In this document: in pieces, positions 1-64,000 of the stretch | How the letters are laid out: the number at the start of each line of letters is the position of its first letter | Position numbering within the stretch: position 1 is the stretch's first letter | DNA from: an uncultured bacterium | GTDB taxonomy: Bacteria > Bacillota_I > Bacilli_A > RFN20 > CAG-826 | NCBI GenBank assembly: GCA_949297445.1 | Contig: CASFSS010000018.1 | Location: 163,884 to 227,883, forward strand | DNA: 64,000 bases | Direction of reading: 5' to 3' | Position numbers and translations under genes: made by a program | Notes under the pieces: generated by a model | What the model was told of the DNA's origin: nothing | Databases searched by the model: none | What the model saw: only the letters and a program-made list of their open reading frames with translations

Positions 1-471
1 GTTTTCGTCTTTTATCGAACGGACGTCGGCAAGAGGTGCTGGTTGATTATCATCAATAGCGTTTTCGTAAGCGTTGACATCGTTATTATAAATTGAGATG
101 GCAAGTTCCAATACTTTTGTATCAAACATCGTAAAATATTCTCTACTCGGAATATATAAAGAGTTTGATTCAGCGGTCGCTAAAATAGAGGAAAGAGTTG
201 CCGAGGTTAAATAGGCGCCTTCTTCGTTTCGATAGACAATGCGATATAAATCATCGTTATCGTCAAAGACTTTTTCGACATATTGAAGCTCGGTAGAAAC
301 AAAACTCTGGATATCTTCGTATGAATGATATTCACTAACTCCAGGTTCATATGCGTACATCATTCTGGCCGTTTCAATGGTCGAACAAAAAGATGTTGTA
401 CAACCGGAAATAGTCAACGCCGCAAGAGCGAGCGCGGAAATTCCTAACGTTAGTTTAAGCGATCTTTTCAC
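1..471 (-). CDS. Putative lipoprotein (partial, runs off window start) at the position downstream of rnpA that YidC/SpoIIIJ occupies in Bacillus
   Basis: Minus-strand ORF from GTG at 471..469 reads VKRSLKLTLGISALALAALTISGC.... This is a signal peptide plus lipobox (ISGC). The first ~157 aa contain no TM helix, so YidC identity is not supported. Confidence 0.45.
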   Translation of the reverse strand, partial: MKRSLKLTLGISALALAALTISGCTTSFCSTIETARMMYAYEPGVSEYHSYEDIQSFVSTELQYVEKVFDDNDDLYRIVYRNEEGAYLTSATLSSILATAESNSLYIPSREYFTMFDTKVLELAISIYNNDVNAYENAIDDNQPAPLADVRSIKDEN

Positions 472-475
472 AATA

Positions 476-802
476 TTATTTATCCAATCTTGAAATTAAT
501 TCGGTGACGAGTTTTTGATTGAGAACAAATTCATCTGAATTATACCCTTTATAAATTATAAAGACATAATCGTTGGCGATATGCAAGTCCAATAAATTTC
601 CCAAAATGGCTTTTATTTGGCGACGGGCCTTGTTTCTTTTATTAGCCTTCCCTAATTTTGTTTGAACGGAGACGCCTACTCTAGCATAACCGACACTATT
701 AGGAAGAACAAACATGGCCAGATTAGTTGTTTTATATGCTCTACCTTTATGAATTGTGTTATCAAAATCTTCGTTTTTCTTAAGACGATTTTTAACCTTC
801 AT
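476..802 (-). CDS. rnpA: Ribonuclease P protein component
   Basis: 108 aa basic protein (KGRAYKTTNLAMFVLPNSVGYARVGVSV...KARRQIKA) immediately downstream of rpmH. This is the canonical rpmH-rnpA arrangement. Confidence 0.9.
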   Translation of the reverse strand: MKVKNRLKKNEDFDNTIHKGRAYKTTNLAMFVLPNSVGYARVGVSVQTKLGKANKRNKARRQIKAILGNLLDLHIANDYVFIIYKGYNSDEFVLNQKLVTELISRLDK

Positions 803-805
803 CCT

Positions 806-940
806 CTAGTGCGACAATCTTTCGCGTCCTTTAGAACGGCGATCAGATAATACTTTACGACCGTTCTTGGTTGACATGCGAGCTCTAAAACCATGAACTC
901 TTTGTTGATGTTTATGACTTGGTTGATACGTTCTTTTCAT
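806..940 (-). CDS. rpmH: 50S ribosomal protein L34
   Basis: Reverse-complement translation gives [44 protein letters not shown]. It is preceded by an AGGAG RBS and was not in the ORF track because it is short. Confidence 0.9.
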
Positions 941-1070
941 AAATTATTACTCCTAATTCTAAACGTGCGAATTGATTATATTATTAGAAACACATTTAGT
1001 CAAAGATTTATTTGGGCGCACATACGATATCGCGATTTTAAAAGGTAAAAATCAACAAAAAATATTTCGA

Positions 1071-1428
1071 TGGTGGAAAATCGGCAAAAAAGTAAGTTTT
1101 TTTGTCATTGTCTAAAATATTTATTCACCGTTATTTTCACGAATTCACCGCCTTGTGAAAAAACGATTGTGTTTTTGGTGAAAAATTTAAAAAGTTTCGA
1201 TAATATCGATATTTTTTATTAAAAATGATTGTTTTTATTTACAGTTATTCACCATTTTTGACCACCAATCCACAAAGAAATATTCACCTATGTTTTTTCC
1301 ACAAAATTTAAATTGTGGATAACTCATCTTTTACTAGTCTATTTCGAGTGTTTTTTACAATATTTATTGTGGAAAACTTTTGTGATTGTGAATTTGCTCT
1401 TTTTTTTAGTTTTATTTAGTTTATACTC
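1071..1428. promoter_or_regulatory. oriC: DnaA-box cluster plus AT-rich unwinding region upstream of dnaA
   Basis: At least nine TTATCCACA-like 9-mers in both orientations. One is a perfect TGTGGATAA at 1314-1322; others are TTATTCACC at 1121 and 1246, TTTTCCACA at 1295, TGTGGAAAA at 1368, and TTGTGAAAA/TTGGTGAAAA at 1153/1175. A T-rich tract at 1391-1428 abuts the dnaA RBS. Confidence 0.75.
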
Positions 1429-1449
1429 TTGGTTGAAAGAGGTCATATT

Positions 1450-2802
1450 ATGCAAAGAACGATTTCTGAGTTAGGTAGGCTCTGGCATGAAGTATTAGAG
1501 GATCTTGGCCAGCAAATTAACGACAAACACGTTTTTGACGCTTTTTTGAGCGATTCCTTTATACATTCTATTAATAATAATTTAGTAATTGTAGCCGTTA
1601 ATAGTGATTTGGCTGAAAAAATTGTTAAAACCAATTACATGGATTTAATCAACGCTAGTTTGAAATTACATTCTCAAGATAACATAAAAGCCGAAATAAT
1701 GAGCAAGGAAAACTTAAAACAGCAAGAAGTTGTCGAAGAGAAGCCGTTATTTTTCGCCAATTCTGTCATTAATCCTACTTTAACTTTCGATAATTTTATT
1801 GTCGGTGAATGTAATCGACAGGCCAAACAAGCCGCTTTATATATTGCCGCCAATCCGGGGAAAGCTTTTAATCCATTATTTATTTATTCTCAATCTGGAT
1901 TAGGCAAAACACACCTTTTACACGCGATAGCCAATCATATTAAAACTAATAGTCCGGGCATGCGCGTACTATACTGCTCGGCTGATGATTTCTTTACTGA
2001 ATATTTAAAGGTTGTTCGTGGCGAAAAAGAACAGGTAGCCATGAAAGACTATATCGCGAAACACGATGTTTTATTAATTGATGACATTCAGTTTTTCTCT
2101 GGCAAACGCGAAACGGAAAATTTCTTTTTCCAAATTTTTCAGCGGATGCATAATGCAAAAAAACAAATTGTTATCACAAGTGATAAACACCCGAGTGAGC
2201 TCAACGGATTTGAGCAACGACTAACATCGAGATTTTCCTCTGGACTAGTTATGAATATTGATCCCCCGGATACTCAAACCTGCGTTGCTATTCTTAAATC
2301 TAAAATAAACGCTGGCCCGCTGGATATAAACAACTTTAATGAAGCTGTCCTTAATTTCATTGCTGAAAAGTTCTCAAAAAGTGTTCGTAACCTAGACGAA
2401 GCGTTAAATAGAATTATATTTTATACAACCAGTTTTAAGCCGACTAAGTCAATAACAATGGATGTGGCAATGGAAGCCGTTCAAAATTTAATTGATGTGC
2501 GTGAAGCGAAAACTAAATTGAACGAAAATAGAATAATAACCACCGTTGCCGAGTATTACAACTTAACACCAAGTCAATTGACTGGCAAATCGCGCTTGAG
2601 TGAAGTTACAACTCCTAGACACATTGCTATGTATCTCATCCGTGAAGTATTGGATGTTCCATTTGCAAAAATCGGTTACATTTTTGGCGGTAAGGACCAT
2701 AGTACTGTCATGAATGGTGTAAAAAAAGTGGAAAACGAGTTGAAAAAAAGTGTACCGTTACAAACCGCTGTTAACGACATAAAAAACATTTTAAATCAAT
2801 AA
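1450..2802 (+). CDS. dnaA: Chromosomal replication initiator DnaA
   Basis: Carries the AAA+ Walker A GLGKTHLL and the C-terminal DnaA-box binding helix. ATG at 1450 follows the GAAAGAGG RBS, so the track TTG at 1429 is probably upstream of the true start. Confidence 0.95.
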   Translation: MQRTISELGRLWHEVLEDLGQQINDKHVFDAFLSDSFIHSINNNLVIVAVNSDLAEKIVKTNYMDLINASLKLHSQDNIKAEIMSKENLKQQEVVEEKPLFFANSVINPTLTFDNFIVGECNRQAKQAALYIAANPGKAFNPLFIYSQSGLGKTHLLHAIANHIKTNSPGMRVLYCSADDFFTEYLKVVRGEKEQVAMKDYIAKHDVLLIDDIQFFSGKRETENFFFQIFQRMHNAKKQIVITSDKHPSELNGFEQRLTSRFSSGLVMNIDPPDTQTCVAILKSKINAGPLDINNFNEAVLNFIAEKFSKSVRNLDEALNRIIFYTTSFKPTKSITMDVAMEAVQNLIDVREAKTKLNENRIITTVAEYYNLTPSQLTGKSRLSEVTTPRHIAMYLIREVLDVPFAKIGYIFGGKDHSTVMNGVKKVENELKKSVPLQTAVNDIKNILNQ

Positions 2803-2944
2803 TTGTTATTTTAATAACATCAGGACACAAAATCGTGTTACAATGTGCGTATTCAAAATCAAATATTGAATTATCCGCCAAACTCGCAATGCTTAATATT
2901 AAAAATAATATAAGTATAAGAAAAGAAAAGAGGAGATATTTATT

Positions 2945-4063
2945 ATGAGATTAGTCATCGAACGAGAAGCCTTAATAAAAGGTTTGGGTTCTATTAGCAA
3001 AGCAATTAGCTCAAAAGTTCCTATGCCAATTTTATCGAATGTAAAAATGACTCTAAACGAAAAAGGTCTAGAGCTATTAGGAAGTGATAACGATTTAGTT
3101 ATAAGAACAACTGTTCCTTATATGATTGGTGATAAAGAAATTATTCGTAATTCAAAGCCGGGATCGGCATTAGTCAGTTTTAAATATTTAAGTGATATTG
3201 TTCGTCATATGGAAGGCGAATATATCTCAATTGAAGTCATCGATGAAATTGTTTTGCGACTCGACGATGGAAAATCTAATTTCCGTCTCAATTCTATTAA
3301 GCCAGAAGAATATCCAGATATCGATTTAGAATTATTTGGAGCCATTTTTGACGTCAAAGCAAGTGATTTGTTCGCGTTGGTAGAAACCACCGCCTTTGCC
3401 GCTTCGACAAAAGACGGTAGGCCAGTATTGACGGCCATTAATTTTGATGCTCACAATAACGTTTTAACAACCACTGCGACCGATACGGCTAGATTGGCTA
3501 GAAAAAAAGTAGATATCGACGATAACATCGCCTTTTCTGTCAATATTGTTGCTAAAAAGTTTTTAGATATTGTCCATTCTTTTGAAAACGAAGAAATTGT
3601 CACTGTTGCTGTCTCTGATAAAAAGATAATCTTCTCGTTTGGATTTACCGTAATATCTGTTCGCTTGATTAATATTGATTATCCAAACACTAAAAATATC
3701 ATTCCTAAGTCATTTAATTATTATCTAGAAGTTAATTCGCGTGAGTTTTTGGCCGCCATGGAACGTGTTTCCGTTTTAAGTAGTGAACACGAAGGGGTAG
3801 TAAAACTTGTTATGACAGAAGATGAAGTAGAAATAATGTCGCGAACCGTAAGCGTTGGTTCGGCGAATGAAAAAATTAACACTTTCCAATTTTCTGGTGA
3901 ACGTTTGGAAGTCAGCTTTAAATCATCTTTTGTTTCCGATGCGATAAAGGCACTTAAATGTGAGGATGTCACCATCGCTTTTGTTGGCGAAATGAAGCCG
4001 TTTGTTGTTAAAAATGTTAAAGATGATTCAATTGATATGTTGGTGACTCCACTTAGATCATAA
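2945..4063 (+). CDS. dnaN: DNA polymerase III beta sliding clamp
   Basis: 372 aa protein directly after dnaA with a strong AAGAGGAG RBS. The N-terminus MRLVIEREAL... is beta-clamp like. Confidence 0.95.
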   Translation: MRLVIEREALIKGLGSISKAISSKVPMPILSNVKMTLNEKGLELLGSDNDLVIRTTVPYMIGDKEIIRNSKPGSALVSFKYLSDIVRHMEGEYISIEVIDEIVLRLDDGKSNFRLNSIKPEEYPDIDLELFGAIFDVKASDLFALVETTAFAASTKDGRPVLTAINFDAHNNVLTTTATDTARLARKKVDIDDNIAFSVNIVAKKFLDIVHSFENEEIVTVAVSDKKIIFSFGFTVISVRLINIDYPNTKNIIPKSFNYYLEVNSREFLAAMERVSVLSSEHEGVVKLVMTEDEVEIMSRTVSVGSANEKINTFQFSGERLEVSFKSSFVSDAIKALKCEDVTIAFVGEMKPFVVKNVKDDSIDMLVTPLRS

Positions 4064-4145
4064 AAAGAGCGTTTGGGACTTCAAAAAAATAATTTAGGCA
4101 AAAAAATCAAATATTCAAAAACTAAGCATTTAGCAGCTAAAAAAT

Positions 4146-4179
4146 AAGGGAATAAATATATATTCCCTTTTTATTTTTT
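4146..4179 (+). terminator. Rho-independent terminator after dnaN
   Basis: AAGGGAATA / TATTCCCTT 9-bp stem (4146-4169) followed by TTTTATTTTTT. A TGgTAAAAT extended -10 promoter for yaaA-recF follows. Confidence 0.55.
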
Positions 4180-4218
4180 GTGTGGTAAAATATCCCCGAG
4201 TGATGAAATGAGTTTTTG

Positions 4219-4440
4219 ATGAATAAGAAAATTGAAGAAATTGTTATCCGCGATGAGTACATCACCTTAGGCTCTCTTCTAAAATTTTGCCACGTTATTA
4301 GTTCAGGAGGAGAGGTAAAAATGTTTCTTGGCCAAGGCGCAGTAAAAGTTAATGGTGTAAACGAGACGCGCCGAGGAAGAAAATTATATCCTGATGATGT
4401 AATCGAGGTGGAAACAAGAACTTTAAAAATTGTTAAGTGA
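4219..4440 (+). CDS. yaaA: S4-domain RNA-binding protein YaaA
   Basis: Small protein between dnaN and recF as in Bacillus. It carries the S4-like motif GAVKVNGV.... Confidence 0.8.
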   Translation: MNKKIEEIVIRDEYITLGSLLKFCHVISSGGEVKMFLGQGAVKVNGVNETRRGRKLYPDDVIEVETRTLKIVK

Positions 4441-5510
4441 TTATTAAAAAACTCGCCCTAATTAATTTCCGTAATTTCAAAAAACTCGAGACTGAATTTG
4501 AAGAAAAAGTCAATATCATCACTGGAAATAATGGGGCTGGCAAAACCAATTTGGTTGAAGCGATATATTATCTAAGTTTAGCTAGAAGTTTCCGAGAAGT
4601 TAACAATATTGATTTAATCAATAAAGGAAATAAAAATGCTATTATACGCGCGAGCGTATCCCGCGATAATATATTGACGGATGTGGCGATTCTTATAACC
4701 CCCACCGCTCATAAGATATTGGTGAATGGTAAAGTAGTTCGCAAACTATCCTCTTTGTTAAAATTGGTGAATGTCGTTGTTTTTGAACCGAAAGATAGTT
4801 TTATTTTTCGGGGCTCACCATCTATTAGAAGAAACTTTCTAGACTTGACGCTCGTTAAAAAATACCCGGAGTATTTGGAAATTCTTTCTGGCTATGACAA
4901 ATTGCTAAAAGAAAGAAATCAATTGCTCAAAAATGAAGAGGTTGACCTGCTTGCTTTGGATGTAATTACCGACAAAATGAGTGAATATGCTTTAAAGATT
5001 ATCCTTTATCGCCACAAATTGTGCTCAGAAATCAACGAAATTATTTCTAAAGTAGTAAATCACATCAAAGGCGTCAACGATTCGCTAGAAGTCGTTTATC
5101 AGCCATTTATAGACACGATAGACCTAAGCAAAGATAAGATTGTCGAATGTTTTAGAAAAAATACGGCTAGCGATATAAAAAAGAAAGTTACATCAATCGG
5201 TGTTCAACGTGAAGATTTCCAAATGTTATTAAATGGGAAAGATGTTGCCACCACCGGTTCGCAAGGAGAGAATCGCCTCGCGGCCATCGCCTTAAAACTA
5301 GTGCCATATTTCCTTATAAAGGAAAAAGAAGATCGGCCAATCGTTATAATGGACGATGTGATGAGTGAGCTTGATGCTATTCATCAAAAACGACTATTTG
5401 AATTTTTACAAAAACTCGGGCAGGTGTTTGTTACCGAGACAAAAATAAATCAGCCAAACACCACAATCTATCATATAGAAAACAATCAATTATTACGGAG
5501 GAAAGCATAA
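4437..5510 (+). CDS. recF: DNA replication/repair protein RecF
   Basis: Walker A GNNGAGKTNLVEAI near the N-terminus and an ABC signature region. GTG start overlaps the yaaA stop. Confidence 0.9.
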   Translation: MIIKKLALINFRNFKKLETEFEEKVNIITGNNGAGKTNLVEAIYYLSLARSFREVNNIDLINKGNKNAIIRASVSRDNILTDVAILITPTAHKILVNGKVVRKLSSLLKLVNVVVFEPKDSFIFRGSPSIRRNFLDLTLVKKYPEYLEILSGYDKLLKERNQLLKNEEVDLLALDVITDKMSEYALKIILYRHKLCSEINEIISKVVNHIKGVNDSLEVVYQPFIDTIDLSKDKIVECFRKNTASDIKKKVTSIGVQREDFQMLLNGKDVATTGSQGENRLAAIALKLVPYFLIKEKEDRPIVIMDDVMSELDAIHQKRLFEFLQKLGQVFVTETKINQPNTTIYHIENNQLLRRKA

Positions 5511-7501
5511 TGGAAGAAGAAAAGGTAAATCATTCCGTCGAAGAAGAAGGCTTTGATAAAGCCGATCAAAATTATGACGCGAGTGATATTCAAGTCCTAG
5601 AAGGCCTAGAGGCGGTTCGAAAAAGACCAGGCATGTATATCGGTACCACCGGCCCCAACGGACTCCATCATTTAGTTTGGGAAATTATTGATAATTCAAT
5701 TGATGAAGCATTAGCCGGCTATTGCGACCAAATTATTGTGACAATTAACAAAGGAAACACCGTTACTGTTAAGGATAATGGCCGCGGAGTACCAGTTGAT
5801 ATCGTCGCGAAATCTGGATTATCTGGCGTGGAAACGGTATTTACGATTTTACACGCTGGAGGTAAATTCGGTGAAACAAGCGGATACAAAGTATCCGGTG
5901 GTTTGCACGGCGTCGGTGCTTCGGTCGTTAACGCCCTATCTGACTGGATGGAAGTCACCGTCCATAAAAACGGTGGTAAATACTACATTAAATTTGGCAA
6001 AGGTGGAAAGGTTACTGAACACTTAAAACGTATAGGTGATACGACTGAAAGTGGCACTACTGTTACATTTAAGCCTGATCCCACTATCTTTTTAGACACG
6101 GTTGAATTTAGTTACGATACAATTCGTGATCGAGTCCGTCAGATGGCCTATTTAAATCGCGGTGTTAAATTAACGGTCATTGATGATCGCGGTGAGACGC
6201 CAGTTCAAGAGACATTCCACTATGAAGGCGGAATTATTGAATATGTAAAAAATATTAATATGAATAAAGGCCCAATCATGGATGACATCATCTATTGTGA
6301 AGGCTTTGAAGAAGTTGAATATCTACCTGGTAAAAGCGGAAAAATCTACTGTGAGGCAGCTATTCAATACAATGAATCTTATACAAAAACAATTTTTTCC
6401 TTCTGCAATAATATTAATACACACGAGGGCGGCACGCATGAAGAAGGATTCCGCCTTGCTATTCAAAGAGTAATCAACGCATATGCCATCGAAAAGAAAT
6501 ATTTAAAAGATGGTGAAGAAAAATATACGGTCGATGATATCCAAGAAGGAATGACAGCGATTATTTCTGTCAAACACCCAAATCCTCAATATGAAGGACA
6601 AACAAAAACAAAACTTGGAAATACCGAAGTTAGAAAAATTGTTTCGCAAGTTGTCGGTGAATCTCTCAAAAGATTTTTATATGAAAATCCAAAAACCGCT
6701 ATTTTAATTTTAGACAAAATTTCTATGGCGTCTAAAGCGCGTATGGCTGCTAGAACGGCCCAAGAAAACGTTCGTCGTAAAAGCGGATTGGAATTGACAA
6801 CTTTGCCAGGAAAGCTGGCCGATTGCTCGTCGAAAAATCCTGAAGAATGCGAGTTATATATCGTTGAAGGTAATTCCGCTGGTGGCTCGGCAAAAAACGG
6901 AAGAGACCGTGATACCCAAGCAGTTTTGCCTCTTCGCGGTAAAATTATTAATGTTGAAAAAGCTCGTCACGAAAAAGTTTTTGATAACGCCGAAATCGGT
7001 AACATGATTGTCGCTATCGGCGGCGGTGTTGACCCGCAATTCGACGTGACAAAAATTCGTTATCATAAAATAGTGATTATGACCGATGCTGATGTTGATG
7101 GAAGTCACATCCGAGTCTTGCTTTTAACTTTCTTTTATCGCTATATGCGCGACTTAATTACGCAAGGTTATGTTTATATTGCTCAACCTCCTCTATACAA
7201 GGTTGATTATCACGGCAAAGCCTACTATGCATATAATGATGAGCAACTCGAAGTCATCAAAAAGCAATTAGATTTAAAACCAGGTTATCCATTCCAACGT
7301 TATAAAGGTTTAGGCGAAATGGATGATCATCAATTATGGGATACCACCCTCAATCCAAAAACTAGAAAAATGCTTCGTGTCACTCTCAGTGACGCGATTG
7401 AGGCCGAACAAGTTTTTACCGACTTAATGGGCGATGAAGTTCAACCACGAAAAGATTTCATTCACAAGAACGCTAAGTTTGTTAAAAACTTAGATATTTA
7501 A
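5510..7501 (+). CDS. gyrB: DNA gyrase subunit B
   Basis: GHKL ATPase and TOPRIM motifs (EGNSAGGSAK, IMTDADVDGSHI). Start overlaps the recF stop (TAATG). Confidence 0.97.
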   Translation: MEEEKVNHSVEEEGFDKADQNYDASDIQVLEGLEAVRKRPGMYIGTTGPNGLHHLVWEIIDNSIDEALAGYCDQIIVTINKGNTVTVKDNGRGVPVDIVAKSGLSGVETVFTILHAGGKFGETSGYKVSGGLHGVGASVVNALSDWMEVTVHKNGGKYYIKFGKGGKVTEHLKRIGDTTESGTTVTFKPDPTIFLDTVEFSYDTIRDRVRQMAYLNRGVKLTVIDDRGETPVQETFHYEGGIIEYVKNINMNKGPIMDDIIYCEGFEEVEYLPGKSGKIYCEAAIQYNESYTKTIFSFCNNINTHEGGTHEEGFRLAIQRVINAYAIEKKYLKDGEEKYTVDDIQEGMTAIISVKHPNPQYEGQTKTKLGNTEVRKIVSQVVGESLKRFLYENPKTAILILDKISMASKARMAARTAQENVRRKSGLELTTLPGKLADCSSKNPEECELYIVEGNSAGGSAKNGRDRDTQAVLPLRGKIINVEKARHEKVFDNAEIGNMIVAIGGGVDPQFDVTKIRYHKIVIMTDADVDGSHIRVLLLTFFYRYMRDLITQGYVYIAQPPLYKVDYHGKAYYAYNDEQLEVIKKQLDLKPGYPFQRYKGLGEMDDHQLWDTTLNPKTRKMLRVTLSDAIEAEQVFTDLMGDEVQPRKDFIHKNAKFVKNLDI

Positions 7502-7519
7502 TACGGAGGACATTAACAA

Positions 7520-10096
7520 ATGGCTGATGAAGAAAAGAAAATCGATCAAGAAGAAATCGAAGATAAAAAAGAAAAAGAATTAGAAGAAATTGAAGCTGGT
7601 ATTGTCCCTGGTTTGCGCGATACCGACTTGGCTAAAGAAGTTAGATCGTCATTTTTGGATTATTCTATGTCCGTTATTGTTTCACGGGCTATTCCAGACG
7701 TACGCGACGGTTGTAAGCCGGTTCATAGACGAGTTATTTATGGTATGTATGAAACGGGCACAACCCCAGACAAGCCACACAAAAAATGCGCTCGTATTGT
7801 CGGTGACGTCATGGGTAAATATCACCCGCACGGTGACCAAGCAATCTATAGCACGTTGGCTCGTTTGGCACAGCCCTTTTCAATGCGCTATAAATTAGTT
7901 GATGGACACGGTAACTTCGGCTCGGTAGATGGTGATGAACCAGCCGCCATGCGATATACCGAAGCACGAATGTCCCGTTTAGCGCTTGAAATGGTGCGAG
8001 ATATTGATTGCGACACGGTTGATTTTGTCGATAACTACGACGGTACAGAAAGAGAACCGTCAGTTTTGCCGTCCCGTTTCCCAAACTTGTTGGTTAATGG
8101 TTCAAACGGTATTGCTGTCGGCATGGCTACATCCATTCCTCCACACAATTTATCGGAGACGATTGATGCTGTTGTAGCTGTGGCACATAATCCTGATATC
8201 ACCCCTTTAGAATTAATGCAAAATTATATCTATGGTCCTGATTTCCCAACCGGAGCAATTATCCTAGGTAGAGAAGGCATCAAACAAGCATTTGAAACCG
8301 GTATGGGTAACATATCAATTCGTTCTAAAGCCGAAGTGATTGAAAATGAAAAAACCGGCAAAAAGCAAATTATAATTACAGAAATACCTTATCAAGTTAA
8401 TAAAGCGAACATGATTGAGAACATCGCTCACTTGGTACACAATAAGATTGTCGAAGGCATTACAGATATTCGTGATGAATCCTCTAATAAAGGTATTCGT
8501 GTTGTTATTGATGTCCGTCGCGATTGTATCCCTGAAGTTATTTTGAATCAATTATATAAAAACACCCAATTGCAAACATCAATCGGCATTATTATGCTTT
8601 GTTTGGTTGACGGAGCACCAAAAATTTTACCAATTAATGAATTTTTGAAGTGCTACTTAGAATTCCAGATTGATGTTGTTCGTCGTCGGACAGTATTTTT
8701 ACTTAAAAAAGACGAAGCGCGCGATCACATTGTTATCGGCTTATTAGAAGCTATTAAGAACATTGACGAAATTGTCGAAATAATTAAAGGAAGTGCGACT
8801 CCCGAAGAAGCCGCCTCCAATTTATCGGCAAGATTTAATTTTAGCGAACAACAAACAGCAGCAATTTTGGCTATGACATTGCGACGTCTTACCGGTCTTG
8901 AAGAAGGCAGATTAATCGATGAACGCGCTCAACTTGAACAAAATATTGCTCGTTATAAACATATTTTGGCCAGTCGAGAAAATGTTGTCGAAGTTGTTGT
9001 CGAAGAGTTATTAGAAATTAAGCGCAAATTCGGCGACGCTCGTCGTACAGAAATTAGTGATAGTGCCGCTACCATCAATGATGAATCATTGATTCCACAA
9101 GATCAAGTCGTTGTCACTTTAACAACCAATAATTATATTAAACGCACGAAAGTTGATACTTTCCGCACACAAAATCGCGGTGGTCGTGGTGTCAAAGGAA
9201 TGACAACTTATTCTGAAGATGAAGTTGCTTTGATGGTTAACGCTTCGACGCATACGGACATTTTGTTCTTTACATCGCTAGGTAAAGTTTATCGTTTACG
9301 CGGTTATATGATTCCCGAAGGCAGTAGAATTGCTAAAGGTGTACCGGTTCAACAGGTAATCGATATTCAAAAAGGTGAAAAAGTTATGGCCATTGTCAGT
9401 ATGGATAACTACGATGATGATTCATACTTATTCTTCATTACTCGTAATGGCATCGTCAAAAAGACTAATGCGCGAGAATTCGCTTCCATTCGTCGTGATG
9501 GCAAAATCGCTATTTCGCTAAAGGAAAACGATCAACTACTCGACGTGAAACACACGGACGGCAATTGCTTAATTTGTTTGGCTAGTAGCCGAGGAAAATT
9601 GGTCAAGTTTAACGAAAGCGATGTTCGCCCAATGGGAAGAACAGCCGCCGGTGTCAAAGGTATGAATGTCGATGGTAGTTATGTTGTTAATGCGACGACA
9701 TCGCTAGAAGGAAATTACATTTTAGCTATCACCCAAAAAGGTTATGGCAAGATGAGTCCAATCGATGATTATCGTTTGACAAAACGTGGATCAAAAGGCG
9801 TCATTACCTTAAACACGACTGCAAAAAATGGTAAACTCGTCGCTTTAAGAGCCGTCAACGGTGATGAAGATTTGATGATTGTTACCGCCGGTGGAGTTTT
9901 AATTCGAATTCCTCTTGAACAAGTCAAAATAAGTGGCCGCAACACTCAAGGTGTTCGCGTCATTCGTCTCGATGAAAAGCAACGTGTCTCAAGCGTTTCT
10001 GTTGTCGAACACGAAGAGGAAGAAACTGCAACCAGCGAAAGCAATGTCGAAGAATCGGTCGAACAAAGCGAAGAAAACACCACAAAAGTCGAATAA
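7520..10096 (+). CDS. gyrA: DNA gyrase subunit A
   Basis: The active-site region AAMRYTEARM contains the catalytic Tyr. The QRDR-like HPHGD, C-terminal beta-pinwheel repeats and an acidic tail are present. Confidence 0.97.
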   Translation: MADEEKKIDQEEIEDKKEKELEEIEAGIVPGLRDTDLAKEVRSSFLDYSMSVIVSRAIPDVRDGCKPVHRRVIYGMYETGTTPDKPHKKCARIVGDVMGKYHPHGDQAIYSTLARLAQPFSMRYKLVDGHGNFGSVDGDEPAAMRYTEARMSRLALEMVRDIDCDTVDFVDNYDGTEREPSVLPSRFPNLLVNGSNGIAVGMATSIPPHNLSETIDAVVAVAHNPDITPLELMQNYIYGPDFPTGAIILGREGIKQAFETGMGNISIRSKAEVIENEKTGKKQIIITEIPYQVNKANMIENIAHLVHNKIVEGITDIRDESSNKGIRVVIDVRRDCIPEVILNQLYKNTQLQTSIGIIMLCLVDGAPKILPINEFLKCYLEFQIDVVRRRTVFLLKKDEARDHIVIGLLEAIKNIDEIVEIIKGSATPEEAASNLSARFNFSEQQTAAILAMTLRRLTGLEEGRLIDERAQLEQNIARYKHILASRENVVEVVVEELLEIKRKFGDARRTEISDSAATINDESLIPQDQVVVTLTTNNYIKRTKVDTFRTQNRGGRGVKGMTTYSEDEVALMVNASTHTDILFFTSLGKVYRLRGYMIPEGSRIAKGVPVQQVIDIQKGEKVMAIVSMDNYDDDSYLFFITRNGIVKKTNAREFASIRRDGKIAISLKENDQLLDVKHTDGNCLICLASSRGKLVKFNESDVRPMGRTAAGVKGMNVDGSYVVNATTSLEGNYILAITQKGYGKMSPIDDYRLTKRGSKGVITLNTTAKNGKLVALRAVNGDEDLMIVTAGGVLIRIPLEQVKISGRNTQGVRVIRLDEKQRVSSVSVVEHEEEETATSESNVEESVEQSEENTTKVE

Positions 10097-10099
10097 TTT

Positions 10100-11104
10100 A
10101 TGAAAGTTTGCGTATATTTTGAACCAATTCTTAAACGAGATAATTTTGAAGGGGCGCGCCTAAGAAAAAGCATCAAAGGCGCGCTTGAGGCGATTAATAT
10201 ACCATATACAAAAAATATTATTGATAGTTATGACGTCATTCATTTCTTATCGTCGAACGATGAAGCAAAAATAAATGATTCGGTTGAAAATGGTATCCCA
10301 ACAGTCTTTAGCGCTTTATATTGCGAGGGTGATGAAGGGACACGTCTAACTATCTATAACGAAAACAAACATGTTCTTACTTTTAAAGCAAAGCGCATTT
10401 TGGATAGAGTCGATTTAGTTTTTGTTCCTTCAAATAGCGCAAAAGAATTCTTGCTTCAAAATGGTGTGGATAACAACATTGTTGTCTTGCCGGTATGTGT
10501 CAATAAAGAAAGATTTAAAATAAGCGATAAAATTATTGATGGACTATTTTATAGTTATTTCCAAATGCCTCGCGACGCAAAGTATGTGGTGGCAATCGGT
10601 GATTATACGAATAAAAATACAATTACTATTTTGTCATCAATTGCTTCGCTATGTTCTCAATATACTTTTTTCTTCTGTGGTCAAACAAAAAAGAACTCGT
10701 TATATAATATGCGCAAAAAAGTTCCCGACAACTTGCGTCTTAATCCAATCATGAGCGAAGAAATATATCGTTCAATGATGAAAAACGCCTCGCTATATTT
10801 AGCGATTGATAATGAAAAATTTTCGCCAATGTCTTTGTTTGATGCGGCGTGCGCTAAAACACAAATTATTGCTTTGGAACCGCTATTATATAACCGAGAA
10901 ATACTTATTTCTCTCGGAGCAATTGTCGCGACAAATTTAGATGACTTAGCAACAAAAATTATTGAATATATGGATGGGAAAATACCGTCAAACACCAATA
11001 AAGCATATGCATACGCCAATCGGCATTCGTTATTAAAACTAGGTAAAGATTTAGAAAAAAATTATTTGAAAATAATAGATAATAAAAAGGAGAAAACAAT
11101 ATGA
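10100..11104 (+). CDS. Glycosyltransferase family 4 (GT-B) like protein, divergent
   Basis: The C-terminal half resembles the GT4 Glycos_transf_1 fold (VFVPSNSAKEFL..NIVVLPVCVN; the E-x7-E-like EKFSPMSLFDAA). It is translationally coupled to gyrA upstream and serS downstream. Confidence 0.4.
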   Translation: MKVCVYFEPILKRDNFEGARLRKSIKGALEAINIPYTKNIIDSYDVIHFLSSNDEAKINDSVENGIPTVFSALYCEGDEGTRLTIYNENKHVLTFKAKRILDRVDLVFVPSNSAKEFLLQNGVDNNIVVLPVCVNKERFKISDKIIDGLFYSYFQMPRDAKYVVAIGDYTNKNTITILSSIASLCSQYTFFFCGQTKKNSLYNMRKKVPDNLRLNPIMSEEIYRSMMKNASLYLAIDNEKFSPMSLFDAACAKTQIIALEPLLYNREILISLGAIVATNLDDLATKIIEYMDGKIPSNTNKAYAYANRHSLLKLGKDLEKNYLKIIDNKKEKTI

Positions 11105-12381
11105 TTGATCAAAAACTTATTATTGACAATCCTAAGCTGGTCGAAGAAAAACTTGCCAAAAAAGGTGTTATTATTGATTTTGCGCCATTTTTAACGATGG
11201 TGAATGAAAGAAAGGCTCTTTTGGCGAAAGTCGAAGAGGCTAACGCCTTAAGAAATCGCTTATCTTCCGATGTACCTAAATTTAAAAAAGAAGGTAAAGA
11301 CGTATCGGAGATATTCAAAAGAGTAAAAGAAATTAATCAAGGCATCGAAGAAGATAAACAGCGCCTAACGGATATCGAAAACAACATTGCCTCCTTTTTA
11401 AAACCTCTGCCAAATTTGCCTGATGATGATTTACTTCCTGGCGGCAAAGAAAATAATAAGGTTATCGCTAGTTATGGTGAAAAGCAGCATTTTGCTTTTA
11501 AAATGTTGGACCATGTTGAGTTGGCCGAATCGCTTGGGTTAATTGACTATGTACGCGGAGCAAAAATTGCCGGCCACGGTTCCTGGGTTTATACCGATTT
11601 AGGTGCAAGACTAGAATGGGCGCTTTTAAACTTCTTTATTAGCGAACATTTAAAAGATGGCTATGAGTTCATGCTAGTTCCACATTTATTAAATTTTGAA
11701 TCTGGCTATGTTGCTGGTCAATTTCCTAAGTTTGAAGGTGATGTATTCGTAATGGAGGGTGTAAACCCGAAAAAATTCTTGTTGCCTACTGCCGAAACCG
11801 CTCTCGTTAATTTTCATCGTAACGAAATATTAAACGATAGTGATTTACCGCGAAAATATTTTGCCTATTCGCCTTGTTATCGGAAAGAAGCTGGTGCCTA
11901 TCGTTCTGAAGAACGAGGCATGATACGTGGATACCAGTTTAACAAGGTAGAAATGTTCCAATATACCAGTGAAGAAGGCGATATGCCGGCTTTTGAAGAA
12001 TTGGTCAACAAGGCAGTTTCCTTGATGCAAAAGCTTGGTTTGACATTTCGAGTTTCTAAACTGGCGGCTGAAGATATTTCCGCTTCAATGGCTAGAACGT
12101 ATGACATTGAAGTTTATTTCCCAAGTTTAGATATTTATAAAGAAGTTAGCTCTGTTTCAACTGCACATGATTATCAAGCAAGAAGAGGCATGATTCGTTA
12201 TAAAGATAAAAACGGCAAAATTAAATTTGTCCACACTTTAAATGGTTCTGGTCTTGCCACTTCGCGCGTTTTCCCGGCTTTATTAGAACAAAATCAAAAT
12301 GAAGACGGAAGCGTATCTATTCCCGAAGTTCTTTGGCCATTTATGGGTGGCATCAAAAAAATATATCCCAAAAAGCAATAG
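11101..12381 (+). CDS. serS: Seryl-tRNA synthetase
   Basis: N-terminal coiled-coil arm followed by class II motifs (FAYSPCYRKEAG, GSGLATSRVFPALLE). Confidence 0.95.
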   Translation: MIDQKLIIDNPKLVEEKLAKKGVIIDFAPFLTMVNERKALLAKVEEANALRNRLSSDVPKFKKEGKDVSEIFKRVKEINQGIEEDKQRLTDIENNIASFLKPLPNLPDDDLLPGGKENNKVIASYGEKQHFAFKMLDHVELAESLGLIDYVRGAKIAGHGSWVYTDLGARLEWALLNFFISEHLKDGYEFMLVPHLLNFESGYVAGQFPKFEGDVFVMEGVNPKKFLLPTAETALVNFHRNEILNDSDLPRKYFAYSPCYRKEAGAYRSEERGMIRGYQFNKVEMFQYTSEEGDMPAFEELVNKAVSLMQKLGLTFRVSKLAAEDISASMARTYDIEVYFPSLDIYKEVSSVSTAHDYQARRGMIRYKDKNGKIKFVHTLNGSGLATSRVFPALLEQNQNEDGSVSIPEVLWPFMGGIKKIYPKKQ

Positions 12382-12399
12382 ACATTTGTTATAATTATT

Positions 12400-12482
12400 G
12401 CGCCATCGCGACGGACGATTTATGAACCAGGTCAGGATAGGAATATAGCAGCCTTAAGTATTGAATTCGTGTGCGGTGGTTT
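12400..12482 (+). ncRNA. ffs: Small signal-recognition-particle RNA (4.5S/scRNA type)
   Basis: Domain IV consensus ACCAGGUCAGG..AGGAAUAUAGCAGCC at 12427-12452. The 5' GCCAUCGCGAC pairs with the 3' GUGUGCGGUGG to close the helix. A TGtTATAAT extended -10 lies at 12386-12394 and a U-tract follows at 12481-12486. In Bacillus the same RNA sits next to tadA. Confidence 0.6.
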
Positions 12483-12491
12483 TTTTAATGT

Positions 12492-12953
12492 ATGTTTAGC
12501 GAAACTGATCAAAAATTTATGCTCGAGGCGTTAAAAGAAGCGCATTTAGCTTTTGAATGTGGCGAAATACCTGTCGGTGCAATCATTACAAAAGATGGCC
12601 GTATAATTGGTCGTGGCCACAATGTGGTCGCTATGACAAACGACACATCTGGTCATGCGGAGATTAATGCCATTAAAGATGCTTCAAAAACACTCAATGA
12701 TTGGCGACTCACCGATTGTACAATTTATATAACGTTAGAACCTTGCTATATGTGTCAAGGTGCCATTTATTTATCAAGAATAAAAAGAATTGTATACGCT
12801 ACGTCTTATCACAAAGAATTTCTTTATGGCTCTAATGATTTGTTTTTGTCTCCCAAATTAGCGTATTATCCAATTGTTGAAAGTGGTTTATTGAAAGAAA
12901 AATCGGAAACAATTTTAAAGCATTATTTTAAAAATATTCGTAATAAATCATAG
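12492..12953 (+). CDS. tadA: tRNA-specific adenosine deaminase
   Basis: CDA-fold zinc ligands HAE and PCYMCQGA are present. Confidence 0.85.
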   Translation: MFSETDQKFMLEALKEAHLAFECGEIPVGAIITKDGRIIGRGHNVVAMTNDTSGHAEINAIKDASKTLNDWRLTDCTIYITLEPCYMCQGAIYLSRIKRIVYATSYHKEFLYGSNDLFLSPKLAYYPIVESGLLKEKSETILKHYFKNIRNKS

Positions 12954-13014
12954 GCTAAATTCTTCTATTAGTTATTCATTTAGTTTATACTTATTTTGAT
13001 ACAATGTATAAATT

Positions 13015-15471
13015 ATGAAGAATCATGTTAAACACAATAAAGTACAAATAAAAATCGATGAAGCCGAACGGTTTAATCCTTCGTTTAAAGATGGATTAAC
13101 GGAAGCTCAAGTTGCCTCTCGTTTTAAAGAAGGTTTAGTCAATAAAACGACCCCTAGCGTAACAAAATCATACTGGAAGATAATCTACGACAACGTTTTC
13201 AATTTCTTTAATCTTGTTTTGATTGCTATTTTTATTTTGCTTTTGATTGCTAAATCATATAACAATCTCTTTTTCATGGTCATCCTCTTGGCCAATACAC
13301 TTATTGGGCTAATACAAGACGTTCACGCTAGAAGGCTGAGCGATAAATTGCGCGTTTTAACTAATCCAAAAGTGGAAGTGGTGCGCGAGGGAAAAGTGCA
13401 GGACGTGAATGTTAATAGTTTGGTGCTAGATGACATAATAATCGTCAAAGCTGGTGACCAAATTCCTTGTGATAGTTTGATAATGAACGGCGAAATAGAT
13501 ATGGATGAGTCGATGATAACCGGCGAATCTAAATCAATCTTGCGGCAAGCCGGTGATTTAATTTATTCAGGCACAACCGTTTTAGGTGGTAAAAGTTATT
13601 TAAAAGTAATGAAAATTGGCAAGGCGAACTACGCTGCAACATTGCAAGAAAAGGCCAAAACATTCACACCAAAAAAATCAGAAATTTTGCGCACTTTGGA
13701 TTATTTATTTAAGGGAATTGCGGTGTTTTTACTTCTAATTGGTGGGGCAATGTTCATTACTTATGGCATTAGAGGTCATTTGTCAGAGACTGAATATTCA
13801 AGAACTATTGAAAACATTGCTGGTTCCCTAATTGGTATGATACCATCCGGGCTATATTTACTTACTTCATTGACATTGGCCGTCGGTGTTATTCGCCTTG
13901 CCAAAAAACACATGTCCGTTCAACAACTTTATAGTATTGAAATGCTTTCGCGAGTCGATGTTTTATGTCTTGATAAAACAGGCACCATTACCGACGGGAC
14001 GATGAATGTAGAAAACATTATTTCGCTTGGTGAAGAATCGCTTGATAGCATTAAGCAAAATTTAATAACATTGGTGCGTGCTACCGGCGATACTAACGCG
14101 ACCGCAAACGCTATTTTAGAGGCTTTCAATGATTATAAATCATTGGATTATCATTCTGCTATACCTTTTTTAAGTGAAACAAAGTACTCGGCTGTAATGC
14201 TATCAACCGGGCAAACCTATGTATTAGGTGCTAAAGAATTTGTAATACCTAATGACAAAAAGACAATCTCTAAAGCGCAAGCATATGAAGAAAAAGGTTA
14301 CCGCGTTTTAATCTTAGCAACCATGAAAAAAGGATTGGTGCGCGGAGAAAAAATTACTGGTGGTAAAGCCTCTGCATTAATAATATTGTCCGATCATATT
14401 AAGGAAGATGCATCCGATACAATCGCTTGGTTTAAAAATAATGATGTGAATATTAAAATCATCAGTGGCGATAACGCTATAACGACGAGCGTAATAGCTG
14501 ACAAGGTCGGTGTTGCTGGGGCCGATAAATATATTTCTCTAGAAGGTATGTCGATTGAAGAAACCGCTAAAATTGCCAGCAAATTCAATGTATTTGGCCG
14601 TGTCTCGCCTGAACAAAAAGAAGCTTTAATAGATAGTTTAAAAAATGATAATCATGTCGTAGCGATGACTGGTGATGGTGTTAATGATATTCTCGCACTT
14701 AAACGTGCCGATTGTTCAATTGCGATGGCGAGCGGCTCGCAAGCTGCTAAAAATGTTTCTCATTTAGTCTCTCTTGATAGCGATTTTTCAAAGTTGCCAG
14801 ATGTTGTTAAAGAAGGCAGAAGAGTAATTAACAATTTACAAAGAACCGCATCGTTATTTTTAGCTAAGACAATTTTTTCTATCGTTTTATCAATATTTTT
14901 CTTGATATGCAGTTTTGTTTCGGAATCCATTCGTTTCCCATTTACGCCAGGCAATTTGTATTTATGGGAACTTGTTTGTATTGGGTTATCATCGTTTTTC
15001 CTTGCACTGCAACCAAATAATGAACGAATCAAATCTACATTCGCAAAGAATATAATTGTTAAATCGCTACCAATTGGGATAATTCAAATTATTTCAGTCT
15101 TAATTTATTTTATTTTGTATCGAACTGGCGTTTTGTCAGATGAATTAACTTATATAACTATGTCAGTAATTACATTTTCGATTCTCAGTTTTGTTTATTT
15201 GATATATGTTTGTTTGCCGTTTGATATTTATCGTATTGTTTTGATTATTGCTTCGGCAATTATATTCGCTGGTTTCTTTGTCTTTGATTATTATTCTAAA
15301 AGCCCATTCGAAGATGTGAGTTTTTTCTTACAAATTAAATATAATTTAATTAGTGGTGATAATTGGTGGATTTTGTTTGTTGTTATTTTATGTTTGATAA
15401 TTGTATACACTTTATTCTTGATTCTATTGAACTATAAAAACAGGAGGAATAGAAAAAATGCGAATTGCTGA
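13015..15471 (+). CDS. Cation-transporting P-type ATPase (no heavy-metal CPx motif; P2-type like)
   Basis: Phosphorylation motif CLDKTGTITDG and hinge MTGDGVNDILALKRAD are present. About 8-10 TM segments are apparent, including a C-terminal TM cluster. Confidence 0.85.
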   Translation: MKNHVKHNKVQIKIDEAERFNPSFKDGLTEAQVASRFKEGLVNKTTPSVTKSYWKIIYDNVFNFFNLVLIAIFILLLIAKSYNNLFFMVILLANTLIGLIQDVHARRLSDKLRVLTNPKVEVVREGKVQDVNVNSLVLDDIIIVKAGDQIPCDSLIMNGEIDMDESMITGESKSILRQAGDLIYSGTTVLGGKSYLKVMKIGKANYAATLQEKAKTFTPKKSEILRTLDYLFKGIAVFLLLIGGAMFITYGIRGHLSETEYSRTIENIAGSLIGMIPSGLYLLTSLTLAVGVIRLAKKHMSVQQLYSIEMLSRVDVLCLDKTGTITDGTMNVENIISLGEESLDSIKQNLITLVRATGDTNATANAILEAFNDYKSLDYHSAIPFLSETKYSAVMLSTGQTYVLGAKEFVIPNDKKTISKAQAYEEKGYRVLILATMKKGLVRGEKITGGKASALIILSDHIKEDASDTIAWFKNNDVNIKIISGDNAITTSVIADKVGVAGADKYISLEGMSIEETAKIASKFNVFGRVSPEQKEALIDSLKNDNHVVAMTGDGVNDILALKRADCSIAMASGSQAAKNVSHLVSLDSDFSKLPDVVKEGRRVINNLQRTASLFLAKTIFSIVLSIFFLICSFVSESIRFPFTPGNLYLWELVCIGLSSFFLALQPNNERIKSTFAKNIIVKSLPIGIIQIISVLIYFILYRTGVLSDELTYITMSVITFSILSFVYLIYVCLPFDIYRIVLIIASAIIFAGFFVFDYYSKSPFEDVSFFLQIKYNLISGDNWWILFVVILCLIIVYTLFLILLNYKNRRNRKNANC

Positions 15472-16360
15472 AAACGTTAAAGAGGCTTTGAAAAATGGAT
15501 TACCTATTGTTGCTTTAGAATCGACCATCATATCGCACGGCATGCCCTATCCAAAAAATGTTGAGACAGCTTTACTTGTTGAAGAAGCAATTAAGAAAAA
15601 TGGCGCCGTTCCCGCGACAATTGGCATCATTGACGGCGAGCCAATTGTCGGCATGAGCAAAGAAGAAATTGAACAATTTGGAAAAAGAAAAGGAATCAAA
15701 AAAGTTTCGCGTCGAGACTTGCCGATTGTAATTGCCAAAAAAGAATGGGGAGCGACCACGGTTGCGACAACGATGATATTGGCTAAAAAAGCTGGCATTG
15801 AAGTTTTTGTTACCGGCGGTGTTGGGGGCGCTCATCGAAAAGCTCAACAAACATTTGACATATCGGCTGATTTGGAAGAATTAGCGCAGACTGAAGTCAC
15901 CGTCGTTTGTGCCGGCGTAAAGGCAATTTTAGATCTCCCGTTGACGTTAGAAATTTTGGAAACAAAAGGAGTCACTGTTTTATCGTATCGTAGTGATGAA
16001 TTTGCGGATTTTTATACGCGTCATTCCGGAATTAAGATGGAAAATATCGTTAATACAGCAGAGGAAATTGCCGATGTGATAAAAGCGAAAAGAGCATTTG
16101 ACTTAAAGGGAGGCATTTTAGTTGCCAATCCTATTCCCGAAAAATACGCTATGGATGATAACGTTATTAATGGAGCAATCGAAACAGCTCTTGACGAAGC
16201 GGAAAAACAACATGTTTCTGGAAAGGACGTAACTCCGTTTTTGTTAAAAACCATTGTAGATATTACAAAGGGCGAGTCCCTTGAAGCCAATATTCATTTA
16301 GTGATTAATAACGCAATTTTAGGAGCAGCAATAGCTAAATCATTAGCGGAAAGAAAATGA
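15458..16360 (+). CDS. psuG: Pseudouridine-5'-phosphate glycosidase
   Basis: ALESTIISHGMPYPKN and the following region match the PsuG/YeiN family. Confidence 0.8.
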   Translation: MRIAENVKEALKNGLPIVALESTIISHGMPYPKNVETALLVEEAIKKNGAVPATIGIIDGEPIVGMSKEEIEQFGKRKGIKKVSRRDLPIVIAKKEWGATTVATTMILAKKAGIEVFVTGGVGGAHRKAQQTFDISADLEELAQTEVTVVCAGVKAILDLPLTLEILETKGVTVLSYRSDEFADFYTRHSGIKMENIVNTAEEIADVIKAKRAFDLKGGILVANPIPEKYAMDDNVINGAIETALDEAEKQHVSGKDVTPFLLKTIVDITKGESLEANIHLVINNAILGAAIAKSLAERK

Positions 16361-16890
16361 AAAAAGAAGCAATTTTCAAAAAAGGATTAAAAGAATTAAT
16401 TGAAACATCTTCTTTAGAAGATATTACGGTTGTTTCTTTGTGCGATTATGTCAAATCTAATCGGCAGACATTTTATTATCACTTCCGCGATTTATATGAT
16501 CTTTTAGCGGCTATCATGCTACGCGAACAAATTAATTACCCGTTTAGCGATTTGGCATTTGAAAATATGCATGATGCAATTGTGAAATATATAAATGATA
16601 ATTATCGATTTTTGTCCGAAGTTAAAAAGTCATACGCTGGTGATTTAATTGATAATTTTATCTATTCGTTCATCTATGATAAACTTCAACAATTCTATAA
16701 ATTATATCCGCCGAAAACTGTAAGCAAAGACTACCTATTATCAATGGAGCGTTGTCTTTCAAATGTTCTTTCCCTCGAATATTCTTATCACATTACCGCT
16801 TTAAGAAAAGAAGGCCCACAAAAAATTAAAAAAAGACTAAAAAGAATATGGGATTACTTTACCAAAACTTATTTACAAACTGAATTATGA
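16357..16890 (+). CDS. TetR/AcrR-family transcriptional regulator
   Basis: N-terminal HTH (ITVVSLCDYVKSNRQTFYYHFRDLYDL) with a helical C-terminal domain. It overlaps both neighbours. Confidence 0.6.
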   Translation: MKKEAIFKKGLKELIETSSLEDITVVSLCDYVKSNRQTFYYHFRDLYDLLAAIMLREQINYPFSDLAFENMHDAIVKYINDNYRFLSEVKKSYAGDLIDNFIYSFIYDKLQQFYKLYPPKTVSKDYLLSMERCLSNVLSLEYSYHITALRKEGPQKIKKRLKRIWDYFTKTYLQTEL

Positions 16891-18062
16891 AAGATTTTAC
16901 TTTTTGTTCACCGACAACTATCTATTTTGGACAAAACAAAGAAAATGAGGTTGGCCAAATTATTTTTAACCACGGGATAAGAAAAATTTTAATTGTATAT
17001 GGTTCTAATCGAATCGAGAAATCCGGCCTATTATCTCGGGTAATGTCATCTCTTGATAAATATCAAATTGCCTATAAAACATTAAGTGGCGTAACGCCGA
17101 ATCCCGATGTCAAAAAAGTTAAAGAAGGATTATCAATTATAAAAGCGTGGCCAGTAGAACTAGTTTTGGCTATTGGCGGTGGCTCAGTTATTGATGTCGC
17201 TAAATCTATTGCTTGCAATTTTTATTATTGTGGCGATCCATACGATTTCAATATGAAAGTTGCCTCACCAACTAGAGCGTTAAAAATCGGCGTCATTCTC
17301 ACTTTGGCGGCCTCAGGGAGCGAACTATCGGATTCTTGTGTGATTTCTAATATAGAAACATCGATGAAAGGTGGGTATAATTCGCCATTTAATCGACCAC
17401 TATTTGCCATCATGAATCCTGAATTAACATTGACCGCTTCGACAAAAGACGTCATGGCCGGAGTTGTCGATATAATTTCTCACTCGCTAGAGCGCTATTT
17501 TGCTAGAGGCAAAAAATATGAATTTTCTGAAAATATTGCTTTAGCAATAATAAAAAATACTGTCGAGATAGGAAATGAAATTATTGTAAATCCTAATAAT
17601 TATGAAGCGCGAGCATCGCTCATGTTGAATGGTGCTTTTTCGCATAATGGATTAACCGGTTTAGGCAAAGAATATACTTTTCCGATTCATGCTTTAGAGC
17701 ATCAATTAAGCGCCATCAATCCAAATTTAGCACACGGAGTTGGTTTGGCCATTTTGATACCGGCGTGGATGGAATATGTGTATAACTATGATGTACCAAA
17801 ATTTGCTAGATTTAGTAAAGAGATATTTGATATAAAGGTTGAAAATAGCGTCGAAAATGCTAGAATGGGTATTGTTCGTTTAAAGCAATTCTTTAAGGAA
17901 CTTGGTCTACCAACGACGCTTCGAGAATGTGGCTTTGACGAAAAACAGATCTCCTCAATTAGTGAACGTTTGACAAATGGTGGTACACGTGTGGTTGGCC
18001 AAAACTCTGTCAAACCACTAAACAAAAAAGATATTGCTGCGATTTTCGCAATATGCTTTTAA
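16887..18062 (+). CDS. Iron-containing (group III) alcohol dehydrogenase
   Basis: Fe-ADH fold with the GGGSVIDVAK glycine motif and metal-binding His residues (HALEH...H). Confidence 0.85.
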   Translation: MKDFTFCSPTTIYFGQNKENEVGQIIFNHGIRKILIVYGSNRIEKSGLLSRVMSSLDKYQIAYKTLSGVTPNPDVKKVKEGLSIIKAWPVELVLAIGGGSVIDVAKSIACNFYYCGDPYDFNMKVASPTRALKIGVILTLAASGSELSDSCVISNIETSMKGGYNSPFNRPLFAIMNPELTLTASTKDVMAGVVDIISHSLERYFARGKKYEFSENIALAIIKNTVEIGNEIIVNPNNYEARASLMLNGAFSHNGLTGLGKEYTFPIHALEHQLSAINPNLAHGVGLAILIPAWMEYVYNYDVPKFARFSKEIFDIKVENSVENARMGIVRLKQFFKELGLPTTLRECGFDEKQISSISERLTNGGTRVVGQNSVKPLNKKDIAAIFAICF

Positions 18063-18076
18063 AGGAGTATTTTTTA

Positions 18077-19197
18077 TGAAAAAAGAAGATGTATTATCAA
18101 TCGTTGCCTACTTATTAATGTTTGCAATTGCTTTAATTGTTGGTCTTGTTGTTATACGACCAATGTTTTCCTCGGTTGCTCTTCCAATCAATCCTTATGC
18201 TTTTGTTATCATTGCTATTTTATTAGCCATCATCTTTAATACGGTTATGTTGGAAGTTGGCCATCTTATTGGTGGCAAAATCGGTGGTTATAACATCGTT
18301 TCATTTAATGTTTTATATTTTTGCATTCACAAAGAAAAAAATAAGTGGAGATTCGGTTTTAAGTCTTTTGACGGTTTAAGTGGAGAGACTGTTTTAGCGC
18401 CTAAAAGCGAAAAGGCAAACCCCAAACCATATATTTGGGTTCCTGTCTTCTTCTTTTTATTTGAAATAATTGCCGCTATTTTGCTCTATGTCTTTTCAAC
18501 GATGAATCCAAGCAACGAAGCGTTGGTGGTTTTTGGTTTGGGATCCGTTATCTTTTTAGCTATTGGAGCGATGATTGCTATCTATAACCTTTTCCCCGCA
18601 CGACTTGATTCAATGAATGATGGTTATCGTTTGACTTTATTTAATAAACCCATCAATGTTGTTGCTTATAACGAATTAATGCGCATTGAAAATTTGCAAC
18701 GTGAAGGTAAGCCTATTGAAGAAATTCGTTTCTTTGAAGAAATTACTGATTTTACCGCTTCTTTAAATTTAACATATGTCTATAATTTGTTAGGCAAAAA
18801 AGAATATGATGATGCGATGCTCCTTATCGATAAGATATGCGTGAATCCTTCTGCTATTTCTTCACATACATACGCTCGTTTATTAGCTCAAAAAATATAT
18901 ATAAAATTGATGTCTTGTCCGCTTGAAGAAGCTAAACACTTTTATGAAAACGAAGTTTCCGAACAAATAAAACGTTTCATTTCTAATGATGTTTCAATGG
19001 AATCGGTTCGCGCCTACGTGTTGATTGCTGGTCTTTTAGAAGAATCTAAAGGAGAGGTTCAATATGTCAACTCTCGCAAGGTAAAAGCACTAAAAAGAAC
19101 CCCTGAAGCTAGAGTTGAAGTGGAGCAAGAATTGTACACGGAAGCTTTAAATAAAGTATTAGAAGCACATCCCGATTGGGATTTATCTAAAAATTAA
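18077..19197 (+). CDS. Polytopic membrane protein, possibly a degenerate M50 (site-2 protease) homolog with a C-terminal helical/TPR-like domain
   Basis: ATG at 18077 follows an AAAGGAG RBS. TM helices are present. LEVGH stands where M50 has HExxH, and NLFPARLDSMNDG resembles the M50 NxxPxxxLDG motif. Confidence 0.4.
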
Positions 19198-19562
19198 TCG
19201 TTTTCTTCGTAACGCATGTTGTCTTCGTTAGGAATGCACTCGTCGACAATTTTTTCGCTAATTTTTTGATTTTGTTCTTCTTTAATGCGTTTTTGTTGCA
19301 AATTATAAATATTAGAGTCTAAAACAACCTCATAACTATCTAGTTCGCTTGCAGGCTTTAAGCGAACTTTTTCTTGAATAAAATAAAATGGCACCAATGA
19401 AAAATATTCGCAAAGCGTTTTAACTTCTTCAATGCTAGGGACAATCGCTCCGCTTTTCCAATTTTTAAATGTTTTTAGTTTTGTATTAGCGATTTTTGCC
19501 ATTTTTCTATCATTAAAGTGATAGTAGTCTTGCAATACTTTAATTTTTTTCTGGACTGTCAT
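19194..19562 (-). CDS. XRE-family helix-turn-helix transcriptional regulator
   Basis: HTH segment MAKIANTKLKTFKNWKSGAIVPSIEEVKTLCEYFSL. It sits directly downstream of and overlapping the MscL-like gene. Confidence 0.55.
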   Translation of the reverse strand: MTVQKKIKVLQDYYHFNDRKMAKIANTKLKTFKNWKSGAIVPSIEEVKTLCEYFSLVPFYFIQEKVRLKPASELDSYEVVLDSNIYNLQQKRIKEEQNQKISEKIVDECIPNEDNMRYEEND

Positions 19563-20289
19563 CGGGCTTCACCTCGCCATTCATTTTTTTCAATGTATCA
19601 CGAATTTCTGTCAATAATTCTATTTCTGTTGGGGCTTTATTAGGAGCTTCAGGAGCAGTTTCTTCTTTCCAATTTGGATGTTTTGCGATAAATTCTTCTT
19701 TGGCTTTTTCAAGCAACTTTTTACGTCTTTCCTGCAAAGCAGTAATTATTTTCATAATTACAAATAAAGTGAGAGCAATGATAATAAATGAAATCACGGC
19801 GTTAATGAACGCTCCCCAATCGATAATTGCGGCTTGATTATATATATATAGATTACCGTGCAAAGTATAATTATCTAATATTGTTGCTTTTACAGATTCT
19901 ACCAACGAATCAGTTGGATTTTCATAAATATCATTTGTTAAAGCGATGGCGAAGTTTTGTAATTCATCTTTATGAAAGCTTTGCCCTAAACCAACCTCGA
20001 GATTATATCCTGCCTGTGCGCTATTGCCTAAAGCAGGCAAGATTGTTACTAGACCAGATAATCCACCAGGCACATTCCAAGTGCAAACGCTTAGTAAAAT
20101 ATTTACTAAAGCGGTGACAATCGCCGTAAAGGCACTACCTATGATAATACCAACCGCCATATCGAGGACATTTCCGCGACTAATAAATTTCTTGAAATCT
20201 TCCCAAAGAGAGCGAATTTTTTTGCCACCAGTTTCAACTGTTTGTGTTATTTTTTCATTAATTTTTTCTTTTTTTGCCTTTTTTGCCAT
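19540..20289 (-). CDS. mscL: Large-conductance mechanosensitive channel homolog, atypically long (249 aa)
   Basis: MscL signature FISRGNVLDMAVGIIIGSAFTAIV begins at residue 36. A second TM (AFINAVISFIIIALTLFVIMKI) follows after a ~100 aa insertion, and a charged C-terminal helix is present. Confidence 0.7.
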   Translation of the reverse strand: MAKKAKKEKINEKITQTVETGGKKIRSLWEDFKKFISRGNVLDMAVGIIIGSAFTAIVTALVNILLSVCTWNVPGGLSGLVTILPALGNSAQAGYNLEVGLGQSFHKDELQNFAIALTNDIYENPTDSLVESVKATILDNYTLHGNLYIYNQAAIIDWGAFINAVISFIIIALTLFVIMKIITALQERRKKLLEKAKEEFIAKHPNWKEETAPEAPNKAPTEIELLTEIRDTLKKMNGEVKPDDSPEKN

Positions 20290-20415
20290 GAGTTAATTAT
20301 ATCATTCTTATTTAGTTTAGAAAAAATTAAGTTCTAAAGTTTTTATACCTTTTCTATTCAAAAAATATCGATATGATAAAATATTATTGGAATAAACGAA
20401 AGGATTAGATTAATA

Positions 20416-21267
20416 ATGAATAAAGTAAAAATCATCTGTGATTCAACAATTGACTTAAATCCGAGTGATTATCGCGATTTTGATATCGAAATCATTCCCT
20501 TAGAAGTTAATTTTGGCACAGAATCTTTTCTTGATGGCGTCAATATTGATCCAGATAAGATGTATGAAAAAATTAAAGGCGGAGACGTTTTTCCCAAAAC
20601 CGCTGCCGTCTCACCTGGTAGATTATTAGAAATTTTTAAGCCGTGGATAGATAAAGGTTACGACATCGTTTATACAGGAATTGGCTCTAAAATGAGTGTT
20701 TCTCATCAAAATGCTTGTATGGTTGCCGAACAATTTCCTGGTCGTATCTATGTTGTAGATAGCGCAAACTTATCAAGCGGCACAGGCTTATTGGCTATGA
20801 AGATGTGCAAATATCGCGATGAAGGTAAAAGCGCTAAAGAAATTTATGATTTAGTCACCCCGTTAGTGCCAAAGGTTGTTTGTCAATTTGTCGTTGACAC
20901 ACTAGAATTTTTGCATCGCGGTGGTCGCTGTTCTGGTGCGACCAAATTGTTTGGCCATCTTTTGCACATTCATCCTGTTATCAAAGTTGTCGATGGTGGA
21001 ATGATTGTTTATAAAAAACCTCGTGGCAAACATCTTTTATGCTGCAACGTGTTGAACGAAGACTTAAAAGAAGATTGGCCGAATGTCGATTTAGATCATA
21101 TCATGGTCACACATTCAGGCTGCTCCGATGAAACAATCAATCATGTCAAACAACTTGTTGAAGATGTTGTCGGTACTTCTAAACACACGATGGTGACACG
21201 CGCTGGTTGTGTAGTGTCGTGCCACTGCGGTCCTAATACGATAGGAATTCTATATATTAAAAAATAA
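20416..21267 (+). CDS. DegV-family fatty-acid-binding protein
   Basis: IICDSTIDLNP start and the overall DegV fold. Confidence 0.85.
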   Translation: MNKVKIICDSTIDLNPSDYRDFDIEIIPLEVNFGTESFLDGVNIDPDKMYEKIKGGDVFPKTAAVSPGRLLEIFKPWIDKGYDIVYTGIGSKMSVSHQNACMVAEQFPGRIYVVDSANLSSGTGLLAMKMCKYRDEGKSAKEIYDLVTPLVPKVVCQFVVDTLEFLHRGGRCSGATKLFGHLLHIHPVIKVVDGGMIVYKKPRGKHLLCCNVLNEDLKEDWPNVDLDHIMVTHSGCSDETINHVKQLVEDVVGTSKHTMVTRAGCVVSCHCGPNTIGILYIKK

Positions 21268-21360
21268 TCCTTCCATTAAGCATTAAGCGGATGTTCATAA
21301 GCAAGTAATCTTCAAAAAATACTTTCATGGCATCTATTACTAGGTAGAAGTGTTTATCAT

Positions 21361-21400
21361 AGCACTATATTCGGTTTTAAGCCGGATGTAGTGCTTTTTA
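21361..21400 (+). terminator. Putative rho-independent terminator after degV
   Basis: AGCACTA...TAGTGCT stem enclosing a CGG/CCG inner stem, followed by TTTTTA. Confidence 0.45.
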
Positions 21401-21531
21401 TATTTAATGAATTGCCTAGAATTAGAAAATTGATGGAATTAGCAAAAAAGGGGGTGATTACATAAAAACGACATTATTTTCTTATTTTTCCTTTTCTTTC
21501 AATAAGAAAGTCTTTTTTATATAATAAAAAT

Positions 21532-22137
21532 ATGGATTATTCTGCGGTTTTAAATGAAACACGTGAAAATTTTTATAAAAAAAGAGAGTTGTTCTCGAAG
21601 GTTGAATTAAATTATGTTGCCGGTAAAAATAACCTTCGCAATCGGATGCTTGGATTTTTAACTTTTGATTATTATAAGCGAAGTAGATTAATTAAAAGCG
21701 GAGAAATATTTTATGGATATGTTTTTAGAACTTATTTTGATTCGCTAAACGAGGATAAACCAACTGCAACATGGTTATTATTTTCACCAACAAAAGAATT
21801 TAACGATAATCCTGAATTATACTTATCAATCAACGATAATATCGTAGATTTTATATCTAAAGGAAAGCCAAAAAATAAACTGAAAAAATTGTACAATCTA
21901 TTGACGCTTGAATTGGCCGAGCCAGTTTATTATGAATTGCCTAGTGAACTTACCAACAACAAACTTGTTTATTTATCGTTTACATATTTAAGAAAATTTC
22001 AAGTTCCAGCGTTTCGCCCAGGAATAAATTTATTTATTGCTGCCAAAAATATTTCCAAAGAAATACTTTATTTGCCGATGGATTATTGGGTAGATGAATA
22101 CAAAGAATACTACCTGCCAAAAAACATTCAAGAATAA
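21532..22137 (+). CDS. Hypothetical protein (201 aa), no recognisable motif
   Basis: Clean ORF preceded by a 264 bp AT-rich intergenic region. Codon usage is consistent with its neighbours. Confidence 0.45.
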   Translation: MDYSAVLNETRENFYKKRELFSKVELNYVAGKNNLRNRMLGFLTFDYYKRSRLIKSGEIFYGYVFRTYFDSLNEDKPTATWLLFSPTKEFNDNPELYLSINDNIVDFISKGKPKNKLKKLYNLLTLELAEPVYYELPSELTNNKLVYLSFTYLRKFQVPAFRPGINLFIAAKNISKEILYLPMDYWVDEYKEYYLPKNIQE

Positions 22138-22238
22138 TATTCTTAGCAATTTCGTCTTGTTGACTATCATATAAAGTGTTACACTTATCGAGCAAACTTT
22201 CTTTGGACAAGTATTGTTCAAGGCGGAAGGAGTTACAT

Positions 22239-22445
22239 ATGAAAAAAGGAATTCACCCAGAAACCCACAAAGTCACAGTTACTTGTGTAACATGTGGAAC
22301 CCAATTTGAAACCAGTTCAACATTAAAAGAAATTCGTGTTGATACTTGTTCAAATTGTCATCCATTCTATACCGGTAAACAACGTTTTACGCAAGCTGAT
22401 GGTCGGGTTGACCGTTTCAACAAAAAATACGGTTTTAAGAAATAA
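22239..22445 (+). CDS. rpmE: 50S ribosomal protein L31 (zinc-binding type)
   Basis: [20 protein letters not shown]...[12 protein letters not shown] after a GGAAGGAG RBS. The upstream extension in the ORF track is not real. Confidence 0.9.
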
Positions 22446-22475
22446 TTATTCTTTATAAAAAAGATAGATAGAAAG

Positions 22476-22507
22476 AAAAATCCCTGTTAAGTGGATTTTT
22501 TCTTTTT
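22476..22507 (+). terminator. Rho-independent terminator after rpmE
   Basis: AAAAATCC / GGATTTTT stem with a 9-nt loop, followed by TCTTTTT. Confidence 0.55.
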
Positions 22508-22526
22508 GCTTTGTATAATAGATATT

Positions 22527-23492
22527 ATGGGAAAGAAGTTTTTAAATTTTATAGCATTATCAATCGTTGTTTTTTTAACAGCATGTACACCAAAATCATC
22601 AACATCATCAGATAGTGGTGACACTTCATCGACATCTGACACAACCTCATCTAGCGATACCTCATCAACATCTACATCAGTAGATAATGATAATCCATGG
22701 GCAGATCTAGCGGACGACTATTATTTAGATGTCTTAGCGACCAGCGGAAATGACTTGTTAGGGGAACTACACGATTTAGTGTGTGAAACGCACACTCATT
22801 ACACCACTTACGGAGAGACAAGGAATTTATTCCAAAAAACTGATTATAACCCAAGTTTCCCCAACCAACACATCATTGAATTTTATACTCAAGCATCTAT
22901 TCCGGGCAAATGGGATAGTGGTGAAACCTATGACCGTGAGCACGTTTGGCCAAAATCATTGAGTAATGGCTTATGGACCAACGTTGGCAATAATGACGCA
23001 AATGGTGGTGGAGATATTCACCATATTCGGCCAACTTTTCCAACAATCAATGGTACTCACCGAGGAAATAAAGAATATGGCGATTTGAATGGATCTGGAA
23101 GCAAATCCACTTATAAATATGATGGCGTTACTTACGAAGGGGGATTTTACACCGCTGACATTTTTGAACCGAAAGATGCTGTTAAGGGCGATGCCGCAAG
23201 AATAGTGCTTTATATGTTCATTCACTATAACAATCCATCTTCATTGGGGAAAAATAATTTAACTACTGCTTCTAAAATTGGTACATATGATAAATCTGGC
23301 ATACTCGGTAGTTTGCCGATTACAAATGTCATTGATGGTACAAAAAGCGAAGCGTTTGAGCTTTTATTAGAATGGAATGAAATGGACCCACCTGACACCT
23401 ATAAAATAAATCGAAATAACGCAGCTTATGAAATACAAGGCAATCGTAATCCGTTTATCGATTATCCCGATTTTGCTGATTTAATTTGGTAA
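22527..23492 (+). CDS. Secreted endonuclease I (EndA/Vvn)-family nuclease lipoprotein with Ser/Thr/Asp-rich linker
   Basis: Signal peptide plus lipobox (LTAC), a ~40 aa S/T/D low-complexity linker, then endonuclease-I-like motifs REHVWPKS and GGGDIHHIRP. Confidence 0.65.
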   Translation: MGKKFLNFIALSIVVFLTACTPKSSTSSDSGDTSSTSDTTSSSDTSSTSTSVDNDNPWADLADDYYLDVLATSGNDLLGELHDLVCETHTHYTTYGETRNLFQKTDYNPSFPNQHIIEFYTQASIPGKWDSGETYDREHVWPKSLSNGLWTNVGNNDANGGGDIHHIRPTFPTINGTHRGNKEYGDLNGSGSKSTYKYDGVTYEGGFYTADIFEPKDAVKGDAARIVLYMFIHYNNPSSLGKNNLTTASKIGTYDKSGILGSLPITNVIDGTKSEAFELLLEWNEMDPPDTYKINRNNAAYEIQGNRNPFIDYPDFADLIW

Positions 23493-23493
23493 T

Positions 23494-25074
23494 ATGAAAA
23501 AGAAATTTTATATAACTACACCTATTTATTATCCGAGTGCAGATGCCCATATTGGACACGCCTACTGCACCACAATTTGCGATGTTATTGTGCGTTCGAA
23601 AAGAAAGAGAGGCTTTGAAACATATTTTTTAACCGGCACCGATGAGCACGGCGAAAAAATTCAAAAAAATGCCGCTAAAGTGAATAAAACACCTCAACAA
23701 TTTGTTGATGAAATAAGTGACAAATTCAAAGAACTCTGGAAAGCAATGCGTATTTCTAATGATGATTTTATTCGAACGACGGAAGAAAGACACACGACAG
23801 TTGTTCAAAAAATATTTAGTAAACTTTACGAAAACGGTGATATATACCTTGGCGATTATGAAGGATGGTATTGTACTCCTTGCGAATCGTTTTGGACGGA
23901 AACACAAGTTGGTCTAGAACGATTATGTCCTGATTGTCATCGCCCCGTTCATGTAGCTAAAGAAGAAACATATTTTTTCAAAACAAATAAATATTTACCT
24001 GATTTATTGGAATATATGGATTCCCATCCAAATTTTGTCACCCCTATATCGCGTAAAAACGAAATGATGAATACGTTCATTAAACCGGGCTTAACAGATT
24101 TATGCATTTCGCGTACCTCATTTGATTGGGGAATACCAATTAAAGAAAATCCTCGCCATGTAATATATGTTTGGATGGATGCTTTAACAAATTATATAAC
24201 CGCTTTAGGATACGGGAGTAGCGATGATTCGCTCTTTCAAAAATTCTGGGCCGACGAAAATTCTGAAATTGTGCATGTTGTTGGAGCTGATATCTCGCGT
24301 TTTCATATCATATATTGGCCAATGTTTTTGAAAGGCCTTGGCCTACGCTTTCCTGACCGCGTTTTTGTCCATGGTCTATTAGATTTAAACGGCGAAAAAA
24401 TGTCTAAATCTCGTGGTAACGTTGTTTCACCATTTCCTTTAATTGAACGATATGGTGTCGACGCTGTGCGTTGGTTTTTGGCACGTGAATTTTCGTTTGG
24501 TGCCGACGGTCGGTTCACCCCTGAATTATTTGTAGAGCGTGTCAATTTGGATCTTGCTAACAATATTGGCAATCTAGTTAATAGAACCTTAACCATGATT
24601 GAAAAATATTTTGATGGCACTGTCCCATCACATGGTAAAAATATGCGTGATTTAGATAAAAATATGCAAGATTTGCTGGTTAAAACCGTTGATGAATACG
24701 AATTATTGATGGATGATCTTAAGGTTAGTGAGGCATTAGCGTTAGCGATGAACTTGTTGGGCGAAGCAAATAAATTTATTGAAGTCAGCGAGCCATGGAC
24801 CTTATTTAAAAATGGTGACATTGAAGGATTAGAAAACACTATGGCCACTTTAGCCAATGTGATTATCAATGGCACGATGTTATTAGAGTGTGCTCTGGTA
24901 GAAAGCGCACCAAAAATTTACGCTCAATTTGGTCTAACAAACGATGAATGTACATTCGATAAAGTGCGTGATTTTAACCACGTCGCACACCATCATGTTC
25001 ATAAAGACGCTCCTTTATTTCCACGGTTAAAAAAAGAAGATGAAATTAATTTCATTGCTTCTATAGCCAAATAA
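23494..25074 (+). CDS. metG: Methionyl-tRNA synthetase (short form without C-terminal tRNA-binding domain)
   Basis: HIGH-like PIYYPSADAHIGHAY, KMSKS, and a CxxC...CxxC zinc knuckle (CTPCE...CPDCH). Confidence 0.9.
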   Translation: MKKKFYITTPIYYPSADAHIGHAYCTTICDVIVRSKRKRGFETYFLTGTDEHGEKIQKNAAKVNKTPQQFVDEISDKFKELWKAMRISNDDFIRTTEERHTTVVQKIFSKLYENGDIYLGDYEGWYCTPCESFWTETQVGLERLCPDCHRPVHVAKEETYFFKTNKYLPDLLEYMDSHPNFVTPISRKNEMMNTFIKPGLTDLCISRTSFDWGIPIKENPRHVIYVWMDALTNYITALGYGSSDDSLFQKFWADENSEIVHVVGADISRFHIIYWPMFLKGLGLRFPDRVFVHGLLDLNGEKMSKSRGNVVSPFPLIERYGVDAVRWFLAREFSFGADGRFTPELFVERVNLDLANNIGNLVNRTLTMIEKYFDGTVPSHGKNMRDLDKNMQDLLVKTVDEYELLMDDLKVSEALALAMNLLGEANKFIEVSEPWTLFKNGDIEGLENTMATLANVIINGTMLLECALVESAPKIYAQFGLTNDECTFDKVRDFNHVAHHHVHKDAPLFPRLKKEDEINFIASIAK

Positions 25075-25146
25075 AGAAACAAAATGAAAGCGTTATCAGT
25101 AAAAAAATATTGATATAGTTAATTGCCCGTGTTATCTTATATATGG

Positions 25147-25163
25147 TCAATCAATATGATTGA
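25147..25163. promoter_or_regulatory. Perfect palindrome TCAATCA-ATA-TGATTGA just upstream of the rex RBS (candidate operator)
   Basis: 7-bp inverted arms with a 3-bp spacer, 16 bp upstream of the rex ATG and downstream of a TTGCCC/TATATA promoter-like pair. Confidence 0.35.
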
Positions 25164-25178
25164 GCGATGGAGGTAAAA

Positions 25179-25823
25179 ATGGACGAAAATGTTTCCAACC
25201 GACAACTTGAACGATATCCAATGTATCTTAGTCATTTATTGATGCTAAGTGAAGCCGGTGTCGTCAATATTAGCGCACCGACAATTGCGGCGGCATTGCA
25301 CCTTAACGTCGAGCAGGTTCGTAAAGATTTACAAGCTGTTTCTAGCAGCGAGGGCAAGCCAAAATTTGGTCGCAATGTTGAAGAGTTAATTGCCGATTTA
25401 AAGAAATTTTTAGGCTATAACGAAACGAACAAAGCAATCGTTGTTGGAGTCGGTCATCTGGGACAAGCATTTTTGAATTATTCCGGCTTTACTCGCTATG
25501 GATTAGATATTGTTATGGGTTTTGATATTGATCCTTTGATTGTCGGTAGCGAAATAAACGGGAAACCGATTTATTCACTCGATGAAATTGGTAAATATTT
25601 AGCCGATAGTGATATAAAAATTGCCGTTTTAACAACGCCACAAGGTGTGGCACAAGAAGTCAGCGATGTGCTGACAAAAAATGGCATCCGTGGAATTTGG
25701 AACTTTACTCCTATTCATCTCTCTCATCCTCTTAATGTGGTGGTTGAAGACATGAATTTAGCGAGTTCGCTTGCCAAATTTTCCCATCGTTTGCAGATTT
25801 TATTAAAAAAGGAGAAAAGCTAA
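25179..25823 (+). CDS. rex: Redox-sensing transcriptional repressor Rex
   Basis: N-terminal winged helix plus the Rossmann NADH-binding motif VVGVGHLGQAF. ATG at 25179 follows a GGAGG RBS. Confidence 0.85.
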   Translation: MDENVSNRQLERYPMYLSHLLMLSEAGVVNISAPTIAAALHLNVEQVRKDLQAVSSSEGKPKFGRNVEELIADLKKFLGYNETNKAIVVGVGHLGQAFLNYSGFTRYGLDIVMGFDIDPLIVGSEINGKPIYSLDEIGKYLADSDIKIAVLTTPQGVAQEVSDVLTKNGIRGIWNFTPIHLSHPLNVVVEDMNLASSLAKFSHRLQILLKKEKS

Positions 25824-28441
25824 TGCAAGGACAAATAGTTTCCATTGAAGCTTTTGAAGAAGTTGACAAGCTCGTAAGAAATGGGCAAAAAGCACTCAAT
25901 GAATTTTTGAAACTAAATCAAGAACAAGTCGACTATATTGTTGCAAAGTGTTCGGTTGCTGGTCTTGATCACCATGGGACTTTAGCCGCAATGGCAATTG
26001 AAGAAACGAAACGTGGTGTTTTTGAAGACAAAGCAACAAAAAACTTATTTGCGTGCGAATATGTTGTCAACAATATGCGTCACTTAAAAACAGTTGGTAT
26101 CATTAAAGATGATCCGGTAACTGGTATCACCGAGATTGCTGACCCAATGGGTGTTATCTGTGGAATTACGCCAGTCACCAATCCAACTAGTACCGTTATT
26201 TTTAAATGCTTAATTGCTTTAAAAACACGTAACCCAATTATTTTTTCATTCCATCCTAGCGCCCATGAATGTTCAAAGCGGGCCGCCCAAATTATGTTAG
26301 ATACAGCGGTGGCTGCTGGGGCACCAAAAAATTGTATTCAGTGGATTGAACAAATATCGATGGATGCGACGACCGCATTGATGAATCATACCGGTGTAGC
26401 GACAATTTTGGCTACTGGCGGAAATGCGATGGTTAAAGCTGCTTATAGTTGTGGCAAACCAGCAATGGGTGTCGGTGCTGGTAATGTTCCCGCCTACATT
26501 CATAAAAGCGCCAATGTTGAACAAGCAGTCAATGATATAGTTTCATCGAAATCGTTTGATAATGGTATGGTTTGTGCTTCTGAACAGGCAGCGATTATCG
26601 ACGAAGAAGTTTTTGATGAAGCCATCAATTTGTTTAAACGTTTCAAAGTTTATTTTGTTACACCAGCTGAAAAAACAAAGTTGGAAAAATATATGTTTGG
26701 TTACGCAAAAGGAGACCCAAACATTGAGTTATCACGCCTCAATCCAAAGATTGTTGGTATGTCAGCTCATTTTATTGCTGAACAAGCTGGTTTCTCGGTT
26801 CCTGAAGATACCTCTATTTTGGCTGTTCATTGTAAAACAGTCGGCATCGAAGAACCTTTGTCGCGAGAAAAATTGTCTCCTGTATTAGCAATTTATAAAG
26901 TTAAAGATGAAAAAGAAGGCTTTGACGTGGCCAGCAAATGTGTCGAATTCAATGGATTAGGACATAGTGCTGCTATCCACTGTAAAGAGCAATCTTTGGC
27001 CGACGCTTATGGCGAGCGCTGCAAAGCGATGCGAATTATTTGGAATTCGCCATCTACCTTTGGTGGCATTGGAAATATATATAATTCGTTCTTGCCAAGT
27101 ATGACATTAGGCTGTGGTAGTTATGGAAGAAACTCCATTGGCGGTAATGTCAGTGCAATCAATTTGTTAAATATTAAAAAGGTCGGTAAAAGGAGAAATA
27201 CTATGCAATGGTTTAAAGTACCACGCAAGATATATTTTGAACGCAACTCGATTCAATATTTACAATCTTGCCGCGACATCGAAAAAGTTTTTATTGTCAC
27301 CGATCGCTCGATGGTTGATTTCGGCTATGTTTCTCGTGTGACCGATCAATTAAATATGCGTCGTAACAAAGTTCAAATTCAATTGTTCTGTGATGTTGAG
27401 CCAGATCCAGATATTGAAACCGTTTTGCGCGGTGTTAAATTGATGGACGCATTCCGTCCCGATACAATTATTGCTATCGGCGGTGGTTCCCCAATGGATG
27501 CCGCAAAAGGAATGTGGTTATTCTATGAACATCCAGAAGTTAATTTTGATGATTTGAAACAAAAGTTTATGGATATTCGTAAACGAGCTTTCCGCTATCC
27601 TGAACTTGGTTTAAAATCTAAACTCATTTGTATACCGACAACATCTGGAACTGGTTCAGAAGTTACCCCGTTTGCGGTTATTTCCGACAAAAAGAACAAC
27701 AAGAAGTATCCGTTAACGGATTATTCATTAACACCAACAATTGCTATTGTTGACCCAGAGTTTGTTACCACTTTGCCAGCGCGCCCAACTGCTATTACTG
27801 GTATGGACGTCTTGACGCACGCGATTGAAGCGTATGTGTCTGTTTTGGCAAACGATTACACGGATGGATTAGCCCTTCAAGCAATCAAATTGGTTTTTGA
27901 ATATTTGCCTCGCGCGGTTAAAGATGGTCCACACGATTTAGAAGCACGCGAAAAAATGCATAATGCAGCAACGATTGCCGGTATGGCTTTTGCCAATGCG
28001 TTCTTAGGCATGGCTCACTCGTTAGCCCATAAAATTGGTGGTGAATTCCATACTGTTCATGGTTATACATGTTCCATCGTGTTGCCATATGTTATTCGTT
28101 ATAATGGCACTACCCCAACAAAATTATCTGTTTGGCCAAAATATAACGTTTATAAAGCAGATAAGAAGTATCAAGAAATTGCTAAATTGCTCGGCCTACC
28201 TGCCGCTACTCCCGCCGAAGGAGTAGAATCGCTAGCTAAAGCTGTTAAAAATTTAGCAATCGAAATTGGTCTTGAAACAAGCTTTGAGAAACTCGGTATC
28301 GATGAAAAAGAATGGAATTCTAAAATTGATACTGTGGCGGTCTTAGCTTATGAAGATCAATGTTCACCAGCAAATCCAAGAGTTCCTCTTGTTAAGGATA
28401 TGAAGGAAATTTTAAGAAAGGCTTATAAAGGTATTGATTAA
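25823..28441 (+). CDS. adhE: Bifunctional acetaldehyde-CoA/alcohol dehydrogenase
   Basis: 872 aa. The N-terminal ALDH domain has the catalytic Cys (VCASEQ) and the C-terminal domain is an Fe-ADH with GGGSPMDAAK. Start overlaps the rex stop. Confidence 0.95.
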   Translation: MQGQIVSIEAFEEVDKLVRNGQKALNEFLKLNQEQVDYIVAKCSVAGLDHHGTLAAMAIEETKRGVFEDKATKNLFACEYVVNNMRHLKTVGIIKDDPVTGITEIADPMGVICGITPVTNPTSTVIFKCLIALKTRNPIIFSFHPSAHECSKRAAQIMLDTAVAAGAPKNCIQWIEQISMDATTALMNHTGVATILATGGNAMVKAAYSCGKPAMGVGAGNVPAYIHKSANVEQAVNDIVSSKSFDNGMVCASEQAAIIDEEVFDEAINLFKRFKVYFVTPAEKTKLEKYMFGYAKGDPNIELSRLNPKIVGMSAHFIAEQAGFSVPEDTSILAVHCKTVGIEEPLSREKLSPVLAIYKVKDEKEGFDVASKCVEFNGLGHSAAIHCKEQSLADAYGERCKAMRIIWNSPSTFGGIGNIYNSFLPSMTLGCGSYGRNSIGGNVSAINLLNIKKVGKRRNTMQWFKVPRKIYFERNSIQYLQSCRDIEKVFIVTDRSMVDFGYVSRVTDQLNMRRNKVQIQLFCDVEPDPDIETVLRGVKLMDAFRPDTIIAIGGGSPMDAAKGMWLFYEHPEVNFDDLKQKFMDIRKRAFRYPELGLKSKLICIPTTSGTGSEVTPFAVISDKKNNKKYPLTDYSLTPTIAIVDPEFVTTLPARPTAITGMDVLTHAIEAYVSVLANDYTDGLALQAIKLVFEYLPRAVKDGPHDLEAREKMHNAATIAGMAFANAFLGMAHSLAHKIGGEFHTVHGYTCSIVLPYVIRYNGTTPTKLSVWPKYNVYKADKKYQEIAKLLGLPAATPAEGVESLAKAVKNLAIEIGLETSFEKLGIDEKEWNSKIDTVAVLAYEDQCSPANPRVPLVKDMKEILRKAYKGID

Positions 28442-28692
28442 TGACAGTATTAGTTTGTGTTGGTAGTTCTTGCCATTTAAAAGGAAGTTACGACATTATT
28501 GAATTGATGAAGGCGGCAATTGCCGCCCATCATCTCGAAGATAAAGTAACTCTCAAAGCAACATTTTGCCTCGGCAAATGTGCAATCAGCGGTGTCTGCA
28601 TTAAAGTTGATGATGATATCATCACTGGTGTGACAAAAAACAATTTTGAAGAAGTGTTCAAAACAAATATTCTCGACAAATTAAATTATTAA
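28441..28692 (+). CDS. Thioredoxin-like [2Fe-2S] ferredoxin (NuoE/HndA-like small protein)
   Basis: 83 aa with Cys pattern CVGSSCH...CLGKCAISGVC. It is translationally coupled to adhE (ATTAATG). Confidence 0.65.
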   Translation: MTVLVCVGSSCHLKGSYDIIELMKAAIAAHHLEDKVTLKATFCLGKCAISGVCIKVDDDIITGVTKNNFEEVFKTNILDKLNY

Positions 28693-28713
28693 TTTATTTA
28701 TAGGAGCCGTTTT

Positions 28714-30405
28714 ATGCCATACGCTTTAGAAAGTCGTAAAAATGATTGCCGCAACTGTTATAAATGTATTCGCGGTTGTCCAGTAAAATCGATATCATTT
28801 GGTGATAACAATCAAGCATCTATTATTCATGATGATTGCATTTTATGTGGTCATTGTTTTCTACTTTGTCCACAAGAATGTAAAGAAATTCGTGACGATA
28901 TTTCTAAAGCGAAAGCTCTTATTAAAAGCGGCAAAAAAGTTATTGTATCGCTCGCGCCAAGCTATGTTTCTGGCTACATTAATTGCTCTTTTGAAAACAT
29001 AAAAAAATCATTGCTTCAATTGGGCTTTTATGATGTCGAAGAAACAGCCATTGGCGCGACGATTGTCAAACAAATTTATGATGAAATGGTGGCAAAGGGT
29101 GATCGTGATGTTATTATTTCCACATGCTGCCATAGTGTAAATCTTTTGGTACAAAAGCATTATCCCGATTTGATACCTTGCTTAGCGGATGTTTTATCCC
29201 CTATGCTCGCTCATGCTCGTGATATTAAACTTCGCTACCCGGATTCATACGTCGTATTTATCGGACCTTGCATTGCTAAAAAAGACGAAGCTGACCAAGA
29301 CAAAAATCATTATGTCGATTGTGTCTTAACATACTTAGAACTTGATCGTTGGTTAAAAGAAGACGATATCGTTTTAGAAGAAGACGGCGGAACCAAAATG
29401 CTTGAAAAATCTAAAGCGCGCCTTTTTCCAACGACAGGTGGAATTTTAAACACAATGGAAAAGAATAGTCCCGACTATCAATATTTAGCTGTCGATGGGA
29501 CATTTAATGTCATGGCAGCTTTAGAAGATATTCGAGAAGGCAAGGTTCATAAATGTTTCATCGAAATGTCATCCTGCCCCGGCTCATGTATCAATGGTCC
29601 GGCAGTGGCCACAAGTGCTCGCTCGTTGCTAGCGGGTTATATAAAGGTACACAATGCTTCTGGAAAGCAAGATTTTTCCGTAACAAGCACAAAATATGAT
29701 GATATTGCGGTGAAATTTAGATCAACAGGCGTCTCGAAAGCGCGCCCAAGCGACCTTGACATTCAAAAAGAATTAGTCGATATGGGCAAATATACTAAAA
29801 AGGATGAACTTAATTGTGGTTCTTGTGGATATGACACATGTCGCGAAAAGGCAATTGCCATTTTGGAAGGCAAAGCCATCAAGGAAATGTGTCTACCATT
29901 CTTGATGCAAAAGGCACAAAGTTTCTCCGATAAAGTTATTTTTAATACCCCAAATGGTTTGATGGCTCTTGATGAGAATTTAAATATTCAATTAATTAAT
30001 CCGGCAATGCGACAAATTGTTGGCGTTGCCCATGCTCGTGAGGTAATTGGCAAGAATGTTTCGACCATTCTAGACCCTTCAATTTTTGCCATGGCTCTTA
30101 CAGGCGAAAAAATTCACGCTCGCCGTGATTATTTAAGTGAATACGATAAATACGTCGAAGAAACCGTTGTTTTTGACGAAAAATATCGCGTCTTAATTTC
30201 GATTTTTAGAGACGTAACTCAAGAGCAAAAGAAAATTTTGAAAAAAGAAGAAACGGTCAATAAATCAGTTGATATTACCAATGCTGTTATTGAAAAAAAT
30301 ATGCGTGTCGTTCAGGAAATAGCCTCGTTATTAGGCGAAAGTGCCGCCGAAACAAAAATCGCTCTTTCTTCACTCAAGGATACACTAAAAAATGATGGTG
30401 AGTAA
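28714..30405 (+). CDS. hydS: Putative sensory [FeFe]-hydrogenase with C-terminal PAS domain (HydS / HfsB-like, group C)
   Basis: Two N-terminal 4Fe-4S motifs (CRNCYKCIRGCP, CILCGHCFLLCP). H-cluster motifs are STCCHS (L1 variant), IGPCIAKKDE (L2) and EMSSCPGSCINGP (L3 with Met replaced by Ser, no GGGQP). An extra CGSCGYDTC motif and a PAS-like C-terminal ~130 aa follow. Confidence 0.8.
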   Translation: MPYALESRKNDCRNCYKCIRGCPVKSISFGDNNQASIIHDDCILCGHCFLLCPQECKEIRDDISKAKALIKSGKKVIVSLAPSYVSGYINCSFENIKKSLLQLGFYDVEETAIGATIVKQIYDEMVAKGDRDVIISTCCHSVNLLVQKHYPDLIPCLADVLSPMLAHARDIKLRYPDSYVVFIGPCIAKKDEADQDKNHYVDCVLTYLELDRWLKEDDIVLEEDGGTKMLEKSKARLFPTTGGILNTMEKNSPDYQYLAVDGTFNVMAALEDIREGKVHKCFIEMSSCPGSCINGPAVATSARSLLAGYIKVHNASGKQDFSVTSTKYDDIAVKFRSTGVSKARPSDLDIQKELVDMGKYTKKDELNCGSCGYDTCREKAIAILEGKAIKEMCLPFLMQKAQSFSDKVIFNTPNGLMALDENLNIQLINPAMRQIVGVAHAREVIGKNVSTILDPSIFAMALTGEKIHARRDYLSEYDKYVEETVVFDEKYRVLISIFRDVTQEQKKILKKEETVNKSVDITNAVIEKNMRVVQEIASLLGESAAETKIALSSLKDTLKNDGE

Positions 30406-31573
30406 TCTTATCACGGAAGTTGGCTATCTATCAATCAATCACGACGGTGAAGAACTTTGTGGTGATCATGTTCAACTAATAAACAATAAACAATCGCGGA
30501 CAACCACTCTCGTTTTAGCCGACGGGTTAGGTAGCGGAGTCAAAGCAAATATTTTGAGTACTTTGACGAGCGAAATTCTTTCGACGATGATTGCGAACAA
30601 TTTGCCAATCGATGAGTGTGTTAAAACAATCATGGAAACGTTACCAGTTTGTAAAGTTCGTGGCGTTGCTTATTCCACTTTCACCATTATTCATATATTA
30701 GATTCGCGACAAGCAATAATTTATAATTACGATAATCCACAACCATTTTTAATTAGAAATGGTAAATATCGTCCTCTTGACTGGAGTTCACAAATCATCG
30801 ATGAAAAAACCATCTCTTTTGCCTCTATTTATTTAGTTGAGGGAGACACTTTCTTCTTAATGTCCGATGGCGTCATTCACGCCGGCATTGGAGCGACTTT
30901 GAATTTTGGTTGGGATATTATGAGTGTGATTGACTATGCCGAAGGGCTATTCGACGAAAAATATTCAGCCAAATCGCTCGCGACTTATTTAATTAGTCAC
31001 GTAAATGATTTATACAATGGTCATCCTGGGGATGATGCGACTGTGGCCGCCATCAAAATTCGTCCGCGCAAGCAGGTAAATTTAATGATTGGTCCAGCCT
31101 CGAACCGCGAAGATGATGAAAAAATGCTCTCGCTATTTTTCGCTAAAGAAGGCAAACACATCGTTTGCGGTGGCACTACTTCTCATGTGGTTGCCAATTA
31201 CTTAAAAAAAGAACTCGAATTCCCCCTTGATTATATTGATAAAGAAATACCGCCGACGGCCAAAATTGAGGGTGTGGATTTAGTGACAGAAGGTGTCATC
31301 ACAATCAATAAAGTTTTGCAATACGCCGACAATGTATTCAAGGACAATAGTGATTATTTTACTTGGTCGTTTAAGCAGGATGGAGCCTCACAAATTGCTC
31401 GCCTTTTATTTGAAGAAGCCACCGACATTAACTTTTTTGTCGGTTGTGCGATTAACCCTGCCCACCAACAAGATGGCATTCCAATCAATTTCAATACAAA
31501 AATGCAATTGGTGGATGAATTATCTAAAGCCTTAAAAAAGATGAACAAAAGCATTAAAGTAAGTTATTTTTAA
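30392..31573 (+). CDS. PP2C/SpoIIE-type serine phosphatase with uncharacterised C-terminal domain (HfsC-like)
   Basis: LVLADGLGSGVKANILS and FLMSDGV are PP2C metal-binding Asp motifs. Start overlaps the hydS stop, and the C-terminal ~160 aa has no recognisable motif. Confidence 0.7.
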   Translation: MMVSNLITEVGYLSINHDGEELCGDHVQLINNKQSRTTTLVLADGLGSGVKANILSTLTSEILSTMIANNLPIDECVKTIMETLPVCKVRGVAYSTFTIIHILDSRQAIIYNYDNPQPFLIRNGKYRPLDWSSQIIDEKTISFASIYLVEGDTFFLMSDGVIHAGIGATLNFGWDIMSVIDYAEGLFDEKYSAKSLATYLISHVNDLYNGHPGDDATVAAIKIRPRKQVNLMIGPASNREDDEKMLSLFFAKEGKHIVCGGTTSHVVANYLKKELEFPLDYIDKEIPPTAKIEGVDLVTEGVITINKVLQYADNVFKDNSDYFTWSFKQDGASQIARLLFEEATDINFFVGCAINPAHQQDGIPINFNTKMQLVDELSKALKKMNKSIKVSYF

Positions 31574-31586
31574 TGGAGACAAATTT

Positions 31587-33047
31587 ATGGTAAGCGAAGA
31601 AATTAAAGCAAAATTTGACACGCGTGTACAAGAATTAAAATATCGCGTGCTAAAAGAGGTTGCCCGCTCGTATTTTAATGGTACTTTAATTCAAGATTAT
31701 TCAACTATTCCTGAAAAAATCTCCCCCGGTCCGAAAGCGACGATGCGTTGCTGCATCTATAAAGAGCGCGCCATCGTTTTAGAAAGAATGAAATTAGCTA
31801 CCGGTGGCGATCGAACAAGAAATAATGTCGTACAGGTTTTAAAAATAGCTTGTGATGAATGCCCGTTAGGTGGTTATGAGGTAACTCGCAACTGTCGTGG
31901 TTGTATCGCCCATCGCTGCGAAAAAGCATGCTTTAAAAAAGCCATTACTTTTGATCCGGTTACTCACGCGGCTATCATTGACAAAACAAAATGTGTAAAT
32001 TGCGGGATGTGCGCTAAAGCGTGCCAATATAATGCAATCAATAATTATCGACGTCCTTGCGAAGTTGCCTGCAAGATGAACGCCATTAGTCACGATGAAA
32101 ATTTCGCGGCAGAAATTGATGACGAAAAGTGCATTCAATGTGGACAATGTGTCTATCAATGTCCATTTGGAGCAATTATGGATGTTTCTTATATTACCGA
32201 TGTTATTGACATGCTTAAAGACAGCGATTTTTCAAAAAAATATCATGTTTATGCCGTCATCGCCCCTTCCATTTCTTCACAGTTTAAATATGCGACGCTT
32301 GGTCAAATTATCAAAGCGATTGAAGTGTTAGGTTTTCATAATGTAGTCGAAGCCGCTTTAGGCGCCGATATGGTCGCTTATAAGGAAGCCAAAGAGCTGT
32401 CGGAAAAAGGTTTCTTATTATCGAGTTGTTGTCCGTCTTTTGTATCTTTTGTTGAGAAAAAATTTCCTAAGTTAAAAGAAAGCATTTCAGAGAATTTATC
32501 GCCGATGGCGACAATTGCTCAATATATTAAATCCGTTGACCCAACTGCTAAAGTTGTTTTTATTGGTCCTTGTGTAGCTAAAAAACAAGAGATCAAACGT
32601 CCGAAAGTTGGCGAATATATTGATAGTGTTTTGACCTTTGAGGAATTACAAGCCTTGATTGATGCTAGAGAAATCGATGCCTCTAAATTAGAAGAGTCTA
32701 GTTTGGATAACGCTTCATATTTTGGTCGCATTTTCGCTAGAAGTGGTGGCTTGCATGACGCCGTTAATGAAGCACTTAAAGAACAACATCTTGACTTTAA
32801 TTTGAATGCCGGTGTCGGCGACGGTTTTGACTTATGTCGTCAATTATTATTAAAATGCAATACAGACACTAAACCATTTAATTTTATCGAGGGTATGATT
32901 TGTAGTAACGGCTGCATTGGTGGCCCATGCTGCTTGACGCATGAAGTACGCGATAAAAGTGAAGTGGATAAATATGGCAACGAAGCCAAAGAAAAGACCA
33001 TCGAAGACGCTATCAAATATGTCTATAACGTCACTTCCACTCATTGA
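31587..33047 (+). CDS. hydA: [FeFe]-hydrogenase catalytic subunit (monomeric, ferredoxin-domain N-terminus)
   Basis: H-cluster motifs SSCCPSF (L1), IGPCVAKKQE (L2) and EGMICSNGCIGGPCC (L3). N-terminal Cys clusters are CVNCGMCAKAC and CIQCGQCVYQCP plus extra Cys. Confidence 0.85.
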   Translation: MVSEEIKAKFDTRVQELKYRVLKEVARSYFNGTLIQDYSTIPEKISPGPKATMRCCIYKERAIVLERMKLATGGDRTRNNVVQVLKIACDECPLGGYEVTRNCRGCIAHRCEKACFKKAITFDPVTHAAIIDKTKCVNCGMCAKACQYNAINNYRRPCEVACKMNAISHDENFAAEIDDEKCIQCGQCVYQCPFGAIMDVSYITDVIDMLKDSDFSKKYHVYAVIAPSISSQFKYATLGQIIKAIEVLGFHNVVEAALGADMVAYKEAKELSEKGFLLSSCCPSFVSFVEKKFPKLKESISENLSPMATIAQYIKSVDPTAKVVFIGPCVAKKQEIKRPKVGEYIDSVLTFEELQALIDAREIDASKLEESSLDNASYFGRIFARSGGLHDAVNEALKEQHLDFNLNAGVGDGFDLCRQLLLKCNTDTKPFNFIEGMICSNGCIGGPCCLTHEVRDKSEVDKYGNEAKEKTIEDAIKYVYNVTSTH

Positions 33048-34204
33048 TTTAAGTAATAAAAGTATAAATACATTTTTTGATATCTAGAGAAAGATTCTAT
33101 TGTATAGTTGATTGTTCCATCAGGATTTTCGCTCGCGCTAATATCGATATTATCTTGATACGAAGAGGTGCCATCATTACCAAAAACATACAAATATAGA
33201 TTGTTGAAAAAATTGCCCACTCGCTCGAATAAATTGTGTGACTCCCAAAAATAATAGCGATAGGCATTGTCTTTTATTATTTTAGGATTTAAGTTTGCGA
33301 CAAACTCTTGATAACATTCATAACCGCCATACGCTAAAGGGAAAATATTTAGACTACTAAAAGTCCACATGAAAGCGGAATATTTTAAAAATGGATCATC
33401 GCTATTTAATAAAACATAAAATGCCAACAAATTGGCATCTTCTTCGCGCATCACCCCTTTTATATGCGCGATTTCGTGGGCGGCCACAAAAGGAAGTTCG
33501 CTTGATGTCATTTTATAATTTAAATTTGCCTCCGATAGTGGAGCAAAAGAAACGCCGGTGATTCCTAATTCTACATAAAGGTATTGAAGTAAGAAAAACT
33601 TTTTAGTGTTCGGCGTGAACTCGCTAAAATAGTCGGAATCTAATTTCGCATATTCTTCTTTTAAGACGGCATTTAATTCATCTAAGGAATAAGGAGCAAT
33701 TAAAGCACCCGAGTCTTCATCAAATGTCAATTGTTCAGCTGTCTTATTGTATTCATCTAAAAAATAGTTCGCGATATCCATGTATTCATTTTCTGAAACC
33801 GTTCCTTCATATGAAGGAATATCTAATGGATAACGGTTATATTGCATACCAGCCGTCATCGCGTATAATAGGCTCGTAATTGCAACAAAATAAGCTGGTA
33901 TGAGCCAAAATTTAGAAGAAAATCTGAGACCTACTTTATACAAGTGTCTTATAAGAAACACGAGCCAAACGATAACGCCAATTACTAAAAGGTATATTAC
34001 AATTTCGAAAATAGAAAAAGGCAAGGCGGAGGTTAGAGTGCCAATAGCTACTTGATAATATCTAGCAACTGTTCTTGACCAATATTCAGCGATGGTAGAG
34101 TTGTATTTTAAACAAGAAACAACTATTAAAATAGCGATTAAAAAAATTAATATGCTTAACGCTACCCAAAAATGCTTTTTATATCTCACCATTTTTAATT
34201 TCAA
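33041..34204 (-). CDS. DUF3810-like membrane protein with HExxH zinc-metalloprotease motif
   Basis: N-terminal TM helices followed by an extracellular domain carrying VAAHEIAHIKG. Its stop codon overlaps the hydA stop, so the two genes converge by 7 nt. Confidence 0.55.
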   Translation of the reverse strand: MKLKMVRYKKHFWVALSILIFLIAILIVVSCLKYNSTIAEYWSRTVARYYQVAIGTLTSALPFSIFEIVIYLLVIGVIVWLVFLIRHLYKVGLRFSSKFWLIPAYFVAITSLLYAMTAGMQYNRYPLDIPSYEGTVSENEYMDIANYFLDEYNKTAEQLTFDEDSGALIAPYSLDELNAVLKEEYAKLDSDYFSEFTPNTKKFFLLQYLYVELGITGVSFAPLSEANLNYKMTSSELPFVAAHEIAHIKGVMREEDANLLAFYVLLNSDDPFLKYSAFMWTFSSLNIFPLAYGGYECYQEFVANLNPKIIKDNAYRYYFWESHNLFERVGNFFNNLYLYVFGNDGTSSYQDNIDISASENPDGTINYTIESFSRYQKMYLYFYYLNQ

Positions 34205-35246
34205 CTTTTAATTCTGGGTAGCGACTTTTTAAATCGAGAATTGTATCTACTAAAGTTTCTTCTAACGGGCGCGGAGAGTAATTTAAATCTTCCTCGGCCT
34301 TTTTGATGGAAAAATTAGAATTGCTTTTTACGGCCAATAATGCGTTTTTTGTATATAAAACTTTCATGCCCTTTATATGACAATACCATTCATATAAAGG
34401 GGTGACAAGCGATACAAACCAATATGGTAACGTAAAGCGCATTTTCTTTTTATTTGTCAAGGCAGCTACCTCATTAATTAAAGCGGTTATTTTTCTTTGG
34501 TGACCGGCGATAATATAATTCTCACCTTGCTTGCCTTGATAAGAAGCACTTATTAAAGCGTTTGCTACATCGCGTACGTCCACCAAATCATATGCACCAT
34601 TGACGCTAGCAGGCAGTTTGCCTTGTAAAAACATTAAAATCATCGACGTCATTAAGCCATTCATATAATCGCGCGGACCTATTATTGCACTAGGATGAAT
34701 AACCGAACAATTTAATCCCTTCTCACTCAAATCTAAAACATAAGAAGTTGCTTCGCTTTTTGTGATTGCATAAAGCCCCGTTTTGTCATCGCTAACAAAA
34801 TTTTTTGTTTCGTAAACAATCTCTTTTTTTGGTGTATTTTTGAAGACATTAGTAGTCGAAACATAAACAAAATGATCGACATGTCTAGCTAAAGAAACAT
34901 CGGCGATATTTTTCGTTCCTTTGACATTGACGTCATAAACCATTTGGTTGAATTTTTTCTCAACCGTCACTATTCCAGCACAATGAATAACTTTTTGAAT
35001 TGTCTTTAGTGTCGCCTTTAGCGATAAGAATGTTTCACAATCTTCTTTTTTTCGAATATCGCCTTCAAAGATGGTTATTTTTTCTTTTACGTCATAAAAA
35101 TGAGTAAGGAAACGATCGTTTTTAATTGCAAAAATGACCACTTCTTTTTTTCGACTTAATAACTCTTTTACCACATTATAGCCGACCCATCCGGTCGCGC
35201 CTGTTACATAAAATACTTCTTCATCCATATTTAAATGATAATTCAT
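34179..35246 (-). CDS. NAD-dependent epimerase/dehydratase (SDR family)
   Basis: Rossmann motif VTGATGWVG near the N-terminus. The start could equally be the ATG at 35228. Confidence 0.8.
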   Translation of the reverse strand: MNYHLNMDEEVFYVTGATGWVGYNVVKELLSRKKEVVIFAIKNDRFLTHFYDVKEKITIFEGDIRKKEDCETFLSLKATLKTIQKVIHCAGIVTVEKKFNQMVYDVNVKGTKNIADVSLARHVDHFVYVSTTNVFKNTPKKEIVYETKNFVSDDKTGLYAITKSEATSYVLDLSEKGLNCSVIHPSAIIGPRDYMNGLMTSMILMFLQGKLPASVNGAYDLVDVRDVANALISASYQGKQGENYIIAGHQRKITALINEVAALTNKKKMRFTLPYWFVSLVTPLYEWYCHIKGMKVLYTKNALLAVKSNSNFSIKKAEEDLNYSPRPLEETLVDTILDLKSRYPELKVEIKNGEI

Positions 35247-35293
35247 ACCTCACTTTTTATAAAACATATTTATTAAATAAGGATCAATGACTA

Positions 35294-35331
35294 TTGACAA
35301 ACCAATGCGGGGGGGGGGGGTATCACTATAG
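35294..35331 (+). promoter_or_regulatory. Candidate promoter: -35 TTGACA and -10-like TATCAC/TATAGC separated by an over-long spacer containing the G12 tract
   Basis: TTGACA at 35294-35299, the G-run at 35309-35320, and TATCACTATAGC at 35321-35332. The spacer is 21 nt with G12 and would be 17 nt with G8. Confidence 0.35.
35309..35320. repeat. Homopolymeric G12 (C12) tract in an intergenic region
   Basis: gcGGGGGGGGGGGGta read directly. It is unique in this ~33% GC window. Confidence 0.9.
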
Positions 35332-35376
35332 CGGCTTCCCTAATCTTTGGTGAAACAATACATAAAGTAGAAAAAA

Positions 35377-35952
35377 ATGTCTGATTTAAAATGCGCCAAA
35401 TGTGGCAAAAATTTAAACCAATCCACCTGGCATCCTTTTGGTGAGTATACCCTCTGTTCAGATTGTTATTTAGAAATCTTGAAAGACGATAAAAGTGAAT
35501 TGGTCAAAAAGCAATGGATTCCGATTGTTATGTATGGAATTCCTAATATTTTATGTTTAGTGGGATTTATAATTAATATCTTGTACTCGAATGGGCTAAT
35601 TGAAATGTCAGAGCCTTTGTCTGTCTTGTTTTCCGTTGTAATGTTTATTGGTGGTTTATATGGCCTTGTTTCCGCTGGTATAATTGTTGCTAAAAAAAGA
35701 ACTTTTTTGAAAATTGGTAGCCCCGAAGCGACCCAAATTAATGTAGATGATTATGGTGATACTGTTTATGCTTCTTCTTCGCCTGCCTATTCAAGATCAC
35801 AGACGGCAAAAATATTTATAAATATTTTCCTTTACTTAGCGATATTTGGTTATGTAATTTTCTTTGGAATTACATTTTATTTAATTCATTTAATAAAAAT
35901 TTTAATTAAACAAATTCGTATCTCGAAATTCATTAAACAATACATCGATTAA
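35377..35952 (+). CDS. Zinc-ribbon-containing membrane protein, hypothetical
   Basis: N-terminal CAKCG...CSDC zinc ribbon followed by four predicted TM helices. The RBS is weak. Confidence 0.5.
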   Translation: MSDLKCAKCGKNLNQSTWHPFGEYTLCSDCYLEILKDDKSELVKKQWIPIVMYGIPNILCLVGFIINILYSNGLIEMSEPLSVLFSVVMFIGGLYGLVSAGIIVAKKRTFLKIGSPEATQINVDDYGDTVYASSSPAYSRSQTAKIFINIFLYLAIFGYVIFFGITFYLIHLIKILIKQIRISKFIKQYID

Positions 35953-35999
35953 AAAATAAAAAATTTTTAAATTTTTAGTGTTTGTGCTATCTTTTAAGC

Positions 36000-36947
36000 A
36001 TGTGCATAAAACTTCCGACCAGTATTGGCAAATATTTGATGGACCAAGGCGACAAAAAGTTTCTTCGTCAAACGCAAAAATTTGGCACATACAATACTTT
36101 TAAGAATGTCACCTATTTTGGCAATGATATTTATTCCCGTTCAAATTTATTAGATGTGTATATGCCTGTTAATGATAAAAACAGCTATACGATTATTAAT
36201 GTTCATGGTGGTGGCTACTTTCAAGGCGATAAAGACTATAGCGAAGTTTATTGCTCTTATTTTGTCAGCAAAGGTTTTACTGTCATAAACATTAATTACT
36301 CTTTGATTAATAACAAAGAAAATATTGATATTCGCAAACAAATTTTTGATATCGTGATGGCTTTTAATTTTATCTATGATAGAAGAATCGAATACGATAT
36401 CGATTTAAACAATGTATTTTTGATGGGAGATTCTGCCGGAGGACATTTGGCAATTTTAGCCTCTTTAGTGCTCGAAGATGAAGAACTTCAAAAATATTAT
36501 AATATTCCTTTTGTTACTCCTTTAAGGTTCCGGGCGATTGAGACATCATCGCCGATGTATGATTATGTTGAATTATGCAAAAAAGCAAAAAAATATTTTT
36601 ATCCCTGCGGAGTAGCCGCCTTATTTTCTAAGCATTATAAAGATGTTGATTTTTTAAACAAGAATTCTTTGAAAACATATGTAGAAAATACCGCTTACTC
36701 TTTCCCTCCTATCTTTTTGCTCACTTGCGAAAATGATTTTTTCAAAGAAGAATCCATTAAATTTTATTTAGCGTTAAAGAAAAGAAACGCCCAATACATC
36801 TATTATTTTGAAAATTCAGCTAATAAATATGTCGGGCATATTTTTAACCATTTTAATTTTGATAAAAAAGAAACCAACGAAGCGAACGATAAAATTATTG
36901 CTTTCTTTGAAAGCCACGCTATAAAAGGGTTAAAGAAAAAAATATAA
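36000..36947 (+). CDS. Alpha/beta-hydrolase fold esterase/lipase (HGGG / GDSAGG type)
   Basis: Oxyanion-hole HGGGY and nucleophile elbow GDSAGGH are present. The start is uncertain between TTG 35982, ATG 36000 and ATG 36057. Confidence 0.7.
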   Translation: MCIKLPTSIGKYLMDQGDKKFLRQTQKFGTYNTFKNVTYFGNDIYSRSNLLDVYMPVNDKNSYTIINVHGGGYFQGDKDYSEVYCSYFVSKGFTVININYSLINNKENIDIRKQIFDIVMAFNFIYDRRIEYDIDLNNVFLMGDSAGGHLAILASLVLEDEELQKYYNIPFVTPLRFRAIETSSPMYDYVELCKKAKKYFYPCGVAALFSKHYKDVDFLNKNSLKTYVENTAYSFPPIFLLTCENDFFKEESIKFYLALKKRNAQYIYYFENSANKYVGHIFNHFNFDKKETNEANDKIIAFFESHAIKGLKKKI

Positions 36948-36969
36948 TTTATGTATATAATGTTTAGAT

Positions 36970-39585
36970 ATGAAAAAGTCGCAACGTAAAACACCATATT
37001 TTGATGCCTTAAAAAAATATTTGTCAGTCGAAGTTTCTCCTTTTGATGTGCCAGGACATCATATGGGTAATGTCCCGAACAAATTAAAAACATTAGTTGG
37101 TGAAAATGTTTTTCGTGCGGACGTCAACGCTCCTATCGGCATGGACAATTTAGCCGCTCCTCGCGGCCCGCTTTTAGAGGCACAACGATTGATGGCGGAT
37201 TTTTGTGGAGCGAGTCGGGCTTTTTTCTTAATTAACGGCACAACTTCGGGCATCATTGCGATGATAATGACTGCTTGTCGAGCTAACGACCGAATTATTT
37301 TGCCACGCAACGTTCATAAATCAATTATTAATGCTTTGGTTTTAAGTGGAGCCATTCCGACTTATATTATGCCCCGCTTAGATTCTGAATTAGAGATTGC
37401 CAATCAACCATCGGTAGATGATTACGTTAGGGCAATGAATCGTTATCCGTCCGCTAAAGCTATTTTTGTTATTAATCCAACTTATTTTGGTTCCGTTATT
37501 GATTTGAAGCAATTGGTAGAAATTGCTCACGCACGAGGAATCGCGGTTTTGGTAGATGAAGCGCATGGCGCCCATTATTATTTCAACAAAAATGGTCCGC
37601 TATCAGCTATGGAATGTGGAGCGGATATGTCTAGTGTTTCCTTCCATAAGACAGGTGGCAGTTTGACTCAATCGAGCGTGTTATTATTAAACGAGGGTAT
37701 TTTCTCGCGCCGAGAAATACAAAAAACATTAAATATATTAAATACAACTTCACCTAATACATTGTTGCTTGCTAGTTTAGACACCGCTCGTGAATATGTG
37801 GCTATGCATGGCCAAGCAAACATGAATCGCGTTTTTGAATTAAGTGATTTTGCGAGAGAACAAATTGATAAAATTAAAGGCTTTAAAACAGTTGGCAAAG
37901 ACCATTTTGTAAAATACGGTTCTTACGATTATGACAAAACAAAACTAGTAATCGCGTTAGAACACCTCGACATAAACGGTTTTGAATTATATAAGTTTTT
38001 AAAAGTCGATTATAACATTCAAGTGGAACTAGCCGAGACCTATGTCATTATGGCCATTTTAGCAATCGGTACAAAGAAAAAGCATATTTTAGCTTTAATA
38101 AAAGCGTTAAAAGATATTTCTAGAAAACATTATAAAAAAAGCAATGTTCGCGATGAACATTCGTTTGGAATTGATTTCCCATATATGCTTATGCGACCTC
38201 GTTTGGCCTATCACGCCGATGGGAAAAAAGTGCCATTAGAGAAAGCCGTTAATGAAATTGCTAAAGAGCAATTGATGATTTATCCACCGGGAATACCGCT
38301 AATTGTTCCTGGCGAGGTTTTCACTAAGGAATTAGTGGATCGCATTAAAACATATAAGAAGATGAACGGAACTATATTGAGCGATTATAAAAATGCTGAC
38401 AATGTCAGCGTGATTGACCGTGACAAATGGCAACAATTCCATTTGTTTAAAAACAAACTCAATGACTATTTGATTAAAAAGATTACCACGCCACGAGGCG
38501 ATGATTATGTGATGCCTTTTGAAGGCGAGGCGCACGAAGGAACAATTATTTTACTTCCCTTCCGAAAAGACACCTGGCGAGAAAATGCTAAGCTGGCTCA
38601 AAACGCTTATCGACAAGTTATTATGGCCATCGCTAAATATGAAAAAGTATATGTCGGCATTCATCCCTCAATTTATAATTCCTTGATTGATAGCTATAAA
38701 GATGTTGACAACATCGTTCCTATCAAAATTCGTTATAACGACGCTTGGGCGCGCGACAATTGTCCTATTTTTGTCATCAACAAGGAGAACAAGATGCGTG
38801 CGGTCGATTTTCGCTTTAATGCATGGGGCGGCGAAGTAGATGGTTTATATAACAATTACAAAGAAGACGATTTGATCGCTAAGGCAATGGCAAAATATTT
38901 TGGTGTAGAAAGATATTATTTAGAAAACTTTGTCTTAGAAGGTGGCAGCATCCATGTCGATGGCAAAGGTACTTGTTTGGTGACGGAGGCATGCCTATTG
39001 TCAAACGGTCGTAACCCGCATTTAAACAAATTGCAAATAGAAGAAACCTTAAAAATTTATCTAAATGTTTCTAAAGTTATTTGGTTAAAACACGGTATCT
39101 ATTTAGACGAGACAAACGAGCATGTAGATAATATCGCTTGCTTTGTTCGTCCTGGCGTAATTGCTCTAGCCTGGACAAACGATAAAAATGATCCACAATA
39201 TGAATATTCCCTCTCTTGTTACAACATTTTGAAAAAAGAGCATGATGCGGAAGGCAATCCTTTTAAAATAGTAAAAATTATTAACCCCGAGCCAATATAT
39301 ACGAACAAAGAAGACACGAAAGGAATTCAAGCTGGTCGCTACTCGGCTGTGCCGCGCTTAGTAGGCTCACGCTTAGCGGCTAGTTACATAAATTTCTATC
39401 AAGGTGAAAAGTTTGTCATTATGCCTGGTTTTGGTGTAAAAGAAGATGGTCCGGCCTTAAAAAGAATGAAACGACTATTTCCTGAAAAGGATGTCATCCA
39501 AATCAATTCGCGTGAAATTTTATTAGGCGGTGGAAACATTCATTGCATCACTATGCAAGTGCCTAAAACTCATAAAGGAGAATAA
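36970..39585 (+). CDS. Fused arginine decarboxylase (Orn/Lys/Arg decarboxylase, PLP fold-I, Bacillus SpeA type) and agmatine deiminase
   Basis: Residues 1 to ~490 match Bacillus-type SpeA (FDVPGHHMG...PRNVHKS..SFHKTGGSL). Residues ~510-871 match agmatine deiminase (MPFEGEAHEGT...WARDNCPIFV...GGGNIHCITMQ with catalytic Cys). It is one uninterrupted ORF of 871 aa. Confidence 0.85.
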   Translation: MKKSQRKTPYFDALKKYLSVEVSPFDVPGHHMGNVPNKLKTLVGENVFRADVNAPIGMDNLAAPRGPLLEAQRLMADFCGASRAFFLINGTTSGIIAMIMTACRANDRIILPRNVHKSIINALVLSGAIPTYIMPRLDSELEIANQPSVDDYVRAMNRYPSAKAIFVINPTYFGSVIDLKQLVEIAHARGIAVLVDEAHGAHYYFNKNGPLSAMECGADMSSVSFHKTGGSLTQSSVLLLNEGIFSRREIQKTLNILNTTSPNTLLLASLDTAREYVAMHGQANMNRVFELSDFAREQIDKIKGFKTVGKDHFVKYGSYDYDKTKLVIALEHLDINGFELYKFLKVDYNIQVELAETYVIMAILAIGTKKKHILALIKALKDISRKHYKKSNVRDEHSFGIDFPYMLMRPRLAYHADGKKVPLEKAVNEIAKEQLMIYPPGIPLIVPGEVFTKELVDRIKTYKKMNGTILSDYKNADNVSVIDRDKWQQFHLFKNKLNDYLIKKITTPRGDDYVMPFEGEAHEGTIILLPFRKDTWRENAKLAQNAYRQVIMAIAKYEKVYVGIHPSIYNSLIDSYKDVDNIVPIKIRYNDAWARDNCPIFVINKENKMRAVDFRFNAWGGEVDGLYNNYKEDDLIAKAMAKYFGVERYYLENFVLEGGSIHVDGKGTCLVTEACLLSNGRNPHLNKLQIEETLKIYLNVSKVIWLKHGIYLDETNEHVDNIACFVRPGVIALAWTNDKNDPQYEYSLSCYNILKKEHDAEGNPFKIVKIINPEPIYTNKEDTKGIQAGRYSAVPRLVGSRLAASYINFYQGEKFVIMPGFGVKEDGPALKRMKRLFPEKDVIQINSREILLGGGNIHCITMQVPKTHKGE

Positions 39586-39587
39586 GT

Positions 39588-40454
39588 ATGTCAGTTAAAG
39601 TTGCGATTACACAAATGAGTTGTTCAGCCAATATTCAAGCCAATATCCACAAAGCAATTTCGCTCGTTGAAAAGGCAGCGAAAGAGGGCGCAAACATTAT
39701 TTTGTTACAAGAGTTATTTTCTTCTTTATATTTTTGTCAAGTTGAAGACTATAATAATTTCTCTTTAGCGGAAAACAAAAATGATTCAGCTTTAATAAAA
39801 ACTTTTCAAGAAGTAGCCAAAAAATATAATGTTGTTTTGCCAATTTCCTTTTTTGAAAAAAGCGGAGCTAATTATTTTAATTCCTTAGTTATGATAGATG
39901 CCGATGGAACCAATTTAGGTTTATATCGAAAGATGCATATTCCTACGGGGCAATGCTACGAAGAAAAGTTTTATTTTTCTCCTGGTGATACCGGCTATAA
40001 GATTTTTAAAACTAAATTCGGTAAAATTGGAGTTGGCATTTGCTGGGACCAATGGTTTCCCGAAGTGGCTAGAATTCTCGCTTTAAAAGGCGCGGAATTG
40101 CTTGTCTATCCGACCGCTATCGGCAGTGAACCAGTGTTGGTTAAAGATTCGATGATTCATTGGCGAAACACCATGTGTGGTCATGCTGCCGCTAATATCA
40201 TTCCTCTTTTAGCCTCTAATCGGGTTGGTGTAGAAAGTGTCGCTGGTTCAACCATGACTTTTGGTGGCTATTCTTTTATTGCCAATCAATATGGCGAAGT
40301 TGTGAAAGAATTGTCGAGAGTCGAAGAAGGGTATGCCATATACGAATTTGATTTAGATAGCATCGATAAAGATCGTATTTATTGGGGAGTATTTCGAGAT
40401 AGGCGAATCGATAGTTATTCACCTCTTCTAGAGTATGGAAACGAAGACGAATAA
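39588..40454 (+). CDS. aguB: N-carbamoylputrescine amidohydrolase (nitrilase superfamily)
   Basis: CN-hydrolase catalytic triad context (E in ILLQELF, K in RKMHIP, C in GVGICWDQWFPE). It lies immediately downstream of the deiminase fusion. Confidence 0.85.
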   Translation: MSVKVAITQMSCSANIQANIHKAISLVEKAAKEGANIILLQELFSSLYFCQVEDYNNFSLAENKNDSALIKTFQEVAKKYNVVLPISFFEKSGANYFNSLVMIDADGTNLGLYRKMHIPTGQCYEEKFYFSPGDTGYKIFKTKFGKIGVGICWDQWFPEVARILALKGAELLVYPTAIGSEPVLVKDSMIHWRNTMCGHAAANIIPLLASNRVGVESVAGSTMTFGGYSFIANQYGEVVKELSRVEEGYAIYEFDLDSIDKDRIYWGVFRDRRIDSYSPLLEYGNEDE

Positions 40455-41316
40455 GGTAGCTTTAGCGATTCAAGGCGGTGGCGTGCGTGGCGCGTTTGCT
40501 AGTGGAGTGTTAGATGCCTTTTTAGAAGAAGGCTTAACCTTTCCTTATATTATTGGTGTTAGTGCAGGAGTTTTAAATGCCTGCAATTTTGTTTCAAAAG
40601 ATTTTGGCCGTTCTTATATCGTTTGTTCTAAATACATGCAAGACAAACGATTTTACGGGAGAAAAGTTTTCTTAAAAACACATTCATATTTTAATTTTGA
40701 TTTTTTGTTTAATGAATTGGCAAAATCAGAACTTCCGTTTGATTACCAAACATTTGCAAATTCCCCCACGGAAATTGTGGCGGTGGCCACTAGGTGTAAA
40801 GACGCCAAACAAGCATATTTTTATAAATCCAAAATGCCCGTGGATGAATTTTTAAATTTGGCGTGCGCCGCTAGTGCCTCGTTACCATTATTATCAAAAA
40901 AAGTTGTTATAGATGATGAAGAATATTTAGATGGTGGCATTGTAACGCCCCTACCTTTGGAAAAAGTTAAAGAAGATGGCTACGAAAAGATATTAGTAAT
41001 TTTGTCGCGTCCAATTGGCTTTCGCAAAACCAAAAGCCATCGGAATGTTTTAATTTCGAAAATGCCAACCTTTTCCGGGACGACCTATCGCTTTTTACGC
41101 AAGGCATTAAGAGATACATATTTATCCTATAATGAATGCATTGATAAAATTGAAAATTCGAGCGATAAAAAGAATATTTATATCATTGCTCCCAAAGAGA
41201 CATACGACATAAAAGTAACCGAACAAGATACAACTAAAATTGAAAGATTATATTTAGACGGCAAAGAGATAGCAAAGAAAGAGATGGAGGCTATCAAAAA
41301 GTTTTTATATGAATAA
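40435..41316 (+). CDS. Patatin-like phospholipase
   Basis: Oxyanion GGGVRG and nucleophile GVSAG are present. Confidence 0.8.
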   Translation: METKTNKVALAIQGGGVRGAFASGVLDAFLEEGLTFPYIIGVSAGVLNACNFVSKDFGRSYIVCSKYMQDKRFYGRKVFLKTHSYFNFDFLFNELAKSELPFDYQTFANSPTEIVAVATRCKDAKQAYFYKSKMPVDEFLNLACAASASLPLLSKKVVIDDEEYLDGGIVTPLPLEKVKEDGYEKILVILSRPIGFRKTKSHRNVLISKMPTFSGTTYRFLRKALRDTYLSYNECIDKIENSSDKKNIYIIAPKETYDIKVTEQDTTKIERLYLDGKEIAKKEMEAIKKFLYE

Positions 41317-42247
41317 AAACGATATTAAAAATAGAAGAAGACCCGCTAGACGAAAAAAAGAAAATAATTTTCGTGAATGGGTAGTAAAAACCTCTAATAT
41401 AACCTTATTTGCTTTTTTAGAAGAAGTTTATCCATCCTTATCAAGAAATAATATTAAACACCTTCTATCATCGCATCGAGTTTCCATTCATGGGGCGATG
41501 GTTTCGCAATTTGATTTTATACTTAATAAGGGTGATTCGGTAATTGTTTTTCAAGACCCAATTAAGCGAAGCGGTTCAAAAAATAAATTGCCGATAATTT
41601 ATGAAGATGATGAATTAATTGCCATTGATAAACCATCGACGCTTTTAAGCGTTTCTAGCGATAAAGAAAAGCGGAATACCGCTTATCGACTAGTGATGGA
41701 TTATGTACAAAGTAAAGATAGACATACGCGCATTTATGTAGTGCATCGTATTGACGAAGATACTTCTGGCGTATTGCTTTTTGTCAAAAACGAAAAGCTT
41801 GCGCGCGAGCTTCAAGACAACTGGCAATCGTTAGTTAAAAAAAGAGGCTATTACGCAGTAGTTGAAGGTAAGATGGAAAAATCTACGGGAACTTATGTCG
41901 ATTATCTAAAAGAAAACAAATTAAATTTGATGTATGTTACCGACGATAAAAAGTATGGTAAGTTATGCAAAACATCATATGAAGTAATTCGTGAATCAGA
42001 AAAATATTCCTTGTTAGATATTAGCATTGATTCAGGCCGTAAAAATCAAATTCGCGTTCAATTAGGTTACCGAAATCACCATGTCTTAGGCGATGATAAA
42101 TATGGTGAGCCAGCTAACCCGCTAAACCGTCTTGCCTTGCATGCTTACGAACTATCTTTACTCCATCCTCAAACAAAGAAATTGATGAAATTTCGTTCAA
42201 AAATGCCAAAGGAATTTATGGCTCTTTTTGATAAAAATAAAAAATAA
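41309..42247 (+). CDS. RluA-family pseudouridine synthase (RluC/RluD-like) with basic N-terminal extension
   Basis: S4-like domain followed by the catalytic motif HRIDEDTSGVLLF. Confidence 0.85.
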   Translation: MNKNDIKNRRRPARRKKENNFREWVVKTSNITLFAFLEEVYPSLSRNNIKHLLSSHRVSIHGAMVSQFDFILNKGDSVIVFQDPIKRSGSKNKLPIIYEDDELIAIDKPSTLLSVSSDKEKRNTAYRLVMDYVQSKDRHTRIYVVHRIDEDTSGVLLFVKNEKLARELQDNWQSLVKKRGYYAVVEGKMEKSTGTYVDYLKENKLNLMYVTDDKKYGKLCKTSYEVIRESEKYSLLDISIDSGRKNQIRVQLGYRNHHVLGDDKYGEPANPLNRLALHAYELSLLHPQTKKLMKFRSKMPKEFMALFDKNKK

Positions 42248-42324
42248 GAAAACTTTTGCGGAGTTTTTAATATCCATGATTGTTTTTATTCTTTGTTAAA
42301 GGCATAATTGTTTAGGTAATAATT

Positions 42325-43857
42325 ATGGTTTTAGAATGGGTTAAAAAATTAAAAGACGCTGCACTATCTACGTTACCAGTTATCATTGTAGTGATAGTCG
42401 TTTTTTTGGTTGATCGTTTTTTATTAAATCAATCGTTAACGAACAATGACATTATTCTTTTTGCTGTCTCAGCTGTTTTATTGACTATTGGTATGTGGCT
42501 ATTCACCATCGGGGCTGAAGCCTCAACCACTAAACTAGGTGAATATGTAGGCTCAACTTTGACGAAGAGAAAAAGCATGCTTCTTTTAGTCATAATCATC
42601 TTTTTGGTAGGCATATTAATTACTGTTGCGGAACCCGATTTATCCGCTTTATCTAATCAGGTGCCCATCAATAGTTATGTATTAATTTTTACCATTGGAG
42701 TTGGCACCGGTTTATTTTTAGTAGTCGGTGCCATTCGTATCATTTTTCAAAAAAGTTTGAAGGTATGGTTATTAGCTTTTTATGGCTTGCTTTTTGCCGT
42801 TGCTTGTCTACTAGATTCGCAATATATTCCGATATCGTTTGATAGTGGAGGCGTTACAACCGGTCCTATCACTGTGCCTTTCATTTTAGCCCTCGGCGTA
42901 GGTATTGCCACTAGCCGTGGCGGTAATAAGACTAACTCCGACTCATTCGGCTTAGTTGCCTTTGCAAGTGTTGGTCCAATAATAATGGTCATGATTTTAT
43001 CGCTAATTTTGCAAGGTTCGGGGCAAGATTTGACCATGTCGACTTCAGAAACTACCGACAATATTTGGCTCTTGCTTAAAGATGGTTTTGTTGACGCTAG
43101 TATCAATGTTTTGATTTCCTTATCGCCACTAGCGATATTCTTTTTAATCTTTAATTTCATCTTCATAAAATTGCCAAGAAAGACTTTGATAAAAATATTA
43201 GTCGCTTTGATTTATACCTACGTTGGATTAGTTTTGTTCCTTGGCTCGGTCGAAGCTGGCTTTATGAATATGGGTACTCAATTAGGAATAATTTTAGGTG
43301 CAGATAGTTCGATGCTATGGCTACTTCTTGTGATAGGCGCTACGCTAGGTGTTGCCGCCATATTTGCCGAACCAGCAGTTCATATTCTTACTGAACAAGT
43401 TGAAGAGGTGGGCGACGGCGTCATTCATAAAAGTGTCGTATTGATTGCTTTAGCAGTCGGTAATGGCTTGGCAATTGTGCTTGCTTTGCTACGCATCATT
43501 TATCAATTTCCCCTTTTATATTATTTAGTTCCTGGCTATATTTTGGCCTTTTTGTTGTCCTTCTTGGTTCCTGATATTTATAGTGCCATTGCATTTGATA
43601 GTGGAGGCGTTGTTTCCGGACCAATGAACTCAACCTTTTTAGTTCCTTTTGCTACAGGCGTTGCCACGGCTATTTCGTTGACCGATGGAGCAATTATGGA
43701 ATACGCTTTCGGCATGATTGCTTTAGTGGCGTTAATGCCTTTGATCTCAATCCAATTAGTCGGTCTATCGGCCGTGCTTAAAAGGCGCGCCGAACTTCAT
43801 ATTGCGCGAACAAGAGTGCGAGAAGAATTCGACAATCAAATTATTCATTTTGAATGA
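42325..43857 (+). CDS. DUF1538-type polytopic membrane protein with internal tandem duplication
   Basis: Two homologous halves each carry FDSGGV(T/V)(T/S)GP. An identical 18-nt string TTTGATAGTGGAGGCGTT occurs at 42839 and 43593. There are about 12 TM helices. Confidence 0.6.
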   Translation: MVLEWVKKLKDAALSTLPVIIVVIVVFLVDRFLLNQSLTNNDIILFAVSAVLLTIGMWLFTIGAEASTTKLGEYVGSTLTKRKSMLLLVIIIFLVGILITVAEPDLSALSNQVPINSYVLIFTIGVGTGLFLVVGAIRIIFQKSLKVWLLAFYGLLFAVACLLDSQYIPISFDSGGVTTGPITVPFILALGVGIATSRGGNKTNSDSFGLVAFASVGPIIMVMILSLILQGSGQDLTMSTSETTDNIWLLLKDGFVDASINVLISLSPLAIFFLIFNFIFIKLPRKTLIKILVALIYTYVGLVLFLGSVEAGFMNMGTQLGIILGADSSMLWLLLVIGATLGVAAIFAEPAVHILTEQVEEVGDGVIHKSVVLIALAVGNGLAIVLALLRIIYQFPLLYYLVPGYILAFLLSFLVPDIYSAIAFDSGGVVSGPMNSTFLVPFATGVATAISLTDGAIMEYAFGMIALVALMPLISIQLVGLSAVLKRRAELHIARTRVREEFDNQIIHFE

Positions 43858-43868
43858 GGTATCATTTA

Positions 43869-44348
43869 ATGGCTGAAAAGAAAGAAAAGGAAAAAATAAC
43901 CACTCGTCTTAAGAAGAAAGTACAAGCGATTAGTGGAAAAAAGGAAGAGTTAGAGTCAGCGCTCGCTCCCTCTTTTGAAGATAGCCATCACATATCACCT
44001 TTAAAATTGTTTGTCATCATTGTTCCTTATGGTCAAGCTGGCGCAATTATTAAGCGATTAGAATCGATGGAGGCCTCTTCTTCTTTTATTATTTCTGCAC
44101 AAGGCACAGGTTCAAAAGATATCTATGATGTAATCGGTCTTAGCGATACTAAAAAACAAGTGATTTTATCGGTTCTCAAAGAAGAAAATGTTCCTGAGTT
44201 TAAACGTTTATTAGAAGAGCGTTTTTCAATTTCTAGGGCAGCAAAAGGAATTGCTTTTTCAATTAAAATAACCTCTTTAGTGGGTGTTACCATCTATAAA
44301 TTTTTATCAAATACGCAAGTGGTGAGGGAGAAAAAGAAAAATGGTTGA
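43869..44348 (+). CDS. PII (GlnB)-like small regulatory protein, paralog 1, with N-terminal Lys-rich extension
   Basis: ATG at 43869 follows a GAGGT RBS. The C-terminal ferredoxin-like PII fold region has a GIAFS motif. It is coupled to the DUF1538 gene. Confidence 0.5.
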   Translation: MAEKKEKEKITTRLKKKVQAISGKKEELESALAPSFEDSHHISPLKLFVIIVPYGQAGAIIKRLESMEASSSFIISAQGTGSKDIYDVIGLSDTKKQVILSVLKEENVPEFKRLLEERFSISRAAKGIAFSIKITSLVGVTIYKFLSNTQVVREKKKNG

Positions 44349-44697
44349 AACAAAAGATGAAATTAAAGCAACTATAAATAACGAAAACGCTGAATTGGTT
44401 TTGGTTATTGTCAACAACGGATTTGCGGATTTAGTGATGGAGGCCGCCAAGCGTAAAGGCGCGCGAGGGGGAACAATTTTACACGCTAGAGGTACTGGAA
44501 ACAAAGAGATGGAAAAGTTTTTTGGTATCTCAATTTCTCCTGAAAAAGAAATTGTTTTAATCTTAGTGAAAAAAGATCAAAAAGATGAAATTCTTAGCGA
44601 AATATATAAAGATGCTGGATTAGATACTAACGGGCAAGGAATTGCCTTTTCTTTGCCGGTGAGCGATGTCGTTGGCGCCACATTAGGCGATAATTAA
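44341..44697 (+). CDS. PII (GlnB)-like small regulatory protein, paralog 2
   Basis: 118 aa. LVLVIVNNG...KRKGARGGTILHARGTG...GIAFS resembles the PII-like proteins that pair with DUF1538. Start overlaps the paralog 1 stop. Confidence 0.55.
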   Translation: MVETKDEIKATINNENAELVLVIVNNGFADLVMEAAKRKGARGGTILHARGTGNKEMEKFFGISISPEKEIVLILVKKDQKDEILSEIYKDAGLDTNGQGIAFSLPVSDVVGATLGDN

Positions 44698-44718
44698 TTT
44701 TTCTACTTTGTCACACAT

Positions 44719-44746
44719 TCACAATTTTTCAATCGAGAAATTGTGA
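44719..44746. promoter_or_regulatory. Perfect 9-bp inverted repeat TCACAATTT-N10-AAATTGTGA between the PII-like gene and yfhO
   Basis: Read directly from the sequence. The stem is AU-rich and is followed by TATATATTTCTT, so it is either an operator or a weak terminator. Confidence 0.4.
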
Positions 44747-44779
44747 TATATATTTCTTAATGTGATATTTTAATAAATA

Positions 44780-47700
44780 ATGGAACTTGTTTTCATAACA
44801 CACAAAAAATTTTATCGAGAATATGTCTATCCTAAATTAGGATTTTTGCGAAACATACATTCGTTTTTTTATTATGTTCTTTTCTTAATTTTAGTTGGTT
44901 TTTTGTTTTTTGGTTTTGCTTTGGCTAAATCATATTTTTCAACTCCCTTTACTGGCGATTATTCGCAACAGGGAATACCTTTTGCGTACAATTTTTATGA
45001 TACATGGTGGACAGCCTTTTATAATTTCAATTTCCCGAATTGGGATATGAATGTTTTTTTAGGTGCAGATAGCATCGAGGCAAATACCTTTTACGGTTTG
45101 TTTTCTCCATTTACCTTTGTCACGCTTTTATTTCCGCGCGAACTAATACCGCAAGTTATTGCTATGTGTTCAATAGCGAGGATGGTTATCGGTGGCCTTT
45201 TCTTTCGCATATATTTGAAATATTTAGGAACGCAAGAAACAACCGCGCGAATTTTTTCCGTCGCTTATGCTTTCTTTGGTTGGACAGCTTATCACTTATG
45301 GTTTAACAGTTTTTATGAAGTAGCAACCTTTTTTCCATTAATTCTTTTTGGCATCGAAAAGGTATTGCGAGAAAAACAAATATGGGCCGTTTCGCTTGGC
45401 TTCTTTTTGCTAGGCATTTCTAATTATTTCTTCTTTTTGACGGCAGGCATTTTTGGTGTGTTTTATGCCGGCTTCCGCTTTTTTCAAACCTATAAGACGC
45501 GAACCAATAAAGAAAATCTAGCGGTTTTTGGTTTAGGAGTACTAGGTTTTGCCACAGGTATTTTGATGAGTGGCGTAGTGACCATTCCAGCGATAATTGC
45601 TTCCTTTAATATTGCTCGATATGAGGACTCAACCTATTGGAGCGATATCGTTAATGCCTTTAAACTAAAACAGTTTGATGAAGCCTTTAATTTAATATTC
45701 CTTTATTGGGGTGGAGATAATTATGGTTACCGGGCCTTTTATTCGATTGCTTCATTCTTCTTTCCAACTATATCAGACCGCTTTGTCAACATTGTTCGCG
45801 ATCAATATTTTGATAATTATGGTTCGTCGATCTTTATATTCACTCCCGGCATCATCCTCTTTTTTGCTTCGATGTGGATTTCTATGAAAGAAAGAAAAAT
45901 TTCTCATTTTATTGCCATTGGAGTTTTGACAATAGCTTTATTTATTCCTTTCTTTTATTACTTGTGTGGGGCGATGTCGATTGGCTATGGCCGTTGGGAA
46001 ATAGTAGTTGCTATCTCTGCTTTAACGTATGTAGCAATTTCCTTCGATAAGCGGCATATGGTGCCTCGTGCGGTCATTGTTGTGGCAGGTTTATTATCTA
46101 GCGCAATAATGATTGGATCTTATTTTTATGCGATGTGGCTTGACATGTACTATACGCGCATCGAAAGCTATTCTGAAATAGTTATTTTAGTGGTATATCA
46201 AGTCGTATTGACCTTGGTAACTACCGGGCTACTAACCGGCTTTTGGAAGCACAAAAAGCTACAATCAGTTTTGCTTACTATATTGACTTTTGAAATAACT
46301 GTTATGGGTACCTTGGTGGCCAATATTCACGGAACAACCAACTATATGTATTCGTTAGAAGGTGGCTATATAAATGTCCCAGTAGAAACGAAAATAATTC
46401 AAGAAATAGCCGCAAAAGACGATTCTTTTTATCGCATTCAATCGACACGAGCGTACACCTCAAACGACAATATCATGATGGTTGAAAACTATAATGGTGT
46501 TTCCACTTTCCATTCTTTTTATAATGTAGAAACCGATGATTTTCAAAGGATGAGTCACATTTTAAAAGGCGACAATACATGGATTGGTTCGGGCTATGAA
46601 AAACGAATTAATTTAGATGCTTTTTTAGGAGTGAAGTTTTATATATTGAAAGATAGTGACTACACATATTCTTATACGGCTGATGGCGAAAATTATTCTG
46701 TAAAATTTACCCCCAATGTTCCTCTTGGCTATACGCGTATCGATGATGACGCTATTGATGATGGATATTCTGTTTACGAAAATGAGCATTATATCGATTT
46801 TGCTCTCTCTTATGATGTTTTATATTACAAACATAATTGTGCTAATTCGTATTATAACGCCTTCCACACTTCTACTAATCATATATCCTCTACCTTGCGT
46901 AACGAGGAGGCTTATTTTAAAGGAGCGATTTTAGATGATGAAGATGTTGGGGAGATTTCCCGTTTATATCCGAATGCTTTTTCATTGGAAGAAGCTCCGA
47001 CAAGAGAGATGGCTATCGCTAGTGTCACAAGAACTTATTATTATGTTGAGGAATCTTTCAACCCGTTGAATCCTGATAAATATCTTGAAAGCGGACAAGT
47101 TATTTCTAGCGGAGATATTTCTAAATACGAAGCGAGCGATTTATATATTGTGTTAGAACCTAGAACAGGAGATTCTTTCCCAATGTCCCCTAACGGAATG
47201 TATTATATAATCAGTTATCGTATAACTAGTGAATCGGCCGCGACTATCTACTTAATTGGCGAAGATGAAAACGGCAATTCAAAAGTTGTGGTTTATGATA
47301 ATTTGCACAATAACGATAGCGATGGTACCAAATACTTGCGAGCCTTTTATCCAACTGAAGAAATAAAGAAAATAATTATTTGTCCGTCTTCGGAAGCGAT
47401 CGATTTAAGTGCACAATTATATTATGAAGATATCGATACGACTTTCGCCCGCATTGATGGCGCGAAAGAATATGGTGTCAGTAATGTCGAGCAAGGGGTT
47501 GATTACTTTTCTTTTGATTCTTCGTACGATTCCATTCGCTATATAATTACTCAAATTGCCTATGGCGAGGGTTGGAAAATTAAAGCGACTGATGAAAATG
47601 GGAATGTTTATTACCCAAAGACTTATAATTCGCAAGGTGGCTTTGTCGGCTTTGTAACTCCTACGATCGGCTTAATTCATTATGAAATGACCTATGAAAC

Positions 47701-47815
47701 GCCTTATGTAAAAGTTGGTGTTGTTTGTTTTGTTACTTCATTTGTTGTCTTAAGTGGCGCTTCGGTTGCCATTTATATGTATAACAAAAAGAAAAAAACT
47801 AAGTTAATGAAGTAA
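44780..47815 (+). CDS. yfhO: YfhO-family GT-C membrane glycosyltransferase-like protein (1011 aa)
   Basis: About 13 N-terminal TM helices are followed by a large extracytoplasmic domain and a final C-terminal TM. Architecture and length fit YfhO. Confidence 0.55.
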   Translation: MELVFITHKKFYREYVYPKLGFLRNIHSFFYYVLFLILVGFLFFGFALAKSYFSTPFTGDYSQQGIPFAYNFYDTWWTAFYNFNFPNWDMNVFLGADSIEANTFYGLFSPFTFVTLLFPRELIPQVIAMCSIARMVIGGLFFRIYLKYLGTQETTARIFSVAYAFFGWTAYHLWFNSFYEVATFFPLILFGIEKVLREKQIWAVSLGFFLLGISNYFFFLTAGIFGVFYAGFRFFQTYKTRTNKENLAVFGLGVLGFATGILMSGVVTIPAIIASFNIARYEDSTYWSDIVNAFKLKQFDEAFNLIFLYWGGDNYGYRAFYSIASFFFPTISDRFVNIVRDQYFDNYGSSIFIFTPGIILFFASMWISMKERKISHFIAIGVLTIALFIPFFYYLCGAMSIGYGRWEIVVAISALTYVAISFDKRHMVPRAVIVVAGLLSSAIMIGSYFYAMWLDMYYTRIESYSEIVILVVYQVVLTLVTTGLLTGFWKHKKLQSVLLTILTFEITVMGTLVANIHGTTNYMYSLEGGYINVPVETKIIQEIAAKDDSFYRIQSTRAYTSNDNIMMVENYNGVSTFHSFYNVETDDFQRMSHILKGDNTWIGSGYEKRINLDAFLGVKFYILKDSDYTYSYTADGENYSVKFTPNVPLGYTRIDDDAIDDGYSVYENEHYIDFALSYDVLYYKHNCANSYYNAFHTSTNHISSTLRNEEAYFKGAILDDEDVGEISRLYPNAFSLEEAPTREMAIASVTRTYYYVEESFNPLNPDKYLESGQVISSGDISKYEASDLYIVLEPRTGDSFPMSPNGMYYIISYRITSESAATIYLIGEDENGNSKVVVYDNLHNNDSDGTKYLRAFYPTEEIKKIIICPSSEAIDLSAQLYYEDIDTTFARIDGAKEYGVSNVEQGVDYFSFDSSYDSIRYIITQIAYGEGWKIKATDENGNVYYPKTYNSQGGFVGFVTPTIGLIHYEMTYETPYVKVGVVCFVTSFVVLSGASVAIYMYNKKKKTKLMK

Positions 47816-47823
47816 ATTATTTT

Positions 47824-48678
47824 TTAGTTAGTGTGATAAATTTTATAAATGTAATTTTTGTTTAATTTTGTCGTTTTGGCGACTTGCTTAATTGCGTCTT
47901 TGGTAGAAACACCCATTTCCATCATTTGGTTGACCATCAAGCGAATTGTTTCGCCATCTAATTGAGGCTGCATTTCATCATTGTAGCCTTCGACCAAGAT
48001 GACAAATTCACCTTTGGTTGGTAAATTTTCCATAGTTACCAGTTCATCTAAATTTCCCCGAATGTATTCTTCGTGTTTTTTGGTCAGTTCGCGGGCGATG
48101 CACGCTTTGCGCGCTCCAAACACTTTATTCAAAGTTTCTAAGGTCTTTAATAAGCGGTGGGGAGCTTCATAAAATATCAGAGTTTCTTTTCGTTTAAATA
48201 ATTCTCTTAATTCATTTATTTTGCTTTTTTCTTTTACTTCTAAAAAGCCATGAAAATAAAATCTAGAAGAGTCTAACCCGGAGGCTACCAAGGCGTTTAA
48301 AAAGGCACTAGGTCCTGATATGGTTGATACATTGATGTCGTTTGTAAGAGCTGTTTCAACCAAAATTTGTCCTGGATCAGAAATGCATGGATAGCCAGCA
48401 TCTGAAACATAAGCAACATTTTTACCATTTTGAATAATTTCATTGATTATTTTCTTTGATAGGGCAACTTCGTTGTGCTTTTCCATATATAATAGCGGCT
48501 TTTCAATTTTGTATTTATTGAGTAATCTAGCAGTGACTCGTGTGTCTTCACAAACGATTAAATCGACACTAGAAAGAACTTCAATCGTTCTAAAAGAAAC
48601 TTCTTTTAAATTGCCGATTGGAGTGGCCACTAAATACAATATTGGTTGTTTGTTGGCAAAATTTAAACTACGCTTCAT
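47824..48678 (-). CDS. rsmI: 16S rRNA (cytidine1402-2'-O)-methyltransferase
   Basis: N-terminal LYLVATPIGNL and CEDTR motifs of the tetrapyrrole-methylase fold. Confidence 0.9.
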   Translation of the reverse strand: MKRSLNFANKQPILYLVATPIGNLKEVSFRTIEVLSSVDLIVCEDTRVTARLLNKYKIEKPLLYMEKHNEVALSKKIINEIIQNGKNVAYVSDAGYPCISDPGQILVETALTNDINVSTISGPSAFLNALVASGLDSSRFYFHGFLEVKEKSKINELRELFKRKETLIFYEAPHRLLKTLETLNKVFGARKACIARELTKKHEEYIRGNLDELVTMENLPTKGEFVILVEGYNDEMQPQLDGETIRLMVNQMMEMGVSTKDAIKQVAKTTKLNKNYIYKIYHTN

Positions 48679-49505
48679 TTATTTTCTTTCTTTTTAACTG
48701 CTTTATTTAAATCATTAAATTCGTCTAGGGAAAGAATTTTCACTTCCTCTTCTCCGACAAGTTTAATTTCTTTTGAAAAAAGATTAATTGAATCTACTTT
48801 GAATTTTATTTCATCGATTGTGATATTTTCACCTATGCGTGGGAATTGTTTCTTTAGTTCGTTATACGCTTCATCCTCATAAGTGAGGCAGCACATTAAT
48901 TTGCCACAAGGACCGCTTAATTTAGGAATATTCAAAGATAACATTTGATTTTTTGCCCTATTAATAGAGATGGTTTCCATCTCACTTAAAAAAGTTGCAC
49001 AGCATAAAGGCAATCCACAAACTCCTATTCCTCCGGTCATTTTTGATTTATCGCGTGGACCGATTTGTTTGAGTTCAATGCGGCAGCGGAAACGGTAGGC
49101 CAATTGTTTGACCAATTCGCGAAAGTCTATTCTCTCGTCGGCTACAAAAGTAAATGTTACTTTGGTGCCATCTAGCGAAAAAGTTGCCCCTAATAACCGC
49201 ATATCTAAATTTAAGGCTTTGACATCTTTTTTAGCTATTTCTAATGCTTCAATACTTTTTTTGCGGTTTTCGTTTTGAATTAATAAATCATCAGCATCCG
49301 CGACACGTATGATTGGTTTTAATTCGAAAGGATGTTTATATGATTCAATAGGCAGCGGTGTAAAGGCGACTGTCCCTATTTCTAAACCACGAGTTGTTTC
49401 AACAACAACTTGATTTCCTTGGCGAAGATTTTCATCATCGGTAGCAAAAAAATAATTGAAAGCATTGTTGTCAAATTTTACTCCGACATAAAATCTTTCA
49501 TCCAT
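48675..49505 (-). CDS. ricT: PSP1-domain protein YaaT/RicT
   Basis: Cys-rich segment GVCGLPLCC...GPCGKLMCC. It lies downstream of holB as in Bacillus. Confidence 0.85.
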   Translation of the reverse strand: MDERFYVGVKFDNNAFNYFFATDDENLRQGNQVVVETTRGLEIGTVAFTPLPIESYKHPFELKPIIRVADADDLLIQNENRKKSIEALEIAKKDVKALNLDMRLLGATFSLDGTKVTFTFVADERIDFRELVKQLAYRFRCRIELKQIGPRDKSKMTGGIGVCGLPLCCATFLSEMETISINRAKNQMLSLNIPKLSGPCGKLMCCLTYEDEAYNELKKQFPRIGENITIDEIKFKVDSINLFSKEIKLVGEEEVKILSLDEFNDLNKAVKKKENK

Positions 49506-49513
49506 TTTTTTTC

Positions 49514-50491
49514 TTACTCCTCAATAATTTTATACGCTATATAATCGAGCAATAGCGGTATATTGACATTTACATCAAGCATGCTCCTGGCGCTTACAAT
49601 GGTAAGCAGAGAACTATCGACATGCTTTAGTTGTTTAGATAGTTCATCTAATATTTTATCATAACTAGATAATTGGGACACACCGTTCATTATTTTCGCT
49701 AGGAGATTTTCAAATATTTCAGCGAGCAAATCGACAAATAATCTTATTTGTTCATAATTACGAATCGAGGTGGAAACAACCTTCTGCATGTAATAAACTG
49801 CATCATCTTTGTCATCAATTAAATAGTCTAAAAAATCATCTACAATCGATTTGGTATTTTTATATAATTCATCATTAGCGATATTAGCTATTGTTAAGCC
49901 GTCATTATGGAATGCGCTCAATAGTTCGGCATCCATCAATGGAACATCAACATTTAACGCGTCTTCTATTATGTCTTTACGAGGCACTGGCAAAAAGTGC
50001 AACACTTGAGTGCGCGAGATAATTGTTGGCAAGAGCTTTGCTTCATTTTCCGTCGTTAAAAAGGCGTAAACATTTTCGCCCGGTTCTTCTAAAAATTTAA
50101 GCAAACTGTTTAAGGCAATCGGCGTCGTATTTTCTACAAGATTTAATATATAAATCATTTTGCCTTTATTTTCGATAGAAGTTTTGTCAAAACTGTTTTC
50201 AATTTGCTCGATGTCGCCTTTTTTGATTTTCCCTTTTTTGCCATCAACGATAATTAAGTCGGTATAATTGCCTTCGTCAACACGTAAACAAGTAAGACAG
50301 GTTTGGCAAGCGAGCGGATTAGGGTTATCGCACAGTAAAGTTTTTGCTAAATATATAGCTACATCGAGTAAGGGCATGCCTGGCGAGCCACAAAGCAGAT
50401 AGGCATGAGAAAGTTTATTTTTAGTTAACGCATTAGAAAATGTTTGATAGACTGCCGGCTGATATTTTTTTAAATAGGTAGCAATTTCCAC
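49514..50491 (-). CDS. holB: DNA polymerase III delta-prime subunit
   Basis: HAYLLCGSPG Walker-A-like motif and Zn-module Cys CQTCLTC. It follows tmk. Confidence 0.9.
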   Translation of the reverse strand: MEIATYLKKYQPAVYQTFSNALTKNKLSHAYLLCGSPGMPLLDVAIYLAKTLLCDNPNPLACQTCLTCLRVDEGNYTDLIIVDGKKGKIKKGDIEQIENSFDKTSIENKGKMIYILNLVENTTPIALNSLLKFLEEPGENVYAFLTTENEAKLLPTIISRTQVLHFLPVPRKDIIEDALNVDVPLMDAELLSAFHNDGLTIANIANDELYKNTKSIVDDFLDYLIDDKDDAVYYMQKVVSTSIRNYEQIRLFVDLLAEIFENLLAKIMNGVSQLSSYDKILDELSKQLKHVDSSLLTIVSARSMLDVNVNIPLLLDYIAYKIIEE

Positions 50492-50494
50492 TTT

Positions 50495-51109
50495 TTATAA
50501 TACGCTTTCAACAATTTTGTATGTGTCTTCAATAACCTCATTTAATGATTTAGTTGCGTCTACTAGTCGATATCTATTTGGATATTTTTTCGCTAATTCA
50601 AGAAAAGTTTCGTGGACTTTGCGGTGAAATTCGAGTTTTTCTAAATCTAAACGGTTGACTTCGCGACTAGAATTTTTAGCGATTCGTTCAAGCCCTAGTT
50701 CTGGTTCAATGTCAAAATAAAGAGTTAAATCAGGAAAGAATCCTTCCGTTGCGTGCATGTTGATATCTAATATTTTTTGGATACCAATTCCGCGCCCACC
50801 CCCTTGGTACGCTAATGAAGAATCTAAGAAGCGATCCGATAAAACGATTGTTCCTTTTTCAATTGCTGGCCATACTTTTTCCACCAAGTGTTGTCTTCGG
50901 CTAGCGGCATATAACAGTGCCTCGGTAATACAATCCATGTTGGTATTTTTTCTATCTAAAATGACATTACGTATTTCTTCAGCGATTGGCGTACCGCCAG
51001 GTTCTCGTGTCAAAATAACATCTTTGCCTTCTTTTAAAAGGCGATTATAAATTTCTTTTGCAACGGTGGATTTGCCACTACCCTCTGGACCTTCAAAAGT
51101 AATGAACAT
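50495..51109 (-). CDS. tmk: Thymidylate kinase
   Basis: P-loop FEGPEGSGKST and the DRF motif. Confidence 0.95.
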   Translation of the reverse strand: MFITFEGPEGSGKSTVAKEIYNRLLKEGKDVILTREPGGTPIAEEIRNVILDRKNTNMDCITEALLYAASRRQHLVEKVWPAIEKGTIVLSDRFLDSSLAYQGGGRGIGIQKILDINMHATEGFFPDLTLYFDIEPELGLERIAKNSSREVNRLDLEKLEFHRKVHETFLELAKKYPNRYRLVDATKSLNEVIEDTYKIVESVL

Positions 51110-51112
51110 AAA

Positions 51113-51724
51113 TTATTCCTCCTCGATTTTGTTGCGACCTTCAATGGCTTTTGCTAACGTCAATGAATCGGCATACTCTAATGTGCCGCCCATAGGAAGA
51201 CCATATGCTAAACGTGTTATTTTTATATTATACGGTTGTAACAATTTAGCAATATAAATAGCGGTAATATCACCTTCAATAGTTGGGTTCATCGCCAAAA
51301 TGACTTCTTCGACGCCATTTTCTTCAATACGTTTTTGTAAAGACACAAAATTTAAATCTTCGATATTGATTCCTTGAATCGGTGAAATTACCCCATGGAG
51401 GACATGATAAGTAGCATCGAGAGTTTTTAATTTTTCAAATGGTATAACATCGCGCGGATAAGAAACAACAATAATTTTTTGCTTATTACGTGTGTTATCT
51501 CGACATATGTCGCACACATCGTCATTTTCGGTATAAAGTCCACATACATTGCAGCGATGGATTTTATTTTTTACATCTAGCAAGGCATCCGAAAACGTTT
51601 TAACAAATTCGTTGTCTTCATCTAGTATTGCATAAGCCATACGCTCGGCAGATTTGCTACCTATTCCCGGAAGACGTTTAAAACATTCGGTTAATTTTTG
51701 TAAAGACTTTAGATTTTCTTCCAT
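51113..51724 (-). CDS. recR: Recombination protein RecR
   Basis: HhH motif LPGIGSKSAERMA, a C4 zinc finger (CNVCG..CDIC) and a Toprim domain. Confidence 0.95.
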   Translation of the reverse strand: MEENLKSLQKLTECFKRLPGIGSKSAERMAYAILDEDNEFVKTFSDALLDVKNKIHRCNVCGLYTENDDVCDICRDNTRNKQKIIVVSYPRDVIPFEKLKTLDATYHVLHGVISPIQGINIEDLNFVSLQKRIEENGVEEVILAMNPTIEGDITAIYIAKLLQPYNIKITRLAYGLPMGGTLEYADSLTLAKAIEGRNKIEEE

Positions 51725-52023
51725 TAGAATAGACCGCCTGCTCTACCTGTTATGCGTTCTTGCAAAGCATTCTCTTTGTTTTTAATTTCGACAAGACCTT
51801 CGTTGATGGCCATGGCAATCATTTCCTCAACCATCTCTTTATTTTCTTTTTCGAAAGCATCATCATCGATATGGACGGCTTTAATAGTTTTATCGCCAAG
51901 TATTGTTACGGTGATAGCCCCACCTTTACTAATTACAAATTCTTCTTTGGCCAATTCATCCATAGCTTTTCTTAATTCGCGTTGCATTTTTTGTGCTTGC
52001 ATCATCATTTGTTGAATGTTCAT
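51724..52023 (-). CDS. ybaB: Nucleoid-associated protein YbaB/EbfC
   Basis: 99 aa with MMQAQKMQ and a GLF C-terminus. It lies between dnaX and recR. Confidence 0.9.
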   Translation of the reverse strand: MNIQQMMMQAQKMQRELRKAMDELAKEEFVISKGGAITVTILGDKTIKAVHIDDDAFEKENKEMVEEMIAMAINEGLVEIKNKENALQERITGRAGGLF

Positions 52024-52028
52024 ATTTA

Positions 52029-53861
52029 TTACCTCTTAATTTTATTAATATCTAATTTGATAGTAGCGGCATCGGGCAATTGATTGATTTGCCGTAAGTT
52101 GAAGAAGACCTTTCGTAAACGGACAGACTCGCTTCGAGAAATAGCATAGACGGCAACCTGTCGTTTGAGCATTTTCTTAACTAGCATTGATAAAGAAGTT
52201 TGGTTGGCCGGGATATTGACGCGATCAGCTAGTTTAGCAAAGTCATAAACCAAGACCAAAATTTCTTTTGACAAAATAAATGGGCTTCCGTCTTTTAATA
52301 AGGCGGCAATTTCACCGATATTAGGATCGCTGATTAGACGGTCTAAATCATACCATTTTTCTTCTAACGTCTGCCGTTCAAGTTTATTGGCTTTTACCAT
52401 TATGCCAATGATATCTTGATCGTCTAAATGATTTTTTTCGCCATCAACGTTTTTGTTGATTGTAAGCTTGTCGGTATTTGTATCGTCTTCAAAAAGCCAA
52501 TCAGGAGCACTATTCTGCTTTTGCTCATTGTCTGTCGGTTTAGGATTATCATCTTTTTCTTCAATGAAAGTAGTGACAGTAACTTCTTCAGCGGCAACTT
52601 CTTCAGGTACTTTTATGTCATCTATTTTTGCTTCGCTTAAGTTATCTTGCTTTGTTTCTTTTATGATGTTAGGAGAACTGGTTTTCACAACATTTTCAGT
52701 TATTTTGGTTTCGTCAATATTTTTCTCCTCTAAAGTGTAGTTTTGTTTAGAAAAGGTGGTTTTTGCGGGTTTTTCTATTACTGTTTCCTCGTTAGTGCAT
52801 AGTCTAATGGTCACTAATTCTAGAAGAGTTCTTATATTAGAAACGCTTCTTAATTGCCCCTGCATTTTCAAAAATTGTTCAACCAAAGTATTGCACTCTT
52901 TTATCGTCAATTCTTGCGAGACCATTTGAGCTTCTTTTTCGCTTAAAGTTGTTAGCAATTCTTCATCGTGATTTTTACTATAAATGAGAATATCTTTCAA
53001 AATTTCGAGTAAGTCAGAAACGAGTCTTTTTAAATCTACTCCGCCCTCAACGAACGATTGAATTTTAGATAAGGCAAGAACGATGTCGTCATTATGTATT
53101 GCTAATAAAAAATCGATTTTTTCTTTTTTAGAAGCAAGCCCAAAAAGCATATAGACATCTTCCTCAATCAATGACTGATTCGAATAGGCTAAAATTTGGT
53201 CTAGCATTGATAATGCGTCGCGCAACCCACCATCAGCCAATGTAGTTATAGCTTTTACAGCTTCTTTTTCATAGGTGACATTTTCTTTTTCTAATATTTC
53301 ACACAATTTTGCATAGATATCTTCTTCGGCCACTTTTGTAAAGTCGTATCGTTGGCAGCGAGAAACAATTGTTGGCAAGATGTTATGAGGCTCAGTGGTG
53401 GCTAAAACAAATATTACATGGGATGGTGGTTCTTCAAGCGTTTTTAAAAGCGCATTGAATGCGTTATCACTCATATTATGAACCTCATCGATAATATATA
53501 CTTTATATTTGCCTTTAATAGGCAAATAATTAACTTTTTCAATTAAGTCACGAACCTGATCAATACCATTATTACTTGCAGCATCAATCTCAATAACATC
53601 AGGGTGAATGCCTTCGTCTATTTCAAGACAATTGGAACAATGATTGCATTGATGACCCATTCCCTCGCTACAATTAAGAGCTTTAGCGAGCAAACGCGCC
53701 ATAGTAGTTTTGCCAGTTCCACGAGGGCCGCAAAAAAGATATGCATGAGCGATTTTGTTTGTTTTTAATGCGTTCTCAAGCGTTTTAACGATTGGCTGTT
53801 GACCAGCGACTTCAGCAAATGTGCGCGGTCGATAAGTCCTATATAATGCCTTGTATGCCAT
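52029..53861 (-). CDS. dnaX: DNA polymerase III subunit gamma/tau
   Basis: AAA+ Walker A GPRGTGKTT, Zn module CNHCSNC, and the SRC motif. Confidence 0.95.
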   Translation of the reverse strand: MAYKALYRTYRPRTFAEVAGQQPIVKTLENALKTNKIAHAYLFCGPRGTGKTTMARLLAKALNCSEGMGHQCNHCSNCLEIDEGIHPDVIEIDAASNNGIDQVRDLIEKVNYLPIKGKYKVYIIDEVHNMSDNAFNALLKTLEEPPSHVIFVLATTEPHNILPTIVSRCQRYDFTKVAEEDIYAKLCEILEKENVTYEKEAVKAITTLADGGLRDALSMLDQILAYSNQSLIEEDVYMLFGLASKKEKIDFLLAIHNDDIVLALSKIQSFVEGGVDLKRLVSDLLEILKDILIYSKNHDEELLTTLSEKEAQMVSQELTIKECNTLVEQFLKMQGQLRSVSNIRTLLELVTIRLCTNEETVIEKPAKTTFSKQNYTLEEKNIDETKITENVVKTSSPNIIKETKQDNLSEAKIDDIKVPEEVAAEEVTVTTFIEEKDDNPKPTDNEQKQNSAPDWLFEDDTNTDKLTINKNVDGEKNHLDDQDIIGIMVKANKLERQTLEEKWYDLDRLISDPNIGEIAALLKDGSPFILSKEILVLVYDFAKLADRVNIPANQTSLSMLVKKMLKRQVAVYAISRSESVRLRKVFFNLRQINQLPDAATIKLDINKIKR

Positions 53862-54017
53862 AAATTTAATACCTAGAAAAAATTATACATTTTTTATGTC
53901 TTTATAAAAAGAGCGAAAGCAAGAACTTTTAGAGGTAATAAAAAAATAACGCGAACAAATAATCGAACGACACACAATTTATAAATTATGCTAATATTAC
54001 TACATATGGAAAATAGT

Positions 54018-55079
54018 ATGTTATCGCGCCTCCAGGCGACGAAAAATCGTTTAGAAGAAATCGAAAAAGAATTATTGGATAACTCCATTCTTAACAACTT
54101 GGCGAAATTTAAGGCCTTATCGAAAGAAAAATCAGACTTGGAACCAATTGTTGCTGATTTTGATTTATATACTAAGTGTGAACAAGACTTAAAAGATACA
54201 CTTTTAATGAGCAATGATAGTGATCCCGAAATTGCCGAATTAGCAAAGCACGAGCATCATCGTTTGCTAGGTGAAATGGATAAAATAATTGATCATTTAA
54301 AAGTATTATTATTACCAAAAGACCCTAACGATGAGAAAAACATCATTGTTGAAATACGTGGAGCGGTCGGTGGCGATGAGGCAAACATTTTTGCTGGCGA
54401 TTTATTTAGAATGTATACACGATATGCCGAAAGCAAGGGTTGGCGCATTAAATTGTTAGATGAGAATCCTTCTAGCGCGGGTGGTTTTTCGTTAGTTTCC
54501 TTTTCAATCAAAGGTGAAAATGTATATTCAAAATTAAAATTTGAATCAGGCGGTCATCGCGTTCAACGTGTTCCTAAAACCGAAGCCGGTGGGCGAATAC
54601 ATACATCGGTTGCTACCGTGTTAGTTATGCCGGAAATTGATGCCATTGAGGTCGATTTAAAAATGGACGATATTCAGGTTGACACTTATCGTTCACAAGG
54701 CGCTGGCGGCCAAAACGTAAACAAGACAGAATCCGCTGTTCGAATGACACATATTCCAACCGGAATTGTCGTCTCTTGTCAAACCGAAAAATCGCAAATT
54801 CAAAATCGCGAAATTTGTTTGCAAATGTTGCGCGCTAAAATTTACCAAAAATTGCAAGAAGAGCAGGACGAAAAGGTTGGTAATGAGCGACGCTTAAAAG
54901 TTGGTACTGGTGAGCGAAGCGAAAAGATTCGAACGTATAATTATCCACAAAATCGTGTCACCGATCACCGAATCGGTTATTCCTCACATAATTTAGATAG
55001 AATTATGGAAGGCGAACTTGATGAAATCATCGATGCATTAATTCATTATGATCAAGAATCCAAGATGGTTATGGAATGA
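54018..55079 (+). CDS. prfA: Peptide chain release factor 1
   Basis: GGQ motif ([11 protein letters not shown]) and an RF1-type tripeptide region RVPKTE (PKT in place of PAT). The ATG at 54018 aligns with the usual RF1 N-terminus. Confidence 0.9.
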   Translation: MLSRLQATKNRLEEIEKELLDNSILNNLAKFKALSKEKSDLEPIVADFDLYTKCEQDLKDTLLMSNDSDPEIAELAKHEHHRLLGEMDKIIDHLKVLLLPKDPNDEKNIIVEIRGAVGGDEANIFAGDLFRMYTRYAESKGWRIKLLDENPSSAGGFSLVSFSIKGENVYSKLKFESGGHRVQRVPKTEAGGRIHTSVATVLVMPEIDAIEVDLKMDDIQVDTYRSQGAGGQNVNKTESAVRMTHIPTGIVVSCQTEKSQIQNREICLQMLRAKIYQKLQEEQDEKVGNERRLKVGTGERSEKIRTYNYPQNRVTDHRIGYSSHNLDRIMEGELDEIIDALIHYDQESKMVME

Positions 55080-55924
55080 TGAAACCAACAATTGGTGAAG
55101 TATATAGAAACGCATTAAGAAGCATTAACAATCTTGAGAGTGCAAAATATGATTTGCGCTTGATGCTTTGCAAAATAAATGACATATATCCATACAGTAA
55201 TTTTTTTGTCTATCAAGACCAAGAAATTAGAGATTTGCGGTTATTTACTAGATATTTTATGCGTTATTTGAATAAGGAACCTGTTGAATATATTGTTAAT
55301 GAAGCTATTTTTCTTGGTGAAAAATTTTATGTTGACAAGCGCGTTTTGATACCTCGAGTTGAGACAGAAGAGGTTGTTTTAAAAGCCATTGAAGTCGCAA
55401 AAGAAACATTTAAAGAAAAAACGATTGATGTGCTTGATATGTGCACTGGCAGCGCCATAATGGGCATCACATTTTTAAAACATTATAAAAACGCTAATTT
55501 AACTATTAGTGATATTTCTAAAGACGCTTTAGACGTTGCTAAAATTAATCTATCCAATCATGAAATTAATACGAAAATTGTACAAGGCGATGCCACAAAA
55601 CCATTTTTAGAATCGAAACAAAAATTTGATGTCATTTTAGCAAATCCACCATACATAATTAATGAGCACGAAATTGATGAAAGTGTTAGAAATTTCGAAC
55701 CTTATAATGCGTTGGTTGATACTCATCCACTATATGTTTATGAATCAATTTTTGCACATGCGAAAAGTATGGTAAAAGAAGGTGGGATAATAGTTCTAGA
55801 AATTGGTTATGATACTAAAGATAAATTAGAAGTAATGCTAAAAAAATATTTAGCCAAGTGTAAATGGAATTTTTATTCCGATATAAATCATTGTGATAGA
55901 ATATTGATAGTCTATATTTTATGA
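55076..55924 (+). CDS. prmC: Release-factor glutamine N5-methyltransferase
   Basis: SAM motif DMCTGSA and catalytic NPPY (ILANPPYI). Confidence 0.85.
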   Translation: MMKPTIGEVYRNALRSINNLESAKYDLRLMLCKINDIYPYSNFFVYQDQEIRDLRLFTRYFMRYLNKEPVEYIVNEAIFLGEKFYVDKRVLIPRVETEEVVLKAIEVAKETFKEKTIDVLDMCTGSAIMGITFLKHYKNANLTISDISKDALDVAKINLSNHEINTKIVQGDATKPFLESKQKFDVILANPPYIINEHEIDESVRNFEPYNALVDTHPLYVYESIFAHAKSMVKEGGIIVLEIGYDTKDKLEVMLKKYLAKCKWNFYSDINHCDRILIVYIL

Positions 55925-56541
55925 AAACAGAATTAATTACAGACAAATATCTAAGTGATGCTGCAAAAGCTATAAAAAAAGGTTTTGTGGTCGCTTTTCC
56001 CACTGAAACTGTTTATGGGCTAGGAATTATTTATGATAATTTAGCCGCTTTTAATACTTTAAACACAATTAAACGGCGTCCACCTAACCAACCATATAGT
56101 TTAATGTTGGGATCCATTAATGACATTGAAAAATATGCCATTGTTAACGTTGATGCTAGGAGACTAATTGAGGCTTTTTTACCCGGTGATCTAACAATCA
56201 TATTGAAGGCAAAAGATAATTTGCCTCAATGGTGTGTTAATTCAAAAGACGGAAGTGTTGGAATTCGTGTTCCAGACTATCAAATTGTTACAAAGTTGAT
56301 TAATCTTGTCGGTAAACCTCTTTTGGTACCTTCGGCGAACCGCCATGATTCACCTCCATTGCTTTGTGGCGCGGATGTTTTTAATGAATTTAATGGTGAA
56401 ATTCCATTTGTGGTGGATGGGACAAGCGGATCAATGTTACCATCAACAATCGTGACATTGTGCGACAAGTGTAAAATTCTTAGAATTGGTAATATAACAA
56501 AGGATAAAATAGAAAATGTGTTAAGAAAGGAAATTGATTAG
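55921..56541 (+). CDS. tsaC: L-threonylcarbamoyladenylate synthase (YrdC/Sua5 domain)
   Basis: YrdC fold motifs FPTETVYGLG and the SANRHDSPP-containing region. Confidence 0.8.
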   Translation: MKTELITDKYLSDAAKAIKKGFVVAFPTETVYGLGIIYDNLAAFNTLNTIKRRPPNQPYSLMLGSINDIEKYAIVNVDARRLIEAFLPGDLTIILKAKDNLPQWCVNSKDGSVGIRVPDYQIVTKLINLVGKPLLVPSANRHDSPPLLCGADVFNEFNGEIPFVVDGTSGSMLPSTIVTLCDKCKILRIGNITKDKIENVLRKEID

Positions 56542-56542
56542 T

Positions 56543-56968
56543 ATGAATATTGTTATTGGTAGTGACAATCATGGTTATAAGATAAAGCCCGAAATTATTA
56601 AACATCTCGAAGATAACGGCCATAAAGTAACTGATGTTGGGGCGTATACAAACGAGTCTTGTGACTATCCTTTATATGCCAAAGCAGCCGCTGAAATGGT
56701 CGCATCAAAAGAAGCTGACTTTGGAATTGTTATTTGTTCCAGTGGTGAAGGCGTTATGATGGTAGCCAACAAGGTGAGAGGTGTTCGCTGCGGTTTAGGT
56801 TATAACGACGAGGTTGCTGCATTATTAAGACAGCATAACGACGCCAATATGATTTCTTTCGGTGCAACCTTTATGAGCGTAGAAGATATAATTCGTCGCA
56901 TTGATATTTTTCTTTCAACTGCTTTCGAAGGTGGCAGGCACCAAAGAAGAATAAATCTCTTCGAATAA
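56543..56968 (+). CDS. rpiB: Ribose-5-phosphate isomerase B
   Basis: The RpiB/LacAB family N-terminus MNIVIGSDNHGYKIKP is near-canonical. Confidence 0.85.
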   Translation: MNIVIGSDNHGYKIKPEIIKHLEDNGHKVTDVGAYTNESCDYPLYAKAAAEMVASKEADFGIVICSSGEGVMMVANKVRGVRCGLGYNDEVAALLRQHNDANMISFGATFMSVEDIIRRIDIFLSTAFEGGRHQRRINLFE

Positions 56969-57006
56969 TTTTCTATTTAATCTTGACTAAATTTTAGTTA
57001 GCATTT

Positions 57007-58185
57007 TTGACACACAACCTTATTTTTTTGCTACTTAAAAGTGTGAAAAAATTTGTTTGTCCCCTTTGTCATACCAGTGATTTACGTTATATTGGATTAA
57101 AAAACGGACAACCATATTGCCGTCGGTGCATTTCCTTTGCTGAATCAGATGTCAAGTTGCCAAATATTGAGCAAAAGTCGGAGGCTCCTTCCTTAAATTA
57201 TTGTTTGAGCCAAGAACAGGAGAAAATTTCTAATCAAATTGTCGAAAACTATAAAAATAAGGTTAATACTTTTGTTCATGCTGTTTGTGGCGCTGGCAAA
57301 ACTGAACTCGTTTATGGCGTTATCGCATATGCATTAAGCATTGGTAATAACGTTGCCTTTACTATCCCTAGACGCGATGTAGTCGTTGAATTATATCAAA
57401 GGCTAAAATCGGCTTTTCCTAATCGAAAAGTAACTGCTATTTATGCTGGCCATAACGATGAATTAATTGGAGAGATTATTGTTTTAACAACCCATCAACT
57501 ATATCGCTATGAAAAGCAATTCGATTTAGTTATATTTGATGAGATCGATGCCTTTCCCTACAAAAATAACAATCTTTTAGAAACGATGTTTTATCGATCC
57601 TTGCGTGGCAACTTTGTTATGATGTCGGCTACAATTGACGAAATTACTATACGACAATTTCAACAAAAAAATCATTCAATAATAACTTTAAATACTCGTT
57701 ATCATCGTCATCCATTACCGGTTCCAAAAATTGAAATATATTTTTCAAAAACTAAACTTTATAGACTTATATACTTATTGAAAAAATATCAAAAATTAAA
57801 TAAACCAGTTTTCGTATTTGCGCCTACCATTTCTATAGTTGAGGAAATTTATCGCTTTATTAAATACTTTGTGAAAAATGGCGCATTTGTCCATTCAAAA
57901 TGCTTAAAAAGACCGCAAATCATTGATGATTTTAAAAAAAGCAAATATAAATTTTTAATAACAACAGCAGTTTTAGAACGCGGTGTCACTGTCGCTAACT
58001 TGCAAGTAATCGTTTATGATGCTGACCATAATTTATATACAAAAGAAGCTCTAATACAAATAAGTGGAAGAGTAGGCAGAAAAAAAGAATGTCCAAGCGG
58101 AGACATAATTTTTTTGGCTGACAAGGTTACTAAGAGCATGGAAGAGGCAATTGATGAAATTAAAGGACGAAACTTATTTTTGTAA
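57007..58185 (+). CDS. comFA: ComFA-like DEAD/DEAH-box helicase (competence)
   Basis: N-terminal Cys4 finger followed by Walker A AVCGAGKTE and a DEID box (FDEID). The start codon is uncertain. Confidence 0.7.
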   Translation: MTHNLIFLLLKSVKKFVCPLCHTSDLRYIGLKNGQPYCRRCISFAESDVKLPNIEQKSEAPSLNYCLSQEQEKISNQIVENYKNKVNTFVHAVCGAGKTELVYGVIAYALSIGNNVAFTIPRRDVVVELYQRLKSAFPNRKVTAIYAGHNDELIGEIIVLTTHQLYRYEKQFDLVIFDEIDAFPYKNNNLLETMFYRSLRGNFVMMSATIDEITIRQFQQKNHSIITLNTRYHRHPLPVPKIEIYFSKTKLYRLIYLLKKYQKLNKPVFVFAPTISIVEEIYRFIKYFVKNGAFVHSKCLKRPQIIDDFKKSKYKFLITTAVLERGVTVANLQVIVYDADHNLYTKEALIQISGRVGRKKECPSGDIIFLADKVTKSMEEAIDEIKGRNLFL

Positions 58186-58789
58186 AACTTGTTTTAAAGA
58201 AATCAAGGAAATTAGCCTGCATAGTATTTTGTATAAAAGAAAGTATATATGCCGAGCTTGCTTTCAAAATTTAACGCCTGTTTTTTGCAATTTTAAGATT
58301 GCTGGTAAAAGTGCCTTAGCAATTTATGAATATACAGATTTTATTAAGGAAAAAATATATCTATTAAAAGGGGCTGGTGATATCGAAATTGCAACAATTT
58401 TTTTGGATTATTATCGTTGGTATATAAAATTAAAGTATTTAGGATATTACATAATTGGTGGTCCTTCTTCTCCGAGTAAAATCAATGAACGAGGTTTCGA
58501 ACAAAATGAAATGATTTTTAATTTTTTTAATATAAAAGTGCACCATCATTTCGAAAAAGTTATTGATTTTAAGCAATCTGATTTAAAAAAAGAAGAAAGA
58601 AATAAAATTATCGATAAATTAAAATTAGTGGATATTGAAAACATCTTAAGACATCGAAAAATTCTTCTTGTTGATGATATTTTTACAACTGGTTCGACCA
58701 TACAAGCGATGATTAAATTGCTTGAAAATATTGGAAAGTTTAAAATTAAAGTTTTAGTACTGTCGATAGTAAAAAAACATACCACATAA
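58151..58789 (+). CDS. comFC: ComFC phosphoribosyltransferase-domain competence protein
   Basis: N-terminal Cys4 finger and the PRTase motif LLVDDIFTTGST. Confidence 0.75.
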   Translation: MMKLKDETYFCKTCFKEIKEISLHSILYKRKYICRACFQNLTPVFCNFKIAGKSALAIYEYTDFIKEKIYLLKGAGDIEIATIFLDYYRWYIKLKYLGYYIIGGPSSPSKINERGFEQNEMIFNFFNIKVHHHFEKVIDFKQSDLKKEERNKIIDKLKLVDIENILRHRKILLVDDIFTTGSTIQAMIKLLENIGKFKIKVLVLSIVKKHTT

Positions 58790-59003
58790 TATATGAATTA
58801 TTTCTTTTGAAAATATTTTATGTGACACATTAAAATTAGAAATGACTAATTAAAAGGTGATGCAAATTTTCTTAAAAAGTTTATTATTCATTAATTGACT
58901 AGTTGCTCGAAAATTTATAACATTAGTGAAGTGAATAATATTCAGTTGGTAATGGACTATCAATTGGGACCTTGCCACTTACTTATTTGCTAAGAGGTAA
59001 TAT

Positions 59004-61430
59004 ATGGCAAATTTCATCGAAAAATTATTCCGTTTTGACGAACGGGCGATAAGCAAATATTCTAGGGAAGCTGATCGTGTTATAGCTTTTGAAAAAGAGA
59101 TGGCTGCTTGCTCGGATGATGAGTTAAAAGAAAAGACAGCATTTTTTCGAGATATGTTAAAAAACGGTGCTTCTTTGGAGGACATAAAGTACGAAGCATT
59201 CGCAGTCGCTAGAGAAGCGGCGCGTCGAACATTAGGACAATTCCCTTTTAAAGTGCAGATTATGGGCGCTTTAATTTTGCATGACGGCGATGTAGCTGAA
59301 ATGAAAACCGGTGAAGGAAAAACTTTGACAGCAACTATGGCCGTTTATTTAAATGCGTTGTCCGGTGATGGTGTGCATGTGGTTACTGTCAACGAATATT
59401 TGGCACAACGTGACGCGGATTGGATGGGTCAAATTTATCGATTTTTAGGATTGACCGTCGGTTGTAATCTTCACGATTTGACAACGGCCGAAAAACAAGC
59501 CGCCCATCTTTGTGACATAACATATACAACAAACTCAGAATTAGGCTTTGATTATTTAAGAGACAATATGGCTAAAAGCGCTAAGGCGCGTGTTTTGCGC
59601 GGACTTAACTTCGCTATTGTCGACGAAGCAGACTCGATTTTAATTGATGACTCACGAACACCATTAATCATTTCTGGTGGTGCAAGGGCCAGCGCCAGCC
59701 AATATACTGTCGCCGATCGTTTTGTTAAAACTTTAAAAAAAGACCGCGATTTTGATATTGATATCAAAACCAAGTCTTGTTCTTTAACTGACGAAGGTAA
59801 TATGAAGGCCGAAAGAATGTTCGGCATTCGCAATTTATACGATCCTGAATATCAAGATTTGGTGCATAGAATACATCAAGCTCTCAAAGCAAACTACATC
59901 ATGACGCGCGATGTCGAATATATGGTGGATCAAAATCATGAAATTCAATTGATTGACCAAAATACCGGCCGAATTTTAAAAGGTCGTGAATATAGCGATG
60001 GTCTTCAACAAGCCATTCAGGCAAAAGAGAATGTTGAAATCAAACAAGAAACCATTACAATGGCGACCATTACTTACCAAAACTTCTTCCGCTTGTTCAA
60101 GAAATTAGCTGGTATGACGGGTACTGCCAAAACTGAAGAAGAAGAATTTCAAAAGATTTACAATATGCGCGTGCGTTGTGTTCCGCCGAATAAACCAGTT
60201 ATTCGTATCGACGCGACGGATTATATATATGCCCATAAAGCTCCTAAATTAGCTGCTCTTGTTGAAGAAGTCAAAGAACGCCATAGTGTTGGTCAGCCAA
60301 TTTTAATTGGTACGATTTCTGTCGAATCGAGCGAGGAAGTGTCTAAACTGTTAAAAGATGCTGGCTTGCCACATGAAGTTTTAAACGCAAAGAACCATGC
60401 TCGCGAAGCTGAAATTATTGCTTTAGCGGGTAAAAAGAACGCCATCACGATTGCAACGAACATGGCTGGTCGTGGTACCGATATTAAAATCGATGAAGAA
60501 GTACGCGCCTTGGGCGGCTTATGTGTTCTAGGAACAGAACGCCATGAATCGCGACGAATCGACAATCAATTGCGGGGACGAAGTGGACGACAAGGAGACC
60601 CGGGTTTTTCTAGATTTTACGTTTCTTTTGACGATGATTTATTAAAGCGTTTTGCTGCGGAAGGCGTTCAAAAGCAAATTGAAAAAATGGGTGGCGATGG
60701 TGCGCTTGAAAGCAAGATGTTCAGTGCAGTTATTACCAACGCTCAAAAACAAATTGAAGGACAAAACTTTGATGTTCGTAAAAATTTACTCGACTATGAC
60801 GATGTTATAGCCAAACAAAGAGAAGCCATTTACGATAAGCGAGATGCTATTATCTTCGCACCCGATATTAACGATTTAATAGTTGAATTTTTCTCAACTG
60901 CTGGATATGTTCTAGCTAGAAGAGCAGTCCCAACCGATTCTCATGATGGATTAATCGATGGTGAAGCATTGCGAAAAATACTTGAGCCTCGTTTTATGAA
61001 AGAAGGTTCTTTTAAGGCCGCCGCATATAACGAAGCCCCTTACGAGGAAGCAGGACAAGATTTGGGCGATGTTTTATATGACCTCTATTTATTAAGACGG
61101 AAAAGTTGGCCGCAAGAATTGGTAAATCAAATTGAAAGAGAAATTGCGTTACAAACAATTGATCAAAACTGGACTAAGCAAATCGATACGATGGCAAGAT
61201 TGCGCGAAGGTATTCACCTTCGAAGCTATGCAAATACTAATCCGCTGCAAGATTATGTCAATGAAGGACATCAATTGTTCAAAGAGATGTTAGAAACAAT
61301 CTCTGTCGATGCGGCATTTAAATTTTTAAATGTGATTATTCGTGTCAATAAGCCTGACGAAACTAAAAATAATCCAGTTGAACAAAACGGCACGTCAAAT
61401 GCAGATGATGCCAAAAAGGAAAAGGAATAA
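59004..61430 (+). CDS. secA: Preprotein translocase ATPase SecA (lacks C-terminal zinc-binding tail)
   Basis: Walker A MKTGEGKTL, DEAD-like VDEADSILID and an IRA region. Confidence 0.95.
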   Translation: MANFIEKLFRFDERAISKYSREADRVIAFEKEMAACSDDELKEKTAFFRDMLKNGASLEDIKYEAFAVAREAARRTLGQFPFKVQIMGALILHDGDVAEMKTGEGKTLTATMAVYLNALSGDGVHVVTVNEYLAQRDADWMGQIYRFLGLTVGCNLHDLTTAEKQAAHLCDITYTTNSELGFDYLRDNMAKSAKARVLRGLNFAIVDEADSILIDDSRTPLIISGGARASASQYTVADRFVKTLKKDRDFDIDIKTKSCSLTDEGNMKAERMFGIRNLYDPEYQDLVHRIHQALKANYIMTRDVEYMVDQNHEIQLIDQNTGRILKGREYSDGLQQAIQAKENVEIKQETITMATITYQNFFRLFKKLAGMTGTAKTEEEEFQKIYNMRVRCVPPNKPVIRIDATDYIYAHKAPKLAALVEEVKERHSVGQPILIGTISVESSEEVSKLLKDAGLPHEVLNAKNHAREAEIIALAGKKNAITIATNMAGRGTDIKIDEEVRALGGLCVLGTERHESRRIDNQLRGRSGRQGDPGFSRFYVSFDDDLLKRFAAEGVQKQIEKMGGDGALESKMFSAVITNAQKQIEGQNFDVRKNLLDYDDVIAKQREAIYDKRDAIIFAPDINDLIVEFFSTAGYVLARRAVPTDSHDGLIDGEALRKILEPRFMKEGSFKAAAYNEAPYEEAGQDLGDVLYDLYLLRRKSWPQELVNQIEREIALQTIDQNWTKQIDTMARLREGIHLRSYANTNPLQDYVNEGHQLFKEMLETISVDAAFKFLNVIIRVNKPDETKNNPVEQNGTSNADDAKKEKE

Positions 61431-62546
61431 TGAAAGAGCTTCAAGAAATCAAATTAGAGTTTCAAGAACTAACTGAAATGGTTTATCGGCTCGGTGACTC
61501 TCTTTGACCTCACTTTTTTAGACAAAAAAATAACCGAATTAGATAAAGAACAAAACACAGATGGTTTTTGGAATGACCAAAAAAAGGCTTTGGCCATTAT
61601 TGAAAAATATAATGATGCTAAAGAAGAGCGTGATACATATTTAGAAATCACCAAAAATCATAAAGACATTAATGATTTATTATTCGCCACAGCAAGCGAC
61701 GATGAAGATATGTTGAATCTTCTTGATGAGATGATTGCTGACTTAACGAAAACAGTTAAAACGTTTCGCACAAAATTGCTTTTTAAAGGCGAATACGATA
61801 ATTCAAATGTCATTTTAGAAATTCATCCAGGAGCTGGTGGCACTGAATCGCACGACTGGGCGGACATGCTTTATAGAATGTACGTGCGATACGCGCAAAG
61901 AAACCATTTTAAGATGCGCGTATTAGACTATCAAGAAGGCGAAGAAGCCGGTCTTAAAAGCGTCACATTAGAAATTGATGGCAAGCATGCTTATGGACTA
62001 TTGAAAAGCGAAAAAGGTGTTCATCGCCTAGTTAGGATATCCCCTTTCGATGCTAATAAGCGCCGTCACACATCGTTTGCTTCTGTCAATATCACGCCTG
62101 TTTTTGATGACGATATAAAGATTGAAATAAATGAAAAGGATTTAAGAATTGATACTTACCGTAGTAGTGGAGCGGGCGGCCAAAATGTCAACAAAGTTGA
62201 ATCGGCAGTACGCATTACTCATATTCCAACCGGTATTGTTACTTCGTGCCAAGTAGAAAGATCTCAATCGCTAAATAAAGAGACAGCGATGAAAATGCTT
62301 TATTCAAAATTATATCAACTAGAAATTGCCAAAAACGATGAAAAGTTAAAAGGAATCGTTGGCGAGCAAAAAGAAAATGAATGGGGCAGTCAAATTCGTT
62401 CCTATGTTTTTTGTCCGTATACAATGGTTAAAGACAATCGTACTAACTATTCGACAAGCGATGTTTTAGCGGTGATGGACGGGGATATCGATGGTTTCAT
62501 TTACGCTTATTTAGATATGCTTTCTAGAAACGCTGAACTTAGTTAA
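61430..62546 (+). CDS. prfB: Peptide chain release factor 2, requiring programmed +1 frameshift at 61502-61508
   Basis: The frame-0 [28 protein letters not shown] ends at CTT TGA C (61502-61508). The +1 frame continues DLTFLDKK... to 62546 and carries the RF2 SPF and GGQ motifs. An SD-like GGTGA lies upstream. ATG overlaps the secA stop. Confidence 0.9.
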
Positions 62547-62571
62547 ATATTATGTTTTTGCGGAGTTATTA

Positions 62572-64000
62572 GTGAAAAAAATGGACAAACATCGCTTTGA
62601 ATTAGTATCGCCATTTAAGCCGACTGGGGATCAACCAGAGGCTATCCAAGCATTGACCGATGGAATAATGCACGGAGAAAAATTTCAAGTACTTTTAGGC
62701 GCTACTGGCACGGGCAAAACTTTCACAATTGGCAATGTTATTGAACGAGTTCAAAAACCTACATTAGTCCTAGTTCATAACAAGACTTTAGCGGGCCAAT
62801 TATATGCCGAATTTAAAGAACTATTTCCACATAATCGTGTTGAATATTTTGTTTCTAATTTTGATTTTTATCAGCCGGAAGCTTATTTGCCAAAAACTGA
62901 TACCTATATCGAAAAAAGCGCTTTGATGAATGAAGAAATTGAAATGTTACGCACAAGCGCAATTAATTCATTAATTGAAAGAAATGATACCATAGTGGTC
63001 GCTTCAGTAGCCTCAATTTATGGATTAATTGATCCTGACGAATATCGTAACTTAGTTTTTGATGTTCGTGTTGATGAAACATTAGATAGAAAATTGTTTT
63101 TCGCTCGTCTTATTGACGCGCAATATAAGCGTAACAATTTGGAATTAAAGGCTGGCACTTTTCGCGTTCGTGGCGATGTGATTGAAATAATGCCTCCTAA
63201 TACTAATGAAATCATCATTAGGATAGATACGTTTGGTGATTTGGTGGAATCAATTGATGAAATTGATGCTTTAACTGGACAAGTTAAAAATCGTTATAAA
63301 ACCTATCCGTTCTTTCCGGCGTATGATCATGCCTCGACTAGAAAAAGAATTGAAGAAGCTGTCAAGACAATCAAAGAAGAATTAGCGATACGTCTCAAAT
63401 ATTTTCATGATGAGGAAAAGTATCTAGAGGAAGAAAGGCTTAAGATGCGCACGGAGCAAGATATTGAAAGTATGTTGGAATTTGGTATTTGTCCTGGCAT
63501 AGAGAATTATTCGCGCCACATCGATAAAAGAAAGCAGGGCGAAAGACCATTTTGTTTAATTGATTATTTTCCAAAAGATTTTTTGCTAGTCATTGATGAG
63601 TCGCACGTTACATTGCCACAAATTAGAGGAATGTATAATGGCGATAGGTCGAGAAAACTTACGCTTGTAGAATATGGTTTTCGCTTACCAAGCGCGCTAG
63701 ACAATCGACCATTAAATTTTGAAGAATTTGAATCTCTTATGCCGACGGTTATTACCACATCGGCGACACCAGGCGATTACGAAATAGAAAAATCTCATGG
63801 ACATGTGGTGGAACAAATCATTCGACCGACAGGTTTGCTGGATCCAAAAATTATTGTTAAAAGTAGTTTTGGGCAAATTGATGATTTGCGGAATGAAATA
63901 ACTAAGCGCATCGATAATAATGAGCGAACGATGGTTGTTACTTTGACAATTAAAATGGCTGAAGACCTAACGCGGTATTTGAAAGAAAAAGGTTATAAGG
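62572..64000 (+). CDS. uvrB: Excinuclease ABC subunit B (partial, continues past window end)
   Basis: Reads MKKMDKHRFELVSPFKPTGDQPEAI and carries Walker A GATGTGKTFT. It has no stop before 64000 and is therefore absent from the ORF track. Confidence 0.9.
   Translation, partial: MKKMDKHRFELVSPFKPTGDQPEAIQALTDGIMHGEKFQVLLGATGTGKTFTIGNVIERVQKPTLVLVHNKTLAGQLYAEFKELFPHNRVEYFVSNFDFYQPEAYLPKTDTYIEKSALMNEEIEMLRTSAINSLIERNDTIVVASVASIYGLIDPDEYRNLVFDVRVDETLDRKLFFARLIDAQYKRNNLELKAGTFRVRGDVIEIMPPNTNEIIIRIDTFGDLVESIDEIDALTGQVKNRYKTYPFFPAYDHASTRKRIEEAVKTIKEELAIRLKYFHDEEKYLEEERLKMRTEQDIESMLEFGICPGIENYSRHIDKRKQGERPFCLIDYFPKDFLLVIDESHVTLPQIRGMYNGDRSRKLTLVEYGFRLPSALDNRPLNFEEFESLMPTVITTSATPGDYEIEKSHGHVVEQIIRPTGLLDPKIIVKSSFGQIDDLRNEITKRIDNNERTMVVTLTIKMAEDLTRYLKEKGYK

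Follow-up and report, generated by a model that had tools for sequence, protein, structure and literature searches.

A predicted arginine decarboxylase-agmatine deiminase fusion, followed by aguB, in uncultured gut-associated Bacilli

Polyamines in the gut lumen derive in large part from putrescine made by gut bacteria. In the window considered here (the whole 64-kb stretch of DNA that was analysed), a first-pass annotation had described a single 871-aa ORF with a decarboxylase as its N-terminal half and an agmatine deiminase as its C-terminal half, followed by aguB. This locus raises the question of whether the two enzymes are genuinely one protein and, if so, whether they would catalyse consecutive steps between L-arginine and putrescine. 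We conclude that the gene most likely encodes an anciently fused, bifunctional arginine decarboxylase-agmatine deiminase that takes L-arginine to N-carbamoylputrescine, from which AguB would form putrescine.

A single reading frame and its distribution

ORF reading, Pfam and NCBIfam returned the ORF, coordinates and domain order as first described. The features of the locus are as follows.

36970..39585, + strand: fusion gene, decarboxylase, linker and agmatine deiminase in a single ORF, 871 aa plus stop (Pfam and NCBIfam)
36970..38427, + strand: decarboxylase N-terminal domain, aa 1-486 (PF01276 and PF03711)
38428..38505, + strand: linker of 26 aa, aa 487-512, WQQFHLFKNKLNDYLIKKITTPRGDD; fixed length, W487 invariant, predicted helical
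38506..39582, + strand: agmatine deiminase (AguA/AIH) C-terminal domain, aa 513-871 (TIGR03380, PAD_porph PF04371)
39577..39580, + strand: GGAG, resembling a Shine-Dalgarno sequence for aguB and located within the final codons of the fusion gene (sequence reading)
39588..40454, + strand: aguB, predicted N-carbamoylputrescine amidase, 288 aa (PF00795, TIGR03381, match to Medicago NCPAH 5h8i)

Within the 871-aa protein, Pfam places OKR_DC_1 at aa 8-371 (2.3e-67), OKR_DC_1_C at 398-461 and PAD_porph at 515-865 (7.6e-105). The fusion gene ends with TAA at 39583-39585 and the ATG of aguB lies at 39588, 3 nt after the stop, as the annotation had it; the GGAG element is 7 nt 5' of this ATG. The AF2 model of the fusion protein has a pLDDT of 90.7 and a pTM of 0.72, with a structured linker.

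For a metagenome-derived sequence there is a prior possibility that neighbouring speA and aguA genes have been merged through a frameshift or an absent stop codon, an error that the annotation had itself raised. We found no such error: 17 contigs, assembled independently from several samples, carry the identical 871-aa protein. Relatives of the fusion occur in 149 GTDB species genomes, and among the best 80 of these both halves lie in a single ORF in every case (80/80), with aguB immediately downstream in all 78 loci that reach far enough. The dual architecture recurs in at least 120 protein clusters at 90% identity. These observations, together with an invariant junction length and the conserved W487, speak against an artefact of assembly or sequencing, whose probability we regard as negligible. 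The fusion is genuine, and the covalent joining of the first two pathway enzymes, as first claimed, holds. Sequence change proceeds at the same pace in both halves, as in a single evolving unit (mean pairwise identity 0.616 for the N-terminal half and 0.610 for the C-terminal half; r = 0.89 between their pairwise identities).

The possibility that the linker aligns with an intergenic gap in relatives was refuted: in addition to the single ORF in 80/80 genomes, the junction segment (aa 480-520) has a length of exactly 41 aa in 79/79 sequences, with W487 conserved in the aligned relatives. Linker helices are predicted at residues 488-492 and 494-501, where the AF2 pLDDT is 81-91. In the junction region of the 79 relatives, neither an internal start codon nor a Shine-Dalgarno sequence is conserved. 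Residue 515 is Met in just 25 of 79, and a Shine-Dalgarno-like sequence accompanies two of these 25, against a background of 11%; on these figures we rejected the candidate of a separate AguA made from an internal translation start.

Genomes carrying the fusion belong to an uncultured, genome-reduced lineage of gut- and rumen-associated Bacilli that includes the GTDB order RFN20. The first-pass view that such a fusion is uncommon is correct for bacteria in general, but not inside this lineage, where it is the rule (149 species genomes, with clusters at 90% identity numbering at least 120). We found no published description of this decarboxylase-AguA fusion in the literature searched. NCBI labels these proteins only as "agmatine deiminase", while one JGI record reads "arginine decarboxylase"; as each label names a single enzyme, pathway reconstructions would count one of the two as missing from these genomes. 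The fusion would define the putrescine route of a large branch of uncultured, genome-reduced gut and rumen Bacilli of the RFN20 type.

Enzymes encoded by the two halves and by aguB

We found that the C-terminal half scores above the cutoff of the agmatine deiminase equivalog TIGR03380 (439.5 bits against 381.8; aa 506-866, model positions 1-357 of 357) and carries the motif GGGNIHCITMQ at aa 853-863, which confirms the complete deiminase half originally claimed. The catalytic residues D596 (in WARD), H718, D720 and C859 (in GGGNIHC, codon 39544-39546) are invariant in 79 relatives and align with D94, H224, D226 and C366 of Arabidopsis AIH 1vkp (match 3.6e-96). In the AF2 model this domain has the pentein fold, with Foldseek TM scores of 0.94-0.96 and an rmsd of 1.4 A against 1vkp and 3h7c. 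The C-terminal half thus appears to be a complete and fully competent agmatine deiminase, predicted to convert agmatine to N-carbamoylputrescine.

The aguB product falls about 1 bit short of the TIGR03381 cutoff (409.1 against 410.25 bits) while covering positions 1-278 of 279. It also matches PF00795 (3.4e-55), has the Glu, Lys and Cys motifs of the nitrilase superfamily (LLQELF, YRKMHIP and GICWDQWFPE), and aligns with Medicago NCPAH 5h8i (4.2e-92) across the ELF, YRK and CWDQWFPE motifs. Given these domain assignments and the adjoining aguB, the earlier claim of a complete gene set from arginine through agmatine and N-carbamoylputrescine to putrescine is supported.

The N-terminal half was originally read as a SpeA-type PLP decarboxylase, an assignment that PF01276 and PF03711 support at the level of family. 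It has the ancestral form of the AAT-fold Orn/Lys/Arg decarboxylases, with neither the N-terminal REC wing nor the insertions of the extended form (the Pfam match starts at residue 8). The PLP lysine is K227, in S224-F-H226-K227 (codon 37648-37650), and this motif aligns to SFHKT of 2x3l, the best PDB match ahead of LdcC and AdiA. D196, H199, H226 and K227 are invariant across 79 sequences. A YaaO-type paralogue was rejected as a candidate identity on the basis of phylogeny and gene context, and of position: the fusion does not occupy the yaaO place upstream of tmk, which in the window is preceded by recR.

The substrate cannot be fixed by sequence alone, as the N-domain is just 40% identical to SpeA of the B. 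subtilis group and 37% to the Fusobacterium aODC type. The SpeA used for this comparison, P0361, is a database entry named arginine decarboxylase and is 98% identical to the B. subtilis SpeA query by which it was retrieved. We found that the N-domains of the fusions are monophyletic (100/100 bootstraps) and fall with P0126 in a clade of at most 20 taxa (99/100) that excludes the Fusobacterium ornithine decarboxylase type (99-100 of 100). The P0126 decarboxylase is followed by an agmatinase-family gene, and the next tree neighbours, P0128 and P0132, lie within speD-decarboxylase-speE-speB operons. The N-domain thus groups with uncharacterised agmatinase-linked decarboxylases, apart from SpeA and aODC, in a comparison that covered a minority of the characterised sequences. 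Among 1.84 billion representatives its closest stand-alone decarboxylase relative is at most 47% identical. Adjoining agmatinase genes in the nearest stand-alone relatives point to arginine specificity, with gene context informative for only three of the five. From this context, the fusion to AguA and the linkage to aguB, we infer that the decarboxylase half is an arginine decarboxylase (ADC).

One sister protein, P0122, has lost the catalytic Cys, His and Asp of its AguA domain and has no aguB next to it, which indicates that AguA function and aguB were lost together. This bears on two other ways of reading the fusion. The decarboxylase half could be an ornithine or lysine decarboxylase (ODC or LDC), in which case the protein would provide two parallel diamine entries instead of consecutive steps, with ornithine giving putrescine directly and scavenged external agmatine passing through the AguA domain and AguB. 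Specificity changes readily among ancestral-form decarboxylases, and gene context has mis-predicted it in this family: C. botulinum has AIH and NCPAH but its decarboxylase is nonetheless an ODC, and an L. ferrooxidans decarboxylase is an LDC despite its speD and speE neighbours (Li et al. 2021, PMC8503589). In Fusobacterium, the member of the same decarboxylase family that is fused to an arginase-like domain is likewise an ODC, and the low identities to both SpeA and aODC references also speak for this reading. However, the N-domain clade leaves out that Fusobacterium type and joins agmatinase-adjacent decarboxylases, about 150 species have kept the decarboxylase joined to an intact agmatine-specific enzyme, with both halves equally constrained, and aguB is absent too where the AguA domain has decayed. 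Moreover, ADC is the sole activity so far found in the class Bacilli (Li et al. 2021, PMC8503589). We therefore regard an ODC or LDC as improbable. Still less probable, to the point of being very remote, is that one of the fused domains is a non-catalytic scaffold for folding or oligomerisation. The Fusobacterium fusion of an ODC to a dead arginase offers a precedent, as does P0122 with its degraded AguA site, but the catalytic residues of both domains are invariant in the window and in 79/79 aligned relatives, and the AguA half exceeds its equivalog cutoff and is modelled at 1.4 A from a solved AIH.

Physiological role and proposed mechanism

The genes neighbouring the fusion encode an alpha/beta hydrolase, AguB, a patatin-like lipase and a pseudouridine synthase; AdhE and [FeFe]-hydrogenases are also encoded nearby. 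Rfam and tRNA scans of the window returned an SRP RNA alone, with no riboswitch or leader 5' of the operon, and promoter and terminator counts between 35.2 and 44.8 kb equalled the shuffled expectation. No putrescine carbamoyltransferase, carbamate kinase or agmatine/putrescine antiporter gene was adjacent to the fusion or among the window ORFs scanned, and a catabolic agmatine deiminase operon was rejected on this ground. The 64-kb window showed no speD, speE, carboxyspermidine or pot genes and no speB near the fusion, and speD, speE, speB and carboxyspermidine genes were likewise not found within 6 kb of the fusion in 80 relatives (flanks being shorter at contig ends).

These absences raise the possibility that the main role of the pathway is arginine-driven pH or nitrogen homeostasis, or putrescine export, and not polyamine supply. 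Decarboxylation uses a proton and the two hydrolytic steps give 2 NH3, so in a genome-reduced gut organism the route could buffer acid or feed putrescine to the community. Such a role would fit the missing spermidine-synthesis (speD, speE) and carboxyspermidine genes. It would also fit the fermentative life of these gut and rumen organisms, which encode AdhE and [FeFe]-hydrogenases near the fusion. On the other side, there is no arginine/agmatine or putrescine antiporter next to the fusion, the classical energy-yielding agmatine deiminase system runs on putrescine carbamoyltransferase and carbamate kinase and not on AguB, and the window covers only 64 kb of the genome. We consider this role unlikely on balance; it concerns physiology and would leave the enzyme mechanism unchanged.

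Under the bifunctional reading that we prefer, the decarboxylase half would convert L-arginine to agmatine and CO2, the deiminase half of the same polypeptide would convert agmatine to N-carbamoylputrescine and NH3, and the translationally coupled AguB would release putrescine, CO2 and NH3. The fusion arose once in the lineage that includes RFN20, probably when a speA-type gene became joined to the front of an aguA-aguB operon, and has been inherited as one unit since. Likely gains are strict 1:1 co-expression and the removal of agmatine beside the decarboxylase. The latter would be an advantage because agmatine strongly inhibits this class of decarboxylase, for which strong product inhibition has been reported (Li et al. 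2021, PMC8503589). Local removal of agmatine could therefore relieve this inhibition, and channelling of agmatine between the domains, which the annotation had raised, is a hypothesis.

A more elaborate version, which we put forward tentatively and think rather doubtful, is that the fused AguA domain and the rigid, conserved linker build a higher-order assembly of dimeric decarboxylase and oligomeric deiminase that passes agmatine between active sites and eases product inhibition, with the AguA domain perhaps structurally required by the decarboxylase. Such a requirement would explain why P0122 has kept the domain after losing the catalytic residues and aguB, and its role would be analogous to that of the REC "wing" of extended decarboxylases.

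For enzymology, the protein would offer a natural two-step fusion as a setting for substrate channelling and relief of product inhibition; for engineering, a compact one-gene module that, with aguB, would lead from arginine to putrescine. In evolutionary terms it would be an extra case of consecutive-step fusion in polyamine biosynthesis, one that has apparently arisen twice from non-homologous decarboxylases and whose second domain has, in one lineage, decayed into a pseudo-enzyme.

Comparison with known systems

The stand-alone ADC of the B. subtilis SpeA type (PMC8503589) shares with the window's decarboxylase the fold, PF01276 and PF03711, the wing-less form, the S-x-H-K motif and a length of about 490 aa. 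The window's protein differs in a 385-aa C-terminal extension that amounts to a complete second enzyme, and it falls in a clade of its own. Stand-alone AguA/AIH proteins (plant 1vkp/3h7c, Medicago 6nib, S. mutans 2ewo and E. faecalis 2jer) are 41-44% identical to the deiminase half, with TM scores of 0.93-0.96 and the same Asp/His/Asp/Cys residues, and the nearest stand-alone AguA relative, P0134, has the same aguA-aguB gene order. Unlike these, the window's deiminase lacks a separate start codon and is made as the C-terminal half of a decarboxylase polypeptide.

Polyamine gene fusions of the ODC-arginase-like and AguA-AguB kinds are already known, and the decarboxylase-AguA fusion of the window, for which the literature searched held no description, is an addition to them. 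A second type of decarboxylase-AguA fusion, of about 1050 aa, was found in P0183 and P0333-P0337. It likewise places a basic-amino-acid decarboxylase N-terminal to a complete AguA domain, but this decarboxylase has the non-homologous alanine-racemase (AR) fold (PF02784), the type is rare (six clusters), and the gene that follows encodes a GNAT acetyltransferase, not AguB. This suggests that the same kind of selection has produced such a fusion twice, from decarboxylases that are not homologous. The Fusobacterium aODC-arginase/agmatinase-like fusion (783 aa) joins the same decarboxylase family to a C-terminal arginine/polyamine enzyme domain; its decarboxylase is an ODC and its ureohydrolase domain, without Mn ligands, was judged inactive (Li et al. 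2021, PMC8503589). The window's partner domain, by contrast, has the unrelated pentein/PAD_porph fold, retains its catalytic residues and would perform the next step of the pathway. A fused aguA-aguB gene has been mentioned for a Ca. Diapherotrites archaeon (Li et al. 2023, PMC10407285); this too is a consecutive-step fusion, but it covers steps 2 and 3; the one in the window would join steps 1 and 2 and leaves aguB as a separate gene.

A decarboxylase and agmatine deiminase in one polypeptide

The first-pass annotation had described a natural fusion of a decarboxylase with agmatine deiminase (AguA), followed by aguB, the gene for N-carbamoylputrescine amidase. Its coordinates and the length of the fusion ORF, the order of the domains and the position of aguB 3' of the fusion were all recovered by ORF reading and comparison with Pfam and NCBIfam. 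The decarboxylase, agmatine deiminase and AguB, and the pathway they form, are textbook biochemistry.

Features of the window discussed in the text
12400-12485: bacterial small SRP RNA
36970-39585, + strand: fusion ORF, uninterrupted, 871 aa
aa 8-371 of the fusion: Orn/Lys/Arg decarboxylase major domain PF01276 (Pfam, 2.3e-67)
aa 398-461 of the fusion: decarboxylase C-terminal domain PF03711 (Pfam)
aa 515-865 of the fusion: Porphyromonas-type deiminase domain PF04371 (Pfam, 7.6e-105)
39583-85, + strand: fusion stop codon TAA, read from sequence
7 nt upstream of the aguB ATG, + strand: GGAG, inside the last codons of the fusion, read from sequence
39588, + strand: aguB ATG, read from sequence
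39588-40454, + strand: aguB ORF, 288 aa
50495-53861, - strand: dnaX-recR-tmk-holB

The C-terminal half passes the agmatine deiminase equivalog TIGR03380 (NCBIfam; 439.5 bits against a cutoff of 381.8, aa 506-866). The aguB ORF covers the whole TIGR03381 model (NCBIfam) at 409.1 bits, under the cutoff of 410.25, and its product matches the solved Medicago N-carbamoylputrescine amidohydrolase (4.2e-92) with the Glu, Lys and Cys motifs aligned.

The identical 871-aa sequence recurs on 17 contigs assembled independently from several samples, and its neighbours there are those of the window. When one genome was scanned for each GTDB species, 149 contained a relative; among the best 80 of these (52-76% identity), a single ORF of ~866-885 aa encodes both halves in 80 of 80, and an aguB ORF is directly 3' in all 78 loci where the contig continues. 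The claim of a single polypeptide thus holds, both for the exact sequence and across the relatives inspected, and the joining of separate genes by assembly error is ruled out. The 120 best matches in a collection of 5.8 billion proteins are all ~875 aa with both Pfam domains. In a 50%-identity representative library the family comes down to essentially one or two entries; the closest stand-alone proteins there are 47% (decarboxylase) and 51% (AguA) identical. Public annotation names these proteins "agmatine deiminase" (NCBI) or "arginine decarboxylase" (JGI).

Across 79 aligned fusion proteins, conservation is the same on either side of the junction (mean pairwise identity: N-half 0.616, C-half 0.610), and the pairwise identities of the two halves co-vary (r = 0.89). 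Invariant residues include the PLP lysine motif S224-x-H226-K227, D196 and H199 in the decarboxylase, and D596, H718, D720 and C859 in the deiminase, which align to D94, H224, D226 and C366 of Arabidopsis agmatine iminohydrolase. The segment spanning the junction (aa 480-520) is exactly 41 residues long in 79 of 79 proteins, with W487 invariant. No internal start codon for the AguA half is conserved (residue 515 is Leu, Met, Val or Phe), and Shine-Dalgarno-like sequences are not enriched upstream of this residue; the AguA half is thus translated within the long polypeptide, and production from a start of its own is rejected.

An AlphaFold2 model of the fusion (mean pLDDT 90.7, pTM 0.72) has two short helices at the junction (pLDDT 81-91) and no disordered tether. 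In the model, the C-domain fits solved agmatine deiminases of plants and bacteria (TM 0.93-0.96, rmsd 1.3-2.0 A) and the closest structures to the N-domain are group III decarboxylases; the structure search returned no PDB chain spanning both domains.

Substrate of the decarboxylase half and the proposed pathway

The N-half is a wing-less "ancestral form" AAT-fold enzyme, of a family that spans arginine (ADC), ornithine (ODC), lysine (LDC) and non-polyamine (YaaO-type) decarboxylases (Li et al. 2021, PMC8503589). According to the same study gene context may mislead: C. botulinum has agmatine iminohydrolase and AguB-type amidohydrolase genes, yet its decarboxylase is an ODC, and the L. ferrooxidans enzyme adjoining speD and speE is an LDC. 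We therefore sought independent indications of specificity. The N-domain shares 40% identity with B. subtilis-group SpeA (P0361) and 37% with a Fusobacterium 782-aa family in which the F. nucleatum proteins are characterised ODCs, a difference that does not discriminate between the substrates. In a neighbour-joining tree (simple distance, 85 sequences, few characterised references), the fusion N-domains are monophyletic (100/100 bootstraps) and belong to a clade of at most 20 taxa that contains neither the SpeA nor the Fusobacterium references (99/100). Stand-alone tree neighbours with informative context all adjoin agmatinase-family genes: P0126, near the fusions, is followed by an Arginase-family ORF, and P0128 (from a Mycoplasmatota genome) and the P0132 cluster lie within speD-decarboxylase-speE-speB operons.

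In the window recR precedes tmk, and the yaaO-type decarboxylase paralogue that many Firmicutes, B. subtilis and S. aureus among them, have upstream of tmk is absent from this position. In class Bacilli only ADC activity has been found (Li et al. 2021, PMC8503589), and in about 150 species the decarboxylase has stayed covalently linked to an intact agmatine-specific enzyme. Because of this link, the agmatinase neighbours, the recR-tmk position and the Bacilli record, the N-half is very probably an arginine decarboxylase, which is the best reading of its sequence and context.

The PLP-dependent N-domain would then convert arginine to agmatine and CO2, the C-domain agmatine to N-carbamoylputrescine and NH3 (by Cys859 thiouronium chemistry, as in solved agmatine iminohydrolases), and AguB N-carbamoylputrescine to putrescine, CO2 and NH3. 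As ancestral-form decarboxylases are reported to be strongly inhibited by what they form from their preferred substrate (Li et al. 2021, PMC8503589), local removal of agmatine by a fused deiminase is a plausible selective advantage, as is a fixed ratio of the two enzymes in a very small genome; direct channelling of agmatine between the domains is hypothetical. Searches of the 64-kb window, and of the surroundings of the fusion in relatives, gave no speD, speE, speB or pot genes.

One relative, P0122 (L082 5001-7592, ENA ERZ27245259), lies within the fusion clade of the N-domain tree, and its N-half is ~61% identical to that of the window fusion. Its AguA half is degenerate (WARD to NASE and GGGNIHC to MKSNLSE, with loss of Cys, His and Asp; PAD_porph score only 28.8 bits), and no aguB ORF follows in the 237 nt left on the contig. 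This joint loss fits AguA and AguB working together. The AguA half of P0122 appears to be a pseudo-enzyme domain kept after pathway loss, which hints at a structural role.

Hosts, origin and genomic surroundings

Every related genome is an uncultured MAG with its source in faeces, gut or rumen; the labels are Bacilli, Bacillales or Bacillota, "uncultured Mollicutes", Ca. Fiminaster, Ca. Alloenteromonas or Ca. Enteromonas, the last being GTDB genus UBA733 of family CAG-826, order RFN20 (PMC8035907). The lineage is described as genome-reduced, with CAG-826 and CAG-288 peptidoglycan-deficient (PMC10868615); one relative (L075) is a complete chromosome of 1.06 Mb. Directly after the closest stand-alone AguA (P0134) comes aguB. 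Most simply, a speA-type gene was joined once to the front of an aguA-aguB operon and the fusion was inherited from then on; domain swapping at a later stage is disfavoured by the agreement between the distances of the N- and C-halves. Among the records L023-L072, several GTDB species-representative bins with the Bacilli-type fusion ('cleanbin' isolates) bear titles such as Escherichia coli, Bacteroides uniformis, Faecalibacterium prausnitzii and Alistipes communis; these are evidently mislabelled records and no evidence of horizontal spread.

The chromosomal origin region, dnaA-dnaN-recF-gyrB-gyrA, is at window 1429-10096, and the fusion operon, only ~35 kb from dnaA, shares its strand with most genes. 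A fermentation and redox cluster (25167-33047) encodes a Rex-like regulator (CoA_binding and Put_DNA-bind_N), a bifunctional AdhE (872 aa), a 563-aa [FeFe]-hydrogenase-like protein with an extra Fe-S domain, directly followed by a SpoIIE/PP2C phosphatase, and then a second [FeFe]-hydrogenase (486 aa); the arrangement of hydrogenase and phosphatase resembles a sensory-hydrogenase/phosphatase regulatory pair. The DUF3810 gene is intact (383-387 aa) in the window (33041-34204) and in two other contigs, and is split into ORFs of 136 and 231 aa in L096 (6073-7224), a contig with the identical fusion protein, as a result of strain-level pseudogenisation or sequencing error.

At 39588-42247, aguB, a patatin-like phospholipase gene (with DUF6363) and an RluA-family pseudouridine synthase gene overlap by 20 and 8 nt, and no terminator-like site was found between them on the + strand; the putrescine genes may thus share a transcript with unrelated housekeeping genes, which is what a compact genome would lead one to expect. 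Downstream (42325-44700) are a DUF1538 membrane protein (510 aa) and small ORFs including a P-II family protein (as annotated on the identical contig L095), which could form a transporter/P-II regulatory pair.

Other fusions of polyamine enzymes

Further unusual architectures with these domains in the representative library are a 5-formyl-THF cyclo-ligase joined to AguA (P0167, 556 aa), an unassigned ~400-aa N-terminal region before AguA (P0232, 754 aa), an NNMT/PNMT-like methyltransferase joined to OKR_DC_1 (P0145 and P0267, ~735 aa), a small multidrug-export domain joined to a decarboxylase (P0256) and a 2469-aa protein with a decarboxylase at 127-601 (P0261).

In a further family, an alanine-racemase-fold Orn/Arg decarboxylase (PF02784/PF00278) precedes a complete AguA (P0183, P0333-P0337). 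This small family comprises six clusters only, of ~1050 aa, on long prokaryotic contigs (L092 1793-4948, L093 1893-5048 and L094 5001-8156), and the gene is followed by a GNAT acetyltransferase gene, not aguB. As in the window, the decarboxylase is N-terminal to AguA, but it is non-homologous; decarboxylase-AguA fusion has therefore arisen at least twice.

Our full-text search, with most subscription journals outside its coverage, found no published description of a decarboxylase-agmatine deiminase fusion. The fusion is well worth documenting and easy to test. It is unsurprising in principle, as polyamine gene fusions are already known: in Fusobacterium, aODC is fused to an inactive arginase-like domain (Li et al. 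2021, PMC8503589), and a DPANN archaeon has a fused aguA-aguB gene (Li et al. 2023, PMC10407285).

Follow-up and report, generated by a model that had tools for sequence, protein, structure and literature searches.

By analogy with GlnK–AmtB and SbtB–SbtA, three adjacent genes in the window (the whole 64,000-nucleotide stretch of DNA that we analysed) rather probably encode a cation/proton transporter that is gated by a heteromeric PII-like sensor. The three ORFs are exactly as the first-pass annotation has them, and all are on the + strand. The locus comprises:

42325–43857, + strand: ORF1, 510 aa, fused DUF1538 (UmpA-like plus UmpB-like) membrane transporter, predicted 7+7 TM inverted repeat
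43854–44348, + strand: ORF2, 164 aa as listed, A-type PII-like protein
43856–43860, + strand: GAGGT, Shine-Dalgarno-like, 8 nt 5′ of ATG 43869, inside the ORF1 stop region
44341–44697, + strand: ORF3, 118 aa, B-type PII-like protein
44719–44746, + strand: terminator-like hairpin from a consensus scan, 12 pairs, AT-rich, 22 nt past the ORF3 stop

As listed, ORF1 and ORF2 share an ATGA overlap (43854–43857), and ORF2 and ORF3 overlap by 8 nt (44341–44348). The ATG at 43869, 15 nt past the listed start, is more likely to be the start of ORF2 (159 aa), because GAGGT is positioned 8 nt upstream and the homologues of ORF2 all begin with MAEKK or MADKE. With this start, 11 nt would separate ORF1 from ORF2, the ribosome-binding site would fall within the end of ORF1, and the coupling is still tight. 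The spacing and conservation of the genes suggest that they are co-transcribed. The hairpin is weak, with just three G–C pairs, and possibly marks the end of the transcription unit. An Rfam scan of the window finds the SRP RNA only and no riboswitch that gives a clue to the cargo.

ORF1 matches the Pfam family DUF1538 (PF07556) in two stretches (384.7 bits, cut-off 22.6, E 1.1e-115), in accordance with its initial description as a duplicated DUF1538 membrane protein, and DUF1538 is the sole Pfam family that it matches at E <= 0.01. A PDB sequence search with ORF1 returns no match, and Foldseek with the ORF1 model finds no significant known transporter, SbtA and Amt included (best TM <= 0.2). 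In Pfam, PDB, and Foldseek, ORF1 thus falls into no well-characterised transporter family, and the label "uncharacterised" holds in this sense. It does not hold for the whole family, since Na+(Li+,K+)/H+ antiport has been demonstrated for one DUF1538 member, UmpAB of Halomonas zhaodongensis (PMC5484666).

The following features of ORF1 are relevant to its history and topology:

42325–43020, + strand: N-terminal half, aa 1–232, UmpA-like, orthologue of gene 1 in split DUF1538 pairs
42628–42639, + strand: AEPD motif, aa 102–105, with a helix break at aa 102–103 (AF2)
42838–42855, + strand: FDSGGV motif 1, aa 172–177, first 18-nt copy, followed by a helix break (GP)
43021–43065, + strand: acidic linker between the halves, aa 233–247, predicted to be extracytoplasmic
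43066–43854, + strand: C-terminal half, aa 248–510, orthologue of gene 2 in split pairs
43366–43377, + strand: AEPA motif, aa 348–351, C-half counterpart of AEPD
43594–43611, + strand: FDSGGV motif 2, aa 424–429, second 18-nt copy
43777–43854, + strand: C-terminal tail, cytoplasmic in the predicted topology, basic then acidic, ending in FDNQIIHFE

The two halves share 30% identity (E 5e-22). Split DUF1538 pairs occur in Alphaproteobacteria (Methylocystis, Chelativorans). In blastp searches, the N-terminal half is closer to Methylocystis gene 1 (34%, E 1e-37) than to gene 2 (27%, E 6e-20), and the C-terminal half is closer to gene 2 (40%, E 5e-46) than to gene 1 (24%, E 3e-19). By these comparisons, ORF1 arose when two ancient paralogous genes were fused in colinear order, not by a recent duplication. 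The "internal tandem duplication" of the first-pass annotation is right about the homology of the halves but not about its origin and geometry, since an ancient gene pair was fused and the halves are predicted to be antiparallel. Against the NCBIfam equivalogs of UmpA and UmpB (NF041627 and NF041628), whole ORF1 scores 157.7 and 130.7 bits, below the cut-offs of 490 and 500. When the halves are scored apart, the N-terminal half gives 93.9 bits for UmpA and 76.4 bits for UmpB, and the C-terminal half gives 77.1 and 68.3 bits. We dropped an assignment of the N-terminal half as UmpB-like, as the separate scoring favours UmpA.

For comparison, we assembled 88 loci (the window plus L001–L087), whose transporters are 40–75% identical and form 55 clusters at 90% identity. 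The AF2 model of ORF1 is all-helical (pLDDT 87, pTM 0.87). Among the 88 proteins, the K+R bias is flipped, loop by loop, between homologous loops of the two halves. Because of this reversal, ORF1 is predicted to be a 7+7 TM inverted repeat, and the positive-inside rule suggests that its halves are antiparallel in the membrane, as would befit the pseudo-symmetric transporter envisaged earlier. The linker shows no helix at aa 233–246 in the AF2 model and carries on average 0.27 K+R and 2.9 D+E, and the C-terminal tail carries on average 4.3 K+R (88 proteins each). The DUF606/EmrE-type route to inverted repeats is similar in having split pairs or fusions according to lineage, halves whose TM count is odd, and a reversed K/R bias, but ORF1 is of another family and size (7+7 TM), and its antiparallel arrangement is deduced from charge bias.

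In a cross-phylum alignment, the E and P of the AEPD/AEPA motif are invariant in every half, the Asp of FDSGGV is invariant, and the acidic and basic residues at the helix breaks of ORF1 are unchanged across phyla. The 18-nt string TTTGATAGTGGAGGCGTT, reported earlier to occur with FDSGGV in both halves, is indeed present at 42838 and 43594, where it encodes the motif at aa 172 and aa 424. Given the same peptide, the probability that all six codons are identical is ~0.002 under the codon usage of the window. The nearest relatives share just 11–15 of 18 bases between their two copies, and 18/18 identity is seen in only 2 of 61 loci with identical hexapeptides. The identity reflects an invariant peptide motif and chance codon choice, not a conserved nucleotide feature, and we rejected the repeat as a mark of recent duplication or gene conversion. 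At the other end of the protein, a tail motif [DE][DE]x-I-I-x-[FL] is found in 83 of 88 loci, mostly 0–1 residues from the C-terminus, and is a candidate docking peptide. It is missing in the split alphaproteobacterial systems and in Paraclostridium, so we rejected the C-terminal IIxF/L as a universal docking site.

The two small proteins were described at first pass as PII-like paralogues, and both assignments stand. ORF3 matches Pfam P-II (PF00543) with 37.3 bits (cut-off 25). It is 49–51% identical to the lone PII protein beside the split DUF1538 pairs of Alphaproteobacteria, and B-type proteins keep a strongly conserved glycine-rich GAxGGT/RGTG/GxG set (GAxGGT in 67 of 80 B domains). The ORF3 type is the ancient and universally linked partner of DUF1538. 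Its score against the PG0541 family transporter-associated protein (NF045581) is below the cut-off (17 bits, E 0.0043, cut-off 45). PDB 9p1x, a "P-II family nitrogen regulatory protein" with a short T-loop, was rejected as a solved B-type protein (30 bits versus 100–186 bits for members).

ORF2 has no Pfam match and no NCBIfam match, so the Pfam check for P-II succeeds for ORF3 but not for ORF2. It is 27% identical to ORF3 (E 1e-10), however, and hhalign relates it to the ORF3 family (97.9%, E 3.7e-13). The protein consists of a PII-like core (aa 50–140) that is preceded by a basic N-terminal extension and followed by an additional C-terminal helix. The core of the AF2 model (pLDDT ~90) has the order beta-alpha-beta-beta-alpha-beta (E50–58, H62–71, E75–83, E100–109, H110–124, E133–138), which is the double beta-alpha-beta (ferredoxin-like) core of the PII superfamily. 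The top Foldseek matches of the model are structures of GlnK1, PII, SbtB, and PotN, with probability 1.0 and TM ~0.7 (normalised by target length) for the first three; since the modelling alignment contained ORF3-type sequences, this fold partly presupposes the homology. No non-PII fold was assigned to either small protein. ORF2 is thus, by profile comparison and predicted fold, a divergent PII paralogue. A-type proteins are fast-evolving and have extra helices. The ORF2 family profile has no significant similarity to 4rle YaaQ, the DarA/PstA c-di-AMP receptor (E 0.8, 12.7 bits). No solved structure of ORF1, ORF2, or ORF3 was detected by sequence or Foldseek search.

Both types have lost canonical PII features. 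The T-loop Tyr51 signature, which we take to be Y-[KR]-G-[AS]-[AE]-Y, is found in 0/80 A domains and 0/80 B domains but matches the E. coli GlnB control, and the B-loop signature [ST]-x3-G-[DY]-G-[KR]-[IV]-[FW]-[LIVM] is likewise absent from all 80 of each. Aligned with the E. coli GlnB sequence that we assumed for the comparison, both types have a T-loop region ~6 residues shorter, ORF2 and ORF3 have no equivalents of the basic ATP-contact residues R38, K90, R101, and R103, and ORF3 has GQGIAF in place of GDGKIF and GATLG in place of RIRTG. The GIAFS motif, with which both proteins were said to end, is present in both and aligns with the PII B-loop/beta-4 region, but it is located at aa 132 in ORF2 and at aa 100 in ORF3 and is therefore not terminal. 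With the basic phosphate-contact residues unconserved and the T-loop shortened, the ligand of the pair is probably not MgATP/2-oxoglutarate held in the canonical mode.

The linkage of the three genes is strict. A-type and then B-type follow DUF1538 directly in 80/80 loci with enough downstream DNA, as two genes in 25 and as a single A–B fusion protein in 55, with at least three fusion or fission changes on a crude tree. In related loci, the gaps are −19 to +32 nt between DUF1538 and A and −20 to +20 nt between A and B. One protein, P0331, is a possible fusion of two DUF1538 units to an A-type domain. A reverse look-up from two B-type proteins leads to DUF1538, an unannotated ~150-aa ORF, and then P-II again. 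Among 72,556 plasmids, DUF1538 and B-type PII occur in the same nine records, adjacent to each other. Directly downstream of the split DUF1538 pairs of Methylocystis and Chelativorans lies a single B-type PII gene. The flanks are varied (43 upstream and 40 downstream families), with no third conserved partner gene in 80 loci and no functional clue; therefore, the trio is the unit. In 14 loci whose upstream gap is long, Rfam finds only tRNAs and one fluoride riboswitch, and no clue to the cargo. The fluoride riboswitch, in L035, belongs to a neighbouring Na_H_Exchanger gene. The components are abundant, with at least 7,987 DUF1538 matches, ~1,450 B-type clusters, and ~1,100 representatives of the A-type (E <= 1e-10). 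We found no paper that ties DUF1538 to PII, in literature mostly outside subscription journals.

The known antiport by UmpAB allows a cargo class to be proposed for DUF1538. Its function comes from one study, by complementation of E. coli KNabc and in everted vesicles, in which umpA and umpB co-expressed alone, without a PII gene, sufficed for antiport (PMC5484666). A machine-learning study lists DUF1538 among features of pH adaptation (PMC13255231). ORF1 resembles UmpAB in its Pfam family, its two homologous ~7-TM units, its UmpA-like N-terminal half, and an order colinear with split pairs. It differs in being a single 510-aa chain, where UmpAB is a heterodimer of two separate subunits, and in scoring 94–158 bits against equivalog cut-offs of 490/500, which makes the transfer of function long-range. 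The UmpAB paper names no PII partner, and the clone stopped at umpB (PMC5484666). By this analogy, the most likely activity of ORF1 is monovalent-cation (Na+/K+/Li+)/H+ exchange, in salt and pH homeostasis.

Known pairs of transporter and PII-like protein offer precedents for regulation. The well-studied transporter partners of PII-type proteins, AmtB, SbtA, NrtABCD, and PotABCD, carry nitrogen or carbon nutrients. The SbtA–SbtB analogy drawn at first pass is apt, in that a transporter gene precedes a PII-like gene, the ORF2 model resembles SbtB, and the same cytoplasmic gating is proposed. However, ORF1 is unrelated to SbtA in sequence and, by Foldseek, in fold, the DUF1538 loci encode two PII-like proteins or a tandem fusion in place of one, the T-loop is shorter in ORF2 and ORF3, and an SbtB-type redox R-loop is absent because neither protein contains cysteine. 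In AmtB–GlnK, a P-II superfamily gene likewise adjoins a membrane transporter on which its product presumably acts, but ORF2 and ORF3 have no T-loop Tyr, B-loop signatures, or R38/K90/R101/R103 equivalents, and they are paired with DUF1538 instead of Amt. PotN (PDB 7o4x, Lactobacillales), a top structural match of ORF2, is likewise PII-like, comes from Firmicutes, and serves one transporter. It works as a single protein on the ABC ATPase of the PotABCD polyamine transporter, in contrast to the heteromeric pair and secondary transporter of the DUF1538 loci.

The same regulatory architecture could serve another cargo, such as bicarbonate, ammonium, a polyamine, or another metabolite, with the PII-like pair reporting the matching metabolic state. 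This is somewhat unlikely. It would account for the scores of ORF1 far below the UmpA and UmpB cut-offs and for a putrescine-synthesis cluster upstream in the window, and it agrees with the fact that none of the four well-studied partners moves Na+/H+ (PMC10945777). However, the polyamine genes are not kept as neighbours from locus to locus, Foldseek finds neither SbtA nor Amt nor another known transporter at a significant score, an invariant membrane-embedded Glu/Asp/Arg set suits ion coupling, and cation/H+ antiport is the sole experimental datum for the family (PMC5484666).

In the gated cation/proton transporter that we favour, ORF1, ORF2, and ORF3 would form one self-contained module. ORF1, of the DUF1538/UmpAB family, would be the secondary ion transporter, with two 7-TM halves fused head-to-tail and antiparallel; at its helix breaks, each half supplies one Glu (xEPx), one Arg (RI), and one Asp (FDSGG), all of them invariant. 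ORF3 and ORF2 would combine into a hetero-oligomer that sits on the cytoplasmic side of ORF1 and opens or closes it upon a small-molecule signal, much as GlnK plugs AmtB, SbtB locks SbtA, and PotN acts on PotABCD. The recurrent A–B fusions argue for a hetero-assembly over a homotrimer. Genomic context and analogy suggest the physical tie of the PII-like proteins to the transporter, and the binding of A and B, the direction of regulation, the cargo, the ligand, and the oligomeric state are all inferred.

The pair could instead be obligatory structural subunits, forming a cytoplasmic cap for assembly, stability, or the transport cycle with no ligand switch, as KtrA/TrkA rings do on KtrB/TrkH. 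As the canonical nucleotide-binding residues and PII signatures are gone from both types, the proteins might sense no ligand, and the strict 1:1(:1) linkage in conserved order, the fast evolution and extra helices of the A-type, and the possible transporter–A fusion point the same way. We nevertheless consider it quite improbable, because umpA and umpB alone are enough for antiport in E. coli (PMC5484666) and because the glycine-rich set kept in the B-type, at 49–51% identity between Firmicutes and Alphaproteobacteria, is more typical of a ligand pocket. Least credible is reverse signalling, in which the transporter is a sensor or anchor that sequesters the pair from soluble enzymes or regulators elsewhere: AmtB–GlnK, which sequesters DraG, is a canonical PII precedent, and the PII-like genes, always downstream, encode proteins that could leave the membrane, but 0/80 loci have a third conserved partner gene, and the A–B fusions and the possible transporter fusion speak for a dedicated complex.

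Few signal transducers are as widespread as the PII proteins, and every pair of PII-like protein and transporter that has come to be understood (GlnK–AmtB, SbtB–SbtA, and PotN–PotABCD) has given a new sensed metabolite and gating mechanism. More tentatively than the gating itself, the loci may represent an undescribed PII branch, in which a heteromeric A/B sensor, often tandem-fused, has lost the canonical ATP/2-oxoglutarate site, binds another ligand, and gates an inverted-repeat transporter that has no solved relative, for cation and pH control in a sizeable share of gut Firmicutes, with an older one-PII form in Proteobacteria. DUF1538 has been treated only as a bare antiporter, in literature mostly outside subscription journals, and annotations as "P-II family nitrogen regulator" beside it are probably misleading about nitrogen. 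The module is common in gut bacteria and looks like an unstudied regulated ion-transport unit. It offers a testable case for the structure of DUF1538 transporters, for the workings of hetero-oligomeric or tandem PII proteins, and for ion and pH homeostasis tied to metabolic state in gut anaerobes.

Three open reading frames on the plus strand lie exactly at the positions given in the first-pass annotation and encode a membrane transporter followed by two PII-like proteins.

42325-43857, plus strand: ORF1, fused DUF1538 membrane protein, 510 aa
43854-44348, plus strand: ORF2, A-type PII-like protein, 164 aa as listed
44341-44697, plus strand: ORF3, B-type PII-like protein, 118 aa
44719-44746, 3' of ORF3: weak terminator-like hairpin

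The trio has start/stop overlaps (ATGA and ATGGTTGA). A GAGGT is positioned 8 nt 5' of the ATG at 43869, and all homologues of ORF2 begin with MAEKK or MADKE. Therefore, the true start of ORF2 is probably the ATG at 43869, not 43854, in which case the ORF1–ORF2 junction is an 11-nt gap with the ribosome-binding site inside the end of ORF1. As the hairpin is weak and no consensus promoter is found in the 77-nt gap upstream of ORF1, we infer rather than observe that the trio is a single transcription unit. No known riboswitch is found ahead of the module (Rfam; window and related loci).

To survey the linkage, HMMs from A-type, B-type, and DUF1538 alignments were applied to 7 genome loci, 80 metagenome loci (transporters 40–47% identical to ORF1), and the window. 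In 80/80 loci with enough downstream DNA, the DUF1538 gene is directly followed by both PII-like domains, A-type first and B-type second. The loci are partly redundant (55 clusters at 90% identity, 36 at 70%), and the remaining 8 of the 88 are cut by contig ends. The two domains are separate genes in 25 loci and a single A–B fusion protein (~220–270 aa) in 55, and a crude tree gives at least three changes between the states. Spacing between the genes ranges from −19 to +32 nt and from −20 to +20 nt. Reverse look-ups that start from two B-type proteins recover the trio again, its A-type gene lacking a Pfam label. In addition, tblastn against 72,556 plasmid records matches ORF1 and ORF3 to the identical 9 records at adjacent coordinates. 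In P0331, a 654-aa library protein and a single case, two DUF1538 stretches and an A-type domain share one chain, which could be a transporter–regulator fusion of the Rosetta-stone kind or the product of a lost stop codon or an assembly error.

The flanking genes vary: they fall into 43 families upstream and 40 downstream, among them oxidoreductase, PrsW, sigma factor, YitT, YfhO, acyltransferase, and AraC. Therefore, the conserved unit is the three genes alone. Other features of the window are as follows.

12400-12485, plus strand: bacterial small SRP RNA (54.9 bits), the sole Rfam family in the window at gathering threshold
36970-39585, plus strand: 871-aa ORF, Orn/Lys/Arg decarboxylase (aa 8-461) and agmatine-deiminase-type PAD_porph (aa 515-865)
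39588-40454, plus strand: CN_hydrolase (N-carbamoylputrescine amidase-like), directly after the 871-aa fusion ORF
40435-41316, plus strand: patatin-like phospholipase, overlapping the next gene
41309-42247, plus strand: RluA-type pseudouridine synthase, 77 nt ahead of the module
44780-47815, plus strand: YfhO-family membrane protein, 1,011 aa, after the module

The genes at 36970-40454 resemble a compact arginine-to-putrescine pathway whose first two steps share one polypeptide. The phospholipase/RluA-type synteny extends to the closest relatives (L001-L005, L095-L098) and no further. YfhO is downstream in 7/71 loci (L001-L004, L006, L012, and others); this adjacency is lineage-specific synteny outside the conserved unit. 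In locus L035, a fluoride riboswitch (2931-3003, 40.7 bits) precedes a Na_H_Exchanger-family gene (3108-4307, 399 aa) 621 nt upstream of the DUF1538 gene, a lone, anecdotal adjacency to a cation/proton exchanger. In 8 loci (e.g. L051, 4753-5754), the next downstream gene encodes a membrane protein of the YitT family whose C-terminal domain is DUF2179, which we take to belong to the GlnB-like clan; if so, a further membrane protein with a PII-like domain adjoins the module.

ORF1 belongs to DUF1538, as had been proposed, and matches the Pfam model in two stretches (E 1.1e-115). NCBIfam indicates UmpA/UmpB, the DUF1538 antiporter subunits of Halomonas zhaodongensis, but ORF1 scores 94–158 bits against equivalog cut-offs of 490/500 and is only a distant relative. 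The products of umpA and umpB form a heterodimer in the membrane and, expressed alone, confer pH-dependent Na+(Li+,K+)/H+ antiport in E. coli KNabc (PMC5484666). The DUF1538 family is thus not without experimental characterisation, this paper being the one study of that kind.

The halves of ORF1 are homologous (30% identity, E 5e-22). Methylocystis rosea and Chelativorans plasmids carry split DUF1538 gene pairs. The N-half is 34% identical to gene 1 of the pair (E 1e-37) and 27% to gene 2, whereas the C-half is 40% identical to gene 2 (E 5e-46) and 24% to gene 1. ORF1 is therefore two old paralogues fused in colinear order, and the duplication is ancient. The proposed internal tandem duplication is therefore right as to homology, but not as to history. 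The only PII gene of the split alphaproteobacterial systems is B-type, 49–51% identical to ORF3, and is more conserved than the transporter, which makes B-type the ancient DUF1538 partner and A-type a later, fast-evolving paralogue. ORF2 has just 10 relatives by direct search and ~1,141 representatives by profile search (E <= 1e-10).

The AF2 model of ORF1 is confident (pLDDT 87, pTM 0.87) and all-helical with ~7 TM helices per half, the helices being interrupted precisely at the AEPD/AEPA and FDSGGV-x-x-GP motifs. Across 88 family members, homologous loops of the N-half and C-half are opposite in Lys+Arg content (L1-2, 0.14 versus 2.80; L2-3, 3.34 versus 0.73; L6-7, 1.75 versus 0.25; tail, 0.27 versus 4.33). 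By the positive-inside rule, the halves would be antiparallel and form a 7+7 inverted repeat, in which the N- and C-termini would lie inside the cell and the acidic linker outside it. From Firmicutes to Alphaproteobacteria, each half has three invariant residues, Glu (xEPx), Arg (RI), and Asp (xDxGG), a set that would fit an ion-coupling site. ORF1 ends (aa 502-510, window 43828-43854) in a conserved acidic motif, [DE][DE]x-I-I-x-[FL], which is present in 83/88 loci and may be a docking peptide. Its variants follow lineage (QIIHF/QIIDF with the two-gene state, D[DA]IIEL with the fused state), and IIx[FL] is missing in the alphaproteobacterial split systems and Paraclostridium.

The identical 18-nt string noted in both halves, TTTGATAGTGGAGGCGTT, is present exactly at 42838 and 43594, where it codes for the FDSGGV motifs at residues 172 and 424, but is not a conserved nucleotide feature. 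The closest relatives (proteins 73–75% identical) share 14–15/18 bases and the next-closest (58%) 11; 18/18 is reached in just 2/61 loci having identical hexapeptides. Given the same hexapeptide and the window codon usage, six identical codons have P ~0.002. The identity reflects an invariant peptide for which the same codons happen to be used twice.

Of the two small proteins, both expected to match Pfam P-II, ORF3 does so (37.3 bits, threshold 25) and ORF2 does not. ORF3, whose best PDB sequence match is Arabidopsis PII 2o66 (E 9e-6), is by sequence a P-II superfamily member. The ORF3-family profile scores at most 30 bits on any solved structure versus 100–186 bits on family members, so no B-type structure appears to be known. 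ORF2 gives no Pfam or NCBIfam match and no significant PDB match. The paralogy suggested earlier is nevertheless evident between the proteins (27% identity, E 1e-10) and between the family profiles (97.9% probability, E 3.7e-13). The AF2 model of ORF2, whose underlying alignment took in ORF3-type sequences, has a beta-alpha-beta-beta-alpha-beta core (residues 50-140, pLDDT ~90) flanked on the N-terminal side by a basic helix of low confidence and on the C-terminal side by an additional helix; its best structural matches are GlnK1, PII, SbtB, and PotN (probability 1.0, TM ~0.7, target-length normalised). The likeness drawn earlier to SbtA/SbtB holds as an analogy.

Neither type conforms to canonical PII. 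In both, the T-loop region is shortened by 6 residues, and no basic residue stands at the positions equivalent to R38, K90, R101, and R103. The two PROSITE-type PII signatures match 0/80 A domains and 0/80 B domains, with GlnB as positive control. B-type keeps GAxGGT, RGTG, EKE, and GxGxAF. GIAFS is present in ORF2 and ORF3, not at their ends as first described, but aligned with the B-loop/beta-4 segment of PII; the E. coli GlnB counterpart is GDGKIF. Because the canonical phosphate-binding residues are gone, MgATP/2-oxoglutarate in the classical binding mode is an unlikely ligand. Neither translation contains cysteine, excluding an SbtB-like redox loop.

PII-type proteins act on transporters in GlnK-AmtB, SbtB-SbtA, and PotN-PotABCD. 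The best-supported explanation, by analogy, is that the DUF1538 protein would be a cation/proton transporter, and that ORF2 and ORF3 would form a dedicated hetero-oligomeric PII-like sensor on its cytoplasmic face and control its activity in the manner of these pairs. The sequence data establish what the parts are, their paralogy, the history of the fusion, the strictness and order of the linkage, the repeated A–B fusion, and the loss of canonical PII motifs; we infer the physical binding, control direction, ligand, and stoichiometry of the PII-like pair. Cations/protons as cargo would follow from UmpAB only, and a different cargo is rather unlikely. Alternatively, the PII-like proteins, strictly linked to the transporter, could be structural subunits, which is improbable, as UmpAB performs antiport with no PII, which favours regulation over an essential structural function. 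That the transporter serves as an anchor for outward signalling is very improbable.

The module shares its proposed working principle with PII-type transporter regulators, but its PII-like proteins fall outside canonical GlnB/GlnK, the module outside SbtA/SbtB, and ORF1 outside the UmpAB equivalogs. Module-type genes carry PGAP labels ('DUF1538 domain-containing protein', 'P-II family nitrogen regulator') and so are not unannotated. A literature search whose reach excluded most subscription journals found no paper connecting DUF1538 with PII. The pairing of a PII-like protein with a transporter is familiar; the heteromeric/tandem PII pair, its non-canonical binding site, and a transporter fold that lacks any detectable solved relative are unstudied. 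The module, though not astonishing, is of interest to PII or transport specialists as a test case.
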